NCBI GenBank assembly: GCA_041663565.1
Contig: JBAYMJ010000001.1
Coordinates: 1,259 to 65,258 of the forward strand
Origin: Candidatus Micrarchaeia archaeon
GTDB lineage: Archaea > Micrarchaeota > Micrarchaeia > Norongarragalinales > CAINOH01
DNA length: 64,000 nucleotides
Direction of reading: 5' to 3'
In this document: piece by piece, positions 1 to 64,000 of the stretch
How the letters are laid out: the number at the start of each line of letters is the position of its first letter
How positions within the stretch are numbered: position 1 is the first letter of the stretch
The notes under the pieces: generated by a model
What the model was told of the DNA's origin: nothing
What the model saw: only the letters and a program-made list of their open reading frames with translations
Databases searched by the model: none
Made by a program: the position numbers and the translations under genes

Positions 1-391
1 TGTTCCGGTAGTGCGCCTTGACCCGCTTCTTGATTATGGCTTCCTCCTCGGGCTTGCGCAAAGCCTCGGGCATCATCACCTTGAGCTCTATCTTGGAGCC
101 CTTCTGCCGGGTGGCCTTCTTGACCTCCAGCAGGAAGTCGTCCGAAAGCGAGCGCACGTCGTAAGGCCGCGGGTCGAAGTCCGAGAAGATGTCGTCGTAA
201 GTGTCGAGTATTATGCTGATTTCGGAAAGCGAAAGCAGGCGCTGCTTCTCTACGTCGGGAATGTCCACAAGCGGGGTAGTCAGCGTGGTTTGCTTCAGCC
301 CCGGATGCGCTGCTTGCGCCGGCGCTTTGGCCTCCTTTGGGGCCTCGCGGGGCTGCTGCGGGCCGGGTTGTGCTTGGGGCGAGTTCGGCAT
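1..391 (-). CDS. hypothetical protein (N-terminal ~130 aa visible; gene runs off the left edge)
   Basis: Absent from the ORF track because it has no stop inside the window. My own reverse-strand translation from the ATG at 391 reads MPNSPQAQPGPQQPREAPKEAKAP...DFDPRPYDVRSLSDDFLLEVKKATRQKGSKIELKVMMPEALRKPEEEAIIKKRVKAHYRN and stays open to position 1. The + strand ORFs 11..403 and 201..416 are Arg/Gly/Leu-rich antisense artefacts. No family recognised. Confidence 0.5.
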   Translation of the reverse strand, partial: MPNSPQAQPGPQQPREAPKEAKAPAQAAHPGLKQTTLTTPLVDIPDVEKQRLLSLSEISIILDTYDDIFSDFDPRPYDVRSLSDDFLLEVKKATRQKGSKIELKVMMPEALRKPEEEAIIKKRVKAHYRN

Positions 392-541
392 GGTAATCAC
401 TAAATCAGTCAGATAGTAGTATGGCCGGCAAGCAATATAACAGGCTGGGCGGATTTAAAGGGGGTAAAAATGAGGGCGGTTGACCCGAAAAGCAGGGTGG
501 GTGGACGGGCTGGATAAGGCAATTGGGACGGAAACGCAGGT

Positions 542-874
542 TCACTTAGCCTGCCTTGCCTCTGCCTTCTTGGTGTCCCAGAGGTTTCCTATCGCGCCCG
601 AGATTTTCCAGGTCCGGATGGCAATCGGGGCAGCAGCGTACGCGGTCTTGAGCGCAAGGCAGGCAAGGACCTCCTTGAGCATTACGGTCTGGCACTTCAC
701 GATGCCGCGCTGGGCTTCCTCGTCGAACTCCTTGAGGAACGCCTTGGCCTTGCTCGCGCCAAGCTCGCCAACTCCCTCAAGCAGGGCAGCCTGGACGAGC
801 TTGGAGGCGTCAACCTTGGAGAGCCTGTGCTGGGACTCGAACGAGACGAGGATGTAGCGCTTCTTTTCCTGCAT
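542..874 (-). CDS. rnp2: RNase P protein component 2 (Pop5/Rpp14 family)
   Basis: 110-aa ORF. The KKRYILV block, GELGASKAKAF and EEAQRGIVKC match my recollection of the archaeal Pop5 pattern (KKRYI...LGELG.AKAK...Q.GI..C). The size is typical. Confidence 0.8.
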   Translation of the reverse strand: MQEKKRYILVSFESQHRLSKVDASKLVQAALLEGVGELGASKAKAFLKEFDEEAQRGIVKCQTVMLKEVLACLALKTAYAAAPIAIRTWKISGAIGNLWDTKKAEARQAK

Positions 875-914
875 TTTTCAAACAACCCGCGTGGCGAAGA
901 ACGTGAAAGTCCGT

Positions 915-1388
915 TCAGATGAAAGAGGAGAGCTCCAAAAGCTCCTCCGAGGAGTATGCGCGCTCGCAGTAGGCGCAGCGCACGTGCAGCGGGCTCTTGC
1001 GCTCGACTTTGAGGAGCGGCCTTCCCTCCTTGTTGGAGATGCACTTGGGGTTGGGGCAGCGGATGACGTCCTCGAACGAGTCGGGCACGGAAATCTTGCG
1101 CTTCTTCACAATCTGGTACTCGTGCACGAAGTTGACCGTCGCAGCCGGCGCAATCAATGCAATCTTGTTGATTTCCTTCTCCTCAAGCGCGCGCTCCTCA
1201 ATCTTGATGATGTCCTTGAGCCCCTGAGTTGTGCTCGGGGTGTTCATCACCATGCTGACAGTCGCGTGGAAGCCCTCGTCTATCCCAAGGATGGAAAGCA
1301 CGGCAAGCCCCTTGCCCTTCGGGATGTGGTCTATGACCACGCCGTTCTCAATCTTCTTTATCTTCATCTTGTCCTGTTCGGTTTCCAT
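915..1388 (-). CDS. pyrI: aspartate carbamoyltransferase regulatory chain
   Basis: METEQDKMKIKKIENGVVIDHIPKGKG... with a C-terminal zinc motif (CPNPKC ... CAYC). Start trimmed to the ATG at 1388, because the ORF-track start at 1523 lies inside pyrB. Sits directly downstream of pyrB. Confidence 0.9.
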   Translation of the reverse strand: METEQDKMKIKKIENGVVIDHIPKGKGLAVLSILGIDEGFHATVSMVMNTPSTTQGLKDIIKIEERALEEKEINKIALIAPAATVNFVHEYQIVKKRKISVPDSFEDVIRCPNPKCISNKEGRPLLKVERKSPLHVRCAYCERAYSSEELLELSSFI

Positions 1389-1413
1389 AAAGCGCAACAA
1401 CCCTCTTCTCGTT

Positions 1414-2325
1414 TCATCCAAGGACCGAGTCCAGTATCGCCATGCGCACCGGGATGCCGTTCGCCTCCTGCGCAAAGTAGGCGGCCTGCGGGAGCGAGTC
1501 CACCTCGGTGGCAATCTCGTCAACGCGCGGGAACGGGTGCATTATGATGGCGTCGTCCTTCATCTTCCTCACTGCCTCGGCGTCAATCACGTAGGAGTAG
1601 CGCTCGGCCTCCTCCGGGTCGTCGAAGCGCTCCTTCTGGATGCGGGTTGCGTAGACCACGTCGGAATTCGAAAGGTCAAGCTCGTCAAGCTCGCGGATTT
1701 TTACCCTGCCAGCGATGTCGGAGTGGATTACCTGCGGAAGCTTCAGTTGCGGAGGCGACCACAGCTCAATCTTGACGTCGAAGTTCGCAAGCGCGTAGCA
1801 GAGGGAGTGTATGGTGCGGCCGTTCTTCAAGTCGCCAATCATCGAGATGGTCAGGCCGTCCAGTTTTCCCTTCTTTTGGAACATCGTGTAAGTGTCAAGG
1901 AGCGCCTGGGTGGGGTGCTGGTTCGCGCCGTCCCCGCCGTTTATGACTGGGATTTTCGCGGCATCAGCGGCAAGCCGCGCCGCGCCCTCGAGCGAGTGCC
2001 GGATTACGATCACGTCGGCGCAGGACTCGACCATGCGGATGGTATCGTAGACCGTCTCGCCCTTTGCAACGGAAGTGGTGTCCGCGTCCGAGAACGCGAT
2101 TATGCGGCCGCCGAGGCGCTGCATAGCAGTCTGGAAGGAGAATTGCGTGCGCGTGGATGGCTCGAAAAAAAGCGATGCGAGCACCTTTCCGGACTGCTTG
2201 TCGTAGGACTTCTTCTGCGTGACCGCGTCCTCGTACTTCTTGGCCTTGTGCCAGATTTGCTCGATTGCCTCGCGGGGAACGTCCCTCGTGCTCAGGATGT
2301 CCCTTCCAGCCCAGTAGTCCGCCAT
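1414..2325 (-). CDS. pyrB: aspartate carbamoyltransferase catalytic chain
   Basis: ATCase signature blocks STRTQFSFQTA, HPTQALLD, GDLKNGRTIHS and HPFPR. Start trimmed to MADYWAGRDILS (ATG at 2325), giving 303 aa. Confidence 0.95.
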   Translation of the reverse strand: MADYWAGRDILSTRDVPREAIEQIWHKAKKYEDAVTQKKSYDKQSGKVLASLFFEPSTRTQFSFQTAMQRLGGRIIAFSDADTTSVAKGETVYDTIRMVESCADVIVIRHSLEGAARLAADAAKIPVINGGDGANQHPTQALLDTYTMFQKKGKLDGLTISMIGDLKNGRTIHSLCYALANFDVKIELWSPPQLKLPQVIHSDIAGRVKIRELDELDLSNSDVVYATRIQKERFDDPEEAERYSYVIDAEAVRKMKDDAIIMHPFPRVDEIATEVDSLPQAAYFAQEANGIPVRMAILDSVLG

Positions 2326-2443
2326 AATAGTGCCTACACCCAAAAAAGCGTTTTGGACATCCCAACCGGTTGTCCAGACAAACAATGCCTGCAATAGGAT
2401 AAAAGTGTATTGTGCAACCCTTGGGACTAGAAGGCCATATGCC

Positions 2444-3787
2444 TTAAGCCCGGAGTGCAAGCTTTCCTTCGCCGCGCTTTATGCAGATGTTCTCGCCATC
2501 GAAGGCTACTTTTCCTCCGAGGATGGTCTGCTCGACCTTGCCGCGGAGCCTGTGGCCCTCGTAGGGCGTCCAGCCTGCCTTTGAAAGCTGTTCCTCCGCC
2601 CGGACGGTGTGCTCCTTTTTCAGGTCAACCAGGACGATGTCGGCGTCATAGCCCTCGGCAAGGATGCCCTTCTTTGAAAGGCCGAATATGCGAGCCGGGT
2701 TCGTCGAGCAGTATCGGACGACCTGCGCAAGGGAGACGAGGTTGCGGTTTGCGGCATCAATCATAAGGGGGACGCGCATCTGCACCCCCGGCACCCCGGA
2801 TGGCGCCTGCCAGTAGTCCTGCTCCTTTTCCTTCCGCGTGTGGGGCGCGTGGTCGGAAGCGATGCAGTCTATTGGCGAACGCGCCTTGGAAAGCTCGTCC
2901 CATACTGCGGCCACGTCCACTCGCGAGCGCAGCGGCGGGTTGACCTTCCCGTAGTTGCCAAGGCCCCGGGCGTCGTGCTCGGTAAGGAAGAGGTGGTGGG
3001 TGCACACTTCAAGCGTGACGGGCACGCCGCCGTTCTTGTAAGTTGAGACTATGTCAAGCTCTGCCTTCGTCGAGGCGTGGCAGACGTGGATGCCCCGCTT
3101 TGCCTTGGAAGCGGCATCGCAGGCAGCTTCTACGGAAATCGCGGCAGTCGTGGGGCTGCGGATGATGTTGTGGTAATCCATCTTGCCCCTTGCATCGCGC
3201 TTCTTGTACTCCTCGGTGAGCTTGCGGATTTCGGTCTCGTCTTCTGCGTGCACGCAGACCGGGAAGTGCGCAGGCACGGCAGCCAGGTGCTTCTGGAAAT
3301 CGGCAAGCCGCTCGACAAGAAGGTCGCCGGTGCTCGAGCCGAGGTAGACTTTGAGCGCGAACACTGCAGGGTTCCTTGCAGCCTCGGCAGCGGCCAGCTG
3401 GTTTCCGGGGGTAGCGCCAAAGTACAGGCCGTAGTCGCAAACAGCCTTCTTCCTGGCAAGTGCGACCTTTTCCTTGAGCTGGGCAAGGCTGGAGACCGGC
3501 GGAGAGTTGTTGGGCATGTCCAGGATGGTTGTCGTGCCACCTGCAAGGGCCGAGGCGGTCCCCGTGTAGAAGTCTTCCTTCGCAGTCTGGCCGGGGTCGC
3601 GGAAATGGACGTGCGGGTCTATCATCCCGGGCAGGGCCACCAGCCCCGTGCAGTCGATTTTCTCGTCGAAGCTGCCGGAAATGGTCGAGCGCGAAATCTT
3701 CCTGACCTTTCCGGCCTCGTCGGAAGCGATGTTGCACTCCACAAGCGTGTCGTGAACCAGCACCTTGCAGTTTGAAAGAAGGAGCAT
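2444..3787 (-). CDS. pyrC: dihydroorotase (cyclic amidohydrolase family)
   Basis: 447 aa. Contains the PGMIDPHVHFRDPG metal-binding HxH motif and ALAGGTTTILDMPN. Sits upstream of pyrB-pyrI on the same strand. Allantoinase/hydantoinase relatives cannot be excluded by eye. Confidence 0.85.
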   Translation of the reverse strand: MLLLSNCKVLVHDTLVECNIASDEAGKVRKISRSTISGSFDEKIDCTGLVALPGMIDPHVHFRDPGQTAKEDFYTGTASALAGGTTTILDMPNNSPPVSSLAQLKEKVALARKKAVCDYGLYFGATPGNQLAAAEAARNPAVFALKVYLGSSTGDLLVERLADFQKHLAAVPAHFPVCVHAEDETEIRKLTEEYKKRDARGKMDYHNIIRSPTTAAISVEAACDAASKAKRGIHVCHASTKAELDIVSTYKNGGVPVTLEVCTHHLFLTEHDARGLGNYGKVNPPLRSRVDVAAVWDELSKARSPIDCIASDHAPHTRKEKEQDYWQAPSGVPGVQMRVPLMIDAANRNLVSLAQVVRYCSTNPARIFGLSKKGILAEGYDADIVLVDLKKEHTVRAEEQLSKAGWTPYEGHRLRGKVEQTILGGKVAFDGENICIKRGEGKLALRA

Positions 3788-4025
3788 GAACAGGTTTCGT
3801 TTTGGCAGTATAAAGCACTATTGGCCTGCGGCCCTGCAGGCAGTCGGGGGCGATGCCGCACTATTATAAATGGGGTTTTGCACTAAATATTGGTAAGAAA
3901 GTGAAAGGAAACCAAGCCCGCCGAAAGGCGCTTTGTTGTTTTTTGTTTAAGGCAACGGGTAACCGCGGCATCTGCCGTTCCTGTGCCAGTAAAAGTTTTT
4001 GACTAAAAGTAAGGAGTGGTTGAAT

Positions 4026-4745
4026 ATGTATCCTCCACAGCAGTCCCAATACGACCGCGCGATTACGGTATTCTCGCCCGACGGAAGGCTCTTCCAGGTC
4101 GAGTACGCACGCGAGGCCGTCAAGACCGGGAGCACAAGCATCGGGATTGTCAGCAAGGACGGGGTCGCGATGGTGGCGCACAAGCGCATATCCTCGCCGC
4201 TCATAGTCGGCGACTCGCACGAAAAGATATTCACAATAGACAACCACGTGATTGCATCCTCTTCGGGCCTTGTTGCCGACGCGCGCAAGCTAGTTGACTT
4301 CGCCCGGCTGGAGTCGCAGAAGCACAAGCTCACGTTTGACGAGGAAATCTCGGTCGAGTACCTTGCAAAGCAGGTGGGAGACCACATCCAGTTCTTCACC
4401 CAGGTCGCCGGAGTAAGGCCCTATGGAGTCTCGCTTCTGCTTGCAGGAGTGGGCACTACGGGCGCAAGGCTCTTTGAGACCGACCCCTCTGGTGCAATCT
4501 TTGAGTACAAGGCAACCGCCATCGGGAGCGGCAAGAAGGGAGTGGAGCAGTTCTTCGAGAAGGAGTACAAGGACGGCCTCTCGATGGACGACGCCATCAG
4601 GCTTGCAATCAAGGCGCTCAAGAAGGTGACCGAGGAGAAGCTCTCGCCGCAAGTGATTGACGTTTCAATAGTGGAGTCCAAGTCCAGGAAGTCGCGCGAC
4701 CTCTCAAACGACGAGGTTGCGAAGTTCATGGCGGACTCGAAATAG
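4026..4745 (+). CDS. psmA: proteasome subunit alpha
   Basis: YDRAITVFSPDGRLFQVEYAREAVK is the classical alpha-subunit N-terminus. ATG at 4026 is preceded by AAGGAGTGG. The ORF-track start at 3999 is a TTG. Confidence 0.95.
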   Translation: MYPPQQSQYDRAITVFSPDGRLFQVEYAREAVKTGSTSIGIVSKDGVAMVAHKRISSPLIVGDSHEKIFTIDNHVIASSSGLVADARKLVDFARLESQKHKLTFDEEISVEYLAKQVGDHIQFFTQVAGVRPYGVSLLLAGVGTTGARLFETDPSGAIFEYKATAIGSGKKGVEQFFEKEYKDGLSMDDAIRLAIKALKKVTEEKLSPQVIDVSIVESKSRKSRDLSNDEVAKFMADSK

Positions 4746-4773
4746 GCAGGAACAGCTTAGAGATAGAGGACTC

Positions 4774-5469
4774 ATGTCCCACATCGAAAACACCATAATC
4801 GCCCGGCTTGAGAAGGCCGGCGAGACGTTCGAGATTCTCGTGGACCCCAAGAAGGGTTACGAGTACAAGACGGGCGCCAAAAAGGAGCTTGACAACGTCC
4901 TGGTCTTCGAGGAAGTGTTCAAGAACGCCAACAAGGGCGAACGCCACACCGGCGCCGCGCTCAAGAAGGCGTTCGGGACTGAAGACGTCCGAGTCATCGC
5001 AGACGTCATCTTCAAGGATGGCGAGCTGCAGATTACGACCGACCAGAGGCGCAAGCTCCTGGAAGAGAAGCGTGTCAAGATAATCGCGCTGATTGCGCGT
5101 TCGGTAATAGACCCGCGCACCAAGGCGCCCCATCCGCCCGCAAGAATCGAGGCGGCAATGGAGCAGGCGCGGGTTCACATCGACGCGTTCAAGAACGCGG
5201 AAGAGCAGGTCTCAAAAATCATTGAGGAACTGCGGGAGATAATCCCCATCTCGACTGCTTCGGTGAAGGTGGCAATCAAGGTGCCGGCGAACTTCGTGCA
5301 CCGCTGCTACTCGACGCTGAAGGAATACGGGATAAAGAAGGAGGAGTACGCCTCGGACGGCTCGCTGGTCGTGATGATTGAAATCCCGGCAGCGTTGCAG
5401 GAAGAGGTGTACGACAGGCTGAACGGCCTGACGCAGGGCGCGGTCCAGACGCGGCTCGTGGACAGATAA
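4774..5469 (+). CDS. SBDS-family ribosome maturation protein
   Basis: MSHIENTIIARLEKAGETFEILVDPKKGYEYK... matches the SBDS/Sdo1 N-terminal FYSH-domain pattern. Occupies the conserved position between psmA and rrp4 in the archaeal superoperon. Start at the ATG at 4774. Confidence 0.9.
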   Translation: MSHIENTIIARLEKAGETFEILVDPKKGYEYKTGAKKELDNVLVFEEVFKNANKGERHTGAALKKAFGTEDVRVIADVIFKDGELQITTDQRRKLLEEKRVKIIALIARSVIDPRTKAPHPPARIEAAMEQARVHIDAFKNAEEQVSKIIEELREIIPISTASVKVAIKVPANFVHRCYSTLKEYGIKKEEYASDGSLVVMIEIPAALQEEVYDRLNGLTQGAVQTRLVDR

Positions 5470-5534
5470 AATTTGTTGGAATTCTGGAAGCAAAGAAGGA
5501 AAAATTCATTTTGATTTGGAAAAAGGTGCAACGA

Positions 5535-6203
5535 ATGGAAAAGCAACTGATATTGCCCGGCGCCATCGCGGCCACGTCGCCGCGAAGGATGGACGGGTGC
5601 TATGTTGACGACGGCAAGACCTTCGTCTCCGTTGTCAGCCTCAAGGCTGGCGACAAGATAATCCCCCTCAAGGGGCACTACGTGCCGCGCATCGGCGACT
5701 ACATAATCGGCATCATCTCGGAAGAGAGGTTCTCCGGCTATGAGGTCGACATCAACGCACCGTTCCCCTCCTCGATATCGGCCCGCGACATCCGCGAGAC
5801 GTTCCAGGTCGGCGACGTGGTATCGGCGAAGGTGCGCATGGTGGACGAGGTCCACACCGCGCAGCTTGTCGAGCCGCGCAAGCTCTACGCAGGCAGGCTC
5901 ATCGAGATTGAGAGCGTCAAGGTCCCGCGCGTCATCGGGCGCAACGGCAGCATGCTCGCGCTAATCAAGGAGTACACCGGCTCGGACATCTTCGTGGGCA
6001 AGAACGGCCGCATATACACCAAGAACGGCGACATCGCCCTCTCCGTGATGGCCCTGCTCAAGATTTCAAGCGAGGCGCACACGAGCGGCCTGACCGACCG
6101 CATCAAGGAGATGCTCGAGGTCGAGTCCAAGAAGTCGCCTCACTATGATGCGACTGCCCAGAAACCGGCGGTGCAGGAAAGGCAACCTGCAGAGACTTAC
6201 TAG
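5535..6203 (+). CDS. rrp4: exosome complex RNA-binding protein Rrp4 (S1 + KH)
   Basis: S1-like segment (GDYIIGIISEERFSGYEVDINAP...VGDVVSAKV) followed by a KH segment (VPRVIGRNGSMLALIKEYTGSDIFVGKNGRI). ATG at 5535 is preceded by AAGGTG. Confidence 0.9.
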   Translation: MEKQLILPGAIAATSPRRMDGCYVDDGKTFVSVVSLKAGDKIIPLKGHYVPRIGDYIIGIISEERFSGYEVDINAPFPSSISARDIRETFQVGDVVSAKVRMVDEVHTAQLVEPRKLYAGRLIEIESVKVPRVIGRNGSMLALIKEYTGSDIFVGKNGRIYTKNGDIALSVMALLKISSEAHTSGLTDRIKEMLEVESKKSPHYDATAQKPAVQERQPAETY

Positions 6204-6228
6204 AATAACATTTGAATGGTGATTTGAT

Positions 6229-7011
6229 ATGGCAGAAGAAGAGACAGCCGCGATGGCTTCAGGCAAGGCGCCCAAGAAGCTCATCGAGAACGGCATCCGC
6301 AACGACGGCCGCACGTCCTCGGACTTGCGCAACCTCAAGATTACTGTCGGAGTGCTCAAGAAGGCATCCGGCTCCGCTCTCATCGAGTGGGGGAAGAACC
6401 GCATCCTTGCCGGAGTATACGGCCCGCGCGAGGTGTTCCCCAAGCACAACATGAACCCCAACAAGGCCATCATCAACTGCAGGTATGCAATGGTGCCATT
6501 CTCGTCCCTTGAGGAGCACGGACGGTTCGGCCCCAACAGGAGGGCAATCGAGATTGGCAAGGTAGGAAAGCACGTGTTCGAGAACGCCATCCTTACCGAG
6601 CAGTTCCCCAAGACCATGATTGACATCAACATCGACGTGCTGCAGAGCGACGGAGGGACCCGCGTGGCGGGAATCGTCGCTGCATCGCTTGCGCTTGTTG
6701 ACGCCGGAATCCCGATGCGCGACATCCCCTGCGGAGTCTCGATTGGAAAGGTCGACGGCACCCTTGTCGCTGACCTGGACAAGACCGAGGACAACCTCGG
6801 GCAGTCCGACATGCCGGTCATATTCTCGCCCCGCACTTGGGACATCCTGCTCTTCCAGATGGACGGCATGCTGACCAAGAAGGAAATCATGGACGGCATC
6901 GACCTTGCACGCGTGGCGACCCAGAAGGTGCACGAGGTGCAGGTTGCTGCTCTCGAGGCAAAGTACGGCGCTGCGGCAGCAGGGGACGACGACTCGCAGG
7001 AGACTGCCTAA
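6229..7011 (+). CDS. rrp41: exosome complex exonuclease Rrp41 (RNase PH domain)
   Basis: RNDGRTSSDLRNLKITVGVLKKASGSALIEWGKNRILAGVYGPRE and QSDGGTRVAGIVAASLALVDAGIPM are RNase PH hallmarks. GGTGAT lies upstream of the ATG. Confidence 0.9.
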   Translation: MAEEETAAMASGKAPKKLIENGIRNDGRTSSDLRNLKITVGVLKKASGSALIEWGKNRILAGVYGPREVFPKHNMNPNKAIINCRYAMVPFSSLEEHGRFGPNRRAIEIGKVGKHVFENAILTEQFPKTMIDINIDVLQSDGGTRVAGIVAASLALVDAGIPMRDIPCGVSIGKVDGTLVADLDKTEDNLGQSDMPVIFSPRTWDILLFQMDGMLTKKEIMDGIDLARVATQKVHEVQVAALEAKYGAAAAGDDDSQETA

Positions 7012-7042
7012 GGGAAATTTGAACGGTTATTGGTGAAACTAT

Positions 7043-7813
7043 ATGATAACAAACGAGGTCAAGGAGGCATTCGTGCTTGACTTGATGAAGAAAAACACGC
7101 GAGTTGACGGCAGGGGAATGCTGGACTACCGCCAGATTTCAGTGACGAAGAACGTCTATGAGAACTGCGAAGGCAGCGCCATGGCGCAGATTGGCGACAC
7201 CAAGGTCATCGCAGGTCTCAAGCTGGACGTCGCGACTCCCTTCGGCGACAGGCCGACCCAGGGAGTCATAATGTTCAACGCCGAGTTCTCGCCCGTCGCG
7301 CACCCCGACTTCACTGCCGGGCCGCCGGACGAGCGCAGCATCGAGCTTGCCCGAGTTGTTGACCGCGGCATCCGCTCAGCGGAGTGCATCGACCTGGACA
7401 AGCTCTTCATGGAGGAAGGCAAGGTGCTCGGGGTGTTCATCGACCTTTTCATAATCGACCACAACGGCAACCTCACCGACGCGGCGTACCTTGCCTCGAT
7501 GGCGGCGCTCCGCACGGCAAAGATGCCCAAGTACGAGGATGGAAAGCTCATCCGCGAGGAGCGCACCGCTCCGCTTCCGATTGCGCGCGACGTCGTGTCG
7601 TGCACCTTCGAAAAGGTCGGCGACAAGCTTTTGCTCGACGCGCGCGAGGAGGAGGAAGTCTCGTCCTCAGGCCGCGTGACGCTGGCTACTTGCGGCGACG
7701 ACCTGTTCTGCGCATCGCAGAAGAGCGGACGCGCCGGCTTTACCCGCGCGGAGTTCGAAAGCATGATTGACACTTCCCTTGCAAAGCGCAAGGAGCTGCT
7801 CAAGTACATTTAG
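7043..7813 (+). CDS. rrp42: exosome complex component Rrp42 (RNase PH-like, non-catalytic)
   Basis: RVDGRGMLDYRQISVTKNVYENCEGSAMAQIGDTKVIAGLK is an RNase PH-like fold pattern. Follows rrp41. Confidence 0.9.
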   Translation: MITNEVKEAFVLDLMKKNTRVDGRGMLDYRQISVTKNVYENCEGSAMAQIGDTKVIAGLKLDVATPFGDRPTQGVIMFNAEFSPVAHPDFTAGPPDERSIELARVVDRGIRSAECIDLDKLFMEEGKVLGVFIDLFIIDHNGNLTDAAYLASMAALRTAKMPKYEDGKLIREERTAPLPIARDVVSCTFEKVGDKLLLDAREEEEVSSSGRVTLATCGDDLFCASQKSGRAGFTRAEFESMIDTSLAKRKELLKYI

Positions 7814-7824
7814 GGTGTAAGAAT

Positions 7825-8067
7825 ATGGGTTCACATTACGGAGTAAAAATACGCAAGCAGGAAAACAAAATTAAGACCGCGCAGAAGCTTCGGCACGCGT
7901 GCCCTTCCTGCGGCAAGGCCAAGGTCAAGCGCACCTCGACTGCGCTCTTTGAGTGCGCGTCGTGCGGGACGGTGTTTGCGGGCGGCACGTACGTCCCCCG
8001 CACCAACGTGGGAATCACTGCCGCAAAGCTGCAGTCATCCAAGAACGTGCAGGCAAAGGAAGAGTAA
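7825..8067 (+). CDS. rpl37ae: 50S ribosomal protein L37Ae (eL43)
   Basis: 80 aa. GVKIRKQENKI start and a CPSCG...CASCG zinc ribbon. Occupies the canonical position after rrp42. Confidence 0.9.
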   Translation: MGSHYGVKIRKQENKIKTAQKLRHACPSCGKAKVKRTSTALFECASCGTVFAGGTYVPRTNVGITAAKLQSSKNVQAKEE

Positions 8068-8117
8068 AACCTTCTTTTCCTTTAATCTTTTTTCTTTTGA
8101 CGGGTGCATCAGAGTTC

Positions 8118-8996
8118 ATGGCAATCGACAGCGGCACGGTCCTTTTTGAGGCCGACTTCCCAGGCAAGGCCTATTCCTATACCGCAAGGGCGGAAGACAA
8201 GGCAAAGCTTGCCGTACTGCTTTCTTCCGCACGCAAGGCCATTGCTGAGTACATATACGATTATGCACCCATTGACCGCAAGGCAATAGACAATTATTTT
8301 GCCGGGCAAAAGAAGCCAAAAAACCCGGCTGAGCTTGCTGCAATTCTTTCTTCAGTGTCGATGTCATCTATTGAGCGCGACCTGGAAAAGGCAGTCAAGT
8401 TCGAGCAGGTGCCCGCTGATGACATAAAAAAAGCAGATGTTGAAAAACGCAAGATTGGATACGCCACCAGCTACTATCTCTACCTGCTGTTCAAGTCCGC
8501 CTTCGGCGAGGAAGCGCCAAAGCCCGCTGGCTCGAGCAAGAACCAGATTATCCGCCTCGTCTCAAACTCAAGCGAGTGGATGGTCGTAAAGAAGACCAAC
8601 ACCGCAACCGCCACGAAGCCCGAGGCGCTATCCGCACTCATCGGCATGCTTTCCACAATCGTACGCAAGGAAGGCGACGTGCTGTGCAAGGAAGGCGACT
8701 TCGAGGGCGTGTCAACAGCGCTGTTCGGCTCTTTCTTCAAGAGAAAGTCCTTCGGAAAGCTCTGCGAGGCCATCAGCACGGTGCCGGTGCCAAAGGTCAC
8801 CGAGGTTGCCGACGCGAACGCGTTCGACAAGTCGGCTGCCGCTGACGAGCTTTTCGTACTCCTTTACCTGAAGGCGTTCTCGCTTTCGGGCTACTCGCCC
8901 TACCCCGAGCCGGACCTGCTTGCGGAGACCTACCCGCAGCTCAAGATTCCCAAGCCGAGGGGAAATTTCGGCGGCAAGAAAAAGAAGAAAGCGTAA
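8118..8996 (+). CDS. hypothetical protein with C-terminal poly-Lys tail
   Basis: Start trimmed to the ATG at 8118 (MAIDSGTVLFEADFPGK...), since the ORF-track start overlaps L37Ae. Balanced composition. Ends ...PKPRGNFGGKKKKKA. No family recognised. Confidence 0.5.
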   Translation: MAIDSGTVLFEADFPGKAYSYTARAEDKAKLAVLLSSARKAIAEYIYDYAPIDRKAIDNYFAGQKKPKNPAELAAILSSVSMSSIERDLEKAVKFEQVPADDIKKADVEKRKIGYATSYYLYLLFKSAFGEEAPKPAGSSKNQIIRLVSNSSEWMVVKKTNTATATKPEALSALIGMLSTIVRKEGDVLCKEGDFEGVSTALFGSFFKRKSFGKLCEAISTVPVPKVTEVADANAFDKSAAADELFVLLYLKAFSLSGYSPYPEPDLLAETYPQLKIPKPRGNFGGKKKKKA

Positions 8997-9059
8997 CCTA
9001 AACGGTTATGGGACCATAATCAGCAAGCTACTTTTCAGGACGTGCCGCTAAAACCGAAA

Positions 9060-10385
9060 CTAGGCAGTCCCTTCCTCTTCTTCCTTCTTCTGCTTTTGCC
9101 ACTTGCGGTACTGCAAAAAGCCGTAGATTGCAAGCACCACTACCACTAGGATGATTGCGTAGTCCATCGAGCCGCTTGTGCTTGAGGAGGCCTTCGGGGT
9201 TGCGGTCGTGCCGCAGCTGGCCATCCCGTCCGCAATCGCGTCGTACTTCTGCTTGGACTGCTGGATTGAAAGGTAGGCCGCCTGGTATTCCGAAGTGAGC
9301 GGCGCGGCCTTCATCTCCATCACCGTGACCACGCCCGTCCATGTCGTGTTGAGCTCGCGCACCTCGGTGCTCACCCCGCACTGGTCGTATGCGGCCTTGC
9401 TTGACTTGTATTCGGAAAACATGTTGGTTATGTCGGCCTGTACTGCCGCGTAGGCCTTCACCGCGTTGGCCTTCGCTATGCGGAACTGGGTGTTCTCCAC
9501 GCTGTCGTTGACCTGGCCGGACTCGAGGCGCTTGAAGTTGTCGTACTCGGGGATTATGCCTTCGCGGTACTGGGTGGAGGAGTAGAACACGTCGGTGCCA
9601 AGGCCGGCCGATGACACTTGCTGAAGAACTGACGTCTCCTCGGAGCCGAGCTTTGCGTACACGTCGCGGTCGGTCAGCTTGTCAAAGAACGCCTCGGCCT
9701 TCTCCGAGAACGTGGCGCACTTCGTGAAGGTGGCGTTGTAGTTTGCCATGTAGTCAAGGTAGCTGTCGACGTCGCCGGTGCTTGAGAAGTAGCTTCCCGA
9801 GCTGCGGGCGTTGTCTATCTCCTGCGACTTGAGGTCGTCGAGGGTGGCAATCATGCCGTCCGAGCCGTCAATCATGTCCACAAGGCCGTCGAAGTAGTCG
9901 GAAAGGGCCGTGTCCGTAGTGCCCGAGAGCGCGTGGTCGCGCACCGAAAGGATGTTCTTTCGCGCGGTCTCAAGGTTCAGCCTCGCAGTCTCGATGCCAG
10001 TCGAAAGGTCGGAGTACGAGAGCTTCCTGGGCTTTATGTAGTTGGTCTCCCAGGCGTACTCGTAATCAAGGGCGTAAATCTTGGAAAGCACGTCGGTGTT
10101 TAATGTTATGGAGCCGTTGCCGGCATCGGCCACGACCACCTTGCCGTAGGAGTGCAGGTAGACGCTGGAGTCGTCCGCCGTCGAGTAATAGTAAAGCACC
10201 CAGTACTTGGCGCTGTCGACCAGGACTGGAGTGGTCGAGGTGTAGGGCGCGAGCTTGAGCGTCTCCGTGGATGTCGAAAGCACGTAAGGCTCGCCGAAGG
10301 CTGTCGCGCGGTCGGTGGTGATTGCGGAGCTGAACGCCGCGAGCACAAGGAACGCCGCAAGGGCAATCGCGTTATATTTTGCCAT
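9060..10385 (-). CDS. secreted, C-terminally membrane-anchored protein (unknown function)
   Basis: N-terminal signal-like MAKYNAIALAAFLVLAAFSSA. C-terminal TM segment YAIILVVVVLAIYGFL followed by a charged tail QYRKWQKQKKEEEEGTA. Ser/Thr/Asp/Tyr-rich ectodomain. Confidence 0.6.
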   Translation of the reverse strand: MAKYNAIALAAFLVLAAFSSAITTDRATAFGEPYVLSTSTETLKLAPYTSTTPVLVDSAKYWVLYYYSTADDSSVYLHSYGKVVVADAGNGSITLNTDVLSKIYALDYEYAWETNYIKPRKLSYSDLSTGIETARLNLETARKNILSVRDHALSGTTDTALSDYFDGLVDMIDGSDGMIATLDDLKSQEIDNARSSGSYFSSTGDVDSYLDYMANYNATFTKCATFSEKAEAFFDKLTDRDVYAKLGSEETSVLQQVSSAGLGTDVFYSSTQYREGIIPEYDNFKRLESGQVNDSVENTQFRIAKANAVKAYAAVQADITNMFSEYKSSKAAYDQCGVSTEVRELNTTWTGVVTVMEMKAAPLTSEYQAAYLSIQQSKQKYDAIADGMASCGTTATPKASSSTSGSMDYAIILVVVVLAIYGFLQYRKWQKQKKEEEEGTA

Positions 10386-10440
10386 GAATACTAAGTATGT
10401 GGCTATGGTTTAAATTAGTTTGACCGAGTGTTTTCCTGCT

Positions 10441-11184
10441 ATGAATCTGCGGTTCGTACTGGTCCGGCCCGAGCACGACATGAACGTCGGCGCGGTGTGC
10501 CGCGCGATGAAGAACTTCGGCTTTGCCGAGCTCTGGCTTGTTGACCCCCAGTGCAAGCTCGGCCTAGAGGCGCGAAAGTACGCCAAGCACTCCGAGGAAG
10601 TCCTATCCGGCGCAAGGAAGGTTGCAAGCCTTGAGGAGGCCATTGCAGGATGCGATGCGGTTGTCGGCACAACAGGCGTGCCCGTGCGTTTCCACGGCAG
10701 GATATTCAAGAACTGCATTCCTTTGGACAAGCTTTATGAAAAAATCCGGGCTTTCGAGAACGTCGCGATTGTCTTCGGGCCGGAGGGAACCGGGCTTTCG
10801 GAGCAGGACACCGACCTGTGCGACATCGTCATCACCATACCGACTGCCCCGGCGCACCGCGTGCTCAACCTGTCCCACGCGGTATGCACCTGCGCATACC
10901 AGCTCTTCCTGGACTCGTGCAGGGACAGGAAGTCCAAGGACGGGATTGAATACAGGCGCGCGTCCGAACACAAGGTCGTGATGCTTGAGAGGCTCTTTGC
11001 CGAGGCCTTGAAGTCCTCGCCTACTGTGCGGGACAAGAAGAAGGTGGCAAAGGCGTTCCAGCGCCTGGTCAAGCGCTCGCTTCCTTCCGAGGAAGAGGTG
11101 TCCACCCTGCTTTGCGCATTGGATTCATTTAACTCTGCCGAGAAATATAGGTCATTGAAGGAAAAAAGAAGCGCGGACAAATAA
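10441..11184 (+). CDS. SpoU/TrmH-class RNA 2'-O-methyltransferase (TrmJ-like)
   Basis: MNLRFVLVRPEHDMNVGAVCRAMKNFG..., then IVFGPEGTGLS and LNLSHAVCTCAYQL, a SPOUT-fold motif set resembling TrmJ. Start at the ATG at 10441. Confidence 0.75.
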   Translation: MNLRFVLVRPEHDMNVGAVCRAMKNFGFAELWLVDPQCKLGLEARKYAKHSEEVLSGARKVASLEEAIAGCDAVVGTTGVPVRFHGRIFKNCIPLDKLYEKIRAFENVAIVFGPEGTGLSEQDTDLCDIVITIPTAPAHRVLNLSHAVCTCAYQLFLDSCRDRKSKDGIEYRRASEHKVVMLERLFAEALKSSPTVRDKKKVAKAFQRLVKRSLPSEEEVSTLLCALDSFNSAEKYRSLKEKRSADK

Positions 11185-11213
11185 GCAGGCAAAACCAAAG
11201 GAACGAAAACACC

Positions 11214-11957
11214 ATGGACAAACAACAGAAAATCATCACAGTATGCGCAATCGCGCTGGTATTCGCCTACTTCTTGCTCCACCCTCCGAACGTCTCACCG
11301 GACGACTTCGAGAAGGCCATAAGGGCCTCCGGCCCGATGGGGCCGGCCCTGGTTGTCGCAAGCCAGGTGCTTGCCTCGGTGTTCTCGCCGATTCCCAACA
11401 GCCTGCTCACGCTTGCATCCGGACGGGTCTACGGGGGCTTTTACGGCGGGCTCTACGCATACATTGGTGGCCTGCTTGGCGCCGCTGCCACGTTCTGGAT
11501 TGGACGGCAGCTTGGCCGCGACTTTGTCGCGCGCTTCGTGCACCAGAACGACCTTGACTCGGTGGACGGCTTCATCGCAAAGTACGGCGTGTGGGCGATC
11601 ATCGGAGGAAGGCTGCTGCCGTTCATGTCATTCGATGCCATAAGCTACGCAGCAGGGATGACCTCGATGGACTTTGGCGCGTTCATGCTCGCGTCGGTAT
11701 TCGGCACCGCGCCCGGAATCTTTGCCTACGCGTACCTGGGCGAGTACTCGCGCGAGCTTGACTTTGCGACAATAGCGATATTGGCGGTCGCGGCCATCGT
11801 GCTCTTTGCAGTTGCCTCGAAGATGTACGAGTGGCACAAGGGCAGGAAGATGAAAAGCTCCGGAAATGAAAAAAGGAAAACTACGGCGAAAAATGAACAA
11901 AAAAACAGGCAGGCAAAAAAGGATACGGCCACAAGACACCCAAGGCGCACAAAATGA
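11214..11957 (+). CDS. TVP38/TMEM64 (DedA superfamily, VTT domain) membrane protein
   Basis: Multi-TM protein. FSPIPNSLLTLASGRVYG, GAAATFWIGRQLGRDFV and RLLPFMSFDAISYAAGMT are typical of the VTT/SNARE-associated domain. Confidence 0.8.
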   Translation: MDKQQKIITVCAIALVFAYFLLHPPNVSPDDFEKAIRASGPMGPALVVASQVLASVFSPIPNSLLTLASGRVYGGFYGGLYAYIGGLLGAAATFWIGRQLGRDFVARFVHQNDLDSVDGFIAKYGVWAIIGGRLLPFMSFDAISYAAGMTSMDFGAFMLASVFGTAPGIFAYAYLGEYSRELDFATIAILAVAAIVLFAVASKMYEWHKGRKMKSSGNEKRKTTAKNEQKNRQAKKDTATRHPRRTK

Positions 11958-12772
11958 CCAAAGTCATATTTAATGGAAAGCTGGTTGACCAGTCCGAGGC
12001 ACTCATACCGGCAAACAACAAGGCCAACTTCTTCGGCTACGGCGTGTACGAGTCCTTGCGCGTGTTCCGCACAAAGCCATTCTACGTTGACTGGCACCTC
12101 GCAAGGCTTGCGGCATCAGCCAAGGCCATTGGCATGGAACTGCCCTACACTTCATCCGAACTCCTGCAGATGCTTGAGTCGGTGATTGCCGAAAACAAGA
12201 TTACCGATGCGCTCGTCCGAATCGTGTACTACGGGAAGACCGAAAAGGAGGACGGCATACTCGTCATGTTCCCGATGGGCTACCACTTCTACGCCGACAA
12301 GAACTACAAGAAGGGAATGGCCGCGGTCACGCACGTCTGGGACCGCATACTGCCGCCCTCGAAGACCCTGAGCCTGCTTGGCGGGTTCCTCGGACTGCGC
12401 AAGGCTACGCAGAACGGCTGCGTCGAGGCATTGCTCATCAACTACAAGGGATTCGTGACCGAAGGCACCCGAAGCAACCTGTTCATCGTGGACGCTTCGG
12501 GACAGCTTGTCACCGCGCCGAAGGCCTCGGTGCTTGAGGGAATCACGCGCAAGATAATCTGCGAGAAGCTCTCCGAAAAAATAATCGAGCGCAACATCAC
12601 CCCGCAGGAGCTCTATTCCGCAAAAGAAGTCTTCATCACAAGCACGGGAATGAGCGTCATGCCAATCGTGTCTGTTGACGGCAAGAAAATCGGCGACGGC
12701 ACGGTAGGCCCGGCCACCAAGAGGGTTGCGAAGGAATACGACGAGCACCTGAAAGAATACTGTGGAAAATGA
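11954..12772 (+). CDS. class IV (fold type IV) aminotransferase (IlvE / D-amino-acid aminotransferase / aminodeoxychorismate lyase-like)
   Basis: 272 aa. N-terminus FNGKLVDQSEALIPANNKANFFGYGVYESLRVF and C-terminal EVFITSTGMSVMPIVSVDGKKIGDG match the family pattern. The ATG overlaps the previous stop (ATGA). Confidence 0.8.
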   Translation: MTKVIFNGKLVDQSEALIPANNKANFFGYGVYESLRVFRTKPFYVDWHLARLAASAKAIGMELPYTSSELLQMLESVIAENKITDALVRIVYYGKTEKEDGILVMFPMGYHFYADKNYKKGMAAVTHVWDRILPPSKTLSLLGGFLGLRKATQNGCVEALLINYKGFVTEGTRSNLFIVDASGQLVTAPKASVLEGITRKIICEKLSEKIIERNITPQELYSAKEVFITSTGMSVMPIVSVDGKKIGDGTVGPATKRVAKEYDEHLKEYCGK

Positions 12773-13248
12773 AATGGGAAGCAACCGATTTGATGGCCTA
12801 CACTCAAGCTCGAAAGCCATTTAAGCCGCGTCTGGAAAATACTCTTATGGCGAACGGATTCGCGTACCCAAGCGTTGAACAGGTTGAAGAGTTCAATATC
12901 TTGACGCTTGCAGTAATCCGGGCAAAGAAGGCGGATGCCCATAATACCCTTAGCGGGTCAAAAATATTGGAAGCCATAAGGGAATGCATGGACGCAAAAG
13001 GCGATGTTCACCAAAAAGCCGCGGCATTGATGGCCGCTTTGGTAAAAAAGCACCCTTTCGCAAGCGGCAACCGAAGAACCGCATTTATCGCGGCAAAGTC
13101 GTTCACATTGGCAAACGGGGGGCATTTTCGCATCCCGGACGAGCCTGCGAATGCGAAAGTAATGCGCGGGATAAGGGAAAACTTTTATACGCAGGAAGAG
13201 ATTTGCGAGTGGATAAAAAATGGAAAAATCAGGGAATTCACGCGTTAG
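12769..13248 (+). CDS. Fic/Doc family protein (death-on-curing-like toxin)
   Basis: HPFASGNRRTAF matches the Fic/Doc core motif HxFx(D/E)GN(G/K)R, with Ser in place of the acidic residue. Size is Doc-like. The ATG overlaps the aminotransferase stop (ATGA). An internal start at 12847 is possible. Confidence 0.75.
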   Translation: MKWEATDLMAYTQARKPFKPRLENTLMANGFAYPSVEQVEEFNILTLAVIRAKKADAHNTLSGSKILEAIRECMDAKGDVHQKAAALMAALVKKHPFASGNRRTAFIAAKSFTLANGGHFRIPDEPANAKVMRGIRENFYTQEEICEWIKNGKIREFTR

Positions 13249-13493
13249 GCTGAAGATAGTCTCGGAAGAGGTCGAAAACTTCCTCAAGCTTATCGAAGGC
13301 CATAGGAAGCTGCTGTTCGCAATCGGCGAGCTCTGACTGCCAAAGGCTATAACCCCAACCAGCCCGTTTTTTGCCTTTACGAGTCCGACTTAGAAGGGCT
13401 ATTAAACCATTTTGTTCAAGATAATATCTCTGTCCAAAAAAGCCGCTTCCTGACAAGAAGCACTTACGGATAAACTTCGGCTTTTACACTAAT

Positions 13494-13566
13494 GCTCTGA
13501 TAGTGTAGTGGACCAGCATACGGGATTGTCGATCCTGTGACCCGGGTTCGAATCCCGGTCAGGGCG
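13494..13566 (+). tRNA. tRNA-Asp (anticodon GUC)
   Basis: Folded by hand. Acceptor stem GCTCTGA/TCAGGGC; D arm GTGT-AGTGGACCA-GCAT; anticodon stem CGGGA/TCCTG with loop TTGTCGA (GTC); T arm CCGGG-TTCGAAT-CCCGG; discriminator G. No encoded CCA and no intron. Confidence 0.9.
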
Positions 13567-13586
13567 CTTCTTTTTCTTTACAAAAT

Positions 13587-13620
13587 TTATCACACATTTA
13601 ACGGCAATAATGTGTGATAA
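13587..13620. repeat. perfect 12-bp inverted repeat (TTATCACACATT / AATGTGTGATAA) with a 10-nt spacer
   Basis: Read directly from the sequence. AT-rich palindrome sitting between the 3' end of tRNA-Asp and the 3' end of the convergent DUF1801 gene. Could be a bidirectional terminator hairpin or a protein-binding site. Confidence 0.6.
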
Positions 13621-13650
13621 CCGGCGCGCCCTTCAAAAGAGTGTAGTCAC

Positions 13651-14058
13651 CTAACGGCAACCCATACCGCGAAAACAGGCGTCCAGACCGCACCTAGTCT
13701 TGCGGCCAAGTCGTTTCGGCGGGCAGGAGCACTTCGATTTTTTCGCAATCTTAAGCAGAGAACCGGCGTGCTTCTTCTCTATGTCGCCGACTGAAAAGAA
13801 CTCCACGTGCCGCATCGTCTTTCCTTTGCCCGTAAAAAGCGCAAGCTCGTCCTTTGAGAGGCCTTCGACTGAGACGCCAAGATTGACGTGGTCTTTGAGG
13901 GAAACGATGTAAAGCCTTCCCTCATACCACGGCACGCCCATATTCATCTCTTCCTTTATGCCGGGAAAAGTCTTCAGGACTAGTTTCCTCAATCCCGCAC
14001 AAACCTCCTTCTGGGGCGACCTCTGCTTTTTGATGTACGCGTCCACGCCGTTGTCCAT
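13651..14058 (-). CDS. DUF1801 (YdhG-like) domain protein
   Basis: MDNGVDAYIKKQRSPQKEVCAGLRKLVLKTFPGIKEEMNMGVPWYEG... resembles the DUF1801 pattern (from memory). Has a Cys/Arg-rich C-terminal tail. Confidence 0.65.
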   Translation of the reverse strand: MDNGVDAYIKKQRSPQKEVCAGLRKLVLKTFPGIKEEMNMGVPWYEGRLYIVSLKDHVNLGVSVEGLSKDELALFTGKGKTMRHVEFFSVGDIEKKHAGSLLKIAKKSKCSCPPKRLGRKTRCGLDACFRGMGCR

Positions 14059-14114
14059 AAATGCAATTCACCAACCGGACTTAAAGACCCTCGTCTCCGT
14101 CCAACGGCGGCAGT

Positions 14115-15086
14115 TCACTTTATCTCTCCCACAAGCTCCTCAAGCAGGTCCTCCAAGGTGACCACGCCAGCAAACTCGCCCTTGTCGTCAACTACGACCG
14201 CGATGTTCCTGCCCAGCGACTGGAGCGTTGCGAATGCATCATGCAGCTTGTCGGCGGTTCGAAGTGTGACCGGCTTGACTGACGCCTGTCCGACAGTCCA
14301 CTCGGGGTGCTCGTAGGATGCGCGGCCGAGGGTCTTGACCCCGACAACCCCGACGACCTTCTTCTGGCCGTCAAGCACTGGCAGCCGCGAGTACGGGCCG
14401 GATACGACCTTTCGGTGAGCATCGGTCACCGGCATGTCCGATGGCAGGGACACCACGTTGGACTTCGGGGTCATGGCCTTCGAGACCGGCCGGTCATTGA
14501 ACTCAAGGACGTTCTCTATGAGCTCGCGCTCCTTTTCGGATATCCCCTTTTGCTTTGCGCCAAGCTTCACGGCAGAACGCAAATCATCTTCGCTGAACTG
14601 CTCCACTCCAGTAGCCATGGAGTATGCTCCTGGAATGAGGCGGTTGATTGCCTCGAACACCACCACAAGCGGGAAGGATATCCAATAGAACATTTCCATA
14701 ATCGGGGCAAAAAGCAGGGCCATCCTCTCGCCGTAGGTGGATGCCGCGCTTTTCGGCGCGATGTCGCCGAAGGTCAATAGGAGGAAGCTCATCAGCCCCA
14801 CCGCGATGCCGACCCCGGCCTCTCCGAAGAAGGCAGTTGTGATGCTTGTCGCAAGCACGGAGGCGGTCACGTTGGCTATGTTGTTTCCTATAAGGAGGGA
14901 TATGATTACCCTGCGCCGGTTGGCCTTCAGCCGCGCCAGGCTCTCCGAGCCCGGCATCTTCTTTTCAACCAGGGAATACAGCCGCACCGAGGACAGGGAT
15001 AGGAAAGCCACTTCGCTTGCAGCAAAGAAGGCGGACACCGCGATCAGTGCCGCAAGAAGGCAGGCCTCGAAGAGCACGTCGGTCAT
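14115..15086 (-). CDS. CNNM/DUF21 transmembrane domain + CBS pair protein (CorB/hemolysin-family Mg/Co efflux-like)
   Basis: N-terminal 4-TM DUF21 region (FFAASEVAFLSLS, IGNNIANV). Then a CBS-pair region (MTPKSNVVSL...LPVLDGQKKVVGVV...IAVVVDDKGEFAGVVTLEDLLEELVGEI). No CorC_HlyC C-terminal domain. Confidence 0.8.
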   Translation of the reverse strand: MTDVLFEACLLAALIAVSAFFAASEVAFLSLSSVRLYSLVEKKMPGSESLARLKANRRRVIISLLIGNNIANVTASVLATSITTAFFGEAGVGIAVGLMSFLLLTFGDIAPKSAASTYGERMALLFAPIMEMFYWISFPLVVVFEAINRLIPGAYSMATGVEQFSEDDLRSAVKLGAKQKGISEKERELIENVLEFNDRPVSKAMTPKSNVVSLPSDMPVTDAHRKVVSGPYSRLPVLDGQKKVVGVVGVKTLGRASYEHPEWTVGQASVKPVTLRTADKLHDAFATLQSLGRNIAVVVDDKGEFAGVVTLEDLLEELVGEIK

Positions 15087-15190
15087 ACAATAAGTAGGCA
15101 GGGGAGAAATAAATCACCCAATGCCAGCATACTGTGCCCGTTGAAAAAACATCAGACCGACACACTCGTGTGACCTAAGGCGCTTAGGCA

Positions 15191-16165
15191 TTATTCGCCA
15201 GATACAAGGGCAATCTTTTTTTTATCAATAAGTTCTTCTGGACTGAAAATAAGATGAAAATCATGGTGCTCATAGTTCTCTGCAACTATCCCAATAAATA
15301 TAGCAATTTGTTGCGCGTCATTATTTACTGAAGAAAAATTGTAAGTATTATTACGAACTTTAGGATAAAAGAATTTGAATGAATTATTTTGAAGTTTATG
15401 TTCGTTCGATACAATCGCACGTTTAGCACCCATAAACATAGTAGGCATATTAGCTATTTCGATTTGACCGGGTACTTCTGCCCTCAAGAAAGGAAGTTTG
15501 GCGTTGATTGTTCCTATTATCAACGGATATTTCGCACACGTTTTCCCAACATTTGTAATTATTAGTCTGAAAAATATTTGTTCGTAGTTATTTTCTTTAG
15601 ACAATTCTTCATCAAGAAGGATGAATGACTCGATAATAGGCCATTTCTTTTTTTGTTTAACTTCATAAAACTCTAGGGGAGACATGGGTCGATTTGTGCC
15701 GGCGTTGTCTCTCAGGGGATAGTTATTTGATATTTTTCCTGGTGCTTTAATTACGCTATCACTTTCATCCACAGTAATAATATACACACATTTGTTTTGA
15801 GAGATTGAAAGTGCTTTTACTGAAAGTTCCTTATTCAACGTAATCTCTGGAAGTTTCGCTCGAATACCGTTACTAATATCTTCGGCAGTAATATTTTCTG
15901 GAAGCCCAACCCAATCTTCCGGCAAATATTTTGCTGGACCCTTGTCGCCATTTTCTTGAGGTATACCAAGAAAAATTATTCCACCATCAGTATTTGCCAT
16001 TCCTGCTACTTTTTGGGCTAAATAAGCATAATCCGGACTAGACCCATTTGTATTTCTAAATTCGAAAAACAAACCTTCATACTTACCAGGTCTAAGCCAG
16101 CTACTTAGCTGGTCTACGGTAAGGCCTTCGAGATTTAAGTTAAACCGAGTTGTATTGAAGGACAT
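15191..16165 (-). CDS. AlbA_2 / Schlafen-like (divergent AAA_4) domain protein with an unknown C-terminal half
   Basis: EGLFFEFRNTNG...YLAQKVAGMANTDGGIIFLGIPQENGD matches the AlbA_2 pattern (E.EFK ... A(F/M)ANT.GG.(L/I).(I/L)G(V/I)). The C-terminal ~170 aa are unrecognised. Low-GC codon usage. Confidence 0.6.
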   Translation of the reverse strand: MSFNTTRFNLNLEGLTVDQLSSWLRPGKYEGLFFEFRNTNGSSPDYAYLAQKVAGMANTDGGIIFLGIPQENGDKGPAKYLPEDWVGLPENITAEDISNGIRAKLPEITLNKELSVKALSISQNKCVYIITVDESDSVIKAPGKISNNYPLRDNAGTNRPMSPLEFYEVKQKKKWPIIESFILLDEELSKENNYEQIFFRLIITNVGKTCAKYPLIIGTINAKLPFLRAEVPGQIEIANMPTMFMGAKRAIVSNEHKLQNNSFKFFYPKVRNNTYNFSSVNNDAQQIAIFIGIVAENYEHHDFHLIFSPEELIDKKKIALVSGE

Positions 16166-16292
16166 GAAGTTATTTTCTCAATAATACATTTAAAGGGGGA
16201 TTAGTGACAACGTTCAGCGGAAACCTAGTCTAATTTTTCTTAATAAAGGGAACGTGCACTCTCTCAACGATGGAGGTGAGAAAGTGAGCTCA

Positions 16293-16454
16293 ATGAAAGC
16301 GTTTGGTATGATTGGCACTGGCGGTCTTGGAGTACTGTCAGTTGGAATGATAGTGTCAAACGGATTGAAAACGGGCTTGGACTGGATATTCGGACTAGCA
16401 CGGTTGATATTTGTATCCGCAGGCGCAATAGCCCTAATATCAAGGTCAAGGTAA
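16293..16454 (+). CDS. small two-TM membrane protein (hypothetical)
   Basis: MKAFGMIGTGGLGVLSVGMIVSNGLKTGLDWIFGLARLIFVSAGAIALISRSR. GGAGGTGA lies upstream. Located in the AT-rich islet, divergent from the AlbA_2-like gene. Coding status is uncertain. Confidence 0.3.
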   Translation: MKAFGMIGTGGLGVLSVGMIVSNGLKTGLDWIFGLARLIFVSAGAIALISRSR

Positions 16455-16542
16455 ATTAGACGGTAAAAAAAACACCGTAGAGATAGCGGAGCGTGTATCG
16501 GATTCTCCAACTACAATACTTGCTATAGAAATTCGATAGCTA

Positions 16543-17634
16543 TCATACACGCTTCACGCGAGTGTGCAAAAGTTCCTTTGCCTTCGCCCCGCCAATCTCG
16601 CCGAGGAACTCAGAATAGAGTGTCTTGAGCTCGGGGTTTTCGTCCGAAACCTTGAACTTTGCCGAGTCGTCAAGGCCGTAGAGCTTCTTCCTGCGCTTCT
16701 GCAGGAGTTCGGGGGTGGTTGCTGGCTGCCCCGCGCCACCCATGCACCCGCCCTGGCAGGCCATCACTTCGATGAAGTTGTACTTCTCGCGCAGCGCCTT
16801 GTCGGCAAGGATTGGCCCTGCGTTCTTGAGGAAGTGGATTACAAGGATTTTCACCGGGATTCCGCCGAGGTCAAAGGACAATTCGCGGACGTTGTCAAAG
16901 CCCCTGAGCCCTGAAACCACCGGCTCGCCAAGATTGATTCCCTTGATGTGGGCATAGTAGCGCAATGCCGCTTCGGACACGCCTCCGGTTGTTCCGAAGA
17001 TGCGCGCGCCGCCCGAGCCCAAGCCCATCAGGTTGTCGAAGTCACTTTCCTCACAAGAGGACAAGTCAAGTCCCTTTGCCTTCATCAGCTCGGAGATTTC
17101 CTTGGTGGTGATTACGTAGTCAACTGCTGCCTTGCCATCCGGAAGCTTCATATCAGCACGCTTGGCCTCAAGCTTCTTGATGAGACAGGGCATTGCCGCG
17201 ACCGAGTAAATCTTGGAAGCGTCGAGGTTTTTTTTCTGGGCGAAATAAGTCTTGATTAGCGCGCCCATCGCTTCCATCGGGCTCTTGGTGGTGGACATGT
17301 AGTCCATAAAGAGGTCGGGGTGCTTCTGCTCCAAAAAGAGCGCGAACCCGGGGCAACACGAATTAAGAAGCGGGAAGGGGCCGCCGTGCTCTATGCGCTC
17401 GACAAGCTCAGCAGCTTCCTCAAGCACGACCAAGTCAGCTGTGAAGTTGGTGTCAAAGACGTAGTCGAAACCAAGCTTGCGCAAGGCACCTACAAGCTGG
17501 CGGGTCACCTTTTCTGTTGGCGCGTCGTAGTTGAACGGCTCGCCTATTGCCACGCGAACAGCAGGGGCGACCTGGATTACCTTGGTGAGCGTCTTGTCGG
17601 AGAGTGCTTTTTCGAGTTCGGTAAAGTCAACCAT
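16543..17634 (-). CDS. [FeFe]-hydrogenase, H-cluster domain only (no N-terminal ferredoxin-like F-cluster domains)
   Basis: 363 aa with all three H-cluster signatures: L1 NSCCPGF (aa 91-97), L2 MPCLIKKLE (aa 148-156), L3 EVMACQGGCMGGAGQP (aa 289-304). Also has IFGTTGGVSEAALR and a small-subunit-like C-terminal tail. The protein begins right at the H-domain (KVIQVAPAVRVAIGE). Confidence 0.85.
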   Translation of the reverse strand: MVDFTELEKALSDKTLTKVIQVAPAVRVAIGEPFNYDAPTEKVTRQLVGALRKLGFDYVFDTNFTADLVVLEEAAELVERIEHGGPFPLLNSCCPGFALFLEQKHPDLFMDYMSTTKSPMEAMGALIKTYFAQKKNLDASKIYSVAAMPCLIKKLEAKRADMKLPDGKAAVDYVITTKEISELMKAKGLDLSSCEESDFDNLMGLGSGGARIFGTTGGVSEAALRYYAHIKGINLGEPVVSGLRGFDNVRELSFDLGGIPVKILVIHFLKNAGPILADKALREKYNFIEVMACQGGCMGGAGQPATTPELLQKRRKKLYGLDDSAKFKVSDENPELKTLYSEFLGEIGGAKAKELLHTRVKRV

Positions 17635-17649
17635 AGGAAATCACCAGGT

Positions 17650-18171
17650 TTACGCCTTGAAGCCAACTGCCTTGGTAGCGGCAAAGCCGCCCGCAAGCGC
17701 AGTTGCAAACTGGATTGGGCCCATCGCAAGAAGGAACGCTGCGGGAACAAATCCTGAAAGCACGAGCGCTCCGGCGGAGGCGAAGAGGATTCCTGATTTT
17801 GCAATCGAGGAGAACACCAGTCCCTTGCCCTTGATGAGCCAGACATAGGCTGCATTTGCCATCCAGATTGGGAGGATGAAGTAAAGGAGTGCGGCTGTTT
17901 GCGCCCCGAAGATGATTCCGGACACGTACGCGCCGATGCTGGGCACTATTATGAGCGGGAGGAGCTTGAGCCTGCTGCCCGATGCGTTCAGGGCGCAGTA
18001 TGCAAGGAGGAAGTTCACTATCGTGCCCACCAGGAGCTGGTTTGCGATGCCGGGCAAGAAGCCGAGCACGATTGGGACGAGGAACGCCGCAACGACATAC
18101 GGCATGGTTTCCCAAACGCCTTCAAAGCCCTGCTGGTATCTTGATGAAAACGCAAACTTCACGTGACTCAC
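17650..18171 (-). CDS. polytopic membrane protein (about 5 TM; vaguely ECF S-component-like)
   Basis: 173 aa, hydrophobic throughout. Its stop lies 15 nt upstream of the hydrogenase start on the same strand. No confident family assignment. Confidence 0.5.
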   Translation of the reverse strand: MSHVKFAFSSRYQQGFEGVWETMPYVVAAFLVPIVLGFLPGIANQLLVGTIVNFLLAYCALNASGSRLKLLPLIIVPSIGAYVSGIIFGAQTAALLYFILPIWMANAAYVWLIKGKGLVFSSIAKSGILFASAGALVLSGFVPAAFLLAMGPIQFATALAGGFAATKAVGFKA

Positions 18172-18233
18172 CTGTGACTTACTCAGGTTTGCATATATAG
18201 AAATACGTTTCTAAAGCCCCGCTTGGCGCTCAT

Positions 18234-19061
18234 TCAAAACCGCAGGAGCGACGCAAGGCCCAGTGCGAGCGCAAAACCGCAAATGAGCGAAAAAGCGGCA
18301 ACACGCTCGAAGCCGTGCCGGAAAGCGTCCGGCAGGAGCTCTACAAGCACCACGCAGAGCATCGCGCCTGCGGAGATTGCAAGTCCGAAGGGCACCACCC
18401 AGGACACGAGAACAAGAAGGCAGTAGCCAATAACAGCAGAAACTGCCTCTACAAGGCCGGACAGTATTCCGAACCAGATTGACTTCCGCTTCTGCATCCC
18501 AAAACAGGCGAGGGGAGCTGACACGCTCAGGCCTTCGGGGACGTCCTGCAGCGCCATCGAGAACGCGACCAGCCAGCCGAGGGGAGTCGAGCTCGCAAAG
18601 GCCGAGCCTATCGCCAGGCCTTCCGGGACGTTGTGCAACGTGACCGCCGCCGCAATCAGCGCGCCGTCCTTGTCGCCTGCGAGGGTGGTCTTGCGCTGCA
18701 GGTGCAGGTGGGGGAGCAGCTTCTCCAACGCAATGAACACGAGCGCGCCAAAAAGCAGGCACACGACTGCAAGGGGCCATCCTGAGGACTGCACCGCGCT
18801 GTCGAACATCTCGATTGCGGAGAACAGCATCACGCCTGCCGCAAACGAAAGCATCACCGAGTAGGTCCGGCGGTCCAGGCAGTCCACGAAAAGGACGACA
18901 AGCGAGCCCGCCGCTGTTGCAAAAAACACCAGAAGCGCTCCGAGCGCAGCGTCAATGAATGCCAAGGAAATCAGCCAGACGGAGGTTAACCCACTCCTTT
19001 GGGTTCGCAACGAATTAAAACAATCGCCAACTGCACTTACGTATGGCCAAACAACACGCAA
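18234..19061 (-). CDS. zupT: ZIP family metal (zinc) transporter, ZupT-like
   Basis: HNVPEGLAIGSAF and ALQDVPEGLSVSAPL are the paired ZIP signature motifs; multi-TM. The ORF-track start at 19061 is a TTG and overlaps the divergent gene at 19043. An alternative TTG at 19010 would remove the overlap. Confidence 0.8.
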   Translation of the reverse strand: MRVVWPYVSAVGDCFNSLRTQRSGLTSVWLISLAFIDAALGALLVFFATAAGSLVVLFVDCLDRRTYSVMLSFAAGVMLFSAIEMFDSAVQSSGWPLAVVCLLFGALVFIALEKLLPHLHLQRKTTLAGDKDGALIAAAVTLHNVPEGLAIGSAFASSTPLGWLVAFSMALQDVPEGLSVSAPLACFGMQKRKSIWFGILSGLVEAVSAVIGYCLLVLVSWVVPFGLAISAGAMLCVVLVELLPDAFRHGFERVAAFSLICGFALALGLASLLRF

Positions 19062-21442
19062 CCCTAAAAACCAAGAAGAGCTCCGACGACTTGATTCTGA
19101 TTGCAGGCATGCTTTTGCTGCTTGTAGGCGCGTTCATATTCTTCACATACGACAACAGCCAGAAGGCTGCGAACGCCACGCCCACCCCGCTTGCTTCGGC
19201 AATGCCTTCCGCAACACCTACTTCGCAGCCAGTTGCTTCAGCAACGCCAACGGTGCAAGCCGTTGCGCAGGGGCCTGCCGAGGACGGGCTTGTCTTTGCC
19301 AACATGACAGAGGAAGCCGCTTACGCGGGGCTCGAGGACGGGAGCGTGGACATCTACCTCGGGTCGCTTTCGCCACAACACGCCCTTGAGGCCGAAGGCA
19401 ACCCCAACATCACGCTGTACCCCGCGGCTTCGCAGATAAACGGCTTGACGTTCAACCCCGCGCCTTCGGCCAACGGCACGTTCAACCCGTTTGCGTTGCA
19501 GCAGGTTCGCTTTGCGATGAACTACCTCATAGACCGCGAAGCAATAGTCAAGAACGTGCACAACGGATTCGGGTCGGTTCTTTTCACCAACATCAACCAG
19601 GCCCACCCCAGCTATGAAGCTATAAGCCCGGTCATTGACGAGTTCGCAATCACGTTCAACAAGTCATTGGCCCTTGCGATGATTGACAAGGCAATGACCG
19701 GTGCAGGGGCGGAAAAGCTGAACGGCGCCTGGACGTACAACGGAAAGAACGCCACGGTAATAGTGCTCATATCGGAATCCAACGCGGACATGAAGGCAAT
19801 CGCCGAATTTACGGCAGACGCGCTTTCCGACGCAGGCTTTACAGTTGACAGGCAGTACATAAAGAAAGGCGACAAGACCACCCCGTATGACTTCGACCCG
19901 GCGGAACTGAAGTGGAACGTCGGCGTGGGCGCCTGGATTTACTACAGCGCCTCAAGGTACGAGAACGTCTTCTTCCCCGGGCTTGACTACCAGGATGGCT
20001 GGTACAAGTTCGAGAACAAGAAGCTGGAGAACCTGTACGGGAGGCTTTCGAACTACTCCACCAAGGCCGAATGGCAGGAAATCAACTCCGGGATCGCCCG
20101 GCTTGAGCTGAACGACTCGGTTGGGATGTGGGTCTCGGCAACTGACACGGTCTTTGCAGCAAGAAAGGAAGTGCTGGGCCTTTCGGAGGACAAATTCATA
20201 GGCCTGCGCTCCTACGCAAACCTGCGAAGCGCGTATGCACAGGGAAAGAAGTCGCTCACCATTGCGGCGGACTACCTTTACAGCAAGGGCGACTCGTGGA
20301 ACAACTACGTGGTCGAGTCGATTTCGATGATGGACGTGCACAACGCCATCACCGACCCGATTACAGTGTCAAACCCGCAGACCTTGGAGACCCAGCCGTA
20401 CAGGTGGGGCTACAAGATAGAGACTGCAGGCGCCCCTGGAAAGCTTGAGGTTCCCGCTGACGCGGTCTTGTGGAACACGAGCGCGGACCAGTGGCAGGCA
20501 GTCGGGAAGAACATTAGCGCAACAAGCAAGACCACTTACGACCTTTCCAAGTACGTGGGCGCCAAATGGCACCACAACGCGACAATAACCATTGCGGACG
20601 TTCTTTTCTTTGCAGCCTCGGTATGGGACGCGTCGCTTGACATTCAGAAGAACGAGAGCGCGGCGCTCAATTACAATAGTTATTTTGCAGTAGTACGCGG
20701 AATCAAAGTCGCAGGCAACACCCTCGAAGTATACGAGGACTCTACCGGGTTCACCGATGACGCCTACCTCGGCTTTGCGGGCATGTTTCGGCGCACAGTG
20801 CCGTGGGAAATCGCTGCTGCGCAGGACAAGGTGTTCTACCAGTCCGACGGCAAGTACGTCCAGAGCGACTACTACAAGCCCAAGTCAAGCAACGCAACTT
20901 CACTTGTCCTTGTGAATGCAACTCACATCAAGGCCGTGACAGATGCATTGGACAGCCTGAACTACTCGCAGGTTGCGCCGTACTTCACAATCGCAGGAAA
21001 GGCATATGCGACCAAGGAGGACCTTGCGCAGAGGCAGGCTGCGGTGCACAAGTGGGTCGCAGCGTACGGCCACCTCATCATAGGCAACGGGCCGTACATG
21101 ATGACTGGCTTCAACGCCCAGACTGGCGCGATTACGCTTGCGGCGTTCCGCGACAGCACCTACCCGTTTTCCAACGCGGATGCAATCACCGACTTGGAGG
21201 CTTGCTCAAAGCAAGGCACTGCAGTGAATATGACCTACGCGCAGGCGCGGGCAATCGCAGCAAAGAGCGAGTGCGTTGCAAACGGCGCCACGCTTGGCAC
21301 CGAACACTGGTGCAACGACTTCACCGGCACGTGGTGGATAAAGACCAGCATCCAGAAGAAGGGCTGCAACCCCACCTGCGTAATCAACGTGGAGACGCAG
21401 GCTGCGGAAATCAACTGGATGTGCACTGGCCTTGTAGGCTGA
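19043..21442 (+). CDS. membrane-anchored extracellular solute-binding protein, family 5 (peptide/nickel-type SBP) with a Cys-rich C-terminal extension
   Basis: N-terminal TM segment (LILIAGMLLLLVGAFIFF), then a Pro/Thr/Ala linker. VRFAMNYLIDREAIVKNVHNGFG resembles the SBP_bac_5 signature. 799 aa. The last ~90 aa contain 6 Cys. No ABC permease or ATPase genes nearby. Confidence 0.6.
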   Translation: MAKQHATLKTKKSSDDLILIAGMLLLLVGAFIFFTYDNSQKAANATPTPLASAMPSATPTSQPVASATPTVQAVAQGPAEDGLVFANMTEEAAYAGLEDGSVDIYLGSLSPQHALEAEGNPNITLYPAASQINGLTFNPAPSANGTFNPFALQQVRFAMNYLIDREAIVKNVHNGFGSVLFTNINQAHPSYEAISPVIDEFAITFNKSLALAMIDKAMTGAGAEKLNGAWTYNGKNATVIVLISESNADMKAIAEFTADALSDAGFTVDRQYIKKGDKTTPYDFDPAELKWNVGVGAWIYYSASRYENVFFPGLDYQDGWYKFENKKLENLYGRLSNYSTKAEWQEINSGIARLELNDSVGMWVSATDTVFAARKEVLGLSEDKFIGLRSYANLRSAYAQGKKSLTIAADYLYSKGDSWNNYVVESISMMDVHNAITDPITVSNPQTLETQPYRWGYKIETAGAPGKLEVPADAVLWNTSADQWQAVGKNISATSKTTYDLSKYVGAKWHHNATITIADVLFFAASVWDASLDIQKNESAALNYNSYFAVVRGIKVAGNTLEVYEDSTGFTDDAYLGFAGMFRRTVPWEIAAAQDKVFYQSDGKYVQSDYYKPKSSNATSLVLVNATHIKAVTDALDSLNYSQVAPYFTIAGKAYATKEDLAQRQAAVHKWVAAYGHLIIGNGPYMMTGFNAQTGAITLAAFRDSTYPFSNADAITDLEACSKQGTAVNMTYAQARAIAAKSECVANGATLGTEHWCNDFTGTWWIKTSIQKKGCNPTCVINVETQAAEINWMCTGLVG

Positions 21443-21455
21443 TTTTCCAGCAAAA

Positions 21456-21555
21456 GCCGGCTTTACCGGCGCCCCGGCACTTTTTCTTTCTTTTTTCTTT
21501 TCATTCTTCTTTTTTGTTTTCCTTTCCTCATTTTCCGCCTTCTTTCCGTTTTTCA
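21456..21555 (+). terminator. hairpin plus ~75-nt polypyrimidine/oligo-T tract
   Basis: GCCGG-CTTTA-CCGGC hairpin at 21456-21470, followed by a tract (21481-21555) containing several T5-T6 runs. Lies immediately after the SBP stop. Archaeal terminators are oligo-T based. Confidence 0.5.
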
Positions 21556-21720
21556 CGCTGCCAAACTAAAATTCTCCATAAACCACTCACCGGAAATGGA
21601 CTCGTGCGAGCGTTAAAATTACAGCGGGTGCACATATTATGTCCCCTCTTTTTCCGGAAGGCAACGAACTCCCGGCGGATAGGGCCATAGGAACTGATTT
21701 GGCAGCCAACGGTAGAGCAA

Positions 21721-23766
21721 ATGCCCTTTGAACTCGTCTCGGAATACAAGCCTGCAGGAGACCAGCCGCAGGCAATAGCGAAGCTTGTGGAAGGCGTCTT
21801 GAAAGGGAACGGCTCGAAACAGACCCTGCTGGGAGTCACTGGATCCGGAAAAACATTTTCAATCGCCAACGTCATCGCAAAAACCGGAAAGAAGACGCTG
21901 ATAATCTCGCACAACAAGACCCTTGCTGCACAGCTTTATGGCGAGCTGCGGCAGTTCTTCCCAAAAAACAAGGTGGGTTACTTCGTCTCCTACTACGATT
22001 ATTTCCAGCCTGAAAGCTACATTCCCGCAACGGACACCTACATCGAAAAGGACGTGGACGTCAACGAGAAAATCGAGCAGATGAGGATAGCCGCTTCGGC
22101 GGCCCTGCTTTCGCGAGATGACGTAATCATCGTCGCAACTGTGTCCGCAATCTACGGCCTGGTCTCGCCAAGGGACTATATGGACATGTCCTACGAGCTG
22201 CACGTCGGAGAGAAAATCACGCGCCAGAAGCTGCTCAAGCAGCTTATTCAGATGCAGTACCAGCGGAGCGAGTACGACCTCGTCCCCGGAAAGTTCAGGG
22301 CAAAGGGCGACACTATAGACGTTTTTCCAATGTACAACACCGGAGCTTACATCCGCATATCGCTTTTTGGCGACGAGATAGAGTCGATTTCTGAACGCGA
22401 CTGCCTGAACAACAACAAGATTTCGTCAGTGCAGGTCCTCCGCGTCTTCCCTGCAAAGCTTTTCGTAATCCCGCAGGAGCGCATAAACAAGTCCTTGGAC
22501 GGCATCCGCGCGGAGCTTGCCGAGAGGCTGCCCCAGCTTTCCGAGCTTGAGAGGCACAGGCTCAAGCAGCGCACCGAGTACGACTTGGAGATGCTCAAGA
22601 ACACAGGGCACTGCAACGGGATTGAGAATTATTCAAGGTATATGGACGTCCGCGAACCGGGCATGCCGCCGCACTGCCTGCTTGACTTCTTCGGCGACGA
22701 CTTCCTGGTTGTGGTTGACGAGTCGCACATCACGCTCCCACAGATTACGGGAATGCAAAGGGGAGACCACGCACGAAAGAAGAACCTGATTGACTACGGC
22801 TTCCGGCTCCCAAGTGCCTACGACAACAGGCCGCTCACATTCACGGAATTTGAAAAGTACACCAAGAACGCAATCTACGTCTCTGCCACGCCGGCGGACT
22901 ATGAGTTCGAGCACTCCGACGTTGTTGTTGAGCAGCTGGTGCGTCCGACCGGCCTGCTTGACCCCAAGCCGGAAGTTCGTCCTACTGTTGGCCAAATCGA
23001 CGACTTGGTGCGCGAACTGAAGGAGTTGGACAAGAAGGGCTGGCGCGCGTTCGTCACAACCCTTACCAAGAGGATGGCAGAGGACCTCACGGACTACCTA
23101 ATCAGGGAGGGAATCAAGGCGCGCTATTTGCACTCCGAAATCGAGACCCTTGAAAGGACGGACATACTGCGCAGGCTGCGGCTGGGAGAATTCCAGGTGC
23201 TTGTTGGAATCAACCTGCTCCGTGAAGGGTTGGACATCCCCGAAGTCGCGCTTGTTGCCGTTTTTGACGCTGACAAGGAAGGCTTCCTGCGCAATGCGCG
23301 AAGCCTAATCCAGGTATTCGGCAGGGCCGCTCGCAACGTGGACGGCAAGGTCATAATGTACGCCGACCGCGTCACGGACTCGATGAAGCAGGCAATCGAG
23401 GAGACCACGCGCAGGCGCGCAATACAGGAAAAGTACAACACCGAGCACAACATCACGCCAAAGACAATTATCAAGGCTGTTGAGAAGACCGAGGCCGAGG
23501 TAGGCCAGACCAGGAATTACGCAAGGAGCGAGCTTGCGCGGCTAATCATCGACGTCGAGGCGCAGATGAAGAACGCGGCTGACGAGATGGACTTCGAGAC
23601 CGCAATACAGCTGCGCGACAAATTGGCGGACTTGAGAAAGCAGATGGGACAAAAGGAAAGAGATGCCGATTACCAGAAGAAAAAAATAGCGGACAAAGCC
23701 GAAGCAAAGATTGCGGCAAAAGCAGCTGCCAAGACGGCAAAGAAGACATCAAAGGCAAAGGAATAG
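21721..23766 (+). CDS. uvrB: excinuclease ABC subunit B
   Basis: MPFELVSEYKPAGDQPQAIAKLVEG...LLGVTGSGKTF (Walker A), DESH box (VVVDESHITLPQ), helicase motifs and a UVR domain near the C-terminus (DFETAIQLRDKLADLRK). 681 aa with a Lys/Ala-rich tail. Confidence 0.95.
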   Translation: MPFELVSEYKPAGDQPQAIAKLVEGVLKGNGSKQTLLGVTGSGKTFSIANVIAKTGKKTLIISHNKTLAAQLYGELRQFFPKNKVGYFVSYYDYFQPESYIPATDTYIEKDVDVNEKIEQMRIAASAALLSRDDVIIVATVSAIYGLVSPRDYMDMSYELHVGEKITRQKLLKQLIQMQYQRSEYDLVPGKFRAKGDTIDVFPMYNTGAYIRISLFGDEIESISERDCLNNNKISSVQVLRVFPAKLFVIPQERINKSLDGIRAELAERLPQLSELERHRLKQRTEYDLEMLKNTGHCNGIENYSRYMDVREPGMPPHCLLDFFGDDFLVVVDESHITLPQITGMQRGDHARKKNLIDYGFRLPSAYDNRPLTFTEFEKYTKNAIYVSATPADYEFEHSDVVVEQLVRPTGLLDPKPEVRPTVGQIDDLVRELKELDKKGWRAFVTTLTKRMAEDLTDYLIREGIKARYLHSEIETLERTDILRRLRLGEFQVLVGINLLREGLDIPEVALVAVFDADKEGFLRNARSLIQVFGRAARNVDGKVIMYADRVTDSMKQAIEETTRRRAIQEKYNTEHNITPKTIIKAVEKTEAEVGQTRNYARSELARLIIDVEAQMKNAADEMDFETAIQLRDKLADLRKQMGQKERDADYQKKKIADKAEAKIAAKAAAKTAKKTSKAKE

Positions 23767-23834
23767 GCAGGAAAAAGAAAAATAGAAGGCACAGGAGAAG
23801 TCAAAAAAACCAACAATAAGGGGAAGTAATCTTT

Positions 23835-26648
23835 ATGCAGGACAAAATCATCGTACGCGGCTGCCGCGAGCACAACCTCAAGAACGTCAACGTCGAGATA
23901 CCGAAAAACAAGCTGACCGTGTTCACCGGCATATCCGGCAGCGGCAAGTCCAGCCTCGCATTCGACACGATTTACGCGGAGGGCCAGCGCAGGTACGTCG
24001 AGTCGCTCTCGGCGTACGCAAGACAGTTCCTCGGGATGATGAGCAAGCCCGACATCGACTCCATAGAGGGGCTCTCGCCTGCAATATCCATCGAGCAGAA
24101 GTCTTCCTCGAACAACCCGCGCTCAACTGTGGGAACGATTACCGAAATCTACGACTACCTGCGCCTGCTTTACGCGCGCATCGGCGTGCCGCACTGCCCG
24201 GTGTGCGGGAACAAAATCTCAAGCACTACGATTGACGCGATAGTCACTGCGATAATGGCGCAGAAGCAGGGGACGAAAGTCCAGATCCTTTCCCCGGCAA
24301 TAGAGGGCAAGAAGGGCCAGTACGAGAAGTTCTTCGCCGACCTGTCAAGGCAGGGTTACTCGCGCGTGCGCGTTGACGGCGAGCTTTACGAAATCGGCTC
24401 GGAAATCAAGCTTGAAAAGAACGTCAAGCACTCCATCGAGGTTGTCGTTGACCGGCTTTCCATTGACGACACGCAAAAGCAGCGCGTGTACGACGCGGTA
24501 AGCACTGCGGTCAAGCTTTCCAAGGGCGCGGTAATCGCAATCATCGGCTCCGAGGAAAAGAGGTTCTCTACGCTGAACGCCTGCATCGAGCACGGCATCT
24601 CGATTGGCGAGCTTGAACCCCGGATGTTTTCGTTCAACGCGCCGTTCGGCGCGTGCCCGGAGTGCCACGGCCTTGGCGTGAAGCTTGAGTTCGACGAAGA
24701 TTTGATTATCCCGGACAAGACAAAGACGCTCCTGGAGGGCGCAATCGAGCCCTGGGGGAACAACTTCAACGGCTACCGCGCGCAGGCGCTGTCGAGCGTG
24801 GCAAAGCACGTCGGCTTTGACATGTACACGCCGGTGTGCAAGCTGTCCAAGAAGCACCTGCAAATCATACTCCACGGGACGGACGAGTCCATCCCCTTCA
24901 ACTACAAAGCGCGCAGCGGCACCTCGAAATGGTCCTACGTCGGCGGGTTCGAGGGCGTGGTGCCCCAGCTTGAGCGGCTCTACAGGGAGACCGACTCGCC
25001 CGAGCGCAGGCAGGACATGGAAAAGTACATGCGCGAGACGCTGTGCCCGGCCTGCAAGGGCGCGCGGCTCAAGCCCGAGATGCTATGCGTAAAAGTCGGA
25101 GACAGGAACATAATCGAGGTCACCGACCAGTCAATAGGAAAATGCCTGGAGTTCTTTGCCGAGCTCAAGCTCTCGGAGTACGAAAACAGCGTTGCGAAGA
25201 TGATACTCAAGGAAATCCGCGACCGCCTGCTTTTCCTGCACGAGGTGGGGCTTGACTACCTCACGCTCTCCCGAAAGGCGGGGACGCTTTCAGGAGGCGA
25301 ATCCCAGCGCATCCGGCTCGCCACGCAGATTGGAAGCAACCTCTCAGGCGTGCTGTACATACTCGACGAGCCCAGCATAGGCTTGCACCAGCGGGACAAT
25401 GAGAAGCTGATTGCAACCCTGAGGCGGCTCCGGGATTTGGGAAACACCGTAATCGTTGTCGAGCACGACGAGGACACCATACTCGCAGCCGACCACGTCG
25501 TTGAAATCGGGCCCGGCGCTGGAAAGCACGGCGGCCAGATTGTCGCAACCGGGACTCCCCTTCAAATCAAGCAGAACAAGGACTCGCTAACTGGCCAGTA
25601 CCTTGCAAAGCTCAAGACCATCCCACTTCCGCTTCACCGCAGGCCGATTGGCGACAAGTTCGTGACCGTGAAGGGCGCGAGGGAGAACAACCTCAAGAAC
25701 ATCGACGTCTCCTTCCCACTGGGCGTGTTCACGTGCGTGACCGGGGTAAGCGGCAGCGGAAAGAGCACGCTTGTTCTTGAGACGCTTGAGGCTGGCCTGC
25801 ACAAGCAGCTCTACAACGCGGGCTATTCCGTGGGAGCGCACGACAGCATCGAGGGAGTAGAGCACATAGACAAGGTAATCTCCATTGACCAGCAGCCAAT
25901 CGGGAGGACGCCCCGCTCAAACCCGGCCACATACATCGGCGTTTTCACCCAGATTAGGGAGCTCTTTGCCAAGACGCAGGACGCGCAGGTGCGCGGGTTC
26001 GGCCCCGGAAGGTTCTCGTTCAACGTAGCGGAGGGCAGGTGCCAGGACTGCGACGGAGACGGGCTGAAGAAGATTGAGATGCACTTCTTGGCGGACATCT
26101 TCGTTACCTGCGAGACCTGCAAGGGGAAGCGGTACGATTCCGAGACCCTTGAAATCGAGTACAACGGCAAGAACATAGCGGACGTGCTCGACATGACCAT
26201 CGAGGAGGCCGCCCAGTTCTTTGCAAAAATCCCGCAGGTAAAGAACAAGCTTGACACGCTGATGGACGTGGGGCTTGGCTACGTCAAGATGGGCCAGTCC
26301 GCGACCACGCTCTCCGGAGGGGAGGCCCAGCGCATCAAGCTCGCTGCGGAACTTTCCAAACGCGACACCGGAAGGACGATTTACGTCCTTGACGAGCCGA
26401 CCACCGGCCTGCACTTTGAGGACATCAAGAAGCTCCTTCTCGTGCTCCACAAGCTCGTTGACAAGGGAAACACGGTCATCGTAATCGAGCACAACCTTGA
26501 GGTCATCAAGACAGCTGACTACGTAATCGACCTGGGCCCGGACGGCGGCGACAAGGGCGGGATGGTAGTTGCAAAGGGAACGCCAGAGCAGGTGGCAAAG
26601 GTATCAAGCTCGCGCACTGCCGCGTTCCTAAAAAGGATGCTTTCCTGA
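23835..26648 (+). CDS. uvrA: excinuclease ABC subunit A
   Basis: [58 protein letters not shown]. Two ABC ATPase modules ([10 protein letters not shown]; [12 protein letters not shown] and [12 protein letters not shown]) and Zn modules ([19 protein letters not shown]...CETCKG). 937 aa. Confidence 0.95.
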
Positions 26649-26713
26649 CCGGATTCCCAGCAGTGAAAAGTATATAATAGAAGTTATACAAAGTAATACT
26701 TGAGGTTATACTT

Positions 26714-26980
26714 ATGTATGTCACGAGGAAAGTCGGGCCGAAAGGGCAAGTAGTGATTCCTGAAGAGCTTAGGGCGCAGTTCGACATACATCCCGGCACA
26801 TCAGTATCGTTCAATTCTAATGACGAAGCAATAATCATTGTCAGGCAAAAAAGCGCAGAACAGGTCCTTGATGCGTTTCACGCCATACGCGACGCGCCAA
26901 GCATCCGAAAGGCACCGACCATAAAGGAAATGAAACGCTGGTTCGAAGAGGAGATTGAGGAAAGAAATGGCATACGTTGA
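26714..26980 (+). CDS. vapB: AbrB/SpoVT-domain antitoxin (VapB-type)
   Basis: VGPKGQVVIPEELRAQFDIHPGTSVSF is the SpoVT/AbrB looped-hinge pattern. 88 aa. Overlaps the downstream PIN gene by 14 nt. Confidence 0.75.
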   Translation: MYVTRKVGPKGQVVIPEELRAQFDIHPGTSVSFNSNDEAIIIVRQKSAEQVLDAFHAIRDAPSIRKAPTIKEMKRWFEEEIEERNGIR

Positions 26981-27368
26981 CGCGAACATATTCATTTTCG
27001 CCATCGCCAAAGACGCACCCCAATCTGACGCATGCCTGTCGATTTTGGATGCAATAGTGCGCGGAAAAATTTCCGCCACAACATGCGCGCTCACATGGGA
27101 TGAGGTCATCCATGCCGTGAAACGTAACAAAGGGCAGGCAGAGGCAGTTGCGGCAGGAGAAGCGTTACTTGCAATCCCGCGACTTAAGATAATCCCAGCA
27201 GACCGAAAAACCCTCGCCCTTGCACAGAAAATTTGCACTACATATCGCAACAGTCCGCGCGACTCAATCCACGCCGCCTGCGCAATACTTGCTGGTGAAA
27301 GCGAAATCTACAGTTTTGACTCCGACTTCGACAAAGTAGGGGAACTCAAGCGCAAGGAACCGAAATAG
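26967..27368 (+). CDS. vapC: PIN-domain ribonuclease toxin (VapC)
   Basis: MAYVDANIFIFA (first acidic residue), a conserved Asp/Glu in WDEVIH, RDSIHAACA, and SFDSDFDKV give the PIN acidic quartet pattern. ATG at 26967 is preceded by GAGG. Confidence 0.8.
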   Translation: MAYVDANIFIFAIAKDAPQSDACLSILDAIVRGKISATTCALTWDEVIHAVKRNKGQAEAVAAGEALLAIPRLKIIPADRKTLALAQKICTTYRNSPRDSIHAACAILAGESEIYSFDSDFDKVGELKRKEPK

Positions 27369-27378
27369 CGGTGAAAAA

Positions 27379-28959
27379 ATGGTAAAGCCGTTCAACGCAC
27401 CGTCGCTTCCCGGAGTCTACCTGATGAAGGACGCAAAGGGCGAAATCATCTACATAGGCAAGGCCAAGGACATCAAAAAGCGCGTCGCGTCCTACTTTCG
27501 GGAGAACGCGGACCTGCCGGACAAGACGGTCAGGCAGGTGGCGGAGACCGACACCGTCGAGTTCATCGTGACCGACAACGAGGTCGAGGCGCTCGTGCTC
27601 GAGGCCAACCTCATACGCAAGAACAAGCCCAAGTACAACATCGACCTGAAAGACTCCTTCCGCTACGCTTACGTGCTTGTCACCGACGAGGACTACCCCC
27701 AGATGATCACCGTGCGAAAGCTTCCCGGGAAGGAACGGGGCAAGGTGCTCGGGCCGTTCGTGTTCGGCGAGCAGCGCGCAATAGCGATGAATGCGCTGCG
27801 CAAGACTTTCAAGATTAGGACGTGCAAGCACCTCCCGAAGCGCGAGTGCCTGCTCTACCACATCGGCCAGTGCTCGGGCCCCTGCATCGGAAAGATTTCC
27901 AAGCAAGACTACAAGGCGAACGTGGACTCCGCAGTCAGGAGCCTTGAGGGAAACAACGATGAGCTTATTTTGGAGCTTGCAAAGAGGATGGCCGACGCTT
28001 CGAAGAACCAGCGCTTCGAGGAGGCCCTGAGGCTCCGCGAACAAATCCGCGCGCTTGGCGGCATCGCCGAGGAGCAGAAGATGGAGCACCACCTCGCGTT
28101 CGACCAGGACTTCATCGGCTTTGCGGCCGACCGCACCAAGGCCTGCGGCCAGGTGTTCAACCTAACGCGCGGCACCATCAAGCAGAGGCAGACGTTCCGC
28201 TTCGACGCGACAGCCGACCTGGTGCCGCAGTTCCTGCGCGAATACTACTCCTACGCGCACATCCCGGAGGAAATCGTGATTGCAAACGAGCTCGAGGAGG
28301 CGCCTGCGCTTGAGGAGTACCTCTCAAAGAATGCGGGAAAGAAGGTGCACATCGTGGTGCCCAAGAAGGGCTCAAAGAAGGAGCTTCTGGACTTGGTGGA
28401 AAAGAACGCGGCAATCGCATTGAATACGACCATATCGCCAGCACTCGGAGAGCTCAAGTCCGCACTCAGGCTGCCTCTTCTTCCGCGGGTGATGGAGTGC
28501 TTCGACATCTCCAACCTCGGAAAGGAAAACACCGTCGCAAGCATGGTGCGGTTCAAGGACGGCTCGCCGGACAAGGACAACTACAGGCAGTTCAAGATGA
28601 GGACGCTGACCGGCCAGAACGACTTCGACGCAATCAAGGAAGCCGTAGGCCGCCGCTACCGCAGGCTGCTTGAGGAAAACCAGCAGCTTCCCGACCTGAT
28701 TGTAATCGACGGAGGCAAGGGCCAGCTTCACGCCGCAATAGAGGCCCTGCTTGAATTGGGCGAGCGCGACATACCGATAATCTCGCTTGCAAAACGCAAC
28801 GAGGAAGTCTATTTGCCCACGCGCAGCATGCCCATCGTGCTTGACAAGAAGAGCGCTGGGCTGAAGCTCCTGCAGGCAATCCGCGACGAGGCGCACCGCT
28901 TTGCCAAGCGCTACCACACGAAGCTGCGCACTGACGAGTTTATCGTGGAAAAGAGGTAA
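27379..28959 (+). CDS. uvrC: excinuclease ABC subunit C (short form; appears to lack the C-terminal (HhH)2 domain)
   Basis: GIY-YIG N-terminus (PGVYLMKDAKGEIIYIGKAKDIKKRVASYF), UVR domain (RFEEALRLREQIRAL) and an endonuclease V-like domain (IECFDISNL...). Ends ...LQAIRDEAHRFAKRYHTKLRTDEFIVEKR at 526 aa, about where the HhH domain begins in the ~600-aa bacterial proteins as I recall them. Confidence 0.9.
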   Translation: MVKPFNAPSLPGVYLMKDAKGEIIYIGKAKDIKKRVASYFRENADLPDKTVRQVAETDTVEFIVTDNEVEALVLEANLIRKNKPKYNIDLKDSFRYAYVLVTDEDYPQMITVRKLPGKERGKVLGPFVFGEQRAIAMNALRKTFKIRTCKHLPKRECLLYHIGQCSGPCIGKISKQDYKANVDSAVRSLEGNNDELILELAKRMADASKNQRFEEALRLREQIRALGGIAEEQKMEHHLAFDQDFIGFAADRTKACGQVFNLTRGTIKQRQTFRFDATADLVPQFLREYYSYAHIPEEIVIANELEEAPALEEYLSKNAGKKVHIVVPKKGSKKELLDLVEKNAAIALNTTISPALGELKSALRLPLLPRVMECFDISNLGKENTVASMVRFKDGSPDKDNYRQFKMRTLTGQNDFDAIKEAVGRRYRRLLEENQQLPDLIVIDGGKGQLHAAIEALLELGERDIPIISLAKRNEEVYLPTRSMPIVLDKKSAGLKLLQAIRDEAHRFAKRYHTKLRTDEFIVEKR

Positions 28960-29026
28960 AGAAAGAAGATTAAAAGAAAAAATAAAAGTAGTGCCTAACT
29001 AATTCCAGCTTGCCCGGCTGCCAACG

Positions 29027-31024
29027 CTATTTGCACCAGAAGCACCACGTGTTGCCCTTGCACCAGCACAGCAGGCCCTCGAGGAAGCCGGGTTTTGCGA
29101 GCACGAGGCCGGTCGCGGGCGAGGCCGTCTTGGCGGGAGTCTTGACCGGGGCGAACGAGGTTGCGTTCTGCGCCACGTTCTGTATCACAAACAGCGCGCG
29201 CACGGGCGACTTCGCGTACTCGATTGAAACGTGTGTGCGGTCCACCGAAAGTATGCGCGAGCCGCGGTCCGTTATGAAGCTTGCCTTGTACGCGGGCGCG
29301 GTGTAGAGGGTCTGGTTGTACGAAAGCATCGTCGAGGACGCCGAGCCGCGCGAGTCGGCAAACACCCCTCCGTTGCCCTGGCTTGGGTCTATGAGCGCGC
29401 ATAGGTAGCGCGTGTCACCCGAATTGTCGGCCACGCAGAGCATGCTCTGGTCCGCCGAGTAGTTGAACGCCACCGCGGCGGAATCGGAGGACGAGTAATG
29501 GTAGGACGGCATCGAGGACTGCATCGTCCAGTAGCCGTTGGCGTTCTGGATGAGGGGGGTCCCCGCAGTCGCGACCACGCCGGTAGAGCCCGAAAGGTCG
29601 GCAAGGGGTATGCGCAGCATCGAGCCGTTGATGCTCGAGTTTGAGGGCGAGGGGAACGCGTCCACGACCCCGCTGACGACCTCCACGAAAGGCCCGGACC
29701 ACGTACCGGCCTCGCTGTACGGCATCGTGGTGTTCTGGATGTTGAAGCTTAGCTGGTCATACGTGTCGCCGGTGACGTTGATTCCCAAGTACGAAAGCTG
29801 GAACGCCGGCTCGCCGGGGATGATGGTCATCGAGTCGTTTGCCATCAGCTTGTCGCCCGGCCGCGGGTTGGGGAACGTCGAGTATATCAGTATCTTGCTT
29901 ATTGCCGACGAGTTGCCAGACATCGTGCTTACGATGTCCGCGTACCAGTACATGTTGGCCGTGGAGTCGATGGGCAGGTTGCGCTTCAAGGTAAGCACGG
30001 TCGACATCGCGGTGACGTCCGCCCTGGGCGCGGAGTTGTTGTCAAGGTAGGCGCGGTTGAGGCGCATGGTGATGCCACTCACGTTGACTTGCTTGCCCAC
30101 GGCAAGCTGCGCAACCATGGCGCCGTCTGCCGGCGTATCAATGCTGAAGCTTGCAAGCTTGGGCACTCCGCGCACAGCGCCGGTCATTGAGAACTCGGAA
30201 AGCGTGGCCTTGGAGCTTGCGCCAATCCACATCACGTCGCCTGGAAGCATTCCGGTTGCGCTCGCAAGGACCTTGCCGAGGGTCAGCGAGGTTACGTTGT
30301 CGCCGTTTGCGGTGTAGTCAAGCACGAGCCAGTCCGAGCCCAGCATGCGGATCACCGTGTTGGTCTCAAGGCGGTCGTCATCGCCGCAGTCCGAAGACGT
30401 GTTCGTGGTGTTCCAGCAGGTGGGAAGCGCGTTGTTGAAAGTCATAGCGTACGCCGCGCGCGGCTTCTCCGCAATCACCGAATACCCCGAGTTGGAATCG
30501 TAGCGCACGTGCGCGCCCAGGTAGATTGACTGCGACTCGGTCACGCTCACGCTCAGGTTGTTCGCCACGCGGAAGTCGGGGATGCACGCAATCGAGCCGG
30601 AAGTGACCTGGAACGCCGAGCCGGTATCGGTGCCCCCATCGTACAGAGTGCCGGTCGAGCGTTCGCCGTGGTTGTCAAGGTAGTCGTTGATGTAGGTGTT
30701 GAACGTGTAGTTGACTATGGGCGTGGGGGAAGCTGCAGCCGGCCTTGGCGAAGGGCTGGGCGAAGGCGACGGGCTCGGAGAAGGGGAGGGGCTCGGGGAC
30801 GGGCTCGCCTCTGGGGACGGGCTGGGCGAAGGCGACGGGCTAGGCGACGCCTCGGGGGACGGGCTTGCCTCCGCCGATGGCTGGACCGAAGGCTCGACTG
30901 ACGGCAAGACCGAAGGCAAGGGGCTTGGCGTGGCCTCGGCGGTGCCGGAAAGGTCGATGCAGCCCGCAAGCAGCGATGCGGATGCGAATATCAGAGCGAA
31001 TGCAAAAAGCCTAGAAAAGTCCAA
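29027..31024 (-). CDS. secreted lipobox protein with (SP)n linker; surface glycoprotein / S-layer candidate
   Basis: Preferred start is the TTG at 31024, giving MDFSRLFAFALIFASASLLAGC (lipobox LAGC). It is preceded by AGGGGAGAA and a TATA-like element. The ORF-track start is a GTG at 31054. Has a long Ser-Pro linker and many N-x-S/T sequons. The C-terminus is ...KPGFLEGLLCWCKGNTWCFWCK. Confidence 0.6.
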   Translation of the reverse strand: MDFSRLFAFALIFASASLLAGCIDLSGTAEATPSPLPSVLPSVEPSVQPSAEASPSPEASPSPSPSPSPSPEASPSPSPSPSPSPSPSPSPSPRPAAASPTPIVNYTFNTYINDYLDNHGERSTGTLYDGGTDTGSAFQVTSGSIACIPDFRVANNLSVSVTESQSIYLGAHVRYDSNSGYSVIAEKPRAAYAMTFNNALPTCWNTTNTSSDCGDDDRLETNTVIRMLGSDWLVLDYTANGDNVTSLTLGKVLASATGMLPGDVMWIGASSKATLSEFSMTGAVRGVPKLASFSIDTPADGAMVAQLAVGKQVNVSGITMRLNRAYLDNNSAPRADVTAMSTVLTLKRNLPIDSTANMYWYADIVSTMSGNSSAISKILIYSTFPNPRPGDKLMANDSMTIIPGEPAFQLSYLGINVTGDTYDQLSFNIQNTTMPYSEAGTWSGPFVEVVSGVVDAFPSPSNSSINGSMLRIPLADLSGSTGVVATAGTPLIQNANGYWTMQSSMPSYHYSSSDSAAVAFNYSADQSMLCVADNSGDTRYLCALIDPSQGNGGVFADSRGSASSTMLSYNQTLYTAPAYKASFITDRGSRILSVDRTHVSIEYAKSPVRALFVIQNVAQNATSFAPVKTPAKTASPATGLVLAKPGFLEGLLCWCKGNTWCFWCK
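30746..30868 (-). repeat. coding (Ser-Pro)n / EASPSP low-complexity repeat
   Basis: Protein aa ~63-103 read EASPSPEASPSPSPSPSPSPEASPSPSPSPSPSPSPSPSPSP. The DNA shows a repeating GGCGAAGG/GGGCT(C/G)GG periodicity. Confidence 0.85.
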
Positions 31025-31061
31025 ATCGTGTTCTCCCCTCAGGAGCAATAACACTTTGGGG

Positions 31062-31070
31062 ATATATAAA
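31062..31070 (-). promoter_or_regulatory. TATA-box-like element (TTTATATAT on the minus strand)
   Basis: Centre lies ~42 nt upstream of the TTG at 31024. This is consistent with a TSS near 31040 and a short leader carrying GGGGAG. Confidence 0.45.
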
Positions 31071-31168
31071 TGCTAGAAAAAGCCGCCCGCCGGCAGGGGC
31101 CAAAAAAACAAATAGGAAAATAAAAAAAATGAAAAAGGAGGAAAAGAAAATGGAAGCGGCGCCGCAAC

Positions 31169-32110
31169 TCAGCGCCCGTACTTCGCCATCATTTCCTTGA
31201 TTTGCTTGGTCATGGCAATCGCGTTCTTGTGGTCGCGCTGCCACATGTTGCGGCCGAAGATGATGCCGGTCACGCCGCCCTTCATCACATTCTCAAGCTT
31301 CTTGACAAGGTCGGCGTCGCCCATCTTCTCCCCGCCTGAAATCAGCACCATCGTGCGGCCGGCTGACTCGACAACCCGCTTGACGCGCTCCTCGTCGGAT
31401 GCGGCCTCCAGTGCGAGGTACTGCTTGTAGTCGTCGTCCTTTGAGCAGAGCTTTTCGTAGTCGGCCAGCTTTTCGGGCTTGACTTTCTTGGGGATGTTGA
31501 CCTTGACTATGTCCGCGCCAAGCTCGTTTGCGACCCTCGCCGCATAGTCAACCGCGTAAAGGGAAGTCTGGCCGCCCTTCTTGTCAATTGCCTCGCCGCG
31601 CGGGTAGGACCACACTATGAGGGGCATTCCGAACCTCTCGCATTCGGCGCGCACCGAGTTGAGCTGCGCGATGTCGCGGTCCTGCGCGGGCGAGCCCGTG
31701 TAGAGCGTATAGCCGACTGCGTCTGCACCAAGCGCAACGGCCTCCTCAACAGTGCCCGTAAGGGGCGAGAACGCCTGCGCGTCGGACGGGATGGTGGTCT
31801 TGCCGTTGAGCTTGAGCACAAGGGGGACTTCGCCTGCGTACTCCTTCATGTACTTCCTTGCCAGGCCGATGTGAATCGCAACTGCGGAGTATCCGCCTTC
31901 CTTTGCAAGCTTCATCACGTATTCCGGGTCCTTGCTTACGGGATTCGGGAAAAAGTCGACCGGGCCGTGCTCGAGCCCCTGGTCGTAGGGCAAAATCATG
32001 AGCGTGCCGTTCTTTGGCCCGTGCTCGTAAAGGAGCCTGTGCATCCTCGTGCGCTTGCCTAGGCCCACGTCGAGGTCCTTGAGTGCAGGTGCCTTGAATT
32101 CAGTTGCCAT
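31169..32110 (-). CDS. fba: class I fructose-bisphosphate aldolase, archaeal type (DhnA/FbaB family)
   Basis: Start trimmed to the ATG at 32110 (MATEFKAPALKDLDVGLGKRTRMHRLL...). ILPYDQGLEHGP, GADAVGYTLY, IVWSYPRG and ADIVKVN are blocks typical of archaeal class IA aldolase. 313 aa. Confidence 0.85.
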   Translation of the reverse strand: MATEFKAPALKDLDVGLGKRTRMHRLLYEHGPKNGTLMILPYDQGLEHGPVDFFPNPVSKDPEYVMKLAKEGGYSAVAIHIGLARKYMKEYAGEVPLVLKLNGKTTIPSDAQAFSPLTGTVEEAVALGADAVGYTLYTGSPAQDRDIAQLNSVRAECERFGMPLIVWSYPRGEAIDKKGGQTSLYAVDYAARVANELGADIVKVNIPKKVKPEKLADYEKLCSKDDDYKQYLALEAASDEERVKRVVESAGRTMVLISGGEKMGDADLVKKLENVMKGGVTGIIFGRNMWQRDHKNAIAMTKQIKEMMAKYGR

Positions 32111-32175
32111 TTGCCAAAACCTACCTCCAAAAATAATCTGGTGAGATATCCCTAAACATTTCAAATTCCGGCCTT

Positions 32176-33189
32176 TTATTTGGCCGCCTTGGGCCTGCAG
32201 TTGTGCTTGTTGTCCTCCTTTATCTTGTGCCACCAGGCGTCGGCCTGGCTCTTGAAATGGTGCTGGGACTCTATGGTGCGCACCGTACCCGACTGCGCGT
32301 CCATCACGACTGTGCTTGTGACCGCGCCGTTGTCGGTGAAGCGCACGCCCTTGATGAGCGGGCCGTCGGTGACGCCGGATGCGATGAACATCGACTGGTC
32401 GCCCTTGACCAGGTCGTTGAGCTTGAGTACGCGCTCGGGGTCGCCTATTCCCATCTTTATTGCGCGCTCGCGCTCCTCTGGCTTGCGGAACTTGAGCGTC
32501 CCCTGCATGTCGCCGCCCAGGGTCTTCAGGGCAGCAGCTGCAAGCACGCCTTCGGGCGCGCCGCCAATCCCGAGGAGCATGTCGATGCCGGAGTAGTCGA
32601 ATACCGTTGATATTGCTGCGGACACGTCGCCGTCGCCGATTAGGCGGATGCGTGCACCGGCATGCCTCACCTGGTGGATGAGGTCCTTGTGCCTGTCGCG
32701 CTCAAGGATGATGACCGTAAGCTCAGCAGGGTCCTTTCCGAGCTTGTCTGCAACCGCGTAGACGTTGTCCTGCACGCTCGCGTTGATGTCAATTGCGCCC
32801 TTTGCCTTGGGTCCGACCGCAATCTTGTCCATGTAAGTGTCAGGGGCCTTGAGCAGCGTGCCCTTGGGGCCTGCCGCCATCACCGCGATGGCGTTGATGC
32901 CTCCCTTTGCGCAGATGTTGGTGCCCTCGAGGGGGTCAACTGCGATGTCGATTTCAGTTCCCCTGCCCGTGCCCACGTGCTCGCCTATGTAGAGCATGGG
33001 CGCCTCGTCGCGCTCACCTTCGCCTATGACGATCTCGCCTTTGAAATCAAGGGTGTTGAACGCGTCGCGCATGGCGGTGACGGCCGCCTGGTCTGCAGCA
33101 TCGTTGTCGCCCCTGCCCACCCAGTGGGCTGAAGCGTAGGCGGCAGCCTCGGTCACGCGCACGAAGTCCAATGCCAAGTTATGGTCCAT
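32176..33189 (-). CDS. glpX: fructose-1,6-bisphosphatase class II (GlpX type)
   Basis: LALDFVRVTEAAAYASAHWVGRGDNDAADQAAVTAMR, IVIGEGERDEAPMLYIGE, DIAVDPLEGTN and RLIGDGDVSAAI are the GlpX signature blocks. Confidence 0.9.
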   Translation of the reverse strand: MDHNLALDFVRVTEAAAYASAHWVGRGDNDAADQAAVTAMRDAFNTLDFKGEIVIGEGERDEAPMLYIGEHVGTGRGTEIDIAVDPLEGTNICAKGGINAIAVMAAGPKGTLLKAPDTYMDKIAVGPKAKGAIDINASVQDNVYAVADKLGKDPAELTVIILERDRHKDLIHQVRHAGARIRLIGDGDVSAAISTVFDYSGIDMLLGIGGAPEGVLAAAALKTLGGDMQGTLKFRKPEERERAIKMGIGDPERVLKLNDLVKGDQSMFIASGVTDGPLIKGVRFTDNGAVTSTVVMDAQSGTVRTIESQHHFKSQADAWWHKIKEDNKHNCRPKAAK

Positions 33190-33532
33190 TTAGTATGCAC
33201 TCCCCTGTAGCTAGTTGTCTCGATTAATGCGCTTGAACGCAAGGAATGATTGGGAATGAGAAAGAGGGCGTTTTTGGCTTCCAAGCCACCTAGTCACACC
33301 GGGTTACCCCCGTTGGGTTGAAGCCCTCGGTCCCTCCTCCCCTTCCACTCTGTTCGGTTTTCTTATATGGGTCTTCCCTTCGCCTGAGGGACGCCATCTG
33401 GCCGCCCCATCTTAGGCAAAAGTATGAAGAAGTATGAATTATTAAAGGTTTTCCTGCAACGTAGAGTTGCAAGTATTACGGAGTATGAATGCTTTATATT
33501 GCCGGCTTTTGATACTACTTGGGGTTAGACTG

Positions 33533-34390
33533 ATGGAGCGAATCACGATTACAATCGACGACGCGCTGCTTCGCCAGATTGACAACACCATCGACGGCCA
33601 CGAGGTCAAGAATCGCTCGCACGCAATCGACCGCATACTCAAGAAGGCCCTGTCCTCCACGCTTGCGCGCCAGGCCGTTGTGCTTGCAGGCGGAAGCGAC
33701 GACCGCCTCGCCCTGCCTTCCGGAAAGGCAATCAAACCCCTGCTGGAAGTCGGCGGCAAGCCGGTGATTGAGCACATCATAGGCCAGTTCAAAAGGTACG
33801 GCCTGGACGAGGCCATCATCTGCCTTTCGATGCAGGGCGAAGGAATCAAGGCCAAGCTGCAGGAAGGAAAGTCCATAGGCATGAAGATAAACTACCTGTG
33901 GGAGAACTCGCCATCCGGAAGCGCCGGCGGCCTGCTCCTTGCAAAGCCCCTGGTCAAAGACACGTTCATACTCTCCTACGCGGACGTGCTTTACGACGAA
34001 CTCGACATCTCTGACATGATACAGTTCCACAAGGCAAACAAGGCCCTCTGCACCCTTGCGCTTGCGAACGTGCGCGACGCAAAGAACTACGGAGTTGCGA
34101 AGATGCGCGGAAGCCAAATCATCGACTTTTCGGAGAAACCGGACGCCACCTCAAGCAACTTGGTCAACGCGGGCATCGCAATCTGCGAACCCGAGATATT
34201 CGACCTGTACAAGCCGGGAATCAAGAGCTTCGAATCAGACCTCCTTCCCCTGATTGCGGAGAAGCAGAAGCTGTTCGGCTACGTCTACTCCGGGCCGTGG
34301 TTCGAGCTCGGCTCGCAGACACAGGTAGATGCGGCGAAAAAGTACTACTCGCCGAAGAAGGAAGACGCTGCGGAAGAGAAGAAGGGCTGA
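33533..34390 (+). CDS. ribbon-helix-helix (CopG/NikR-like) domain fused to a sugar-phosphate nucleotidyltransferase
   Basis: Start at the ATG at 33533. MERITITIDDALLRQIDNTI...NRSHAIDRILKKAL is an RHH pattern. It is followed by AVVLAGGSDDRL...KPLLEVGGKPVIEHII (the NTP_transferase G-rich loop) and YGV...VNAGIAICEP. Confidence 0.75.
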   Translation: MERITITIDDALLRQIDNTIDGHEVKNRSHAIDRILKKALSSTLARQAVVLAGGSDDRLALPSGKAIKPLLEVGGKPVIEHIIGQFKRYGLDEAIICLSMQGEGIKAKLQEGKSIGMKINYLWENSPSGSAGGLLLAKPLVKDTFILSYADVLYDELDISDMIQFHKANKALCTLALANVRDAKNYGVAKMRGSQIIDFSEKPDATSSNLVNAGIAICEPEIFDLYKPGIKSFESDLLPLIAEKQKLFGYVYSGPWFELGSQTQVDAAKKYYSPKKEDAAEEKKG

Positions 34391-34404
34391 ACTATTTCTT
34401 CCGG

Positions 34405-34758
34405 CTAACGCACGCGATAACCAAAGCGTTTTTCGTATCCTTTGTGGTCGAACCACTCAAGGATAACCGCTATGATTTCGACATCGTTTCCCTTGATCGA
34501 ATAAATCAGACGCCAGCCACCCGGCAAGTCGTATTTCCGAAGGTTGTCTATCCTATACCGCAGGACGTATTCCCGTGGCCAGAGCCGCTTTGGGATGACT
34601 ACGCCCACCAACGGATTTTCCAATAGGCCCGCAATCGCCCGATTCAGAAAGCCTGCAAGCACCCGCTCCTCGGACCGCCCGACTTTCAGCTGTTCGAACT
34701 CCGCCTTGACGCGCTCGTCCGCGAATGCTACTTTCCTTTGCCTTTGGTCCGCTTTCAA
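34405..34758 (-). CDS. RelE/ParE-superfamily toxin
   Basis: 117 aa. LENPLVG...KRLWPREYVLRYRIDNLRKYDLPGGWRLIYSIKGNDVEIIAVILEWFDHKGYEKRFGY fits the RelE/StbE fold pattern. The start is a TTG at 34758. Confidence 0.7.
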   Translation of the reverse strand: MKADQRQRKVAFADERVKAEFEQLKVGRSEERVLAGFLNRAIAGLLENPLVGVVIPKRLWPREYVLRYRIDNLRKYDLPGGWRLIYSIKGNDVEIIAVILEWFDHKGYEKRFGYRVR

Positions 34759-35044
34759 AGATTACTAGCCCCTTTTGCTTCAATTCCGCAATACCATCCG
34801 GATCCCACAGCCACGTCACGGTCTTGTCCGGCTCGACGTGAATCTTTCCGGAATACTCAAGGTAGTCCAAAATCGTAGTGTAGGTTGTCCAGAGGACTTT
34901 TTTAGGAAGCGCACGCCAGATTTCCGTCAAAGTCAGGTCGCTTTTGTTGTCGTAAAGCGCCTTCTCCACCATCAGCACGGTATCAAGGCGCGGGTAGCGG
35001 TCGAGGTTGCGGGGCTTGAATTTTACGAAAGCCGTTGCGGACAT
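34553..35044 (-). CDS. winged-helix-like small protein upstream of RelE (putative antitoxin/regulator); 3' end questionable
   Basis: MSATAFVKFKPRNLDRYPRLDTVLMVEKALYDNKSDLTLTEIWRALPKKVLWTTYTTILDYLEYSGKIHVEPDKTVTWLWDPDGIAELKQKG looks like a wHTH. As sequenced, the frame then continues ~200 nt into the RelE gene as Arg/Gly/Ala-rich junk-like sequence. A -1 shift in the AAAAGGGG run near 34770 would stop it at 34759 (TGA) (a +1 shift would hit TAG at 34768). Confidence 0.45.
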   Translation of the reverse strand: MSATAFVKFKPRNLDRYPRLDTVLMVEKALYDNKSDLTLTEIWRALPKKVLWTTYTTILDYLEYSGKIHVEPDKTVTWLWDPDGIAELKQKGLVIFESGPKAKESSIRGRARQGGVRTAESRAVRGAGACRLSESGDCGPIGKSVGGRSHPKAALATGIRPAV

Positions 35045-35098
35045 ATTAATCACTTGATAAATTAATCAGCGGATAAACTATTAATACTGCGGTCGAGG

Positions 35099-36703
35099 CT
35101 ACTCCATCCGCCTTATTGTCGTTGCCCCGTTCGGCCCCTTGGTCTTCTTGACTGGGGGGATATGACGGAACCCCTGCTCGTCAACAATCGGCGCGGAATA
35201 CTTGCCCGTTGGCGCAATCACGCGGTCGAAAAACGGGGTTGCGTCCTTGGCCGCGCCGTTTCCTGGGGCAGGCAACGCCTGCTGTTCCGCTGAAAAACCC
35301 TGGCTGCGCGCCATGCCTATGAACTGCCTTGCAAGCTCAAGCCTCCCGGAATCCTCCGGCGTGAACTTCCCGTACGCCTGGCCCCACATTTTTTCAATCC
35401 GTTCCAACTCTCTTTTGGTCCTGGCGTCAATGTCCGGCTTGCCGCCCTTTGCAGCGGCGAACCGCACTATCGCTTCGCCTAGCCTCGCATCCGCCTGGTA
35501 AACCCTCCTGCTGGCCTCCGGAAGCTTGGAACTTTCCGCATAGGGGTTCAGGTTCCCCAAAAGCAGGGGCTGAGAGGCGGCAGCCGCCCCGTCCGCGTCG
35601 CGTTCCTTCCGGATAAGCAGGAGGTCGTTGCCTGCGTCGGCGATGCCGCGCCTGCGCTCGTTGACGCTTTCCGTGAAGCGGCGGCTGCCTTCGGAAGCTG
35701 CGTCCTCCTGCGCGCGCCTGTAACGGAAATACTTCTGCAGCGGGGAAATGCCCTCCGGCCTAGCGCCCATCGACTTCAGGTGCCCCATCAACGAGTAGAT
35801 TGCGTCTGTCTCCGGCTTGCCCTTCAGCACTATTGAAAGCGGGCGGAAACCATCCTGCGCAAGGTCGGCCGGGATGCCGTGGCTTTCGTAGAGGTCGGCA
35901 AGCGCGGCAACACCGGGGTGCGAAAAGACTGGTTTTGGCGCCGGCACTACTGACTTGCCGCCTTTCTGGGGCTCCTTTAATGCAGCATCCTTTCCAACCG
36001 GAACGGGAAGACCGGACCGCGGCCGGGCATTGCGCATCCAGCGCCTTTCCTCCTGCGCAACCTCGCGCTGCCTTGCAATCTTGGAGGCCGCGCGGGAGAG
36101 CATGCGCAACTGCATCGAGTTGGACGCCGCAGACTTGGCAGCGCCCGCGGGCTCCTGTCTCATCACCCGGCCCATCTCGGCCCCGCCTGTCTTTGGCCGG
36201 GGGACGAAATGCCTCTTGAGCACGCGCTTGGGCTTCGAGGCGGACGGGGCACCGGGCGCGCTTGGCCCGTCCTCGAACATCCAGTCGTGAACGGGGTGTG
36301 AAAGCGCGCTTTGCCTTAATCCCCTTTCGTTCTCCCCGCGCCTGTCGCTGCGCTCGCGGATGATGTTGTCAGCCATGCGCCTTAGCTGCCTTTCCTGGGG
36401 GCTTGGCTTGCGGTCGCTCTCGAACAGGTCCTGGAGGCGGTCATACTCCGCAGCGGACAATGCGCGCGGCCCCTTCGGCTTTTCCGGCTCGTACATCCAG
36501 TCGTACGCCGGGACCGCGGTTTTTGATGCTGCCTTTCGGGCATCCTCTTGGGCCCTAGCCTTCTTGCGTTCCTTGAGGAACAGGTCAACCTGCTTCCTTA
36601 TTGCGTCAGACTCCGCCTGGCCGGGGCGCAACAGGGGCGGCTTTTCCTTCCTGCCGGACAACAGGCCGCTTATCTTGGATTTGAGGTTGGAAAATAGGCC
36701 CAA
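35099..36703 (-). CDS. hypothetical basic protein (534 aa), lineage-specific
   Basis: MGLFSNLKSKISGLLSGRKEKPP... Arg/Ala/Pro-rich. Internal repeated motif (VPAYDWMYEPEKP / HPVHDWMFEDGP). 6-nt gap to the upstream gene. The antisense ORFs are compositionally worse. Confidence 0.55.
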   Translation of the reverse strand: MGLFSNLKSKISGLLSGRKEKPPLLRPGQAESDAIRKQVDLFLKERKKARAQEDARKAASKTAVPAYDWMYEPEKPKGPRALSAAEYDRLQDLFESDRKPSPQERQLRRMADNIIRERSDRRGENERGLRQSALSHPVHDWMFEDGPSAPGAPSASKPKRVLKRHFVPRPKTGGAEMGRVMRQEPAGAAKSAASNSMQLRMLSRAASKIARQREVAQEERRWMRNARPRSGLPVPVGKDAALKEPQKGGKSVVPAPKPVFSHPGVAALADLYESHGIPADLAQDGFRPLSIVLKGKPETDAIYSLMGHLKSMGARPEGISPLQKYFRYRRAQEDAASEGSRRFTESVNERRRGIADAGNDLLLIRKERDADGAAAASQPLLLGNLNPYAESSKLPEASRRVYQADARLGEAIVRFAAAKGGKPDIDARTKRELERIEKMWGQAYGKFTPEDSGRLELARQFIGMARSQGFSAEQQALPAPGNGAAKDATPFFDRVIAPTGKYSAPIVDEQGFRHIPPVKKTKGPNGATTIRRME

Positions 36704-36709
36704 TGGAAA

Positions 36710-37339
36710 TCACTCAGGAGCGATTGCTTTATCCGCAAAGCTGTGCGGATTTTTTCGCATGACAGTGTCAACGGCTTCGGATACTAGCTTCTTCTTCCAT
36801 TGCTCATTTGACAGGAACGTGGACATCACGCCGACGGCCTGCTTGGGGCCGTACTTGGGGTACTCTTCCAGCTTTTCCCTCGCCAAATTCGGGGTGTCAA
36901 ACTCCGGGTTCAGGACAAACAGCCTCTTGATGGACCCGTCAACATCCTTTTCGGTGTACCCCTCCTTTAGGAAGAACTCGCTGATTTGCTGGATGCAATT
37001 CCGGTCCGACTTGCGGATTAAATCAAGAACAGAGTGGATGTCTTTCTCGAACTTGGCGGTATCAATCTTCGTCAAACCCGGGTTCCGTTTAAACTCGTCG
37101 GGTTTCTTGTCGTAGTGGGCCAGAATTTGCTTTTTCCTCGCTTCGTGCATTCTTGAAGCCAGCTTGTTTATGACGTTGCGCGAGAGCATCGCGCTCTCGC
37201 AGAGCTTATAGCGCTGGTACTGGCCCGGAGTCATATCCGACGGGCCGATGCTGCGTAGCTTGTTGTACTCGTGCAAAGTGGGCAGCTCGTCCTTGGGCGG
37301 AAGCGGGAAGAAGTTTATCCTGTTGGTTACGGCCGTCAT
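36710..37339 (-). CDS. hypothetical protein (209 aa)
   Basis: Balanced composition (K, N, Y, F, E). Tightly packed in the minus-strand cluster. No family recognised. Confidence 0.55.
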   Translation of the reverse strand: MTAVTNRINFFPLPPKDELPTLHEYNKLRSIGPSDMTPGQYQRYKLCESAMLSRNVINKLASRMHEARKKQILAHYDKKPDEFKRNPGLTKIDTAKFEKDIHSVLDLIRKSDRNCIQQISEFFLKEGYTEKDVDGSIKRLFVLNPEFDTPNLAREKLEEYPKYGPKQAVGVMSTFLSNEQWKKKLVSEAVDTVMRKNPHSFADKAIAPE

Positions 37340-37360
37340 GGGGTGTTCACAAAACGGGCG

Positions 37361-37774
37361 CTAAACCCGGTATACCTGGAGGTGGGACACCCCGCCAATC
37401 CTCTTCGCGCCGGCCTTGGACACGCCAAGGCAGCGGCACGCAAGCTCGACCGACTTCTCGCCGACTATGTTCACGTTGCCGGCTCCGCTCAGGGCGGAAA
37501 TCACGGCCGGTTCGTCCACGACTTCGCCTTCGTAGAACCTGCGGTGCGTCTCAAGGTCAAGAATGAGGCCGTTGGACTCGAACTTCTTCCCAAGGCAATC
37601 CTTGTCGCAGACTGCGACTATTGTTGAAAAGCGCGAGACGTGCGTCTTGAGGTAGAAAGCCGCCTTGGGGGATTTTGCCGAGGCCTTGGAGGGCTTTGAA
37701 GCCGCGACTTTCCTTGCCTTGGCTGACTTTGCCTTGCCTGCGGGCTTTTTCATTGGAACAGCGGCTTTGGCCAA
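37361..37774 (-). CDS. DUF424-like protein with Lys/Ala-rich N-terminal extension
   Basis: The C-terminal ~95 aa (YLKTHVSRFSTIVAVCDKDCLGKKFESNGLILDL...FYEGEVVDEPAVISAL..AGNVNIVGEKSVELA...IGGVSHLQVYRV) resemble the archaeal DUF424 pattern (from memory). The N-terminal 40 aa are a KKPAGKAKSAKARKVAASKPSKASAKSPK histone-H1-like tail. Confidence 0.6.
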   Translation of the reverse strand: MAKAAVPMKKPAGKAKSAKARKVAASKPSKASAKSPKAAFYLKTHVSRFSTIVAVCDKDCLGKKFESNGLILDLETHRRFYEGEVVDEPAVISALSGAGNVNIVGEKSVELACRCLGVSKAGAKRIGGVSHLQVYRV

Positions 37775-37782
37775 AATAAACT

Positions 37783-38268
37783 CTACCTCTTGACGGGTTT
37801 CTTCCCAAGGGCCCGTATCGCCTGCTGCAACCGCGGGTTGTTGGTGTGCACGAGCTTGTAGAAGTCAAACATGTGCCCGAGGACTACTTTGTCCCGCGCG
37901 GTTGCCTTGGTGCCCTTCACCAGCTCGCCAATCACCTCCGAAGCGACCAGGGGTTCCGGCGAGCTTTTGATTGTCTTGGGGGTGTACGCCCCGCTTATGG
38001 CGCCATACCGCTTGTAATCGAACGCGTTCGACTTGTTCTGCTGCGCGCGGACGTTATAGTTGAGCTGGGACGTCTTGACCCGGTGGCGCAAAAAGACGGG
38101 TATGGACTCGTTGAGAAAATGATAGAAACTCTCGCTGCCCTTCGCCTTCTCCGCAAGAACTCCCATTACCTTGTACTGGCTGGCGGGAACCTTGTGCAGG
38201 CCAACCACGCCTTTTACCGTCCTGCTTGCAGACAGTTCTGCCGACGCCACTTGAAATTTTCTTGCCAT
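37783..38268 (-). CDS. hypothetical protein (161 aa)
   Basis: MARKFQVASAELSASRTVKG... 4-nt gap to the upstream gene and 8 nt to the downstream gene. No family recognised. Confidence 0.5.
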   Translation of the reverse strand: MARKFQVASAELSASRTVKGVVGLHKVPASQYKVMGVLAEKAKGSESFYHFLNESIPVFLRHRVKTSQLNYNVRAQQNKSNAFDYKRYGAISGAYTPKTIKSSPEPLVASEVIGELVKGTKATARDKVVLGHMFDFYKLVHTNNPRLQQAIRALGKKPVKR

Positions 38269-38272
38269 GATA

Positions 38273-39784
38273 TCAAACCGCCTTTGCCTTCCTATAGACT
38301 TCCAAAAGCCCCTGCTGCTGGCTGGTCTTCACCCTGCTGCCGGACCTCTTGAGGTAATCAAGCTTTTTTCCTTCCACGCCATTGGACTGAAGGTGCGCAA
38401 CCACGCTCCTTGCAAACGACGGGTAGTTCATGTTCCTGGCAAAGCCCAGGAACGGCTCCTCGTAGTTTGCGAAGCTGTGCTGCGACACGCCGTGGGCCTT
38501 GAGGAAGGCGCGCAATACCAGCTGGTACCCGCTGGGCGAGCCGAGCAACGGCCTGGTTGGCGCCACGTTGAAGGCGGCCTGCCTTGGCGCCGAAGCCAAG
38601 GCGCCCGACCGGTCCTTTCCGACGACCCTCGGGTACACCGTGATGACCTTGCCTGCCAACGCGCCCGGCTGCGGCCTGCGGCCCAAAGCGTAGCCCATCT
38701 GGAGCAAGGCCATCGACGCCAAGAGAGTATTCGCAAGCTTGCCTGCCTTCTTGCCGCCTTTCTTGCCAGTATCCTGCCGCTCGCCTTTCTTCCTGCCCGC
38801 CGCCTTTCCTGCGACATCCTCAACGTCAACATAAGTCGGGACGTCGTGCAGGATCTGGCCGTCGTACTGGCGGTAACCGTCCTGCTGCGAGGGCCATGGG
38901 TGGCCTCCGATTACGTTGCCAGTGCCGTTATTGTTGTTGAAAACCGGGTTGTTGGTAAAGGTGGGGCTGTTGGTGATGGTGACCGGCTGGCCGTGGCCTT
39001 TGAACATCTCGCTGAAGGCCATAAGCTCGTTGATGGTGTAGCTCCTTCCGTTCTCGGGCTGCGGAAGCCCTCCGGGAGATTCGGGCGCCTGCGGCGCGGG
39101 CGCTGCGGGCCTTGCGGCCTCGGCATCCAATTGCTTGGCGCGCTCAACCAAATCGTCCAGCCTGCCACGGTAAAGCATGCTGTTCTTGAGCGAACCATAA
39201 AGGTGCTTTCCCGCATCTATGGGCTTTCCGTGGATTACGAGCGCGGAATTCGTGTAAGCCCGGTTCCTTATGGTCCCCGGCTTGGAGCCTTCGGTGACAA
39301 AAGAAGACATCTCGGGCGAAGTGTAAGCGTCAAGGAGCGCCTCGCGCGCCCTGCTGTCCTTGGAAAGCTCGCCTGCAAGCCACGACGCGCCCTTCTCGCC
39401 AAGCCCCCACGCGCCATGCCGCAGCACGTGCTCGGTAAGCGACTTTATCTGGACCGGAGGCTGGTTGCGTATTATCCTCTGCATCGCGTACTCGTGCAGG
39501 TTCCAGCGCACGCCGTCCCTCTTGGAGTTGAGTGCCGGCACGTCCCACTGCCTGATTGCCTCGGCTGTGAGCTTCGGCCTCGTCCCCAGGCCGCCATCCA
39601 AGCCGGTCCTTGAAGTTATGAACGGCTTCTCCTTTCCATAGGGCTTCCGAAGCAGGTAATTCTTCGCGGACGAAAGCCCGTTTCCAACGTGTGTAAGACC
39701 TGCCCTGACATTTGGAAAAAGCTCCGCCAACATCAATCGCCCTCTATGAATTGCCTTTGGGATATCAATAAACGGAATGGGCAT
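38273..39784 (-). CDS. hypothetical protein (503 aa) with central low-complexity region and a basic/hydrophobic segment
   Basis: MPIPFIDIPKAIHRG... Central NNPVFNNNNGTGN, then KKGERQDTGKKGGKKAGKLANTLLASMALLQMGYALG. The 448-aa + strand ORF 38267..39613 is Arg/Leu/Gly-rich antisense. Confidence 0.55.
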   Translation of the reverse strand: MPIPFIDIPKAIHRGRLMLAELFPNVRAGLTHVGNGLSSAKNYLLRKPYGKEKPFITSRTGLDGGLGTRPKLTAEAIRQWDVPALNSKRDGVRWNLHEYAMQRIIRNQPPVQIKSLTEHVLRHGAWGLGEKGASWLAGELSKDSRAREALLDAYTSPEMSSFVTEGSKPGTIRNRAYTNSALVIHGKPIDAGKHLYGSLKNSMLYRGRLDDLVERAKQLDAEAARPAAPAPQAPESPGGLPQPENGRSYTINELMAFSEMFKGHGQPVTITNSPTFTNNPVFNNNNGTGNVIGGHPWPSQQDGYRQYDGQILHDVPTYVDVEDVAGKAAGRKKGERQDTGKKGGKKAGKLANTLLASMALLQMGYALGRRPQPGALAGKVITVYPRVVGKDRSGALASAPRQAAFNVAPTRPLLGSPSGYQLVLRAFLKAHGVSQHSFANYEEPFLGFARNMNYPSFARSVVAHLQSNGVEGKKLDYLKRSGSRVKTSQQQGLLEVYRKAKAV

Positions 39785-39823
39785 CTTTTTAAGCCTTCAG
39801 CCCGGATTTGGGACGATTTACGA

Positions 39824-40195
39824 CTAATCATCCTTTCGGAACAACCCCTCGAAAGGAATCTTTTCCCCGGACTTGCGCCTCTTTGCGTACTTGATTTCCG
39901 CAAGCCTGCCAAGGCCCTTTTCCGAAGCCACGTCCTCGGCCTTGGACATCGCGTCGCGGCCCGTCGCAGGCTCGTCATCCGGAAGGTTTGAGAACAAAGT
40001 CTTCTGGCCCGCAACCGCGACGACGATAATCAGGACCATTCCGACTACGCCGTAGATTGCCTTCATCGATATGCCGAACACCGAGTTCTTTCCCGAGTCG
40101 CTGTTTGCAAGCATCACTACTGCGGCAATCACAAGAAGAATTAGGAAGACGAACTGGAGGCGACGGGAATTGACCGCCTGCTGCCTTGAAGCCAT
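39824..40195 (-). CDS. small two-TM membrane protein with a charged C-terminal tail
   Basis: TM1 LQFVFLILLVIAAVVMLA; TM2 AIYGVVGMVLIIVVAVAG; tail ...AEIKYAKRRKSGEKIPFEGLFRKDD. Confidence 0.5.
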   Translation of the reverse strand: MASRQQAVNSRRLQFVFLILLVIAAVVMLANSDSGKNSVFGISMKAIYGVVGMVLIIVVAVAGQKTLFSNLPDDEPATGRDAMSKAEDVASEKGLGRLAEIKYAKRRKSGEKIPFEGLFRKDD

Positions 40196-40266
40196 AGGAA
40201 ATAGGAGGGAAAAAGGATAGAATAAGGTTTGCGCCTAGCCGCGCACGCCAAAAAGATTAGGCAGAC

Positions 40267-40842
40267 TCAGGCAGTCGGGCCACGACGCTTGGGCGGCATC
40301 TTGCCCCGTTCAAACTCCTCAGGAGTCATGAACGGCTTGCCACCGGGGGGACGCCTATACAAACCGTCAAAAATTCCGACGAACTTTTTAGGATTGGAAA
40401 GAATAACAGAAGTTACGTTCCGCTCTGAGCTTTCCTTAAGCGTCGCCAATTTTTTTGCAACTACGTCACGCAGGCCGGAACTATAAAAACCGCCTTTCAA
40501 ACGCTCCTTGTTCTGTGCAACTATTTCCGCAAGCTGATTAGCGCGCTGCTGGGGAAGGTCAAAACCGTGCTTGAGGAGCAGGCGGGTAAAAGCCTTCACC
40601 TGCTCAGAATTACGAGTCTCAACAAAACGATCAAAATGGGTGGACACCGCAGTACCGTCAATCTCCTTATCTACGATAGGTTCAGATCGCAGCGCACTAA
40701 TCTCCTGCAACTCATCAGGAGTATAAGCGGGGCGTTCGACTTCTTCCGCCGCCGCAGCCTCGGCGGCCTTAATCTCTTCTACCCGCTTCTTAGCCCCAGG
40801 CTCACGGGCAAGACGCGCAAGAATATCTAATACGTTTCCCAC
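40267..40842 (-). CDS. 191-aa protein, tandem paralog A (unknown family)
   Basis: GTG start at 40842 preceded by GAGGGAGA. (M)GNVLDILARLAREPGAKKRVEEIKAAEAAA...LLLKHGFDLPQQRANQLAEIV...RRPPGGKPFMTPEEFERGKMPPKRRGPTA. Confidence 0.6.
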   Translation of the reverse strand: MGNVLDILARLAREPGAKKRVEEIKAAEAAAAEEVERPAYTPDELQEISALRSEPIVDKEIDGTAVSTHFDRFVETRNSEQVKAFTRLLLKHGFDLPQQRANQLAEIVAQNKERLKGGFYSSGLRDVVAKKLATLKESSERNVTSVILSNPKKFVGIFDGLYRRPPGGKPFMTPEEFERGKMPPKRRGPTA

Positions 40843-40969
40843 AGAAATCTCCCTCTCAACCGCACACGAAAGACTCCAGAACAGAATTCACGACCAACTG
40901 CTCAATAAAGGAGAAATATGCCCCCAGCTATAAATAAAGAAGGGATAAAGAAAAAGAGAAAAGACAAAA

Positions 40970-41545
40970 CTAAGCAGTCGGGCCACGACGCTTGGGCGGC
41001 ATCTTGCCCCGTTCAAACTCCTCAGGAGTCATGAACGGCTTGCCACCGGGGGGGCGGCGGTAAAGGTTCTCAAAAACATCGACAAATTTCTTTGGGTGTG
41101 ATAAGACCACTGCAGTAACATTTCGCTCCGGGCCCTGCTTCTGCACAGCTAACTGTTCTACAATGGGCCGACGAATGCGTATGTTGTAAAAACCGCCTTT
41201 CAAACGATCCCTATTCTGCGCAACTATCTCGGCAAGCTGACTAGCACGTTCCGATGGAAGATCAAAACCATGCTTAAGTAACAAACGAGCGAAAGCCTTA
41301 AGCTGTTCGGGCGAACGCGTGTCAATGTAACGATTAATATGAGAAGTGATTGTCAGCTCTTCAACTTCCTTCTCCGCAATAGGCTCAGACCACAATTTCT
41401 GAATCTCCTTTTCCTCTTCCGAAGTATACGGCGGACGCACGGCATCTTCTTGGGCAGCAGCCTCGGCGGCCTTAATCTCTTCTACCCGCTTCTTAGCCCC
41501 AGGCTCACGGGCAAGACGCGCAAGAATATCTAATACGTTTCCCAC
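40970..41545 (-). CDS. 191-aa protein, tandem paralog B
   Basis: Start trimmed to the GTG at 41545, which has the same RBS and start context as paralog A. The first ~90 nt and last ~80 nt of the CDS are identical to paralog A by eye; the centre is diverged. Confidence 0.6.
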   Translation of the reverse strand: MGNVLDILARLAREPGAKKRVEEIKAAEAAAQEDAVRPPYTSEEEKEIQKLWSEPIAEKEVEELTITSHINRYIDTRSPEQLKAFARLLLKHGFDLPSERASQLAEIVAQNRDRLKGGFYNIRIRRPIVEQLAVQKQGPERNVTAVVLSHPKKFVDVFENLYRRPPGGKPFMTPEEFERGKMPPKRRGPTA

Positions 41546-41555
41546 AGTAATCTCC

Positions 41556-41672
41556 CTCTTAGCCGCACACAAAGGACTCCAGAACAGAATTAACAACTAC
41601 CTGCTCAGTATTCTCACTCACAGGAACGATGCCCTCGACCATGATGCCATAATCATTACAATTAAGGAAACC
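41556..41672 (-). pseudogene. duplicated 3' fragment of the 218-aa gene (42326..42982)
   Basis: Reverse-strand translation gives ...FLNCNDYGIMVEGIVPVSENTEQVVVNSVLESFVCG*, compared with FINCRDYGIMVEGIVPVKEKTEQIVVNSVLESFVCG* at the end of the intact gene. An in-frame stop (TAA) lies just upstream, so it is a remnant carried along by the tandem duplication. Confidence 0.6.
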
Positions 41673-41736
41673 CATTAGTGAGGAATAAGCTTCCGACTAT
41701 AAAAAGAGAGGATAAAGAAAAAGAGAAAAAATAAAA

Positions 41737-42312
41737 CTAGGCCGTTGGACCACGACGCTTGGGCGGCATCTTCCCGTGCTCCCACTCCTCAGGAGTCAAG
41801 AAAGGCTTACCGCCCGGCGGACGGCGGAAAAAATGCTCGAAAAAAATCGTAGAATACTTGCGCGGGTTCGAAAGCACCACAGCAGTGACATTCCGCTCCG
41901 GACCTTTCTTCTGCGCATTAAGTCTGTCAGCAACTATGTCACGCAAACCCGTGCCATGAAAACCGCCCTTCAAATAATCATTCTGCACAACTATCTCAGC
42001 AAGCTGCTTAGCGCGCTGCTGAGGAAGGTCAAAACCGTGCTTGAGAAGCAAACGAGCAAAAGACTTCAACTGCTCACTATTACGAGTCTCAACAAAACGA
42101 TCAAAATGAGACATCACAGTCTTACCATCAATCTCCTTCTCCTCAATAGGCTCAGACCACAACGCACGAACCTCCTGCTCTTCCTCAGGAGTATACGGCG
42201 GACGCACGGCATCTTCCTCTGCCGCGGCTTCAGCAGCGTTCATCTCTTCTACCCGCTTCCTAGCCCCGGGCTCACGGGCAAGACGCGCAAGTATATTTAA
42301 TACGTTTCCCAC
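41737..42312 (-). CDS. 191-aa protein, tandem paralog C
   Basis: Start trimmed to the GTG at 42312 (the ORF-track start at 42363 would overlap the upstream gene). It is the most diverged copy at the nucleotide level, but the protein is colinear with A and B. Confidence 0.6.
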   Translation of the reverse strand: MGNVLNILARLAREPGARKRVEEMNAAEAAAEEDAVRPPYTPEEEQEVRALWSEPIEEKEIDGKTVMSHFDRFVETRNSEQLKSFARLLLKHGFDLPQQRAKQLAEIVVQNDYLKGGFHGTGLRDIVADRLNAQKKGPERNVTAVVLSNPRKYSTIFFEHFFRRPPGGKPFLTPEEWEHGKMPPKRRGPTA

Positions 42313-42325
42313 AGAAATCTCCCTC

Positions 42326-42982
42326 TCAACCGCACACGAAAGACTCCAGAACAGAATTAACAACTATCTGCTCAGTCTTCTCTTTCACAGGAACGATGCC
42401 CTCGACCATGATGCCATAATCCCTGCAATTGATGAAGGCATAAGTAAGGAACAAATCATCGGCGACAAGCGAGGAGGACTGGGTATAATTGATTACATAA
42501 TAGTTATTTCCGCCGAACTTGGCACTGCCGTTCCAGATGTTGTATGCCTTCATGTCATCCTCATTAGGAATCGATTCGACTAAAGCATAATAATCCTTTT
42601 TGCCAAGACTCGAATTGGTCAAGGTAAGGTCAATGACTATGGGCACGTTGGCACTCCCAAGCGCATACAACTGCAACACGCCCGCGTCAAGGCTGTTCGA
42701 AGAAAGGGCATAACCAGCAGGATAGCTCACCTTGAAGCCAAAAGTCGGGTGCGTGTACTCCAAAAGGCGAATCCCAAGCGACTTGTTTAACATATCCATA
42801 TTCGGGGTGCTTGCGGATTGGGATGCTCCGGGCTGGCCAATACTGGGCAGTTTTACAGCGCCGGAAAGGAACAGATAAGCGATGATGGCAAATATGCACA
42901 GGACCAGAAGGAGTTTTCCGTTCCCCTTCGCTGGCTTGTCGTCCCTTCTTGACCGTTCAATGCGCCTTGATCTTTCCGCCAT
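42326..42982 (-). CDS. N-terminally membrane-anchored extracellular protein (218 aa; possibly PsbP/DcrB-like fold)
   Basis: Basic N-terminus MAERSRRIERSRRDDKPAKG, then TM LLLVLCIFAIIAYLFLSGAV, then a beta-rich domain (FGFKVSYPAGYAL...). 11-nt gap after the giant gene. The fold guess is weak. Confidence 0.55.
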   Translation of the reverse strand: MAERSRRIERSRRDDKPAKGNGKLLLVLCIFAIIAYLFLSGAVKLPSIGQPGASQSASTPNMDMLNKSLGIRLLEYTHPTFGFKVSYPAGYALSSNSLDAGVLQLYALGSANVPIVIDLTLTNSSLGKKDYYALVESIPNEDDMKAYNIWNGSAKFGGNNYYVINYTQSSSLVADDLFLTYAFINCRDYGIMVEGIVPVKEKTEQIVVNSVLESFVCG

Positions 42983-42993
42983 CAGAAATCACA

Positions 42994-45900
42994 TTATCCT
43001 GCAATGAAAGTGAACGCCCCGTTGGGCTTCTGCCCTATAAGCGAGCCGATTATGCCCGGGTCAATCTGCGAAGAGCGCCGGTAAACTGGATACTTGGAAG
43101 TCTCAATCGGCTTCGTGTACGAGTTGAACAACGAGGATATGAACCTAAGGTTGTCCTTCTCGTTGTTGTTATTGGTCACGCCGAGGAACAGGGTGTAGCC
43201 GTTGAGGTTGTCAATCTTTTCAGACCTTGCAAGCGCGACGCAAGTAGGCTTGTAAGTGCCCTTCGTGGCGGATGAATACTGCAACGACGGGCAGAAACTC
43301 GAGTCCAACGTGACGCAAGTGCCATCCTTCGCAACAGGTTCCGATACGGACAAACCATTCTGCGCATAGCAAACCCGCGTCATCGAAGGCTCGTTGAACG
43401 CGCCCGGAAGCACCCAGTCATTGAGCGGCTGTGAATACACGATAAAGTGATTGAGCATCTCGGGGTTCAAGGCCGCCTGCGAAGGCCGGAAGTCGCAGTC
43501 AGTCACGAGCATAATCAGCGCCATGCTTGCAACGCTAGCGACTGACCGCGCAATGGTCCACTTGCTCTGAGCCGCAAGAGTTGACGCTTTGGGAGTAGTG
43601 AGAAGGTCATCGGCGGTGCTCTTGGCAACGATATCCTTGATTACTGCTTCTTCGGGAAGCTTGGCTATGTCAACTTTGCTGATTACTTTGGCATCCTGTA
43701 AAACCTCTTGGCCAGTAACTCCTGTCCCAAGGTTCTCCAATTCGGTAAATGCTTTCTGGTAATCTGCAGTCACACCAGGCACCCCAGAAGGGTCAATGTA
43801 GGTGATAACGTTGTCAATTTGAGCTTGAGTATATTTCATTGTAGTTAGTTCGGTCTGAAGGCTCTTTGCAACTTTCTCCGGCAGACTAGTGTCTTTTGCC
43901 GCAGCGGATTCCAAGTTCAACGCCAATATATCCGCGCGAGCCGGAACAATGTCTATTGTGCTTGCAGCGGTCTTAGTAAGTCCGACAGTATTTGACGACA
44001 AGGTATTCTCAACAACGGATGCACCCAGGAACGTCTTGGACGCATCGTAGATTGCCGTATCAGCATTCGAATCTCCGATTGAAGCAAGCTTGGTTAACAC
44101 GGACTTTAGTGCAGATGTCTGTGCGCTTGATTTCCCAGTAGCAGCCGCCTCTGCCTTGGTAATAGCACTCGAAATGTCGCTGGACAACAAACCCTTAGCA
44201 GATAGGCCATCGCGGATCTTCTGCATCAGGAGAACTTTGTCATCGTAATCGGTAAGGGAATTGAACAACGCAGAATACGCGGTTTTTTTCTGGGCATATG
44301 GGGCTGCGATAAGAGCATCCAAAATGGTCATACCAGCTCCGACGGTCAAAGTATCTGAGAACTTCAGTACGGAAGTGCCGGTGCCAGTCAGACCGTTCAA
44401 GATCTTTTCAGCTACAGTCGCATCGCGAGCATATCCTTTCTGCACAAGTAACCTTGCAGCGACTGACCGTTCATTGAACAGCGCTTGGTATGCCGGCTGT
44501 GCCATCACGCCTATGCCAGCCGCCTTTGTCACTGCGCTGGGGCCGCCGCCACTGCCAAGTGCGTAGTTGGCGCCCGCACCCACGATTGCAGCTCCAATCA
44601 GGAGCTTCTGGTTCTTTATCAGGGTCGTTGCAGTGATGGTATTGCCATGACCTACAAGCTCGGCCCTGAGTCCGGCGACCAGCGCCGCTTGCCCTTGCTT
44701 TCCGGTCATAGCGGCAGTAATATCAATTCCGGGCGGCATCAAAAGCAACGCCTGGGAGCTGAGTGCGTTGGTCATCACGTTAGACATTGAGAGGCAGGCA
44801 ATGTTGTTTGCCTTGTAACGCGGCAAATCGACAAGGAGCTGGGTGGTGGTTGAGGTAATCCCTCCGACCAGCGTTGTTATCGCCTGCGCGGACATCACCC
44901 CGGATGAGGCCAGAAGAACGTCAAGCCCGTAAGTAGCGGTAAGGGTCTCGGCAAGTATCGTCTTGCCCTTGTCGAAGCAGTATGCGTTGTCGTCATAGAG
45001 CGTGGCCCAGCGGATGGTGCGGGAGCTGGTCTCGTCGATGCGGAGCGGCCAGCCGTAGCCTGACTCAAGCAGGAGGTCTGCAGTCTTCATGTCAAGCAGA
45101 CTGGACTCGTTGCGGTAGACGCCGATGCGGAACGTAGCAAAGACGTCGAACTTGAGTGCCTTCTCGAATGCGTGCTTAAGCTCGCCTGCACCTTCAGTCT
45201 GGTTGTCGCCGACTATGAGCTCCTGGTCGTTTCCAAGCAAAAGCAGGGAGTTTGCCAGCGTCTCCTTGCAGGAGTCAATCTTCTCAACAGCTATGTCTAT
45301 CTTGACGTCACTCTTGAACTCCGAGGCGCTTGTGAACGACTGGAGGCCGCAAATCTGGGGCTTGGCTGTGACTTTGTACACCCCGCACCCGTCGAACGCG
45401 GGCATCCCTGCCGTGTTGGTCACGGTCCCGAACTGCTCGCTTGCGATGGAGTTGAGGAAGTCGAAGGTCTGCTTCATGTTCACGACCTGCATGACCATCG
45501 TCTTGGAGTATTCGTTGCCGGTTCCGCGCGACTCGGTGCAGATTGCGTCAAGCCTCTTGGTAAGGCCATCGTCGTCCTTTCCAATGTAGTCTATTACCTG
45601 GCGCATGCCGCCCACGAAGCGCGTGTAGGCGGCAACCGACTGGTCGTAAGTGCAGAAGTGAGTTGTGCAGTCGGCAACCGAGGTCACGCCGTAGTTTGCG
45701 TCAGCTGCTGCGGCCTCAGTAGCGGAAGTGACTGCGGGAGTGGCTGTTGCAGTAGGCGAGGGTGATGCGGTTGGCGAAGGTGTCGCGTCCGCAAAGCTTG
45801 CCGATGCGGGTCCGCCTTGCGCTGCGGAGTCGGCAAAGATTGCAACCGCGTTTTCGGCACCGGCTGCGGATGCGGCCTTCACCGCAGCAACTGTAGCGCG

Positions 45901-48900
45901 CTCAAGTGGAAGCATGTCACCCATCGGCGAGGACGAGTACAGGTTGGTGGCGCTGGTCGAATAGACTATTGCGCGGACTGTTGTGACGTTCACCAGGTCG
46001 CCGGACGTGAAGGTGAACGTGAGCATCGCCTGTTTTCCCTGCACGCTTCCGCTTGCGGAAGTGCATTTCACTTCCGCGACTTCGGAGCGCTTCAGGGTCT
46101 CCGGCACTCCGGCGCAGTCAACCACGGAAGCGTCCGAGGTCTTGAAGGACACGCCCACGTCGTTGGGCCGGTTGTTGACTATGAGCAGGGGCCGCTCGTG
46201 GCCGGAGTTCTTGAACGCGAACACGCGCTTCACCCCGGTCTTCACGTCGGTGATTGCCGAGTCGTAGTTCACGAACACGTCCTTGAGGTAGGCGTCGGAG
46301 ATTCCCATGTCGCGGTTCTCGCACTTGCCTTTCACTATCTTGACCTTGACCGAAATCTCGGGCAGGTTCTTTGAGGAGACGTCCACGCCCGAAAGAGTCT
46401 TCGCGGTGAGCTTGAGCGTTCCGTCGTACTCCTTGCTCTTCACGTCGCTCTTGATGCAGCCGTACGAGTCAAGCAGCGAGTCGGGCACCTTGGCCGTTAT
46501 CGTTAGGGCGCTGCAGGCATTGGCCTTGGACGTGGCTATCACGCCGGAGTGCGAGTATTCGCCGCCGAAGTAGACGTTGTCCTTGGTGATTATGCCGAGC
46601 GGGATGTTGTTGGCTGTCGCGGACACGTTCAGCGACTGGGTAGCGGTGTTGGACACGCAGACAGAGCTGTTGGACACTGAGAGCGCGCCGTCGGTGAGGG
46701 TGAACGTGAGCGTGGACGGCTTGACCGAGAGAGCAGAGCCAGTTGTTGCGGTCACGCCCTGGGTGAGCCTGACCTTGCCCGACTCGGCGTCGGTGCAGGC
46801 GCAGGACGTGAATGTGACCTTGTTGCCGGCGTAGATGTTGACAGCAGTGTAGCCGTTGTCATCAGTGACAACCTCAGTTGCCGCGTCGAATGAAATCGCG
46901 GTCGCCGGCGGGAGGGTGTAGCCGTTTCCGGTGACGATTTGCTGGCACGAGCCGAACTTGACTCCGGTGCCGGTGACGTTCTTCTTTTCGGAGAATTGGA
47001 ACGAGACGTCCGCGCCGAAGGTCGCGCTGTACGAGTCCTTTGCGGACTGCGCGCAGTAGGACACCTGCATCTCTGAATCCGAGGGCACGCTTGCGGCCTG
47101 CGCCAAGCCGTCGCGCGCCACGCTGCTGCCGTCCGGGAGCACTATCTTGTTGGCTGCAGGCAGGACTATCGTGGAGTCGTCCTCGGTCTGAATCTCCAAT
47201 GATGAGCAGTCCGGAAGCGCGGCCTCCTTGGTGCCGGACTCGGTGGTGGTAATCTGCGTCCCTGACGGGAGAGTTATCGTCGAGGACTTCGGGATGTTGA
47301 CGCCGGAAGTGCAGGCCGCTGCCGAGCCCTTGACCTTGAAGTCAACGGCCGCGTTTGCAAGCACCTTGACCGTGAAGCCGGACTGGGTGGTGCCGGTTGC
47401 GTCTTCCGCAAACCTGGCGACTGCAAAGCCTATTGGCGCAAGCCCCGAAAGGGACGTCGTTGACACGCCGACCGTGGAGCCTGCGGGGAACGTGACCACG
47501 TCCTCGCTTTGAAGCGTGAACGAGACCGAGCCGTCCGCGTTGTTCGCACGCTCGTAATAGGAATCTATGTAATAGGTGGTGACGTAGGGCAGGGCGAGGG
47601 TGAACTCCTCCTGCGGCTTGATTATCATAGCCATGCCCGGCGATGCGCTCACTGTCGAGCCGGATGGCGCGGTGACGTAGGGCGCGGTCTTGCTGTCTGA
47701 AAGCGAAGCCCCTCCGAACACGACCCGCGTGGAGTCCTTGTTGGGCTCCTGCACAGCAATCGAGCCGTCCGAGTTCTCCTTTCGCAGGGTCTTTGCGGAA
47801 AGGTCCACCTTCATGCCAAGCGGCATCAGGACGTCAACTGCGTTGTCCGGGGTGCAGTCAACTGACGAATCCAAGTTGAGGGTTACGGGAATCTTGCGCT
47901 CGGAGCGTATGCCGTTTATAGAGGCCACCAAAGTGAGGTTGGTGGTGACCTTGCCGTTGTTCTCCATCACGCACAAGGTCTTGCGGTTGGACGGCATCAC
48001 AGCTGTAATCGTGAGGTTCTGCACGTTGGACTGCTGGCTGGTCTCGTCCTCGCCCGCAAAGACGATTTGACCTGACTCGCCGGGGTTGGGGCCAAGCACC
48101 AGGGATGCCGGAGAGAACGAAAGCCAGTCAGTTGAGGAGTCAAGCTGGTAGTTGACCAGGAGGTTGTTGGTGAGGCTGTTGTACACGTGCAGGTCAGTTG
48201 ACGACTGGTTGTCCGCTCCAAGGGACAGCGTGAGCTCAGCAGAGTCCTCCTCGGTCCCCCAGAACTCCTCGAGCGGCTTCTGGACGAACGCGGAGTTGAC
48301 CTTGAAGGGCATTGTGACGCTCTGGCGCGAGCTGCCTGCGCGCGCCTCTATGATTATGCGGCCCGTGAAGTTCTCCGAAAGCGTGCGGGTTGCCTTTGCG
48401 ACGTCAAGCACGCTGTCAAGTATCCACGTGTCGAACTTGACGTCCTGCGTCGCGCCCGCCTCGAGGGTGAAGCTGGATTCCGAAAGGAGCGTGCCGGTGA
48501 TGCGCGGGCTCTTGTCAAGCACTATTGAGGAGCGGACGTTGACCCCGTTCCCCAAAAGGTTGGAAACGGTGATGGTGTCCGAGTTGCCGGCCTTCGAATC
48601 AACGACCAAGTCGAGTATCTGCGTCGGCGAGACCTCGACTATCTTCTTTGCAGTAACTGGAATCGAGCCGTAAAACTGCGCGTAGCCCGTCGCTGTCACC
48701 GTGAAGTCCGCGCTGCCAATCTTGTCGGGGTTGACTCCCTCGACCAGGTACTTGCCGTCCTTGCCTTCGTTCTCGTCGCCCGAACCGTCGGCCTGGTATG
48801 CGGAGTCGCCGAACACGTCGGCCTTGGAGCCTATGGCGATGTGGGCGCCCTCGATGGGAGTGCCGAAGGCGTCGGTGACAAGGAAAGTTACTGCGTTGTC

Positions 48901-51654
48901 AACAAGCGCGGAAACGTATGACGGCGACACGCCCACGTTCAGCTCGTTGTTGGAGGCGGAGAGTATCCTGCCGGAAAGGTCCATGCTGTTGGCCTGCTCG
49001 CCCTGGTAGTCCGCCTCGATGGAAAACGAGAGTGCGTCGGACACGCGCAGGGCCTTGACCTTGAACTCGGCGTCCACGTTGCCTGAATCGACCGAGACGA
49101 GCGCAAGCTGTCCGTCGTCCTGGTCGGTGATGGTCGCATCGCCGGAAGGCGAGCTGCCCGATACTATAGTGGCGGTCTTCTTTGAATTGGAGATTACGCG
49201 GATGTCGTAGGGCCCGTTCTGGGAGATTGACTTCACCGTGAGCGTGAACTCCTCGGGGACCGTTGCCTCGAAGTTCTTGGAATACTCGCCGCGCGTTGAC
49301 GCGACCTTGGCCTCGAGGCACTGGCTGTCAGCGCACACGCCGCCGAATGAGATTGCGTACTTGGTCACGTTCACCGCGGCAAGCTGCTCCTGGCCCGCCT
49401 TGACGCTGTCGTCGGACGGGTCGCGCAGGGTGCCGTTTGCGGTGGTGTATGCGGTGCGGAAGCCAAAGAGCACGGTGCCGTTCTTGACCTGGCGCGTGGT
49501 GACCTGGACGTAGGCCTCCTTGGTGCCAGCGAAGGACGGGTAGGATAGCTCGGCCCACTTGTACTCTATCGAATTGGAAGCGGAGTCGTAGGCGGTCTCG
49601 ACCGAGCCTGACGCGGAAGAGTTCGCGACAGCGGACGACACGCCATAGGAGTCGCCGCCGGAGGTGGAAGCGTCGGCGCCGCCGTCAAACCCCGAGATGT
49701 AAGCGTCAAGCGCGCTCGCGTCGCCTGTTGTAGTGCCCAACCGCACGTGGAGCGCCGCCTTCGAGAACGCCATGCCCGGCGAATTGAGGAGGAACTTCGC
49801 GTTGTACGTGGTGGACGGCTCAAGCGAGGATGCCTTGTTCCCCGAAAGGTCGTACAGCCCGAGGAACACCGCCTTCACGTTCTCGGCAATTGAGCTTGAC
49901 AGGAGCTCGACCTGCACTTCCTTCTCTACGTTGGGCACCACCTGCACCTGCGCGGACGAGTATGCCGAGTAGCCCGTCGCGGCGACTTTGTAGTAGCCCC
50001 AGCCCTCGAGTACGTTTACTGAGCAGATGCCGTTGATTGTGGTGCACGAGCCGGACTCGGTTGTCGATGCGTCGACAACAGCGCCGGTGATTGCCTTGCG
50101 CGAGAACCTGTCGATTACGCGGAACTTGAGAGTGCCCTGCTGCGGCAGGAGCCGCGCGGTGAGCGTGGTGTAGTTCTTCCCCTCCTCCCCGTCTGCCGTG
50201 ACATCCTTTGAAGATGAATACCCGCTCCTGCCCTTTGAGGACGCGAAGGCATACACCGATGAAAGGGGAACGTCGGAGAAATCAACCGCGCCGTCGGAGC
50301 CAGTAGTGCCTTCGGGCAGGCCCAGCGCTCCGGCATTGCCGAAGAGGGCAACTGACGCGCCTGAGATGAGGCCGTCGGACTCGTCAGTCACCTTGACCCT
50401 CACCTTTGCCGCGTTGTCCTTGGTGGACGACGCCAGCACAAGCTTGCAGTCAGCGCCGGCAGTCAGGGCCATCCCAGTTGGGAGGTACTTTGACTTGTAT
50501 GCGGTGACCCAGTAGGTCTCGGTCGGAAGAAGTGAAAATGATGCAATACCGTCCGCCGCGGTCTTTGCGCTCGACTGCTTCTCGTCATTAAGATAGAGGT
50601 TCACAGTTGCGACGCCCGCCTTGTTTCCCGCCTCGTCAACTATGGAGCACGAAGTCCTTATCGAGCCGTCCGAGCCGGGCTTTGAAAGCGCAATCTTCAC
50701 CGTCTTGAACGCGGGGTCCGCAGTGTAATCAAGCACCGCCTCGTCATAGCCGTCAAGTGACGCCATGAACCGGAACTTGCCGCCCTTCGCAAGCTTGACC
50801 GTCGCCTTGCCGTCGGCGTCCGCAGTCAGGCTGCGCAGAAGAAGGCCCGACTCGGTGATGACTCTGATTGTCGCGCCGCCCAAGGACGCGTTTGCAGCAG
50901 AAGTGGAAAGCTGGACTATGACGTCAACTGTAGTCTCGTCCGCAACGGGATAAAGGTAAATTGAAATCGGCGCCGGGTCCTCGGAGCCCACCTGCAATAC
51001 GGTAGAGTTCTGCGTGTAGCCCTCGGCGTTTGCGATTATCGTGTAGGTGGCCGACTTGGGAAGCGAGAATGTCACGCTCGTGCCCTGCTTCGAGGCTACG
51101 ACGGACAGGAGCGAGTTCTTGACCGAGACCGCGGGGATTGCCGCGCCCTTGACGCCGTCCACGTTCACCGTGATGGTGGCGTTCGCGTTGATGGGCTGCT
51201 CCTCAAGCTTGATTGTCTGCGCGCGCGTCTGAGACTCGGAAATGTCAACTGTCGAGAACTTGGCCTTGTAGTTTGCCGAGCTCACCGAGACGTTGTACGC
51301 GGCAAGGGGAACGTGCGCAAAGACCGCTACCCCATTCGAGTCCGAAAGGTTCTGGAAGGACTGCGTGTGGTCCGCAAGGCTGGTTATCATCACTTCCGCG
51401 CCGGAAATCTCGACTCCGGTAAGGTCGCGGACGTTGATTGTGATGGTGCCCGTCGCGGGGGCCATGTTGGAATAAGCAAGGTAGCCTACTGCGGCGATGA
51501 CGATGATGAGAAGCCCTAGGAAGAACGGAGCGGGCGGGATGCCGTTCTGCTCAAGCGAATCCGACGCGCCGCGCAGCGGCAGGCCCTTCTCGTCGGTCCA
51601 GTCGAGAAACTCCTGCCACCTTGTAGAAAGCCCCTCAAGGAAGTCATCGAGCAT
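42994..51654 (-). CDS. giant surface protein 1 (2886 aa): N-terminal TM anchor, about six CarboxypepD_reg/PEGA-like repeats, large beta-rich body, PT linker, distinct C-terminal ~900-aa module
   Basis: Single uninterrupted 8.66-kb ORF. N-terminus ...EQNGIPPAPFFLGLLIIVIAAVGYLAY. The repeats look like TGTITINVRDLTGVEISGAEVMITS...SDSNGVAVFAHVPLAAYNVSVSSANY. PT linker ATPSPTASPSPTATATPAVTS. The antisense ORFs are all short. Confidence 0.8.
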   Translation of the reverse strand: MLDDFLEGLSTRWQEFLDWTDEKGLPLRGASDSLEQNGIPPAPFFLGLLIIVIAAVGYLAYSNMAPATGTITINVRDLTGVEISGAEVMITSLADHTQSFQNLSDSNGVAVFAHVPLAAYNVSVSSANYKAKFSTVDISESQTRAQTIKLEEQPINANATITVNVDGVKGAAIPAVSVKNSLLSVVASKQGTSVTFSLPKSATYTIIANAEGYTQNSTVLQVGSEDPAPISIYLYPVADETTVDVIVQLSTSAANASLGGATIRVITESGLLLRSLTADADGKATVKLAKGGKFRFMASLDGYDEAVLDYTADPAFKTVKIALSKPGSDGSIRTSCSIVDEAGNKAGVATVNLYLNDEKQSSAKTAADGIASFSLLPTETYWVTAYKSKYLPTGMALTAGADCKLVLASSTKDNAAKVRVKVTDESDGLISGASVALFGNAGALGLPEGTTGSDGAVDFSDVPLSSVYAFASSKGRSGYSSSKDVTADGEEGKNYTTLTARLLPQQGTLKFRVIDRFSRKAITGAVVDASTTESGSCTTINGICSVNVLEGWGYYKVAATGYSAYSSAQVQVVPNVEKEVQVELLSSSIAENVKAVFLGLYDLSGNKASSLEPSTTYNAKFLLNSPGMAFSKAALHVRLGTTTGDASALDAYISGFDGGADASTSGGDSYGVSSAVANSSASGSVETAYDSASNSIEYKWAELSYPSFAGTKEAYVQVTTRQVKNGTVLFGFRTAYTTANGTLRDPSDDSVKAGQEQLAAVNVTKYAISFGGVCADSQCLEAKVASTRGEYSKNFEATVPEEFTLTVKSISQNGPYDIRVISNSKKTATIVSGSSPSGDATITDQDDGQLALVSVDSGNVDAEFKVKALRVSDALSFSIEADYQGEQANSMDLSGRILSASNNELNVGVSPSYVSALVDNAVTFLVTDAFGTPIEGAHIAIGSKADVFGDSAYQADGSGDENEGKDGKYLVEGVNPDKIGSADFTVTATGYAQFYGSIPVTAKKIVEVSPTQILDLVVDSKAGNSDTITVSNLLGNGVNVRSSIVLDKSPRITGTLLSESSFTLEAGATQDVKFDTWILDSVLDVAKATRTLSENFTGRIIIEARAGSSRQSVTMPFKVNSAFVQKPLEEFWGTEEDSAELTLSLGADNQSSTDLHVYNSLTNNLLVNYQLDSSTDWLSFSPASLVLGPNPGESGQIVFAGEDETSQQSNVQNLTITAVMPSNRKTLCVMENNGKVTTNLTLVASINGIRSERKIPVTLNLDSSVDCTPDNAVDVLMPLGMKVDLSAKTLRKENSDGSIAVQEPNKDSTRVVFGGASLSDSKTAPYVTAPSGSTVSASPGMAMIIKPQEEFTLALPYVTTYYIDSYYERANNADGSVSFTLQSEDVVTFPAGSTVGVSTTSLSGLAPIGFAVARFAEDATGTTQSGFTVKVLANAAVDFKVKGSAAACTSGVNIPKSSTITLPSGTQITTTESGTKEAALPDCSSLEIQTEDDSTIVLPAANKIVLPDGSSVARDGLAQAASVPSDSEMQVSYCAQSAKDSYSATFGADVSFQFSEKKNVTGTGVKFGSCQQIVTGNGYTLPPATAISFDAATEVVTDDNGYTAVNIYAGNKVTFTSCACTDAESGKVRLTQGVTATTGSALSVKPSTLTFTLTDGALSVSNSSVCVSNTATQSLNVSATANNIPLGIITKDNVYFGGEYSHSGVIATSKANACSALTITAKVPDSLLDSYGCIKSDVKSKEYDGTLKLTAKTLSGVDVSSKNLPEISVKVKIVKGKCENRDMGISDAYLKDVFVNYDSAITDVKTGVKRVFAFKNSGHERPLLIVNNRPNDVGVSFKTSDASVVDCAGVPETLKRSEVAEVKCTSASGSVQGKQAMLTFTFTSGDLVNVTTVRAIVYSTSATNLYSSSPMGDMLPLERATVAAVKAASAAGAENAVAIFADSAAQGGPASASFADATPSPTASPSPTATATPAVTSATEAAAADANYGVTSVADCTTHFCTYDQSVAAYTRFVGGMRQVIDYIGKDDDGLTKRLDAICTESRGTGNEYSKTMVMQVVNMKQTFDFLNSIASEQFGTVTNTAGMPAFDGCGVYKVTAKPQICGLQSFTSASEFKSDVKIDIAVEKIDSCKETLANSLLLLGNDQELIVGDNQTEGAGELKHAFEKALKFDVFATFRIGVYRNESSLLDMKTADLLLESGYGWPLRIDETSSRTIRWATLYDDNAYCFDKGKTILAETLTATYGLDVLLASSGVMSAQAITTLVGGITSTTTQLLVDLPRYKANNIACLSMSNVMTNALSSQALLLMPPGIDITAAMTGKQGQAALVAGLRAELVGHGNTITATTLIKNQKLLIGAAIVGAGANYALGSGGGPSAVTKAAGIGVMAQPAYQALFNERSVAARLLVQKGYARDATVAEKILNGLTGTGTSVLKFSDTLTVGAGMTILDALIAAPYAQKKTAYSALFNSLTDYDDKVLLMQKIRDGLSAKGLLSSDISSAITKAEAAATGKSSAQTSALKSVLTKLASIGDSNADTAIYDASKTFLGASVVENTLSSNTVGLTKTAASTIDIVPARADILALNLESAAAKDTSLPEKVAKSLQTELTTMKYTQAQIDNVITYIDPSGVPGVTADYQKAFTELENLGTGVTGQEVLQDAKVISKVDIAKLPEEAVIKDIVAKSTADDLLTTPKASTLAAQSKWTIARSVASVASMALIMLVTDCDFRPSQAALNPEMLNHFIVYSQPLNDWVLPGAFNEPSMTRVCYAQNGLSVSEPVAKDGTCVTLDSSFCPSLQYSSATKGTYKPTCVALARSEKIDNLNGYTLFLGVTNNNNEKDNLRFISSLFNSYTKPIETSKYPVYRRSSQIDPGIIGSLIGQKPNGAFTFIAG

Positions 51655-51726
51655 AGATATACGAATTAAATAAGCGTGGCGAGGGTATAAAAAGAATTAG
51701 AGTGGAAGCGCTGCCAAAGGCAAGGG

Positions 51727-51742
51727 GCAGGCAGATGCCTGC
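51727..51742 (-). terminator. short inverted repeat (GCAGGCA-GA-TGCCTGC) just downstream of giant gene 2
   Basis: Read from the sequence, 30-45 nt after the stop at 51774. Weak as a terminator, since the hairpin loop would be small. AT-rich promoter-like sequences for giant gene 1 follow at 51660-51700. Confidence 0.3.
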
Positions 51743-51773
51743 AGCCGCAGCCCGCCGGAACTCCGCCCCGATT

Positions 51774-54700
51774 TCATCTGTTGCATATGCCGTACTTGCC
51801 GGTGGCGGACTCGTGCGGGTTGGTGCAGTCGTTGGAGGCGCACTGCGAGTCGGTCTTGCAGAATGCGGTGCAGTAATAGTCCCCGGGCAGGCTGCCCGTG
51901 ACTATGCAGGCCTCGGTCGCGGCATTACACGAGTAGCACTGGCCGCTGTAAATCCTGTTCTGGCTGGCGCACACGTAGTTGGTCGTGGGAATGGTCGCGG
52001 AATCAGGGAACGACGCAGTGTACTTGGCCAGGCAGTTCTCGGCGCCGGTGACTGGATAGCACGAAATCTGCACGCTGGCCAGGTCCGCGTCGGTGGTGAT
52101 GCCCGCCTTGCTTCCGACTGCATCGACTGCGCAGCTGCCGGAGAGGAACGGCCTCACCGACACGCCGGGCTTTGCGCCGTTTGCGGTGGATGCGGCTGCA
52201 GGCGTCGGCGAGGCGCTTGAGACAGTGGGAGTTGCGGCAGGCGCGGACACGGCAGTTTGCGCGCAAGTCAGGCCGGCCGAAAGCGTCTTCACGGCGGCAT
52301 AACAGGTGGCGTCAAGCCCGCAGGCGGTGCACGCGCCGCCCGTTGACGGGACGATGCACTTGTTGGCCGGGTTGAGATAGACGTTGTAGAGGAAAAGGCC
52401 GTTGTTGGTGCCGGAAACGTAGTTGGCGTCGCTGCACTTGGCTGCATCGGTTCCTGCAGAATCGCACGGGCTGCTGTGCGGGCAGGCGGAAGTCGAGGAA
52501 GTGGAGACCGCCGCGGAAAGGTAGCAGTCGGGCTTCAATGGAAGGCACGCGCCGTCGTCCGAGCTTGACACGCCGGAGCTGCAGCACAGGCGCGGGTTGC
52601 GCTCGACGATGCCGGAGACCGCGTTCAGGTACTTGTCCGTGACGTCCTTTTCACTGCAGGTCGAATAACCGGCCACTATGGTCTGCTCGGCATCGTTGAT
52701 CAGCCGGTAGGAGCCGGAGTTGCGGTAGATCTGGCTGCCGGTGCACTTGCTGCTGCAGACAGTGCCATCGGTCAGGCCCAAGTCGCAGTCGTAAGCGGTG
52801 TTTGCCTTCTGGCCGGGGTACGCGAACAGGTACAACGGCCGCGAGGACGACGCGGAGCCGGCCATCGGGAGTGCTATCCTGGTGTCCGAATCACCTGCAG
52901 CCAGGGGGTACTCGAACGTCCCGGTGATGTCCTTCGGGACCGCGTAGCCCATCGCCGTCGGGTCATAGTGGAACCACAGCACGCGCAGAGCCCCGCCCTC
53001 GTTCGCGGTCACGTAAAGGTCTGGAAGGACGCGCTTGCCCGTCGAGCCCACTGCCCCGAGCTTCAGAAGGTCCAATGCGTTGAAAGCGGTCTTCTTCTTC
53101 GTGTTGTAGGCCGTGCAGCTGGCATCTAGGTTGCGCAGCTCTGCAAGCGCGGCATTTACCTCCTCGGCCATCTTCTCGTGGGTCAAAGCTATGCCACTGC
53201 TGTCAAATGGGTGCAGGACCGCCTTCAACGGGTCGAGGTTGTCGTTCTCGTTCGCGCACGAGGACGGAGTTGAGCAGGCCTTTACCTGTATCTTGTCGTA
53301 GGAGAACACGCCGGGGTTTGCGTCCCCTGCAGCCGAGGCGATGTAGCCCGGGGTCAGGTTCACCCAAGTGCCCTCGTATAGCCCGAGGGGGCCGGAGTTC
53401 TGCGTCTTGACCCTGAAGAACATCGTGTCCTTTCCGACGAGGAGGTTGCTGAATACATAAATCGACTTGTCCAACGTGCGCGAAGTGTATGCTGTATCGT
53501 AGGCGAACTGCGCGTTGCCGTCCGAGTCGAAGGGCACGAACATATCGTCAGTCTTGTCGTACAACCCCACGCCGAACGCGTACTTTGCGGAAGACGTGTC
53601 GAAATCGGGTACGAGATACAGGTATGCGGAGCCCCAGTTGAAGCCTATCTGGACGTACGAGTCCGTGGAGTGGGTGCTGCTCAGGTAGACCCAGGAGGAC
53701 GACGAGTCGGTCTTCATCATGTCCTTGACGTCGGCTTTGGGCGGATAAGTGACGAGCACGTATATCGAGCCGTCCTTGGGTATGTCCTGCGACGTGACGG
53801 AAGTGCCGTCCATGTTTGTCAGGGTCGCATACAAGGAGGCGAACGTGACGCCTTTTGCGGTGCTTCCGTCGCCAAGGTCGTTCCTTACCTCAAGTATAAG
53901 CCCTGAAACCGGCAGGAGGGGCGACAGGCCGAGATTCTTCTTCGAGCAGGATTGCAAGAGGCCGCACCCATCGTACCTTGCAAGCTCAGTAGTTCCGGTC
54001 GAGTCGTAGAACTTCTTGTCCTTCAGCGAGTAGACCACGGAGCTGGAAGCGCCGGGAGTGACGGTCACCGTCGGGGTCGCGGATGGCGAGACGGTCGCAG
54101 TAGGCACCGGCGAGCCTGTGGGAGCAGGCGAGGCCGTCGCCGTTGCAGTCGGGGTCGCCGACGGAATCGCGGCGCATCCGGTCCCCGCGCTGTTGCATAT
54201 GATGCATCCGTAGCAGCCTACGGGCGGGTTGGAAGCCTGGGAAGTGCTTACGCACGTGCCGAACTGCATGTTGCTTATCTGCACGCAGACGGGCGTATCC
54301 GAGGGGCATCCGTTGAGCGTGCGGTCATCCTTGTGGGCATAGTTGCACGTGCAGAGGTCCTTTGACGAGTCGTCCGGCTTCTCGCGGCACGTAAGCGGGT
54401 TGTTGCAGTTCTGCGCGTAGTAGTCGCACGTCGAGCCGAGCCCATTCGAGGTGGTCTTCGTGCACACGTTGCTTATGCAGTCCGTGCCTGATTCGCAGCA
54501 CTCGGACAGGGAATCCTTGCACGAGTCGCCTTCCTTGACCGTGGACTCGCACGAGTCGGGGCAGACTATGCCGAGCGGGCCGCAAAGTTCGGTGCTTGCC
54601 TTTTGGCACATGTCGGTGGAGTTGCAGTTCCCGCTCTCGCACTCGTCGTCGTCCTCGCAGGACTCGCCGTTTGCCTTCGTGGTGGCGTTCTTGACCGTGA

Positions 54701-57700
54701 AGTTGAACGTGATTACTGTCGCGCCCGTGCCGCACTTGCCGCCGTTCTCGGCGAGGTTGCAGCAGGTCGCGGAGAACACGTTCATGCCTTCCGAAAGCGG
54801 GGCGGTGTCGGTGCCTGCGTTGAGCGACATCGCCATCGTGTGCACCTGCGAGTTGGTGCCGGACGGGAACGTGTAAAGGTTGTCGAGCTTGCACACCGCC
54901 GGCTTGTCAGTTGTGAGGAGTATGTTGAACGGCTGGTAGGTGATGACCGCGCCCGAAACCGGGTAGGAGGAGACTATCTTTGGCCCCACCGGGTCGATGG
55001 TGCCTGGGCAGTTCTTTATCTCGACGGTGGTTGATGCCTTGCGCGGGCCCGCAACTGCGGTGACAAGCAGTTGGAGCGTCTTGTTTGTTGACGCGGGCAC
55101 CACGGTGAAGTCGGTGCTTGCGCCGCGCGCCATCTCGAAGGTGTACCCCGAATCAAGCGAAACCAGCGTGCCGTCGAAACTTGCCGTCTTTCCGGCCACC
55201 AGGCCGGTTCCTGCGAGGCTTGCGCCGGGCTTTGCGCCTGCAAGGGCGCTTGATGAGTCGAGCACGAGGCCCGTGCCCTTTATGGTGACGCTCACCGTGC
55301 CTTCGACGTCGGAGGACAGGTTGTTAGCCACGGTGATTGTAGCCGAAGTGTCGCAGTTGCCCTCTTCGGAGGTGCAGACTACCTTGGACGGCGTGACCGA
55401 GAGGAACTTGTCAGCAGAGTCTGCCGCGCAGGTGGTGTACTTGACGGTCTGCACGTCGCGGCTCTTGTCGCGGCCCTCGGCGTTGAATGTTATCGAGCAG
55501 TCCTTGCCGTAGGCTGCCGGGCGTACGGTGAAGATGCCGAGCCTGCTTTCGGGCAGGGTGAACTTGTACGACTGCGAGAACGAATCGTACGCGACGTAGG
55601 AAGTGGCGTTGTAGTAGGAGGTCGGCACGCTCGTCTCGTCGTATGCGGTCTGGCTGTACACGTAGGACGACATTATCGCGCACGAGGACGAGGCGACTAT
55701 GGAGACGTTGAGCGGCAGGCTGTTGCGTATCTTTATCGAGCGCTCGTCGGTCTTCCCGCACACGTCCAGGTCTAAGGGAGTGACTGAGAGGAAGTCGTCG
55801 GAGTTCACTGACACGTTCTGGCGCACTGTCGCGTAGTTGGGCTGCTCGACTATGACTTCGAACACGCCATTCGCGGTCGGGTAGACGTCACTGAACGTGT
55901 AGATGCCGTTGTAGCCCTGGCCCGAGCTGAACACCGAGCTTCCGGTCATCGGTTCGGGCACGCTGCCGTCAAACGGCGAACCGGTGGTCTCGTTTATCGA
56001 AACGGTTGCATCGGTGATTGCATTCCCGGAGTTGGCGTCCGCGACCTTGATTGAGAGGTCGGAATACTGCGACGCGTTGATGCGGTCGGGCTTGACGTAG
56101 ACTATCTTCATCTTCCCTTCGCCTTCCAACGTGACGTAACCGGTGGCGCTCACGAGCGCAGTCTGGCCGTCGTAGAAGCGTATCGTGAACGCGCCGGAAG
56201 TGACTGGAACCACGGGAAGCATGTAGAACGAGAGCGACGCGGGGTCGGAGAATGGCAAAAGCTGGACCGTGACGTTGGATATGGCCTTCGCCGACGAGTC
56301 GAGCACCTTGCTTTCGGAGTCGGTGACTATGGAGTAGTTGCGTATCTGCATGTTGCCGTTGTCCGAGCCCACGTAGATGCGGGGCGATTCCACTGCCTTG
56401 AGCAGGCGGACCTCCACTTTTGCGACCAGCGGGCTGTTGACCTCGCCCAGATAGGACGGGCCGTAGTTTGCGGTGCCGTCGGAGAAGTCAAGCGATATGC
56501 ACGCGGATGAAGTGCAAGTCGAGCGGCCGTTTGCCACCGAGAACACCGCCTTGTTGGACGCGGCGTAGCAGTAGTCGAGGCTTGCAGAGCGCAGCGCGGA
56601 GCCGAAAGTGGAGTCCTCGGGCGAGCGCAGGTACGTGTCGCTCGCGCTCCCGCCCGCGGAGTACCAGCCGTTGTAGTTTATCTGGAGCTTGTCGGACGAT
56701 GCCGCGTCGGTCTTTGAGAGTATGCGCACGGTTATCTCGCGGCTGCCGCTTTCGTTGGCAAACGAGAACGCGACCCACTTGAAGTAGCCGACCTCGGAGT
56801 TGGACTTGCGGTCGTTGGAGCACGAAGTCGACGGCACGTAGCTTGCCGCAAAGACCGGGTCAGTGGAGGCGGTGGTAGTGCCGTCGGAAAGTATGGCGAA
56901 CTTCTCCTTGGAGTCCGTTGCCGCAAGCGAGTCCTTGCCGACGGTGCCTGCGCGCACCATGAAGCCCATCCTCGATGAGGCCGAGCCTGACGGGACGTTG
57001 ACTATGAACTTCGCGTCGTACTGCCTGCCCTTGTCAACCAGCGTGACGTTGTTGCCTTTCTCGTCAAATAGCCCTGCGAACTTGACGAAGAACTGGTCCT
57101 TGAACGCGGACTGCAGAAGGTACGCGGTGTAGGCCTTCGAATCCCCGGTTGAGAGGACCATCGCCGGGGACACCAAGGTCTCGTAATAGGAAGCGGCGGT
57201 GTGGATATAGACGTTGGATTCCGCGCGCACGGTGAGCTCGCAGGCATAGGAGTTCGAGTAGCTGGTGGTGCACGACGTGTTGGCCATGTCTGCGCCGTAC
57301 GCGGTGACCGTCGCGTAGATGCCGGTGTCGTTCACCGCATCCCTCGTCGAGACGACTACCTTTGCCGTCGTCGGGTTCATCTTGACAGTAATCTTGGTGG
57401 CGTCACCTTCGTAGGCGCGATATAGCGCGCTCTTTCCGGTCTTGGGGCTCTTGTCCGCATAGACTGCGTAGTCCACGCCGAGCGAGACGTTGCCGATGGT
57501 GGCCGCCCCGTCGGCGTTGGTGCGGACAGCAGGGTACCCTGCGTTCCTGCCGTCGGAGGAGCGGACCGTGAGCGTCGCCTGCGCAACTGGAGTGGAGCCG
57601 TCCGCATCTACAACCTGCACCTCGAAGGAGCCCGCGGTGCCTGCGAGTATCTTCTTCAGCACGAGCTTTTCGCGCGAGCCCGGCTTCAGGCCGGAGACTG

Positions 57701-59006
57701 CCTTCGGAAGGTATCCTGCAAGGTATGCCGTAGCGTAGGAGGAGATGTTGTCAGTCGAGAAGTTGGTGTCGCCGTTGCGGGCAACTGCCTTGCCAAGCAG
57801 GGTGTCCGAACGCTCGCTGTAGAGGTTTACCTCCGCTGCAAGCGGCTTGCCCGACTCGTCGGCGACCGAGACGAATATCGGCGAGAGGCCGGAGGATGTC
57901 GATGCGGCCATGGTTGCGGTGATGACGTTCTCGTCAGAAGCCACCAGATAGTCGTAATAATAGTAAGGGTTGTACTTCCCGAGGTCGGCACCCGATGAGG
58001 AGATGCTGACAATTGCCTTGGTGCCTACTGGCACGTTCGCTATCGCTGCCTGGCCGCCGCTTGTGGACGCGGTGCCTAGGACCGAGCCGAGCGAGCTCGT
58101 CAGGACAACCTGCGCCTGCACGGGCTGCTGCTGTGAGTTGATGACCTTGACTATGACAGTGGTCTTCTTGTCGCACGCGCCGTTTGCGCAGTCGCTGTCC
58201 GACTTCTTCAGCGTGACCGTCTGGAGGAGACCTATCTTGGGGTCAATGCCGAAGTCCGTCGCGTTCGAAAACCCGGTGCGGGTGATGGTGACAAGAAGGG
58301 AGTCTGTCGAGGGGAGCTGTATCTTTGAGATGCCCTTCGCGTCGGTGTTGTACACGCCTATCTGCACGCCTGCAAGCGACTTTGCCTTCACCATCGCGCC
58401 CGCGATGGGAAGCCCGTCCTCGTCAACAACCGTGAGGCGGTAAACGTCGGGCTGCTTCTCCACGTCCTCCATGCTTATCTTGATTGTCGGGGTGCCCGCG
58501 GTCACTTCGCCGAGCGAATCGCTGTATTCCTTGAAGTTGGTCGCCGAGACGGTCACGTAGAGCTGCTTGCCAAGCGGTACGCCGGAGAACGTGGCCTTGC
58601 CGTCGCTGGACGTCGAGGTGCCCAGTATATCGCCGTTCGTGGAGTCGCCAACGTAGAGCGTGACCGTTGCGCCGTCGATTGCCTGGCCCGACGCGGAAAG
58701 GAGCGATATCGAGACCGTGCCGGTCTGGCCCGCGCCGGTTGCGACCATGAATATGCCGAGGCCCACGAGGAGCACGACCAGCACGCCTATGGGGAAGCTG
58801 GGTATGCCGTTCTTCTCTATCGGCTCGACGAAATACTCGTAAACAGGGACCCTAACCTTATCCTCCAGGTAGTCCATCAGCTCGTAGTACTTGTCTTCGA
58901 CGGAGAAGTACGCCTGCTTGAGCGGGTCGAGCGGCGATGAGTTCTTGCTTTCCTTGTCGGCTTTTTTTCCCTGAGCTGTTTTTTCGGACTTGTCGGAGGA
59001 CGGCAT
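51774..59006 (-). CDS. giant surface protein 2 (2410 aa): N-terminal TM anchor, CarboxypepD_reg-like repeats, conserved body shared with giant 3, Cys-rich modules, PT linker, Cys-rich C-terminus
   Basis: Uninterrupted 7.2-kb ORF. N-terminus ...IEKNGIPSFPIGVLVVLLVGLGIFMVA. Repeats such as GTVSISLLSASGQAIDGATVTLYVG...SDGKATFSGVPLGKQLYVTVSATNF. Cys-rich block CEDDDECESGNCNSTDMC...; linker ATPTATATASPAPTGSPVPTATVSPSATPTVTVTPG. Confidence 0.8.
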   Translation of the reverse strand: MPSSDKSEKTAQGKKADKESKNSSPLDPLKQAYFSVEDKYYELMDYLEDKVRVPVYEYFVEPIEKNGIPSFPIGVLVVLLVGLGIFMVATGAGQTGTVSISLLSASGQAIDGATVTLYVGDSTNGDILGTSTSSDGKATFSGVPLGKQLYVTVSATNFKEYSDSLGEVTAGTPTIKISMEDVEKQPDVYRLTVVDEDGLPIAGAMVKAKSLAGVQIGVYNTDAKGISKIQLPSTDSLLVTITRTGFSNATDFGIDPKIGLLQTVTLKKSDSDCANGACDKKTTVIVKVINSQQQPVQAQVVLTSSLGSVLGTASTSGGQAAIANVPVGTKAIVSISSSGADLGKYNPYYYYDYLVASDENVITATMAASTSSGLSPIFVSVADESGKPLAAEVNLYSERSDTLLGKAVARNGDTNFSTDNISSYATAYLAGYLPKAVSGLKPGSREKLVLKKILAGTAGSFEVQVVDADGSTPVAQATLTVRSSDGRNAGYPAVRTNADGAATIGNVSLGVDYAVYADKSPKTGKSALYRAYEGDATKITVKMNPTTAKVVVSTRDAVNDTGIYATVTAYGADMANTSCTTSYSNSYACELTVRAESNVYIHTAASYYETLVSPAMVLSTGDSKAYTAYLLQSAFKDQFFVKFAGLFDEKGNNVTLVDKGRQYDAKFIVNVPSGSASSRMGFMVRAGTVGKDSLAATDSKEKFAILSDGTTTASTDPVFAASYVPSTSCSNDRKSNSEVGYFKWVAFSFANESGSREITVRILSKTDAASSDKLQINYNGWYSAGGSASDTYLRSPEDSTFGSALRSASLDYCYAASNKAVFSVANGRSTCTSSACISLDFSDGTANYGPSYLGEVNSPLVAKVEVRLLKAVESPRIYVGSDNGNMQIRNYSIVTDSESKVLDSSAKAISNVTVQLLPFSDPASLSFYMLPVVPVTSGAFTIRFYDGQTALVSATGYVTLEGEGKMKIVYVKPDRINASQYSDLSIKVADANSGNAITDATVSINETTGSPFDGSVPEPMTGSSVFSSGQGYNGIYTFSDVYPTANGVFEVIVEQPNYATVRQNVSVNSDDFLSVTPLDLDVCGKTDERSIKIRNSLPLNVSIVASSSCAIMSSYVYSQTAYDETSVPTSYYNATSYVAYDSFSQSYKFTLPESRLGIFTVRPAAYGKDCSITFNAEGRDKSRDVQTVKYTTCAADSADKFLSVTPSKVVCTSEEGNCDTSATITVANNLSSDVEGTVSVTIKGTGLVLDSSSALAGAKPGASLAGTGLVAGKTASFDGTLVSLDSGYTFEMARGASTDFTVVPASTNKTLQLLVTAVAGPRKASTTVEIKNCPGTIDPVGPKIVSSYPVSGAVITYQPFNILLTTDKPAVCKLDNLYTFPSGTNSQVHTMAMSLNAGTDTAPLSEGMNVFSATCCNLAENGGKCGTGATVITFNFTVKNATTKANGESCEDDDECESGNCNSTDMCQKASTELCGPLGIVCPDSCESTVKEGDSCKDSLSECCESGTDCISNVCTKTTSNGLGSTCDYYAQNCNNPLTCREKPDDSSKDLCTCNYAHKDDRTLNGCPSDTPVCVQISNMQFGTCVSTSQASNPPVGCYGCIICNSAGTGCAAIPSATPTATATASPAPTGSPVPTATVSPSATPTVTVTPGASSSVVYSLKDKKFYDSTGTTELARYDGCGLLQSCSKKNLGLSPLLPVSGLILEVRNDLGDGSTAKGVTFASLYATLTNMDGTSVTSQDIPKDGSIYVLVTYPPKADVKDMMKTDSSSSWVYLSSTHSTDSYVQIGFNWGSAYLYLVPDFDTSSAKYAFGVGLYDKTDDMFVPFDSDGNAQFAYDTAYTSRTLDKSIYVFSNLLVGKDTMFFRVKTQNSGPLGLYEGTWVNLTPGYIASAAGDANPGVFSYDKIQVKACSTPSSCANENDNLDPLKAVLHPFDSSGIALTHEKMAEEVNAALAELRNLDASCTAYNTKKKTAFNALDLLKLGAVGSTGKRVLPDLYVTANEGGALRVLWFHYDPTAMGYAVPKDITGTFEYPLAAGDSDTRIALPMAGSASSSRPLYLFAYPGQKANTAYDCDLGLTDGTVCSSKCTGSQIYRNSGSYRLINDAEQTIVAGYSTCSEKDVTDKYLNAVSGIVERNPRLCCSSGVSSSDDGACLPLKPDCYLSAAVSTSSTSACPHSSPCDSAGTDAAKCSDANYVSGTNNGLFLYNVYLNPANKCIVPSTGGACTACGLDATCYAAVKTLSAGLTCAQTAVSAPAATPTVSSASPTPAAASTANGAKPGVSVRPFLSGSCAVDAVGSKAGITTDADLASVQISCYPVTGAENCLAKYTASFPDSATIPTTNYVCASQNRIYSGQCYSCNAATEACIVTGSLPGDYYCTAFCKTDSQCASNDCTNPHESATGKYGICNR

Positions 59007-59093
59007 AGGCTAACACTAATTTAAAACGGGCGATTGGGGCTTAAATAGGTTGCCGTATAGGAAAGCCCGACTTTATGCGGGAAGGTGCGTCGG

Positions 59094-62000
59094 CTACGAC
59101 GTACTTACTGAGCATATCGACTGTGGCGGGCAGATGTTCGGGAACCGCTGGTTGAATCCCGGCTCGTAGGGGCAGTCGGGGCTGCCGCAGCTTCCCTCGT
59201 AACTGCACATCGAGCATCCCTGACATCGCTTGTCCGACCGCAGGCATTTCTCGGTCTTTATGCCGCCCTGCACCGTCGGGAACGCCCTCCAGGACATGTC
59301 GTCGCAGCCGTTGCCGCCATCCCCGCACATCAGGTATTCCGTGTGGAAGCTGGACAGCCACTCGGTCCGGATACCGCAAGGTATGGTATAGCAACCGCCA
59401 CCAGGTGAGCACACCCTGCACATCTTGCAGCTGTCAGGCGAGATGCAGTTCTTGTCATACTGCGTGTACTCGTAGGTTATGCACCGTTTCTCCGGATACG
59501 CCAAGGCGTACGGGTCGAAGCCCTTGTCCTGCAAGCCGCCGTTGAAATTGGAGTACTCGAAGTGGGTCGAATCGCACCCGTGGCTGAAGCAGTCAGTGCA
59601 GTCCTCGCTGTCGCACGCCCCTGCGGAGTACGCCCTGCTGCCGTCGGACTTCACGTAAATCCAGTTGTTGGATGCGGTGATTACGCACGCGTCCTTGCTC
59701 CCCGCAACTAGGCACTCGCCGTTGCGCGACATCTTGGACACCGGGCACTTGTACTGCGGGTCCTCCTCGGTGAAGCCCGACACCGGGTTTGCGTACGCCG
59801 CGCCGCCGGACCCGCCCCCGCCCACGACCACCTTGAGACTACTTGCGAGTTCGGGAAGCGCCGCCTTCTCGGCGGACGTGCCGTCGCGATAGAAGTTGCC
59901 CTTGCTGCCCTTGACGTAGAGCGAAGACTCGGGCGTGTTGCACACCCCGCCGGGGTACTCGCAGAAGTAGCCCATGTTGTTGCGCTGCCCGGGGTATGCG
60001 AGAAGGTATTTCTGGTACGGCGACGCGAGCAGTGACAGCTTAGCCTCCTCGTCCAGCGTGCCGGGGTACTCGAAGGAGGGCGTGATGTCCTTTGCAGGGC
60101 CGTAGCTCATGCTTGCGGGGTTGTACTCCAGCCACACCACGTGCATCATCGCGCCTTCCTCGGCCGCGAGGAACACGTCGGAGAACCCGCCGCTGCCGTC
60201 GCCGATGCGAAGCGCATCAGTCATTGCGGAGCTGAAGATTGAATCCTTGCCCAAGTCCGAATACGTCTTGCGCAGGCTTGCGGTCTCAACCATCGCGCGG
60301 CTCGCCTTGGACGACATCGCCGAGTAGGCCACCGCGCCGCCGCCTGTAGAAAGCGGGTCCGCAAAGAATGCCATGGCCGACCGGGCCAGGGTGAGATTGC
60401 TGCTCCTGTGGCTGGTCTGCTTGACTGAATTTATGTGCATCGGCCAGACGTAGAAGGTCTGGTCGAGGTTGGACGCCGAGCCGAGGTTGCTTATGCCGTT
60501 GAAGCCCGGCCGGACTATCTTGGAAGGCTGGGAGGATGTAGTGCCTAACCCGAGGCCGTACGCGCCGGAGAGCATCACGTTGCTGAACAGGAACCCGGAG
60601 TAGCTCTCGCCGTGCTGCGGGCTGAAGTAGTACGCGTCGAACGAGGAGAGGTCGTTTGCGTACGGCACGAACAGGTTGAGACTGTTTTCGAACACGCCTG
60701 CGCTGAAGGCGTAGTTGTCCGTGTTGACCACGTTCGGCTGCACCGCAAGGGGCACCGAGGTCCTGCCGGAGCCGAAGTCGGGCATCACGTTCAGCGTTGC
60801 TGAAAGCGCGGAGAACCTGACCCGGCCCTCCGAGCTCGGCAGGTAGCCCGCGCCGTATCCCCAGGAGTTGGCATCAATCACGCTCGGGTCCATGTCCGGG
60901 AACGTCACGAGCACGTCCCTCACGCCGTTCGCCGCCACGTCTATCGATGAGGTTATCTTCGTGCCGCCAAGCTCGTACACCCCGAGCCTGTTGCCGTCGG
61001 TGTCGAACGATACGCTCCCCTTTGCTGCCTTGTGCGAGTTGTCTATGCGCAGCACGAAGCCCGCCGAGGGCACCATGGACGAGACGTCGAGGGTCACTTG
61101 CGCTGATGACAGTGCTGCGCCGTTGAGGTAGAACGAGTTGAGGTCGGTCCGGTAGGACACGAGCTTGCTTGCCGCGACGGGCGCGGGGTCGGTGCAAACG
61201 AACTGGTCCAGGTCGCACACCTGCGGGGAAGTGCACTCGGAATCCTTGGTGCAGCGCGTGCCGGTTACGCAGGCGTTGTTGCTGCATATCTTTCCGGACG
61301 GGCAGGTGGTCTTTTCGGTGTCGCGCGTGCATTCGACGCACGCGTACGACTTGGTGCAGGCCTTCTGGGTGGACGTGCAGCCGTTGTCGGGATAAGTGGA
61401 AAGCGGGTCGCAGCGGAGGCACTTTCCTGCGCTGCCGCACACCAAGCTGTCGCAGCAAAGCTGGCCCTTGTCCGTCTTGGAGCAGGCCGTGAACTCCTTC
61501 CTGCATTGCGCGGCAACGCACTTGAGAGTGGAGGTGTCGCACACGCTGCTTGCGTTGCAGTAGGTGTCGTTGCGGCACCCTGCTGTGCAGTTTCCGTTGA
61601 CGCATATCTTGCCAGTCCCGCACATGGCCTGTTCGGTTGCCTGCGTGCACGGGGCCGGCGAAGGGGACGGGCTTGGCGACGGCGAAGGCGATGGCGACGG
61701 GGTGGGAGTCAAAGTCGGGGTCACGTACTGGAAGTCGAAGCTTATCGGGACGTTCGCAGTCGTGCACTCGCCGCCCTTGCTGGACGGGTTGCAGCAGCCG
61801 ACGTAAGCCGTGTTGTAGCCCGGCTTGAACGCAAACGGCGTGCCCGAACCCTTGTTGTAGACCAAGTCGGTGCCGTAGTCGTAAGTACCGCCGGAGCTGG
61901 ACTTTTGCGAGAGCAGGTAGGGCAGCTGCTTTGCGGCCACGTTTTTCGGCCCGATGCGGCAGTACGCGTAAGTGTCAACCGTGACAAGCGCCGGGACGGA

Positions 62001-64000
62001 CTCTGTGGTGATCTTGGCGTAGTCCTTGGGCGAATAGGAAATGATGTCCGGCGCGGCCTCGCGGGTGGGCACCGGGCAGTTGTCAAATGGGATGGTGATG
62101 TTTGCCACTCGGCTTCCGTCGGTCGAGTTGAACGTCATCATGACAGTCGAGTTTGCTGTCATCGGGTACAGCGTAAGCGACGTCCTGCTTCCCCGCGGCA
62201 CGGCAAAGAACAGCGGGGTTGAAAGCGACTGGTTGGCGCCTCCAATCTCCACCAGGAGGCCGGGGGCGTACGCCTGCACGGTGACGGACCCGGGCGCGGA
62301 CAGGGTGTTTGAGACGTTCAGGACCGCGGGCCGGTTGCACCTGTGGCTGCTTGCGGTGTTGGAGACGCGCGAGGGCGACACCGAGAGGAACTCGCTGGAC
62401 GCGGATTCCGCGCAGTTTGAATAGGCGACCGTGCGAGTTGACTGGCTCCCGTCGCGGGCGGACGCCGTGATTGTGACCGAGCAGGACTTGCCCCAGGCTG
62501 CGGGGGCTATGGTGATGCGGCCCTGGCTTTGGAAGCCAAGCGGGAGGAAGTACGTCAGGCCGGACTGGATTATCTGCGACGTGTTGTCGGTCCACGGCGC
62601 GTCGGTGCCGTTGCGCACCTGCGAAAACCCGGTCACGCCGATGCACCCGGATTTGGATGCGGTTACCGAGACGTTCGTGTCAAGCACGTGGCCGTTGTAG
62701 ACGTCGACTTCGCCCTCCTCGCCGCACGCCTCGACATCCGAAGTTTCTACGGATAGGAAGTCGACGCCGTCGACCGTAATCTGCTCCCTTGCGTCGAGGT
62801 AGTCCGGGTGAGTTGCCACTATGTCGAACGCACCCTTTTCCGACGTGAATACGTTGGGAATCCAATATTTGCCCGAGATTCCCTGCAGCGGGTCCGCAAT
62901 GGAGCCTCCGAGCACGGAGTACTTGCGCCCCGAGAACGTGGTGCCGGTAGTCTCGTTGAGGGTGATGAGCGCGTCCTCTACTGCCGAGGAGGAATAGTAG
63001 TCGGAAAGCGAGACGTTGAGCGTGTACGTGCCCGCGACGCTCATGTTGTCGGGGGTTGCATAGATGCGGAGCTTCCCGACCCCTGTCTGGGTGACGTAGC
63101 CGTATGCGCGCGAAAGCTTGGTGTCGCCGTCGTAAAGGTCGGCGTAGAATGCCGAGAAGTCGGCCTTGTCCGCAAACGTCACGTTGAGCAGGATTACCGC
63201 GCTCGAGTAGAACGGCGTGAGGTTCAGGTCAACCCCAGTCCTTGCGCCCGCGTCACCCGAGAGGTTCTGCACGTCGGTCGAGACGTTGTATTCGTGCAGC
63301 CGCGCCTTCTGCGAGGCAGAGAAGACGACTATGCGCGGGTTGACAACGGCACGGAGCAAGTCAACGCTCACCCGGGCGTAGAACGACCTGCCGATTATCC
63401 CCTTGTATTGGGAAGTCTGGTTGGAGTCGGAATCGTAGAAGCCCACGCTTATGCACGCGTTTGTGCCGCAGTAGGATTTTCCCGAACCGACCGAGTAGTC
63501 GCGGTAGTCGGATTTTGCGTAGCACCAGTCGCGGGTCTCCGAGCGGTTCGACGAGCCGAAGTCGGCATCTGCCGGGATGTGCAAATAGGAATCGACTGCG
63601 CTTGACGGGGTGTACCACGCCGAACTTGAGACGCGCAGCTTCTCGTCGGTGTACGCGTTGTCCTTCACCAGGACGCGCGCGACCACTTCACGCACCCCGC
63701 TTGCGTTGTCCAATAGGTAGTAAGCCCACTTGTAGTAGCCCTGCTCGTTCGACGAGTTGCGCACGTCGGGAGTACAGGACACGGAGGGCCGGTAGGAGTA
63801 GCTCATCAGGTTCACGGGCACCTGCGGGTATTGCTTGGGGATTATCGCGAAGTGCTCGAGCGGGTCGAGCGCGCTGCGGTTGTCGAAGCCCGCAGTGCCT
63901 ATGCGCAGGATGAACCCGGCCTTGTATGCCGAGGCGTTCGTGGGGATGTTGACTATGAACTTAGCGTCGTACTGCGCACCGCGCTCGACTGAGGTCACGC
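59094..64000 (-). CDS. giant surface protein 3 (more than 1634 aa visible; N-terminus beyond the right edge), paralog of giant 2
   Basis: The ORF is open to the window end. The first visible residues (GAQYDAKFIVNIPTN) align with aa ~660 of giant 2 (GRQYDAKFIVNVPSG), so about 650 aa are missing. Shares YFKW/YYKW, SLDYCYA/TRDWCYA and the PS linker + Cys-rich modules (CGTGKICVNGNC, CPSGKICSNNAC). Confidence 0.8.
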   Translation of the reverse strand, partial: VTSVERGAQYDAKFIVNIPTNASAYKAGFILRIGTAGFDNRSALDPLEHFAIIPKQYPQVPVNLMSYSYRPSVSCTPDVRNSSNEQGYYKWAYYLLDNASGVREVVARVLVKDNAYTDEKLRVSSSAWYTPSSAVDSYLHIPADADFGSSNRSETRDWCYAKSDYRDYSVGSGKSYCGTNACISVGFYDSDSNQTSQYKGIIGRSFYARVSVDLLRAVVNPRIVVFSASQKARLHEYNVSTDVQNLSGDAGARTGVDLNLTPFYSSAVILLNVTFADKADFSAFYADLYDGDTKLSRAYGYVTQTGVGKLRIYATPDNMSVAGTYTLNVSLSDYYSSSAVEDALITLNETTGTTFSGRKYSVLGGSIADPLQGISGKYWIPNVFTSEKGAFDIVATHPDYLDAREQITVDGVDFLSVETSDVEACGEEGEVDVYNGHVLDTNVSVTASKSGCIGVTGFSQVRNGTDAPWTDNTSQIIQSGLTYFLPLGFQSQGRITIAPAAWGKSCSVTITASARDGSQSTRTVAYSNCAESASSEFLSVSPSRVSNTASSHRCNRPAVLNVSNTLSAPGSVTVQAYAPGLLVEIGGANQSLSTPLFFAVPRGSRTSLTLYPMTANSTVMMTFNSTDGSRVANITIPFDNCPVPTREAAPDIISYSPKDYAKITTESVPALVTVDTYAYCRIGPKNVAAKQLPYLLSQKSSSGGTYDYGTDLVYNKGSGTPFAFKPGYNTAYVGCCNPSSKGGECTTANVPISFDFQYVTPTLTPTPSPSPSPSPSPSPSPAPCTQATEQAMCGTGKICVNGNCTAGCRNDTYCNASSVCDTSTLKCVAAQCRKEFTACSKTDKGQLCCDSLVCGSAGKCLRCDPLSTYPDNGCTSTQKACTKSYACVECTRDTEKTTCPSGKICSNNACVTGTRCTKDSECTSPQVCDLDQFVCTDPAPVAASKLVSYRTDLNSFYLNGAALSSAQVTLDVSSMVPSAGFVLRIDNSHKAAKGSVSFDTDGNRLGVYELGGTKITSSIDVAANGVRDVLVTFPDMDPSVIDANSWGYGAGYLPSSEGRVRFSALSATLNVMPDFGSGRTSVPLAVQPNVVNTDNYAFSAGVFENSLNLFVPYANDLSSFDAYYFSPQHGESYSGFLFSNVMLSGAYGLGLGTTSSQPSKIVRPGFNGISNLGSASNLDQTFYVWPMHINSVKQTSHRSSNLTLARSAMAFFADPLSTGGGAVAYSAMSSKASRAMVETASLRKTYSDLGKDSIFSSAMTDALRIGDGSGGFSDVFLAAEEGAMMHVVWLEYNPASMSYGPAKDITPSFEYPGTLDEEAKLSLLASPYQKYLLAYPGQRNNMGYFCEYPGGVCNTPESSLYVKGSKGNFYRDGTSAEKAALPELASSLKVVVGGGGSGGAAYANPVSGFTEEDPQYKCPVSKMSRNGECLVAGSKDACVITASNNWIYVKSDGSRAYSAGACDSEDCTDCFSHGCDSTHFEYSNFNGGLQDKGFDPYALAYPEKRCITYEYTQYDKNCISPDSCKMCRVCSPGGGCYTIPCGIRTEWLSSFHTEYLMCGDGGNGCDDMSWRAFPTVQGGIKTEKCLRSDKRCQGCSMCSYEGSCGSPDCPYEPGFNQRFPNICPPQSICSVSTS

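Follow-up and report, generated by a model that had tools for sequence, protein, structure and literature searches.

A predicted two-gene operon for a minimal group A1 [FeFe] hydrogenase and a conserved six-helix membrane protein in a Micrarchaeia archaeon

The (-) strand of the 64-kb window (the whole stretch of 64,000 nucleotides analyzed here) encodes a closely spaced pair of genes. The first, hyd6TM (17650..18171), specifies a predicted six-helix membrane protein and is a conserved partner gene of hydA. It reads as 173 aa from a GTG codon; the probable start is a second GTG three codons later, at 18162, giving the 170 aa found in the NCBI entry and in most homologs. The second gene, hydA (16543..17634, ATG start), encodes a 363-aa minimal (H-domain-only, M1-type) group A1 [FeFe] hydrogenase. 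The 15-nt spacer between them (17635..17649, (-) strand) carries a Shine-Dalgarno-like GGTGAT (17640-17645) 5 nt ahead of the hydA ATG, and a spacer of 14-15 nt with a TGGTGA core is kept in four relatives (L006, L008, L010, and L011). This conservation indicates that hyd6TM and hydA are co-transcribed and that their translation is probably coupled. A TATA-box-like element, TTTCTATATATG (18192..18203, (-) strand), lies upstream of hyd6TM and may serve the two-gene operon as an archaeal promoter; the sequence around it, TTTAGAAACGTATTTCTATATAT, is kept in L006. About 70 nt past the hydA stop codon, a run of eight T residues (16465..16472, (-) strand) forms a putative archaeal oligo-T terminator.

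HydA is identical (100%) to NCBI entry MFA6329072.1 from a Ca. Micrarchaeia MAG, in which the gene sits some 150 kb into a 253,792-bp contig that also carries archaeal markers. The first-pass annotation had described the genes flanking the pair as unmistakably archaeal. At the level of the window this holds, with genes for the proteasome alpha subunit (3999-4745), SBDS (4717-5469), exosome Rrp4 and two RNase PH-type (Rrp41/Rrp42-like) subunits (5511-7813), and L37ae (about 7825-8067), but the immediate flanks of hyd6TM-hydA (CNNM/CBS, AlbA_2-like, ZIP, SBP_5, and UvrABC) would not by themselves identify an archaeon. The composition of both genes is typical of the genome (hydA: GC 0.56, GC3 0.71; hyd6TM: GC 0.57, GC3 0.68), and the lower GC of the region from 12 to 18 kb was traced to the AlbA_2-like gene (GC 0.36). 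The gene order UvrB-SBP5-ZIP-hyd6TM-hydA-...-CNNM is repeated in independent assemblies, including on a 1.2-Mb contig.

Pfam assigns residues 19-301 of HydA to Fe_hyd_lg_C (PF02906; E 1.4e-78; score 264.4 bits, gathering threshold 22.1; profile matched from position 4 to its end at 245) and residues 309-359, in the C-terminal part, to Fe_hyd_SSU (PF02256; E 4.6e-16). The protein begins 18 residues ahead of the Pfam H-domain, and no Pfam domain, Fer4 and Fer2 included, lies N-terminal of Fe_hyd_lg_C. As only 15 nt separate the end of the upstream gene from the hydA ATG, an overlooked exon or domain could not fit; an accessory Fe-S cluster is impossible because HydA contains only six Cys residues (93, 94, 150, 194, 293, and 297). 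The L1 motif reads N91-S-C93-C94-P-G, L2 reads M148-P-C150-L-I-K153-K, and L3 reads M291-A-C293-Q-G-G-C297-M-G-G-A-G-Q-P. The Pfam domains and the Cys positions of these motifs bear out the earlier description of a 363-aa enzyme with all three H-cluster motifs, and the lack of N-terminal ferredoxin-like domains, also claimed there, agrees with the Pfam result and the Cys count.

All four ligands of the [4Fe-4S]H/[2Fe]H cluster are present as C94, C150, C293, and C297 (in NSCCPG, MPCLIKK, and MACQGGCMGGAGQP), which we take, through motif correspondence, to be C300, C355, C499, and C503 in CpI numbering. The L2 Lys and L3 Met are also kept, and the two variants found (NSCCP instead of TSCCP in L1; GGAGQP instead of GGGGQP in L3) appear minor. 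The proton-transfer chain is likewise complete: C93, E73 (in EEAAELVER, 72-80), S114 (in MSTTKSP, 113-119), E76, and R80 (both again in EEAAELVER) were matched to CpI C299, E279, S319, E282, and R286 by motif alignment rather than by structure. Sequence searches match HydA to the H-domains of group A enzymes of solved structure (E values of 1e-84 to 1e-72), with L1, L2, L3, and the relay region aligned. Its scores against the full-length NCBIfam group A models TIGR02512 (327 bits; profile positions 74-375 only) and NF040763 (394 bits; profile positions 212-568 only) fall below the curated cut-offs of 405.95 and 765 because the N-terminal domains are absent; the H-domain itself is not divergent. 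These sequence features support the assignment of HydA as an H-domain-only, catalytic-type group A [FeFe] hydrogenase.

The closest relatives of HydA form a clade of about 22 H-domain-only proteins with identities of 50-100%; their lengths span roughly 300-385 aa, and in nearly all cases 350-385 aa. Several are named as Micrarchaeota or Iainarchaeota, at 83-86% and 51% identity to HydA, respectively, and the minimal archaeal A1 clade including HydA is one cluster in a crude neighbor-joining tree without support values. Beyond this clade, the next-best matches are bacterial group A proteins of 570-590 aa at 44-49% identity. Greening et al. (2024, Cell, PMC11216029) described minimal group A1 enzymes, 363 aa long on average, from Micrarchaeota, Iainarchaeota, and Nanoarchaeota; of these, "Mu" (Micrarchaeota UBA95 sp002499405), once matured with [2Fe]adt, made H2 roughly half as fast as CrHydA1, and "Ia" (Ca. 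Iainarchaeum andersonii) also showed H2 activity after the same treatment. HydA has in common with "Mu" and "Ia" the phylum-level host, the H-domain-only architecture, the length, the hyd6TM neighbor, and the lack of nearby maturases, but its own sequence belongs to a MAG deposited more recently (MFA6329072.1). The first-pass remark that minimal [FeFe] hydrogenases had recently been reported from DPANN lineages is therefore correct, and concerns exactly the class of HydA.

Three other groups of enzymes invite comparison. The ultraminimal group E enzymes of DPANN archaea (mean 286 aa) share with HydA a DPANN host and an H-domain-only architecture, and their genomes lack maturases; however, they are about 80 aa shorter, their loops are condensed, and they branch as a clade of their own beside sensory group C (PMC11216029), whereas HydA belongs to group A and has a small-subunit-like C-terminal tail. 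Bacterial group A enzymes (HDCR HydA2, 7qv7_D; bifurcating HydA1, 8a6t_A; CpI, 4xdc) match HydA across the whole H-domain and C-terminal tail with all catalytic motifs kept, but precede the H-domain with about 90-285 residues containing ferredoxin-like domains, which HydA lacks. The M1-type HydA1 of Chlamydomonas reinhardtii (3lx4, 6gm5) resembles HydA in having an H-domain only and no F-clusters (sequence match E ~1e-76), and has ferredoxin as its direct donor. Chlamydomonas possesses the maturases HydEF and HydG. The solved algal constructs are longer (442-457 aa, compared with 363 aa), and the match falls into two stretches (best: query 5-257, chain 18-280), a pattern consistent with an insertion present in the algal enzyme and missing from archaeal HydA.

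The hyd6TM protein is modeled by AlphaFold2 as six long helices (pLDDT 89, pTM 0.83); a hydropathy profile was also computed, and the protein falls among small proteins with 4-6 transmembrane segments. Its size of 173 aa, its strand, and its distance of 15 nt had been given exactly in the first-pass annotation, where the estimate of about five transmembrane segments gives way to six. K125 apart, Lys and Arg residues are confined to the two termini and the 2-3 and 4-5 loops, and an N-in, C-in six-helix topology is therefore predicted. The 4-5 loop, predicted to be cytoplasmic, varies in length by about 10 residues between subfamilies. In the family alignment, Q45, N53, P77, W103, N106, K125, and P143 are invariant and S78, Q154, and T157 nearly so; the conserved polar residues sit inside the membrane helices. 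Neither Cys nor His is conserved family-wide, a single His occurring in no more than about half of the members, and a role for hyd6TM as a cytochrome-like electron-transfer partner was rejected on this ground.

The name hyd6TM was given to the neighbor of Micrarchaeota A1 hydA in PMC11216029 (Fig. 2A), where the protein was left uncharacterised; the neighbor in the window is the same entity, without difference. In the other literature searched, the term is absent and no function has been proposed. The protein has no sequence match in Pfam, NCBIfam, or the PDB. The family, which is absent from Pfam, comprises 335 clusters at 50% identity, mostly from DPANN archaea, with a few loci labeled bacterial. 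Longer members carry unannotated N-terminal extensions only, one of them with a zinc-ribbon-like CxxC...CxxC stretch.

Family-wide linkage to hydA shows that the neighbor, suggested earlier as a possible partner, is a real and conserved partner gene. HydA is encoded near hyd6TM in 54 of 80 species-representative loci, a sample drawn with the subset sharing Y[MFL]IPFIWxG and thus biased to that subfamily. Of the 28 loci whose sequence extends 6 kb or more in both directions, 24 have HydA nearby. Among loci from three close homologs, hyd6TM lies directly upstream of hydA in six of six (hydA being partial on three contigs); all four distant homologs examined (34-46% identical) adjoin a HydA of another type, and the family also occurs beside A3-type hydCBA loci. 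In a neighbor-joining tree without support values, the HydAs linked to hyd6TM are spread over four or more distinct clusters. The only other conserved neighbors in hyd6TM loci are HydB and HydC; no new maturase candidates were found among the neighbors, the remaining recurrent clusters (at most 10 loci) being overlapping-frame artefacts or housekeeping genes. The proposed tie between hyd6TM and HydA is purely one of gene linkage. Three more distant minimal-clade HydA loci have no directly adjacent hyd6TM (L003 and L004, none within 6 kb; L005, 3.4 kb downstream), and HydA therefore evidently needs no hyd6TM in cis.

As had been noted earlier, hydE, hydF, and hydG were not found in the 64-kb window. 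A scan of the window found the radical-SAM motif CxxxCxxC in no open reading frame of useful size, and P-loops only in UvrA, UvrB, and one 73-aa alternative-frame reading frame. The same 64 kb yielded no ferredoxin CxxCxxCxxxCP motif and no ferredoxin, PFOR, or maturase gene. HydEFG are absent from 122 of 130 archaeal genomes with an [FeFe] hydrogenase, and a HydEFG-independent "alternative maturation pathway" has been postulated for archaea but not identified (PMC11216029). The idea that hyd6TM replaces HydEFG was downgraded on account of one locus (L031), in which hyd6TM lies next to hydCBA-hydG-hydE-hydF. Here hydG and hydE are bona fide and hydF is near-threshold (probable); because this locus carries them together with hyd6TM, hyd6TM is not simply a maturase substitute.

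With a probability of about 0.85, we read the locus as a two-gene operon, hyd6TM-hydA, native to Micrarchaeia, in which HydA is a predicted catalytically competent minimal group A1 hydrogenase and hyd6TM a conserved accessory membrane protein. This reading draws on gene content, motifs, operon architecture, composition, synteny, and family-wide linkage, all observed in this analysis, and on H2 evolution, known for homologs only. HydA comprises an H-domain with a fused small-subunit-like C-terminal tail and nothing more. It would bind a single H-cluster via C94, C150, C293, and C297, with C93 and the conserved Glu/Glu/Arg/Ser chain as its proton relay. Since HydA is without accessory Fe-S clusters, reduced soluble ferredoxin most likely feeds electrons directly to it, as in algal HydA1, and H2 release, the presumed direction, would dispose of fermentative reducing equivalents. 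The hyd6TM protein would act as an accessory membrane protein specific to DPANN [FeFe] hydrogenase loci (with a few labeled bacterial). Binding or transport of a small molecule needed by the hydrogenase is a more likely role for it than wiring electrons, given that it has no conserved redox ligands and that its polar residues lie inside helices; a passive anchor role appears less likely.

Such an anchor or docking platform, holding soluble HydA (or HydABC elsewhere) at the cytoplasmic face of the membrane, is nevertheless the alternative that survives best, though we consider it unlikely. It would fit an integral six-helix protein that is tightly coupled in translation with hydA, stays linked to the H-domain regardless of which further subunits accompany it, and has no cofactor ligands. 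However, the invariant and nearly invariant positions listed above, the pair P77-S78 included, fall in helices and charge-free loops, whereas the predicted cytoplasmic loops, which docking would need, vary in sequence and length. In addition, hyd6TM is divergent or convergent to hydA in most loci, unlike the gene of a stoichiometric subunit, and group A1 enzymes have been modeled and treated as monomers (PMC11216029).

More doubtful is a role for hyd6TM as an S-component-like transporter that serves the needs of the H-cluster (iron, a precursor for sulfur or for a ligand, or a piece of scavenged cofactor) and so aids HydEFG-independent maturation. ECF S-components such as TmRibU (5kbw) and YkoE (5edl) are, like hyd6TM, proteins of about 170-200 aa with six helices in an N-in/C-in topology, and the conserved polar residues of hyd6TM within its membrane helices would suit such a function. 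Foldseek searches of the PDB with two independent hyd6TM models gave S-components as the best full-length matches by TM-score (5edl: 0.46, probability 0.96; 5kbw: 0.54/0.55, rmsd 4.8). All Foldseek E values nevertheless exceed 0.2, where significance was set at E <= 0.001 and reached by no match, so that the modeled fold bears at most a weak resemblance to S-components. Against this role, too, 14 close and 18 distant family members matched no Pfam or NCBIfam family, those of S-components included, a profile search of PDB sequences returned chance matches only, and genes for ECF T and A components are absent from the window and from the conserved neighbors. The genomic setting also speaks on both sides. 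The family occurs almost only in DPANN archaea (a few loci are labeled bacterial), which are reduced-genome lineages, HydEFG are missing from most archaeal genomes with these hydrogenases, and hyd6TM is the only conserved gene in the loci besides HydB and HydC; a ZIP metal transporter gene lies just upstream in the subclade of the window, and ZIP and FUR genes lie near hydA in L004. The co-occurrence with hydG, hydE, and near-threshold hydF in L031 argues against plain replacement of the maturases.

A non-catalytic HydA, either Narf/Nar1-like or a sensory enzyme of group C/D, is very improbable. The protein is indeed small and without partner genes, and its L1 begins with Asn rather than Thr, but it keeps the H-cluster and proton-relay Cys residues and the Glu/Glu/Arg/Ser relay, so that the altered ligands envisaged for this case in the first-pass annotation are not found. 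Pfam detects neither a PAS domain nor an extra Cys cluster, the best NCBIfam models are those of catalytic group A (394 and 327 bits) as against 135 bits for group B1, and the same archaeal A1 class has made H2 (PMC11216029). In the remaining alternative the hydrogenase gene is bacterial, placed in an archaeal contig through mis-assembly or mis-binning or acquired by very recent transfer. A chimeric contig had also been raised earlier, and this alternative is scarcely credible: the nearest non-minimal relatives are bacterial group A enzymes and GC is lower at 12-18 kb, but the latter stems from the adjacent AlbA_2-like gene, both genes of the pair have genome-typical GC and GC3, hydA lies deep within a contig bearing archaeal markers, and the synteny is identical in assemblies from other samples. 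An ancient bacterial origin of the minimal HydA clade is likely, which is distinct from a chimera (PMC11216029).

The enzyme class, its hyd6TM neighbor, and the missing maturases are all already present in Greening et al. 2024 (PMC11216029). The class represents the smallest catalytically active scaffold of a group A [FeFe] hydrogenase and ended the view of archaea as devoid of these enzymes; the window provides one more Micrarchaeia example of what was established in 2024. Added here are the extent of the hyd6TM family, its linkage across HydA architectures, its conserved residues, the weak likeness to S-components, and the co-occurrence in L031. Most archaea with [FeFe] hydrogenases lack the HydEFG route to the H-cluster. 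For work on the partner gene hyd6TM is the obvious first candidate, be it a tether, transporter, or maturation aid, because it is consistently linked across DPANN archaea and several architectures and has no assigned function or Pfam family. It is a long shot that hyd6TM is the missing DPANN accessory factor, an S-component-like protein that brings in or passes on iron or a precursor of the H-cluster, perhaps taken from a host. If hyd6TM does prove to be such an accessory factor, part of the postulated alternative maturation pathway would be accounted for.

The hydA gene (16543-17634, minus strand, ATG start) encodes a 363-residue protein that is 100% identical to NCBI entry MFA6329072.1, a [quoted passage not shown] from a Ca. 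Micrarchaeia MAG. The open reading frame, its Pfam match and the cysteines of the motifs NSC93C94PG, MPC150LIK153K and MAC293QGGC297MGGAGQP confirm the enzyme with three H-cluster motifs described in the first-pass annotation. Pfam identified Fe_hyd_lg_C (residues 19-301, E 1.4e-78), Fe_hyd_SSU (residues 309-359, E 4.6e-16) and no further domain, in agreement with the proposed lack of N-terminal ferredoxin-like domains; the protein contains six cysteines in total, precluding the binding of accessory clusters. HydA misses the full-length group A cut-offs of NCBIfam (A6 model, 394 bits against 765; TIGR02512, 327 against 406) because these models align with it only over their own H-domain portion. 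Searches of PDB sequences returned the H-domains of HDCR HydA2, bifurcating HydA1, Chlamydomonas HydA1 (CrHydA1), DdH and CpI, with E values of 1e-84 to 1e-72. The EEAAELVER segment and the serine of MSTTKSP align with the Glu/Glu/Arg and Ser relay of solved group A enzymes, where motif correspondence is taken to give the CpI-relative numbering of HydA residues. Judged by its architecture and the activity of homologs, HydA is most likely a ferredoxin-dependent, H2-evolving minimal hydrogenase.

Archaeal genomes have been surveyed for [FeFe] hydrogenases by Greening et al. (2024, Cell 187:3357; PMC11216029), who modelled archaeal group A1 enzymes as monomeric H-domains without extra clusters and found that a Micrarchaeota enzyme ("Mu"), after [2Fe]adt maturation, produces H2 half as fast as CrHydA1 does. 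This is the recent report of minimal DPANN forms to which the first-pass annotation alluded. As the enzyme, its neighbor and the missing maturases all appear in that study, the earlier observation is real and correctly interpreted, yet already known, and the window provides one more member. The name hyd6TM, given there to the neighbor, was found nowhere else in the literature searched.

The hydA gene lies ~150 kb into a contig of 253,792 bp. The window contains an archaeal proteasome-alpha/SBDS/Rrp4/Rrp41/Rrp42/L37ae cluster, the composition of hydA (GC 0.56, GC3 0.71) and hyd6TM (0.57, 0.68) is like that of the rest of the genome, and the order UvrB-SBP5-ZIP-TM-hydA-...-CNNM is shared by other assemblies, including one 1.2-Mb contig. 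Together with the MAG identity, these features bear out the archaeal context; they exclude a very recent transfer and the chimeric contig that had been raised as an objection. No radical-SAM-type ORF of useful size, HydF-like GTPase or ferredoxin motif is present in the 64-kb window, consistent with the reported absence of hydE, hydF and hydG.

Several other features of the window deserve mention. A complete bacterial-type UvrB-UvrA-UvrC nucleotide-excision-repair set (21721-28959, plus strand) is found in this DPANN genome; relatives keep it in synteny with the hydrogenase locus, and a MazE-antitoxin/PIN-toxin pair (26714-27368, plus strand) lies between uvrA and uvrC. A Fic/DOC-family gene (12847-13248, plus strand) lies near tRNA-Asp (13494-13567). 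Directly downstream of hydA, a Schlafen/AlbA_2-like gene (15191-16165, minus strand, 324 residues) has a GC of 0.36 and GC3 of 0.28, so far below the genome values of 0.57 and 0.70-0.82 that it is regarded as a recently acquired foreign insert; in two related loci (L006 and L008), the slot between hydA and CNNM holds a Peptidase_M49 gene and a 658-residue gene instead. Three consecutive giant minus-strand ORFs (42994-63998; 2886, 2410 and >1634 residues, the third continuing past the window end) occupy one third of the window. Just downstream of them is a stretch of lower GC (0.50; 40267-42982, minus strand), in which four ORFs of 191-218 residues have no Pfam match.

The hyd6TM gene (17650-18171, minus strand, GTG start) encodes 173 residues and stops 15 nt before the hydA ATG, as first described; NCBI and most homologs place the start three codons later, giving 170 residues. 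All close relatives keep a spacer of 14-15 nt in which TGGTGA is conserved shortly before the ATG, even where the flanks differ, as in relative L010. A TATA-like TTTCTATATATG, conserved in L006, precedes the hyd6TM start by 20-30 nt, and a T8 run follows hydA. The arrangement suggests a bicistronic transcript. Upstream of hyd6TM, separated from it by 62 nt and in the same orientation, is a gene for a ZIP-family metal transporter (18234-19061, minus strand), an arrangement kept in L006 and L008; in a distant minimal-HydA locus (L004, 7457-8669), hydA is closely followed by genes for a FUR regulator and a ZIP protein. Such proximity may point to the provision of iron or metal, or be coincidental.

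Linkage of hyd6TM to hydrogenase genes extends well beyond this locus. It is directly upstream of hydA in six of six loci from three close homologs (hydA being partial on three contigs), and in all four cases examined distant homologs (34-46% identical) lie beside another kind of [FeFe] hydrogenase. In L012 this is a divergent minimal hydA and in L013 a divergent hydC-hydB-hydA locus; L014, from a Woesearchaeota MAG, has a hyd6TM-hydC-hydB-hydA operon, and L015, on a contig of bacterial appearance, encodes a 260-residue H-domain protein. Scanning GTDB species representatives, with a bias towards the subfamily sharing Y[MFL]IPFIWxG, yielded 80 hyd6TM loci. HydA is encoded in 54 of them, and in 24 of the 28 whose flanks reach at least 6 kb in both directions; by estimate, a single-copy gene of a ~1 Mb genome would land in such a window by chance in about 2% of cases. 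Of the four exceptions, L074 belongs to a MAG with a second hyd6TM beside hydA (L081). The only other conserved neighbors are HydC (53 loci) and HydB (49). Orientation relative to hydCBA is mostly divergent, with convergent and co-directional cases as well. A crude NJ tree splits the linked HydAs into at least four separate clusters, three of them different minimal lineages; linkage thus tracks the H-domain rather than one lineage or complex type. Among distant members of the window HydA clade, two (L003, L004) have no hyd6TM within 6 kb, and in a third (L005) it is 3.4 kb downstream rather than adjacent.

The L015 H-domain protein (6518-7300, plus strand) overlaps the end of the hyd6TM homolog, on a contig with sigma-70, OmpR-type and HisKA genes; at least 24 contigs encode this protein. 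The motif sequences read TSPCA, GPCIVKKKE and FCEGGCINGPG, the equivalent of the proton-relay Cys is apparently missing, and the length falls below the 286-residue mean reported for group E.

An exhaustive profile search places the hyd6TM family at 335 clusters at 50% identity (197 at E <= 1e-10), with almost all members 160-200 residues long and no relative in Pfam, NCBIfam or PDB sequences. Named members belong to Micrarchaeota, Nanoarchaeota, Woesearchaeota and one "bacterium". By record title, the 80 loci comprise ~25 Woesearchaeota, 11 Nanoarchaeota, 9 Micrarchaeota, 4 Iainarchaeota/Diapherotrites, Altiarchaeota, Forterrea and 3 bacteria (one Saccharibacteria). A further 22 are labelled "Methanosarcinales", all but one being "uncultured" TPA bins. 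Their hyd6TM proteins are ~42-53% identical to scan query P0293 (probably Micrarchaeota), which is also the range seen for loci labelled Woesearchaeota or Nanoarchaeota, and HydA is encoded close to most of them; the labels look doubtful. The family, functionally unassigned, accompanies [FeFe] hydrogenase genes as a conserved partner, chiefly in DPANN archaea.

AlphaFold2, with a 113-sequence alignment, predicts a confident six-helix bundle (pLDDT 89, pTM 0.83), replacing the roughly five transmembrane helices originally counted. All Lys and Arg residues except K125 lie in the N-terminus, 2-3 loop, 4-5 loop or C-terminus, so that the positive-inside rule places both termini inside (N-in, C-in). 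Between subfamilies, the length of the predicted cytoplasmic 4-5 loop varies by ~10 residues. Residues invariant across the family (Q45, G49, N53, P77, W103, N106, K125, P143) or nearly so (S78, G85, G89, Q154, T157) sit inside helices or in charge-free loops joining them. Foldseek found no significant match for either model; the best full-length TM-scores, non-significant in Foldseek, are to ECF S-components (5edl, 0.46; TmRibU 5kbw, 0.54/0.55), a likeness that offers a lead, not a classification.

The conservation pattern of hyd6TM would suit a protein that binds or transports a ligand better than one acting as a passive anchor. That it tethers the hydrogenase seems rather unlikely; that it supplies a cofactor or metal, or assists maturation, is given still lower odds. 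Plain replacement of the canonical maturases is contradicted by an archaeal-labelled locus (L031; CAZSRD010000020.1, 68-8522), where hyd6TM is divergent from hydC-hydB-hydA, followed by an opposite-strand Lrp-type regulator, hydG (541 bits, cut-off 312, TIGR03955), hydE (341 bits, cut-off 255, TIGR03956) and a probable hydF near threshold (320 bits, cut-off 326). This complete hydrogenase toolkit at one locus is a rare archaeal case of canonical maturases in cis; with hyd6TM beside it, the protein is not simply their substitute. An electron-transfer partner is rejected, as the family alignment has no conserved Cys or His and hyd6TM therefore carries no haem or Fe-S cluster. The remaining interest lies in hyd6TM itself: in asking how the H-cluster is assembled or serviced in DPANN archaea, it is the candidate to start with.

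Follow-up and report, generated by a model that had tools for sequence, protein, structure and literature searches.

A candidate hypervariable recognition cassette at the 3' end of a giant gene in Micrarchaeia

The window, i.e., the whole stretch of 64,000 nucleotides analyzed here, comes from a tiny symbiotic archaeon (Micrarchaeia, DPANN). It contains a giant gene, giant 1, the last part of which and the small genes behind it differ in composition from the body of the gene. The question arises as to whether these parts form one exchangeable unit and what such a unit might do; the original prediction was a toxin/immunity locus.

Composition and gene content of the locus

The GC content is 0.47-0.54 over 40.0-44.4 kb, as against 0.58-0.64 over 45.6-51.6 kb, the body of giant 1 (400-nt windows in both cases), the value for the whole window being about 0.58. 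The lower-GC stretch previously pointed out was therefore recovered in the computed sliding profile, where GC3 drops from ~0.78 to ~0.53: in 100-codon windows, its mean is 0.53 within 40267-44750 and 0.775 (sd 0.097) in the comparison set of 159 windows from 30+ other genes (Mann-Whitney p = 1.6e-6). The dip at 40.27-44.75 kb is a synonymous-site shift, GC1 and GC2 being nearly unchanged. In giant 1, the trunk of which shows GC3 values of 0.69-0.88, it covers codons ~2300-2700 (43555-44757); the GC content at 44.9 kb is 0.55-0.58, not 63-65% as had been counted. The idea that the tip of giant 1, the 218-aa protein (p218) and the 191-aa genes make up one compositional unit holds as regards the dip itself, but the unit is broken by the final ~190 codons of giant 1 (42997-43554), where GC3 is back to ~0.71. 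Two other genes, p123 (GC3 0.70) and p503 (GC3 0.76), are outside the low-GC class and, judging by the comparison between lineages, inside the exchangeable block. An equivalent dip was present at the equivalent position in all six of the cassette types examined among the Micrarchaeia loci fetched, and it matches part of the exchanged block in each lineage. The genes p161, p209 and p534, which lie downstream, beyond the block exchanged between lineages C and D, are highly divergent between lineages yet have a normal GC3, which shows that divergence does not always go with low GC. The low GC3 might reflect a shared pool of genes that circulates horizontally and differs in composition from the resident genome.

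Four to six small genes follow giant 1 within the exchanged block. Those present in the window, along with two gene remnants, are as follows:

42326..42982 (-): p218, membrane-anchored, with a basic N-terminus, a TM helix at aa 25-43 (hydropathy) and a ~170-aa ectodomain
41737..42312 (-): p191a, first of three 191-aa paralogues, soluble and all-alpha (alignment, AF2)
41549..41654 (-): p218 3'-end remnant, stop codon and GAGGGAG ribosome-binding site before p191b (106 nt, 92% identical to 42316-42421)
40970..41545 (-): p191b, second 191-aa paralogue (closest relatives in other lineages: A_4, 72%, and B09_b, 71%)
40843..40888 (-): shorter p218 3'-end remnant before p191c (46 nt, 100% identical to 42313-42358)
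40267..40842 (-): p191c, third 191-aa paralogue (closest relative in other lineages: B_2, 64%)
39824..40195 (-): p123, membrane protein with two TM helices and a charged ~60-aa C-terminal tail (hydropathy)
38273..39784 (-): p503, soluble, last gene in the C/D replacement block (the right breakpoint is at the end of its homologue)

p218 was found in every cassette type, with an 11-nt gap separating it from giant 1, and its family consists of only 7 clusters among 5.8e9 proteins. Its ectodomain ends in ...VVNSVLESF(V/E)CG, and its identity between lineages (W-A 69%, W-C 71%, A-C 87%, B versus the others 47-48%, W-D 31%) parallels that of the flanking tip segments. The slot after p218 holds 0-5 copies of soluble proteins of ~190-210 aa with neither signal peptides nor TM helices. 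Four lineages (W, A, B and C) carry 1-5 members of the 191-aa family there, D and E have 1-2 members of a 209-aa family, and L030 has a third, 190-aa protein, the slot of L031 being empty. These proteins represent at least three families, between which neither hmmsearch nor hhalign detected any significant similarity.

The 191-aa family shows a mean column identity of 69%, 39 invariant columns and GC3 values of 0.49-0.52. The AF2 model of p191a (pLDDT 78.6, pTM 0.72) has 11 helices, and its orthologues are 78% (C_1), 69-72% (B_3) and 67% (A_1) identical to it. p191b, which is 70-71% identical to its neighbors in the window, is no closer to them than to its relatives in other lineages, and p191c is 100% identical to the NCBI protein WCX64_00215 of a Candidatus Micrarchaeia archaeon MAG. 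The three genes originally described as triplicated are old paralogues and do not stem from a recent triplication, the DNA identity among them amounting to 71-81%. The remnant before p191b translates as ...NDYGIMVEGIVPV..VVNSVLESFVCG followed by a stop. The junction before p191c is 100% identical over 46 nt to that of p191a, the genes themselves being just 71-81% identical. p123, which is 64-86% identical where present, belongs to the block exchanged between C and D and is missing from D and E, no homologue having been found in L024 by tblastn; its Pfam matches to TrbC/VirB2 are weak (E ~0.01, under the cut-off). p503 shows 27-58% identity between lineages and has no Pfam, NCBIfam or PDB match.

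Architecture of giant 1

Based on hydropathy and Pfam, giant 1 consists of a conserved ~40-aa N-terminal segment, a TM helix (aa 42-60), a CarboxypepD_reg/Ig-like trunk, a Pro/Thr/Ala-rich (PT) linker and a C-terminal module of ~900 aa. CarboxypepD_reg was matched in five stretches (E = 3.5e-29). The C-terminal module had been reported to lack a counterpart in the other two giants, and indeed none was found by BLASTP; the tip profile matched giant 1 with an E value of 2e-284, and for giants 2 and 3 it gave only E >= 0.5. These two giants end in other, Cys-rich modules with a uniform GC3 (0.78-0.89). Between W and D, giant 2 keeps an even identity of 71-89%, the sole exception being a brief fall to 40-60% around its Cys-rich/PT linker (residues 1501-1700). 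The following parts can be distinguished:

42994..51654 (-): giant 1, 2886 aa (ORF list; orthologues collinear end to end)
46285..51654 (-): conserved trunk, codons 1 to ~1790 (identity profiles)
46165..46308 (-): equivalent of the left C/D recombination breakpoint, codons ~1783-1830 (blastn of L014 against L024, protein alignment)
45685..45786 (-): PT linker, codons 1957-1990 (sequence)
44980..45684 (-): tip "head" domain, codons 1991-2225 (invariant alignment columns, AF2)
44485..44979 (-): Gly/Ala/Ser-rich hydrophobic helices, candidate membrane-embedded, codons 2226-2390 (hydropathy, AF2)
43570..44484 (-): hypervariable region of helices, codons 2391-2695, where the GC3 dip has its core and most of the mosaicism lies (identity, bootstrap, GC3)
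43501..43569 (-): last of the hydrophobic helices, codons 2696-2718, preceding the motif D-C-D-F-R-P (hydropathy 1.68; helical in the AF2 model at tip residues 713-731)
42997..43500 (-): C-terminal beta-rich end domain with conserved cysteines, codons 2719-2886 (alignment columns, identity)

The PT linker varies in both length and sequence from one lineage to another. The head domain, with its motif C-x-T-x-F-C-T and its six invariant cysteines, is the most conserved portion of the tip family; it is the part through which distant giants of 2700-3450 aa match this family, and AF2 models it as an alpha/beta domain (pLDDT 70-84). The confidence of the AF2 model of the tip as a whole is low (mean pLDDT 57), which makes the topology tentative. 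Long helices were predicted across codons 2226-2390, and hydropathy peaks at tip positions ~250-300 and ~365 (up to 2.15 in P0026) are shared by 14 family members. The end domain (the last ~170 aa), in which P739, C803, C820 and F858 are near-invariant, is more conserved than the hypervariable region preceding it: its identity amounts to 51-79% among the lineages with cassette type I (W, A, B and C), falling to 29-33% when these are compared with D.

The hypervariable region is 17-56% identical across allele classes and 82% identical between W and C, with GC3 values of 0.46-0.53. Its sole matches in the PDB profile search were weak ones with designed helical repeat proteins. The fact that these 305 aa include no Cys residues and no N-x-S/T sequons, along with the positive-inside pattern at the last TM helix (K/R before it and D/E after it in most family members), suggests that this most variable stretch may face the cytoplasm. 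This possible location would be a poor fit with direct recognition of another cell's surface; if it is correct, the variation might serve the binding of variable intracellular partners, given the soluble p191 family and p503.

Replacement and recombination of the block

The loci compared come from a small number of metagenomes and represent about seven lineages, those of C and D having been found in separate samples. The order giant3-giant2-giant1-p218-[slot]-p123-p503-...-DUF424-...-NTP_transferase-glpX-DeoC is common to all of them. In blastn comparisons between L014 (lineage C, 1.218-Mb contig) and L024 (lineage D, 1.227-Mb contig), a 6.4-kb stretch showing no DNA similarity was found to be flanked by nearly identical DNA (97.9% identity on the upstream side, 99.4% on the downstream side). 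The replaced stretch extends from codon ~1800 of giant 1 to the end of the gene and on through the 218-aa, 191-aa/209-aa, 123-aa and ~500-aa genes: the upstream identity stops at L014 nt 6133, the proteins parting ways past "...QGKCENRD", and the right breakpoint is at L014 nt 12574, the end of the p503 homologue. The trunk, which is 73-93% identical between lineages, is 97-100% identical between C and D (dS = 0.042, dN/dS = 0.07), whereas their tips are only 23-47% identical and their downstream genes differ. The comparison of orthologous loci proposed in the original prediction therefore bears out a conserved trunk with a swapped tip and swapped downstream genes; the exchange is real, but the block is wider than the 40267-44700 first delimited and corresponds to about 38273-46300.

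Inside the tip, the nearest relative of C switches between A and W over six successive segments with bootstrap values of 907-1000 per 1000 (1000/0 for the flip in the hypervariable region), which indicates that recombination has occurred within the tip. The breakpoints are located at several positions (codons ~1790, ~1920-1990, ~2150, ~2400, ~2620 and ~2700), and no single junction motif was found at them. The dS values are saturated across allele classes, as compared with ~0.7 for the trunk, and the dN/dS values of 0.05-0.15 obtained within allele classes show that the tip is under purifying selection. Related lineages share a circulating set of several very old allele classes of the block, and the alleles move whole or piecemeal by homologous recombination, for which the trunk and the downstream genes, both conserved, act as anchors.

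Possible functions and known systems

The balance of the evidence leans toward a replacement-type hypervariable cell-surface or membrane recognition cassette occupying a fixed chromosomal site in one clade of Micrarchaeia. This cassette would comprise the C-terminal ~1050 residues of the giant, p218, the slot of 0-5 soluble proteins and usually p123 and p503. The giant would provide an N-terminal membrane anchor, a long trunk of Ig-like domains and the tip as its C-terminal module, and the tip and its partners may form a single co-adapted, membrane-embedded complex. A surface or membrane role is suggested by the TM anchors of giant 1, p218 and p123, the invariant cysteines of the head and end domains and the conserved hydrophobic tip helices, and wholesale exchange between near-identical genomes is the pattern to be expected of a strain-specific recognition module. 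The complex might confer strain-distinct surface or contact specificity, candidate roles being host-cell attachment or recognition, kin recognition and escape from viruses using the giant as a receptor, and frequency-dependent selection might maintain the many alleles. No recognizable family or fold was detected in the cassette proteins by Pfam, NCBIfam, PDB sequence search or Foldseek.

That the tip is a contact-delivered toxin or membrane-inserting effector of unrecognized fold, with the soluble 191-, 209- and 190-aa slot proteins arrayed as its cognate immunity proteins, now seems unlikely. The layout is PTS-like: the trunk is conserved, the C-terminal region is swapped, and the small downstream genes change family with the tip class; the slot genes are arranged in tandem, in numbers that vary, each gene following a 3'-end remnant of the upstream gene, as in orphan modules; the conserved tip helices would be able to insert into a membrane, and neither signal peptides nor TM helices occur in the slot proteins, as would be expected of immunity proteins in the cytoplasm. 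However, the remote-homology and structure searches (Pfam, NCBIfam, PADLOC, PDB profile search and Foldseek) yielded no toxin or immunity domain in four tip alleles and three slot families, and all the tips are collinear, with a common five-part architecture and an extreme C-terminus that is conserved rather than variable, so that the function first proposed is left without support. The breakpoints are scattered from codon ~1790 to ~2700 with no single junction motif; a search for orphan tip fragments found none, and the remnants in the arrays derive from p218, not from the giant. The gene directly 3' of the giant is likewise p218, a conserved membrane-anchored protein and not a variable soluble one, the 191-aa subtypes are 55-78% identical across lineages with tips only 36-40% identical, and L031 has a tip and an empty slot.

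It is equally improbable that the block has no special function and is just a portion, under weak constraint and with low expression, of a fast-evolving surface-protein locus in which AT-biased mutation lowers GC3 wherever codon usage is under weak selection and occasional neutral recombination creates the mosaics, although neutral recombination and relaxed constraint could account for part of the pattern. The low-GC3 portion of giant 1 is also its least conserved portion, the neighboring lineage-specific genes p161, p209 and p534 are likewise highly divergent, and none of the cassette proteins has an assignable function; but dN/dS is 0.05-0.15 wherever alleles are close enough for it to be measured, the 191-aa family is well conserved despite its low GC3, and p503, p161 and p534 are equally divergent at a GC3 of 0.76. 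Nor does gradual decay match the replacement of a full 6.4-kb allele at dS = 0.04, or the 100% identity of the 46-nt junctions of p191c and p191a despite the divergence of these genes. The atypical composition and the sub-threshold pilin matches of p123 (TrbC/VirB2) might suggest a recent, genome-specific integration of foreign DNA, be it a virus, a plasmid, an integrative element or some other mobile element, which we consider very improbable. This reading is largely refuted by synteny, since the gene set, order, GC dip and chromosomal site are common to all the related lineages; the block begins inside a gene, integrases and transposases are missing both within it and next to it, as are flanking repeats and an adjacent tRNA (the sole tRNA is 26 kb away), and no similarity to viral protein structures was detected. 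DPANN archaea are rich in diversity-generating retroelements (DGRs) that diversify the C-terminal regions of surface proteins. The likelihood that hypermutation of this kind generated the variation is nevertheless almost negligible: there is no template/variable repeat pair in 39.5-46 kb and no reverse transcriptase among the neighboring genes scanned, the variable stretch measures ~1.6 kb rather than ~0.1 kb, the differences consist of indels and whole-segment exchanges, and dN/dS is low.

As a concept, the recognition cassette favored here has precedents in replacement flexible genomic islands (PMC4033161) and in the large strain-specific surface proteins of the micrarchaeon Mia14 (PMC5498576). 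The statement that an archaeal analogue would be new was an overstatement, since VARTIG, a PTS-like hypervariable module of Ig proteins, has already been described in Thermococcales (PMC8416519). VARTIG is the nearest described analogue of the Micrarchaeia cassette, the recognition function of which is a putative one.

Organization of the locus and its relatives

The window derives from a Candidatus Micrarchaeia (DPANN) metagenome-assembled genome. The three giant genes and the smaller genes following them, down to p534, are carried by the minus strand, and the gaps between consecutive genes of this series range from 4 to 191 nt. Giant 1, a membrane-anchored protein, has a trunk (codons 1 to ~1790) and a C-terminal tip, a module of ~900 aa located after a PT linker. 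The tip, p218, the genes occupying the position behind p218 (the slot), p123, and p503 form the cassette.

Genes of the giant and cassette region
59094 to beyond 64000, minus: giant 3
51774-59006, minus: giant 2 (2410 aa)
42994-51654, minus: giant 1 (2886 aa)
42326-42982, minus: p218, 100% identical to NCBI WCX64_00230
41737-42312, minus: p191a, first 191-aa gene
40970-41545, minus: p191b, second 191-aa gene
40267-40842, minus: p191c, third 191-aa gene, 100% identical to NCBI WCX64_00215 (Candidatus Micrarchaeia MAG)
39824-40195, minus: p123
38273-39784, minus: p503
35099-38268 for p534, p209, and p161, minus: p161, a DUF424 protein, p209, and p534, in this order after p503

The NTP_transferase, glpX, DeoC-type aldolase, and uvrABC genes are found farther along. 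The family of the 191-aa proteins is tiny, with only 14 clusters, all unnamed, among 5.8e9 proteins. Syntenic loci from seven lineages were collected via the loci of this family, metagenome scans, and matches to the tip and to p218. No match to the 191-aa family was obtained in the GTDB representative genomes; two of these genomes matched when they were scanned with an alignment of the head domain of the tip.

Lineages and loci compared
W: the window
A: L001-L005, L015, L016
B: L006, L007, L009, L013
C: L011, L012, L014
D: L023-L025
E: L026-L029
L030: GTDB representative, uncultured Ca. Micrarchaeota AlinenSediments_bin-2061
L031: GTDB representative, Ca. Micrarchaeia SO_2017_LW3_70

In all the loci, the genes follow one another as giant 1, p218 homologue, slot, (p123), p503 homologue, ..., DUF424, ..., glpX, which shows that the locus is chromosomal and inherited in place. 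The glpX sequence of W is 88% identical to each of those of A, B, and D, and those of A and B are 94% identical. Several lineages occur together in the same JGI samples, and the C and D alleles come from different samples. In L031, the giant-1 orthologue (1-5380) is split within the variable helical region into ORFs of 1375+ aa and 422 aa (P0017, P0028), which could be due to a frameshift or an assembly error, or the gene may be a pseudogene; no slot gene lies between p218 and p123 in this locus.

Two genes located elsewhere in the window also deserve mention. A Schlafen/AlbA_2-domain gene (15191-16165, minus; 324 aa; Pfam E = 2.2e-6) has a GC content of 0.385 and a third-position GC content (GC3) of 0.28, far below everything else in the window, and lies in a stretch (13-17 kb) where the GC content is generally lower, 1.6 kb from the only tRNA gene of the window, tRNA-Asp (13494-13567, plus). 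It looks like a small foreign insertion, possibly related to defence. A 363-aa protein (16543-17634, minus) carries an [FeFe]-hydrogenase large-subunit C-terminal domain (E = 1.4e-78) and a small-subunit domain, the N-terminal ferredoxin-like domains apparently being missing; such a protein is unexpected in a reduced DPANN genome.

Allelic replacement of the cassette

Lineages C and D have near-identical genomes, assembled in contigs of 1.218 and 1.227 Mb. The alignment of L014 with L024 by blastn gave 97.9% identity over nt 1-6133 of L014, from upstream of giant 1 to ~codon 1800-1830, then no similarity over 6.4 kb, with the exception of 175 nt within the p503 homologue, and again 99.4% identity over the remaining 7 kb. 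The swapped block begins with the last ~1050 codons of giant 1 and ends with the p503 homologue, and includes the p218 homologue, the slot gene, and p123 between them; the slot gene belongs to the 191-aa family in C and encodes a 209-aa protein in D, and p123, which is present in C, is missing in D. At the protein level, residues 1-1800 of giant 1 are 97-100% identical between C and D, with a trunk dS of 0.042, and the residues beyond are 23-47% identical. In the window, the equivalent block extends over about 38273-46300. The original prediction, that a conserved trunk carries a swappable tip-and-partner cassette, is upheld and extended, the block being wider than was proposed. The p534, p209, and p161 sequences are also highly divergent among lineages (25-47, 32-53, and 22-35% identity, respectively), with a normal GC3 (0.73-0.76); they are 99.4% identical at the DNA level in C and D. 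These genes are fast-evolving, yet located outside the block exchanged in this pair.

In W, A, B, and C, giant 1 is collinear from end to end and the identity varies from one segment to another.

Amino acid identity between giant-1 alleles (residues in W numbering)
2151-2400: A-C 88%, W-C 66%, W-A 67%, B vs. others 36-40%
2401-2620: W-C 82%, A-C 56%, W-A 54%, B vs. others 33-40%
2701-2886: A-C 79%, W-C 68%

The nearest relative of C switches between A and W in successive segments, with a support of 907-1000 out of 1000 (bootstrap over columns). Other breaks occur at ~codon 2150 in B and in the linker region in D, E, and L030. Since the breaks in identity observed in the various pairs (codons ~1790, ~1920-1990, ~2150, ~2400, ~2620, and ~2700) differ in position among lineages, there is no single junction. 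The dN/dS ratio is 0.05-0.15 wherever the alleles are close enough for measurement, and dS is saturated between allele classes, as compared with ~0.7 in the trunk. The alleles are therefore old, functional, and shuffled by recombination, and they are neither decaying nor hypermutating. These data show that the multi-gene block exists as old, selectively maintained allele classes, and that it is replaced, or patched piecewise, by homologous recombination between related Micrarchaeia, which uses as anchors the conserved trunk and, at the opposite end, the conserved genes that follow p503.

The block partly coincides with a dip in the GC content, which amounts to 0.47-0.54 at 40.0-44.4 kb, vs. 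0.58-0.64 in the body of giant 1 and ~0.58 overall (400-nt windows). This dip is a third-position effect, GC1 and GC2 being nearly unchanged. In giant 1, GC3 remains at 0.72-0.87 as far as codon ~2250, falls successively to 0.65, 0.51, and 0.47, and returns to 0.73 at codons 2701-2850; it is 0.58 in p218, 0.49-0.52 in the 191-aa genes, 0.70 in p123, and 0.76 in p503. The mean GC3 of the nine 100-codon windows within 40267-44750 is 0.53, as compared with 0.775 (sd 0.097) in 159 control windows of other genes (Mann-Whitney p = 1.6e-6). The dip expected from hand counts is thus real, and those counts were roughly right except for the value at 44.9 kb; the idea of one low-GC unit has to be amended, however, because the last ~190 codons of giant 1 interrupt the low-GC stretch. 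A dip is present at the matching relative position in every related locus, and the L031 locus has a GC content of ~0.50 throughout. The low GC3 would reflect a gene pool common to lineages differing in their genomic GC content, such as L031.

The other two giants have no counterpart of the C-terminal ~900 aa of giant 1, as was initially noticed. Giant 2 is 71-89% identical between W and D throughout, except for a dip to 40-60% at residues 1501-1700 (the Cys-rich/PT linker), and its GC3 is uniform. In giant 3 (59094-63998), the C-terminal ~700 residues are 28-41% identical between W and D (L024 1-2420), and this protein may be a second variable giant; with a GC3 that is high throughout (0.79-0.89), it varies without any coupling to a low GC content.

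The tip and its partner proteins

An exhaustive HMMER search with the 897-aa tip yielded 19 matches among 1.84e9 representative proteins, all of them being C-terminal parts of proteins of 2700-3450 aa or fragments of such proteins. A word-indexed search with the same query retrieved a single protein, the candidate list being saturated by low-complexity words. The full-length members of the family share the following plan, from the N- to the C-terminus.

Plan of the tip family
Conserved ~40-aa N-terminal segment (W..FL.W..E.GLP...LE..GIP), then a strong TM helix
Long trunk; in giant 1, CarboxypepD_reg (Pfam, E = 3.5e-29) and weaker Ig-like matches
Low-complexity linker
Head with the motif C-x-T-x-F-C and six invariant cysteines
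Hydrophobic helices rich in Gly, Ala, and Ser, conserved in position
Long helical region
Last hydrophobic helix, then D-C-D-F-R-P
End domain of ~170 aa with conserved cysteines

The AlphaFold2 model of the tip, based on 12 sequences, has a low overall confidence (mean pLDDT 57, pTM 0.54). The parts listed above are nevertheless recovered in it, with an alpha/beta fold for the head (pLDDT 70-84), helices over tip residues 238-670, one more helix at 713-731, and an end domain rich in beta structure; no significant match to PDB structures was found with Foldseek (best E 0.21), and a profile search of PDB sequences gave only weak matches to designed helical repeat proteins. The hypervariable core (codons ~2391-2695) contains no cysteines and no N-x-S/T sequons in 305 residues, vs. 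0.95 sequons per 100 aa in the trunk, and K/R residues come before the last helix and D/E residues after it in most family members. The absence of cysteines and sequons, along with this charge pattern, suggests, with low confidence, that the head and end domains may be extracellular and that the hypervariable helical region may face the cytoplasm. At the other end of giant 1, residues 1-41 (51532-51654), which precede the TM helix, are strongly conserved throughout the family, acidic, and devoid of cysteines, and giant 2 shows the same ...E.NGIP..P motif just ahead of its TM helix. The occurrence of this ~40-aa segment suggests a putative cytoplasmic docking or export element common to the giants.

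In p218, a basic N-terminus precedes a single TM helix and an ectodomain of ~170 aa, where two cysteines are conserved; only seven clusters make up its family. A homologue is present in every cassette (W-A 69%, W-C 71%, A-C 87%, B vs. others 47-48%, W-D 31%, D-E 58% identity), and these identities rank in the same order as those of the flanking tip segments. The slot is variable. It contains one copy of the 191-aa gene in C, three in W, two to four in the strains of A, and five in B; D has one 209-aa gene and E has two, 28-30% identical to that of D. L030 has a different protein, of 190 aa, and L031 has none. No significant similarity between the three slot families was detected (hmmsearch; hhalign probability 0.4-4%), and no TM helices or signal peptides were predicted in any of them. 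By eye, they have in common a P-E/K-x-L/F...H-G/x-F...P pattern, and they might conceivably have diverged to an extreme extent from one ancestor. The 191-aa family itself is well conserved (mean column identity 69%), and its model is confident and all-alpha (pLDDT 78.6, pTM 0.72), with no match in the PDB or BFVD. Its subtypes cross lineages (W_1/C_1 78%, W_2/A_4 72%, W_3/B_2 64%, where W_1 to W_3 are p191a to p191c), and the three copies in the window are therefore old paralogues. A recent triplication was rejected, as the copies are 71-81% identical and have their closest relatives in other lineages.

Remnants of the 3' end of p218, including the stop codon and a GAGGGAG ribosome-binding site, precede the copies of the array (106 nt at 92%, 46 nt at 100%), and a nearly intact second copy of p218 occurs in the array of lineage A, which indicates that the array grew by unequal crossing-over of p218-p191 units. 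The 46 nt preceding p191c (40843-40888) are 100% identical to those preceding p191a (42313-42358), whereas the genes themselves are only 71-81% identical; this junction has been either homogenised or strongly selected, for example owing to a role in translation initiation or as a substrate of recombination. Second p218-like genes lie inside or after the slot array in A and E (L002 6518-7015, L015 11252-11761, L026 6235-6900): that of A is near-identical to the first and has no clear N-terminal anchor as called, and that of E, 221 aa long, has diverged and has a TM helix. The duplication unit is therefore the pair consisting of p218 and a slot gene. Tandem Repeats Finder detected nothing at 39-52 kb, since the 191-aa units are too diverged and their period is too long. 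The possibility that the array consists of orphan tips, p218 being homologous to the C-terminal domain of the giant, was rejected by BLAST, which was negative, and by hhalign (probability 0.2%).

The p123 protein has two TM helices and a charged tail and is 64-86% identical where present; it is missing in D and E. Its matches to TrbC/VirB2 (E ~0.01) are under the family cut-offs and were taken to reflect its two-TM composition. The p503 protein is soluble, 27-58% identical between lineages, and matches no family. In all, the 191-aa protein, the tip, p503, and p218 gave nothing significant in the PDB, BFVD, Pfam, NCBIfam, or PADLOC, and the 191-aa family (with its confident all-alpha fold), p218, and the tip module are families without detectable relatives.

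Interpretation and comparison with known systems

The reading we favour, although with modest confidence, is that of a hypervariable recognition cassette. The tip, p218, and p123 in the membrane and the slot proteins and p503 in the cytoplasm would form one co-adapted complex at the membrane end of the giant surface protein, and its diversity would be kept by frequency-dependent selection acting on the specificity of cell-cell contacts (with the host or with kin) or on virus evasion. For DPANN archaea, which need to be in physical contact with a host cell, the locus is a concrete and unusually clean candidate for the determinant of host or partner specificity: two genomes that are otherwise 98-99% identical differ by one 6.4-kb allele swap, by which the distal third of a giant membrane-anchored protein is exchanged along with the membrane and soluble proteins encoded next to it. 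Were contact specificity determined by the cassette, host range, aggregation partners, or virus sensitivity would be expected to follow from the cassette type.

Other explanations were weighed against this one. Neutral evolution under relaxed constraint seems unlikely, given the low dN/dS ratios of the alleles. A toxin/immunity system, as put forward in the original prediction, is compatible with the general organization, the variable slot families, and the membrane-type helices. Features shared with the polymorphic toxin systems of bacteria (CdiA/CdiI, Rhs) are the combination of a large, conserved N-terminal region and an exchangeable C-terminal one (97-100% vs. 23-47% identity between C and D), small downstream genes changing with the tip class, and tandem arrays of these genes bearing remnants of the 3' end of an upstream gene. 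However, these remnants derive here from p218 and not from the giant, and no toxin or immunity family or fold was recognized in any allele, the tips of W, B, D, and E giving no matches in Pfam, NCBIfam, or PADLOC. No conserved pre-toxin junction motif (VENN, PxxxxDPxGL) was found to mark an exchange point, several breakpoints occurring instead; all the tips are collinear homologues of one architecture with a conserved extreme C-terminus; and orphan tips were sought by tblastn with six tip alleles in the window and in all the loci, where only the main gene was matched. The gene directly downstream of giant 1 is that of a conserved membrane-anchored protein, p218, which is homologous in all the cassettes. 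The soluble slot genes do change family with the tip class, but 191-aa subtypes are common to lineages whose tips are 36-40% identical, and L031 has a tip and no slot gene. No known secretion system was recognized either. A classical polymorphic toxin was rejected in view of the lack of toxin and immunity families or folds, the collinear tips with their conserved end, the several breakpoints, and the lack of orphan tips, and we regard a toxin/immunity function in the broader sense as improbable.

The block does not correspond to a mobile element, since there is no integrase, transposase, or flanking repeat, tRNA-Asp is 26 kb away, and the block starts inside a gene; nor is it the target of a diversity-generating retroelement (DGR), no template/variable repeat having been found at 39.5-46 kb and no reverse transcriptase among the neighbours scanned. 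A bolder reading, which we consider quite improbable, is that giant 1 might be a contact-dependent delivery device of a DPANN symbiont. The N-terminus would stay in the micrarchaeal membrane, the Ig-like trunk of ~1900 residues would bridge the gap to the partner cell, and the C-terminal hydrophobic helices would enter the partner membrane, so that the hypervariable domain would be exposed or delivered on its cytoplasmic side; the slot proteins (191, 209, and 190 aa) and p503 would be allele-specific chaperones or neutralisers in the producer. It was retained because the tip has conserved membrane-type helices, the charge pattern would place the variable region on the cytoplasmic face of whichever membrane contains it, and the partners co-vary with the tip class. 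If true, this would amount to contact-dependent inhibition in an archaeal form, or to a system for manipulating the host, with folds that are entirely new, and it would provide a candidate for the machinery linking DPANN cells to their hosts.

As regards the favoured reading of a recognition cassette, several known systems show partial similarities. Phage tail-fibre genes have a conserved N-terminal shaft and a mosaic, recombining C-terminal specificity region, often with a lower GC content, and the small gene or genes downstream co-vary with the tip and are needed for folding or completing it. The present locus differs in being a cellular chromosomal one without phage genes, in the membrane-type helices of its tip, and in that neither the tip nor the small proteins show any structural similarity to viral proteins. 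Consecutive giant surface-protein genes occur in Apilactobacillus kunkeei (PMC12863079), and large strain-specific surface proteins with a proposed role in host contact in the cultivated micrarchaeon Mia14 (PMC5498576). By description, these resemble the present series of very large extracellular-protein genes, which account for a substantial part of a small symbiont genome and for which a role in cell-cell interaction has likewise been proposed; the accessible parts of the two reports describe no cassette-type replacement of a tip with its partners.

In population-genomic terms, the locus can be described by analogy as a replacement flexible genomic island with an intragenic left border. As in the islands encoding cell-envelope structures (Lopez-Perez et al., 2014, PMC4033161), near-identical genomes carry, at a fixed position between syntenic flanks, alternative versions that are hardly or not at all similar, exchange proceeds via homologous recombination in the flanks, the GC content is lower, and the products are located at the cell surface. 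The atypical composition is also found without mobility genes, the cassette genes being devoid of integrase and transposase domains and no tRNA being adjacent. The cases described are mostly glycosylation, O-antigen, or flagellar clusters of free-living bacteria (PMC4033161), whereas the genes here have no assigned function and a giant structural gene contains the left boundary, one and the same protein being part core and part island.

The closest described system is VARTIG of the Thermococcales (Makarova et al., 2021, PMC8416519), where unique sets of small genes lie behind that of a large Ig-domain protein whose C-terminal region is hypervariable through inter-genome recombination. Its authors drew a comparison with polymorphic toxin systems, proposed roles in conflict, innate immunity, or self/non-self recognition, and found no counterparts outside the Thermococcales. 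Both systems are archaeal and have a large Ig-like surface protein with a recombining hypervariable C-terminus, variable downstream gene sets, and a polymorphic toxin-like organization without any recognizable toxin, and the candidate functions (conflict, recognition, self/non-self discrimination) are the same. The giant-1 family is unrelated, however: arCOG07710 being judged by CARDB and by the C-terminal DNNxxxGG motif, no CARDB was detected by Pfam and the protein ends in ...NGAFTFIAG, without the motif. It is also longer (2886 aa vs. roughly 500-1000 aa), the part that varies is a helical/hydrophobic module and not the distal Ig domain, no small homologues of its C-terminus are encoded downstream, and it belongs to a DPANN symbiont whose genome measures ~1.2 Mb. 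The fact that VARTIG-type organization reaches beyond the Thermococcales, in an unrelated protein family, suggests that this architecture may be a recurrent archaeal solution.

Follow-up and report, generated by a model that had tools for sequence, protein, structure and literature searches.

Introduction

Tandem genes that are identical at their ends and differ strongly in their centres raise the question of how parts of one gene have come to have different histories. Such an array is found in the window analysed here, a stretch of 64,000 nucleotides from a Candidatus Micrarchaeia archaeon (GenBank assembly GCA_041663565.1, contig JBAYMJ010000001.1). The answer that we favour, with a probability of about 85 %, is that the genes are ancient paralogs of a tiny Micrarchaeia orphan family and that their ends have been homogenised by segmental gene conversion. 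The phenomenon itself is known, and the concerted evolution seen here is a clean but ordinary case of it; a small conserved open reading frame (ORF) is the one unexpected feature.

The array and its neighbourhood

Coordinates are window positions, and the array, its relics, motifs and identity tracts and the 123-, 218- and 2886-aa genes that flank it all lie on the reverse strand. The array consists of copy A (40267-40842), copy B (40970-41545) and copy C (41737-42312), each of 576 nt (191 aa plus stop). Every copy starts with GTG and has GAGGGAGA ahead of it, so the original prediction of three equal-length tandem genes with GTG starts and the same ribosome-binding site (RBS) was borne out. 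The GTG start and GAGGGAGA are a derived state common to the window copies, their relatives having an ATG start (MPLW...).

Copy C is located directly downstream of an intact 218-aa gene (42326-42982), the 3' end of which is the source of the relics described below. The 218-aa protein has one N-terminal transmembrane segment and no family match, and its AlphaFold model, made from a 4-sequence alignment, has low confidence (pLDDT 40.6). Next to this gene lies the conserved upstream neighbour, which encodes a giant surface protein of 2886 aa (42994-51654) that has CarboxypepD_reg repeats and transmembrane segments at both termini; two more giant paralogs (51774-59006 and 59094-63998) precede it. 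The downstream boundary, conserved in all genomes, is a gene for a 123-aa protein with two transmembrane segments (39824-40195). With hhalign, the family profile showed no relationship to the neighbouring 209-aa and 161-aa proteins; its match to a 199-aa gene after the array of the relative G3 was borderline (E = 0.021, collinear across 81 columns).

The same locus was found on related Micrarchaeia contigs with one, four or five copies, compared to three in the window, the single-copy version being on a 1.2-Mb contig. A tandem array of 1, 3, 4 or 5 copies occupies one conserved chromosomal position, between the membrane-anchored 218-aa protein, itself downstream of the giants, and the two-transmembrane 123-aa protein. 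Several family copies have been mis-called or overlooked by gene callers. The 218-aa gene shares the low GC3 of the array; this low GC3 is common to all four genome types, and a recent horizontal transfer of the array was rejected on that basis. Real antisense genes were likewise considered and rejected.

Relics of the upstream gene

The ~115-bp copy of the 3' end of the 218-aa gene between C and B had been described as a fossil of the duplication breakpoint. The relic is real (86.5 % nucleotide identity to the 218-aa gene over 126 nt, 41563-41688), and a second one, upstream of A, had been missed (40856-40904; 49 nt, 92 % identical, comprising the last 15 codons and the stop of the 218-aa gene). 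The relic upstream of B forms an intact 38-codon ORF (41559-41675, MGFLNCNDYGIMVEGIVPVSENTEQVVVNSVLESFVCG plus stop), and the shorter relic upstream of A is without an in-frame ATG. The further claim that the duplication unit spanned the gene boundary was supported and could be extended, since in the relative G2 a partial copy of the upstream gene, 165 aa long, persists at a comparable position, and the last ~40 nt (12 codons) of the 218-type gene are found before every copy in every genome. A 36-nt block encoding VVNSVLESF(E/V)CG and a stop lies ahead of all 13 copies from the four genome types, at non-coding positions in 9 of them. Its stop is kept though its identity varies (TGA, TAA or TAG), and the distance from this stop to the start of the family gene is 11-16 nt in 12 of the 13 copies, being 13 nt for A, B and C. 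The relic is usually an ORF of 19-38 codons. The term ‘fossil’ probably does the relics too little justice; most of them are intact small ORFs with conservation at the protein level.

The spacers also contain promoter-like motifs. In the C-B spacer, 22 nt separate the end of the TATA-box-like TTTTTATAG (41697-41705) from the ATG with which the 38-codon ORF begins downstream of it, and the B-A spacer has an equivalent TATA-like motif, TTTATTTATAG (40928-40938), with the same T-rich tract before it; both are putative promoter elements. Across the window TTTWTATAG had two matches, one of them within the coding sequence (CDS) of copy A, which is too sparse for promoter calibration, and no clear TATA reference was found in the region upstream of the tRNA gene. 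The duplicated unit consists of the T-rich spacer, the TATA-like box, the 218-type 3' end, the RBS and the 191-codon gene.

It is possible, at somewhat less than even odds, that the relics are translated leader mini-ORFs and that the family gene is started by termination-reinitiation, which would complement the explanation by gene conversion. Each downstream copy would then have its own TATA-like promoter, giving a leaderless or nearly leaderless mRNA that opens with the 19-38-codon ORF. A ribosome ending at ...VVNSVLESF(E/V)CG*, 11-16 nt upstream, would promote initiation at the family gene, and the arrangement would mimic that of the first copy with the intact 218-aa gene. The occurrence of the block before every copy, the narrow range of the gap and the retention of the stop are in favour of such a role, as is the position of the putative start codons: in 11 of the 12 unique spacers the TATA-like box is followed at a distance of 5-22 nt by an ATG or GTG from which the frame is open through the block, and in G3, following a 1-nt indel, the ATG in this position is not the same one in all spacers. 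The 22 nt between TTTTTATA and the ATG of the 38-codon ORF equal the canonical archaeal spacing from TATA box to transcription start. Substitutions also show a protein-like pattern, with pN/pS of 0.15-0.21 between relics at pS 0.60-0.69 (P ~1e-5) and of 0.08 between the 165-aa partial copy of G2 and its intact parent (P = 3e-11). The G3 relics have 84-97 % identity to 218-type genes from other lineages and only 70-81 % to G3's own, and conversion by the resident gene thus does not explain their conservation.

Similar arrangements are known from archaeal termination-reinitiation coupling, in which the upstream ORF ends shortly before the start of the next gene and an SD-like motif lies between the two (PMC6728339, PMC10666635). 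The 13-nt gaps of A, B and C are within the distance of coupled pairs (upstream stop within ~0-15 nt of the start). However, typical archaeal coupled pairs overlap by 4 or 1 nt (PMC6728339, PMC10666635), and the upstream ‘gene’ of the putative coupling in the array has shrunk to a remnant of 19-38 codons. In Haloferax volcanii a gap of 13 or 14 nt is tolerated with 40-60 % reinitiation efficiency, so that such a gap is already costly (40-60 % of the efficiency), reinitiation being lost at 22-23 nt, and short 3' regions of the upstream gene suffice for coupling (PMC10666635).

Other observations weigh against translation of the relics. The relic upstream of A has no in-frame ATG, and pN/pS between the relic upstream of B and the intact gene of the window was 0.51, not significantly below 1. 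The protein-like pattern could also come from occasional conversion by intact coding copies, and such conversion does happen, since a window-specific E to V change (ESFVCG) is common to the intact gene and both relics. The last 12 codons of the intact 218-type genes had no excess synonymous conservation compared to the rest of the gene, so that an RNA-level element in the relic block is unsupported, and RNAalifold on the 13 leaders gave only a trivial 5-bp hairpin without covariation. In addition, the archaeal promoter rules were applied here to the DPANN, where they may not hold. The relic may be a functional leader ORF.

Mosaic identity of the copies

The nucleotide identity of the whole genes is 74-77 % among A, B and C, and it is unevenly distributed. 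Copies A and B differ at 1 of 90 nt at the 5' end, at 147 of 399 nt in the centre and at 2 of 84 nt at the 3' end (Fisher p = 1e-23), confirming the mosaic that had been seen by eye. Two tracts are 100 % identical between A and B and are interpreted as conversion tracts: one of 91 nt at the 5' end (40754-40844 = 41457-41547), and one of 80 nt at the 3' end (40271-40350 = 40974-41053), which encodes the conserved tail PPGGKPFMTPEEFERGKMPPKRRGPTA. Copies A and C share an identical tract of 61 nt (40828-40888 = 42298-42358), which comprises the relic block and the RBS and extends 15 nt into the CDS. The original prediction had regarded copy C as diverged throughout, which is wrong; C is also a mosaic, with 91-93 % identity to A and B in the first ~75 nt, and it is the copy closest to B over nt 76-165 and the one closest to A over nt 180-300 (84-93 %). 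In a GENECONV-type permutation of the 203 polymorphic sites, the runs of shared sites were non-random for all pairs, the longest being 15 for AB (p < 5e-5), 10 for AC (p = 0.002) and 8 for BC (p = 0.003).

Synonymous sites separate the ends from the core. Between A and B the 5' end has a pS of 0.045 and the 3' end one of 0.00, compared to 0.75 (saturated) in the core. It is very improbable that strong purifying selection on the N-terminal helix and the tail is alone responsible for the identical ends, without recombination. The tail is indeed kept in every family member, with a dN/dS of 0.08 (0.04-0.09 in several comparisons), yet synonymous differences survive constraint on the protein: the same protein-conserved ends have pS of 0.27-0.56 and pN of 0.06-0.08 when compared to copy C, so that protein constraint alone does not account for their identity, and the pS of the tail is 0.56 for C against A or B and 0.00 for A against B. 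Between genomes the first 30 codons rank as one of the least conserved regions (pN ~0.5), and yet they are 88-99 % identical within the genome. Identity also runs past the CDS into the non-coding 5' flank.

Comparison across genomes

Segment trees (neighbour joining, NJ) gave conflicting histories for the parts of the gene. In the core the copies formed clades by paralog type across genomes (bootstrap 0.94-1.00). Copy A has an A-type core, orthologous to G3_2 (P0011; 77 % identity), copy B a B-type core, orthologous to P0005 (G2_3; 77 %) and P0013 (G3_3), and copy C a C-type core, orthologous to P0004 (G4_1; 83 %), these being the nearest core neighbours in other genomes where an identity is given. 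In contrast, the N-termini formed clades by genome, with bootstrap values of 1.00 for the three window copies, 1.00 for G3_3 with G3_5 and 0.81 for G2_2 with G2_3. Their nearest neighbours are in the same genome (99 % and 88-89 %), identity to other genomes being at most 48 %. In the tail tree copies A and B formed a clade with bootstrap 1.00. The ends thus follow the genome and the core follows orthology, the pattern of segmental concerted evolution, and the claim of gene conversion at the ends is supported both by these conflicting trees and by the difference in pS between ends and core. Some of the cross-genome similarity could be due to lateral exchange of array segments, as the greater similarity of the G3 relics to the 218-type genes of other lineages than to G3's own may suggest; this would blur the picture of ancient paralogs without removing it.

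A recent triplication, with positive selection on the core and ends that have had no time to diverge, would also give identical A and B ends with very different centres, and pN is highest in core windows near codons 42-62 and 112-132. We nevertheless consider it highly unlikely. One duplication date is impossible, as pS is saturated in the core (0.75) and only 0-0.045 at the ends, and for each core type a closer match is an orthologue from another genome (bootstrap 0.94-1.00). A diversifying core is not supported, since core dN/dS was 0.26-0.28 between paralogs; it was 0.05-0.23 between orthologues, and pN exceeded pS in no 30-codon window of the pairwise comparisons, although with dN/dS calculated pairwise in windows positive selection at a few core sites may stay hidden. 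The suggestion of diversifying selection on the core, made as an alternative to conversion at the ends, is not supported: dN/dS is low, no window has pN above pS and the core types are ancient and conserved across genomes.

Programmed diversification, i.e. a diversity-generating retroelement (DGR), switching between an expression site and silent cassettes of the pilE/pilS or vlsE kind, or orphan toxin/immunity modules like those of CDI and Rhs loci, is just as unlikely. Conserved ends, variable centres and the proximity of giant surface proteins would fit it, as would the repetition of 3' fragments of the upstream gene with the downstream gene, which recalls orphan CT/immunity modules. However, the substitution spectrum is not adenine-specific, all 12 classes occurring in similar numbers, and no reverse transcriptase was found among the ORFs scanned (the small window ORFs being covered only in part). 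No copy looks like a silent cassette, because each has its own start, RBS and promoter-like spacer. The repeated fragment is a conserved end (pN/pS 0.04-0.21) and not a variable toxin domain, the core types persist under purifying selection from genome to genome, and no toxin, immunity or defence family was found in Pfam, NCBIfam or PHROGs.

Least probable of all is that repeats were collapsed or expanded, or strains joined, during assembly: the genome was assembled from a metagenome, in which exact repeats of 80-91 nt might cause such errors, but a second, independent ENA assembly (k141_1386509, 253.8 kb) is identical to the window across 8,657 bp including the array, the cores are 25-35 % divergent, which makes the copies individually resolvable, and equivalent arrays turned up repeatedly in several further, independent samples and assemblies, on contigs of related Micrarchaeia. 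The array is not an assembly artefact.

The protein family

The family comprises ~6 clusters at 50 % identity among 1.84e9 proteins and 15 at 90 % among 5.8e9. An exhaustive hidden Markov model (HMM) search of the 1.84e9 representatives returned nothing beyond the family itself and one low-complexity false match (P0020), and no relatives were found among the GTDB species representatives scanned. Copies A, B and C matched no family in Pfam, NCBIfam or PHROGs, and for six or seven neighbours the same searches gave nothing but DUF424 and a weak sub-threshold DctQ. The best match in a profile search of the PDB had E = 0.23, and Foldseek searches with the AlphaFold model gave best E values of 2.1 in the PDB and 1.9 in BFVD. 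No description of the family or the locus was found in the literature. The model (pLDDT 78.9, pTM 0.72) is entirely alpha-helical and loses confidence at its two extremities, and the C-terminal tail is only partly ordered. The protein has no transmembrane segment, a pI of 8.8-9.4 and a charged, amphipathic N-terminus. We infer from the model and composition that it is a soluble, basic, all-alpha protein; the orphan family is restricted to a few Micrarchaeia.

The tail had been proposed to be a docking peptide, and its conservation is consistent with this. Most likely, the Pro/Arg-rich tail contacts a partner common to all paralogs and the type-specific core would give specificity.

Discussion

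In the explanation by ancient paralogy and segmental conversion, the core types A, B, C and D would predate the split of the sampled lineages, each being under purifying selection. Repeated short-tract conversion between neighbouring copies would homogenise the 5' flank with the RBS, the first ~30 codons and the last ~27 codons; it is the homogenisation of these three regions within a genome that would result in the mosaic of identical ends and divergent centre. Smaller exchanges would also have occurred inside the core, between B and C at nt 76-165 and between A and C at nt 180-300. Purifying selection on the shared tail and leader may keep the ends similar enough to recombine, and in the core either divergence would block conversion or selection would reject its products. 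The single assemblies compared are compatible with conversion as well as with unequal crossing-over that leaves reciprocal products, and with various directions and rates of exchange.

As in other known cases of partial concerted evolution of ancient duplicates, only part of the gene is homogenised and segment trees conflict. The array differs from them in that the gene is an uncharacterised orphan and not a core metabolic or translation gene, that there are one to five copies in which both ends and the 5' flank are homogenised rather than a whole domain, and that at least four stable core types coexist. Tandem flagellin and archaellin genes have conserved termini and a variable central domain, undergo recombination, and have termini that are poorly ordered in the monomer. 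The array resembles them in all these respects: its tandem paralogs recombine with each other, vary in the centre and are conserved in N- and C-terminal segments that are likewise poorly ordered. However, the family proteins have neither a class III signal peptide nor a hydrophobic N-terminus (maximum 19-residue hydropathy 0.31-0.81), and no similarity to these proteins in sequence or fold. In polymorphic toxin loci (CDI cdiA-CT/cdiI, Rhs) orphan modules consist of a 3' toxin fragment and the next gene. The array, too, lies downstream of giant surface proteins and repeats a 3' fragment of an upstream gene together with the next gene. Here, in contrast, the repeated fragment comes from the conserved C-terminus of a 218-aa membrane protein rather than from a variable toxin tip, the searches gave no toxin or immunity domains, and the variable partner is the downstream gene, the types of which are conserved across genomes.

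A more speculative view, which we regard as rather unlikely, is that the array is a modular ‘adaptor’ system of one Micrarchaeia clade. Each helical core would recognise a different partner, e.g. the cytoplasmic N-terminal tails of the giant surface proteins, which presumably mediate host attachment, and the common Pro/Arg-rich tail would dock all paralogs onto one machine. The expression of each unit would be hard-wired by termination-reinitiation to the leaderless mini-ORF derived from the upstream gene. If this were true, changes in copy number and segmental conversion would retune host-interaction repertoires between strains.

The present analysis defines a previously unannotated, lineage-restricted gene family and, for a DPANN archaeon, documents partial concerted evolution in a well-resolved natural case. 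It indicates that homologous recombination and gene conversion act on tracts of ~60-90 nt in these reduced genomes. The conserved ‘dark-matter’ locus adjoins giant surface proteins, which are prime candidates for symbiont-host contact, and the conserved mini-ORF found ahead of nearly all copies could offer a tractable example of how the remnant of a gene is kept because of a role in translation.

Results

The three tandem genes of the orphan family, A (40267-40842), B (40970-41545) and C (41737-42312), lie head-to-tail on the minus strand, and each is an ORF of exactly 191 codons with a GTG start 5 nt downstream of GAGGGAGA. NCBI entry WCX64_00215 ('Candidatus Micrarchaeia archaeon' MAG) is identical to copy A. 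Copy C is given at NCBI (WCX64_00225, P0003) as a protein of 168 aa begun at an internal ATG; aligning it with A, B and the relatives speaks for the GTG at 42312 as its true start, giving 191 aa. An assembly artefact was rejected, as a 253.8-kb contig, assembled independently and deposited at ENA, agrees with the window at every position of an 8,657-bp stretch that covers the array.

Upstream of the array are a 218-aa gene (42326-42982) and three consecutive giant genes (42994-63998; 2886, 2410 and more than 1634 aa), and downstream is a 123-aa protein with two transmembrane segments. The first two giants contain CarboxypepD_reg repeats; the third, which is partial, its N-terminus being cut off by the window edge, gave no Pfam matches. 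The giants are mutual paralogs (33 % identity over ~800 aa between the second and third, 25 % over ~830 aa between the first and second). Both complete giants are anchored by a transmembrane segment at the N-terminus, and the first has another at its C-terminus; the visible giants equal the family copies in number (three). Downstream neighbours of 503, 161, 209 and 534 aa (35099-39784) are kept across genomes; all have a pI of 9.3-10.3 and none has a family match, the sole recognisable protein among them being a 137-aa DUF424 protein (37361-37774). From 35.1 kb to the window end, ~30 kb of sequence form a block of 'dark matter' specific to Micrarchaeia. Outside the array locus the window is ordinary archaeal chromosome, with proteasome alpha, SBDS, exosome subunits, UvrABC, FBPase and one tRNA-Asp. 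Also encoded, at 16543-17634 and 21721-28959 and with no connection to the array, are an [FeFe]-hydrogenase large-subunit-like protein (Fe_hyd_lg_C and SSU domains) and a complete bacterial-type UvrA/UvrB/UvrC set.

Overall, A, B and C share 74-77 % pairwise nucleotide identity. The mosaic identity of A and B described in the original prediction was borne out: the 5' end (90 nt) has 1 difference between the two, the centre (399 nt) has 147 and the 3' end (84 nt) has 2 (Fisher p = 1e-23), and exact tracts of 91 nt (positions -2 to +88, counted from the start) and 80 nt lie at the respective ends. Copy C had been described as diverged throughout, but it is also a mosaic, its nearest copy being B at nt 76-165 and A at nt 180-300 (identity up to 93 %); A and C share an exact tract of 61 nt (-46 to +14). 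The longest shared runs were non-random in permutations over 203 polymorphic sites (p < 5e-5 for A-B, 0.002 for A-C and 0.003 for B-C).

The family is small, with only 15 clusters in a profile search of 5.8e9 proteins, six real clusters when 1.84e9 representatives were searched exhaustively by HMM, and none in the GTDB species representatives. The locus recurs in three further Micrarchaeia genome types: G2 (contigs L001-L006 and L014-L016) has four copies and an N-truncated 165-aa copy of the 218-type gene, G3 (L007, L008, L011, L012 and L017) has five copies, and G4 (L009, L010 and L013, the last on a 1.2-Mb contig) has one. In every case the array is flanked on one side by a giant gene and the 218-type gene, and on the other by genes of 123 aa, ~480 aa, ~160 aa, DUF424, ~200 aa and ~530 aa. 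Array variants of strains or lineages, namely a third copy unlike that of L007 (L012 5780-6286, L018 1429-1935) and relics of 37-38 codons in L019 that share their 5' junction with the window's B relic, indicate that units are still gained, lost or replaced. In G3, the last family copy and the 123-aa gene are separated by a 199-aa gene (L007 8927-9526), possibly a sixth paralog that has diverged very far; its hhalign match to the family profile is borderline and collinear (E = 0.021 over 81 columns, among them those of the RPxYxxEE motif region), and it does not have the conserved tail.

Long antisense ORFs occur in the exact-complement frame of family genes, at 41776-42300 (+, 174 aa) in the window and at L002 5081-5722 and 6960-7571 (-, 213 and 203 aa) in G2. 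These frames are open because TTA, CTA and TCA codons are rare in the sense frame, and the ORFs are very likely artefacts. Gene callers have at times annotated them in place of the sense copy (L005, L007, L022) and have missed the L007 copies at 6578-7153 and 7291-7866 entirely, so protein databases contain fewer members than the family really has.

The family protein is hydrophilic (pI 8.8-9.4), with no transmembrane segment and no sequence family match. An AlphaFold2 model from a 14-sequence family alignment is all-alpha with 11 helices (pLDDT 78.9, pTM 0.72), confident in the core (residues 41-160) and of low confidence over the N-terminal ~40 residues and at the very end of the chain; neither PDB nor BFVD yielded a similar fold.

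Discussion

The core and the ends of the genes have different histories. Cores (aa 40-160) have their nearest neighbours in other genomes (A with G3_2, 77 %; B with G2_3, 77 %; C with G4_1, 83 %) and form clades by type with bootstraps of 0.94-1.00. The first 30 codons cluster by genome (window trio 1.00, G3_3 and G3_5 1.00, G2_2 and G2_3 0.81), and the tails of A and B form a clade (1.00). The GTG start is a derived trait common to the three window copies; relatives start ATG-MPLW. As the relatives demonstrate, the paralogs are old, and the array is a textbook case of partial concerted evolution among tandem paralogs of ancient origin. It is comparable to the mtrA-1/mtrA-2 pair of methanogens (PMC4632066) and to the rare cases of long duration listed in PMC6053082.

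The original prediction offered gene conversion at the ends or diversifying selection on the core. Conversion is backed by the A-B pS (Nei-Gojobori), which is 0.045 at the 5' end and 0.00 at the 3' end compared to a saturated 0.75 in the core. Against C, the same ends have a pS of 0.27-0.56 and a pN of just 0.06-0.08, so purifying selection acts on the ends in every copy, and A and B have in addition exchanged them recently by copying. Diversifying selection found no support: core dN/dS is 0.26-0.28 between paralogs and 0.05-0.23 between orthologues, and no 30-codon window had pN > pS. A DGR-type process is ruled out by a substitution spectrum without adenine bias.

The predicted 'fossil' of the 218-aa gene's 3' end upstream of B was found at 41563-41688 (-, 86.5 % identity), and a second such relic upstream of A at 40856-40904 (-, 92 %). 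In the four genome types, all 13 copies, divergent D-type ones included, lie behind the 12 terminal codons of the 218-type gene (VVNSVLESF(E/V)CG) and its stop, with 11-16 nt between this stop and the family start in 12 of them. A relic or mini-ORF in front of every copy is a novel or unexplained feature. That the relics function as leader mini-ORFs is a tentative reading, towards which we lean slightly less than against. The B relic holds an intact ORF of 38 codons (41559-41675, -), the ATG of which lies 22 nt after TTTTTATA; this is the classical archaeal TATA-to-TSS distance, making a leaderless mini-ORF possible. In 11 of 12 unique spacers the block is read through by an ORF of 19-38 codons that begins at ATG or GTG. 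Termination-reinitiation in Haloferax volcanii still works with 40-60 % efficiency at 13-14 nt and no longer at 22-23 nt (PMC10666635). Relics compared with each other have a pN/pS of 0.15-0.21 at pS 0.60-0.69 (P ~1e-5), but between the B relic and the window's 218 gene the ratio is 0.51 and not significant, and protein-like substitutions could have been imported by conversion from coding copies; the ESFVCG variant, specific to the window, is common to its 218 gene and both relics. The lack of an ATG in the A relic also speaks against the leader function, as does the finding of neither RNA structure in the block nor excess synonymous conservation.

In G2, the 165-aa duplicate of the 222-aa (218-type) gene inside the array (L002 6518-7015) lacks the membrane anchor; its pN/pS against the parent of 0.08 at pS 0.25 (P = 3e-11) reflects strong purifying selection and thus a real gene, which probably shows what the window's relics once were. 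The G3 relics (L007 5619-5861, 6444-6577, 7154-7290 and 7867-8000) match the 218-type genes of G2, G4 and the window at 84-97 % identity; with the 221-aa gene of G3 itself the figure is only 70-81 %. This also favours function, and suggests that the resident gene was replaced or diverges fast, or that array segments were exchanged between lineages.

A dip in GC3 over the 218-type gene and all family copies (0.39-0.58, flanking genes 0.59-0.84) is likewise novel or unexplained. It occurs in all four genome types (window 40267-42982; L002 4506-8326; L007 4335-9526; L009 3415-4678) and is thus a conserved compositional feature and not the result of recent transfer; codon-usage selection, expression level and local mutation bias are candidate causes.

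The mosaic observation is confirmed, and represents a known phenomenon in a new orphan family. The tail (R/K)RPPGGKPF(L/M)(T/S)xEE(W/F)xxGxxPPxRR(S)GP(T/S).. is kept in all types, type D included, and the most economical model for the function of these proteins would pair a docking motif shared by all with a core that differs by type.
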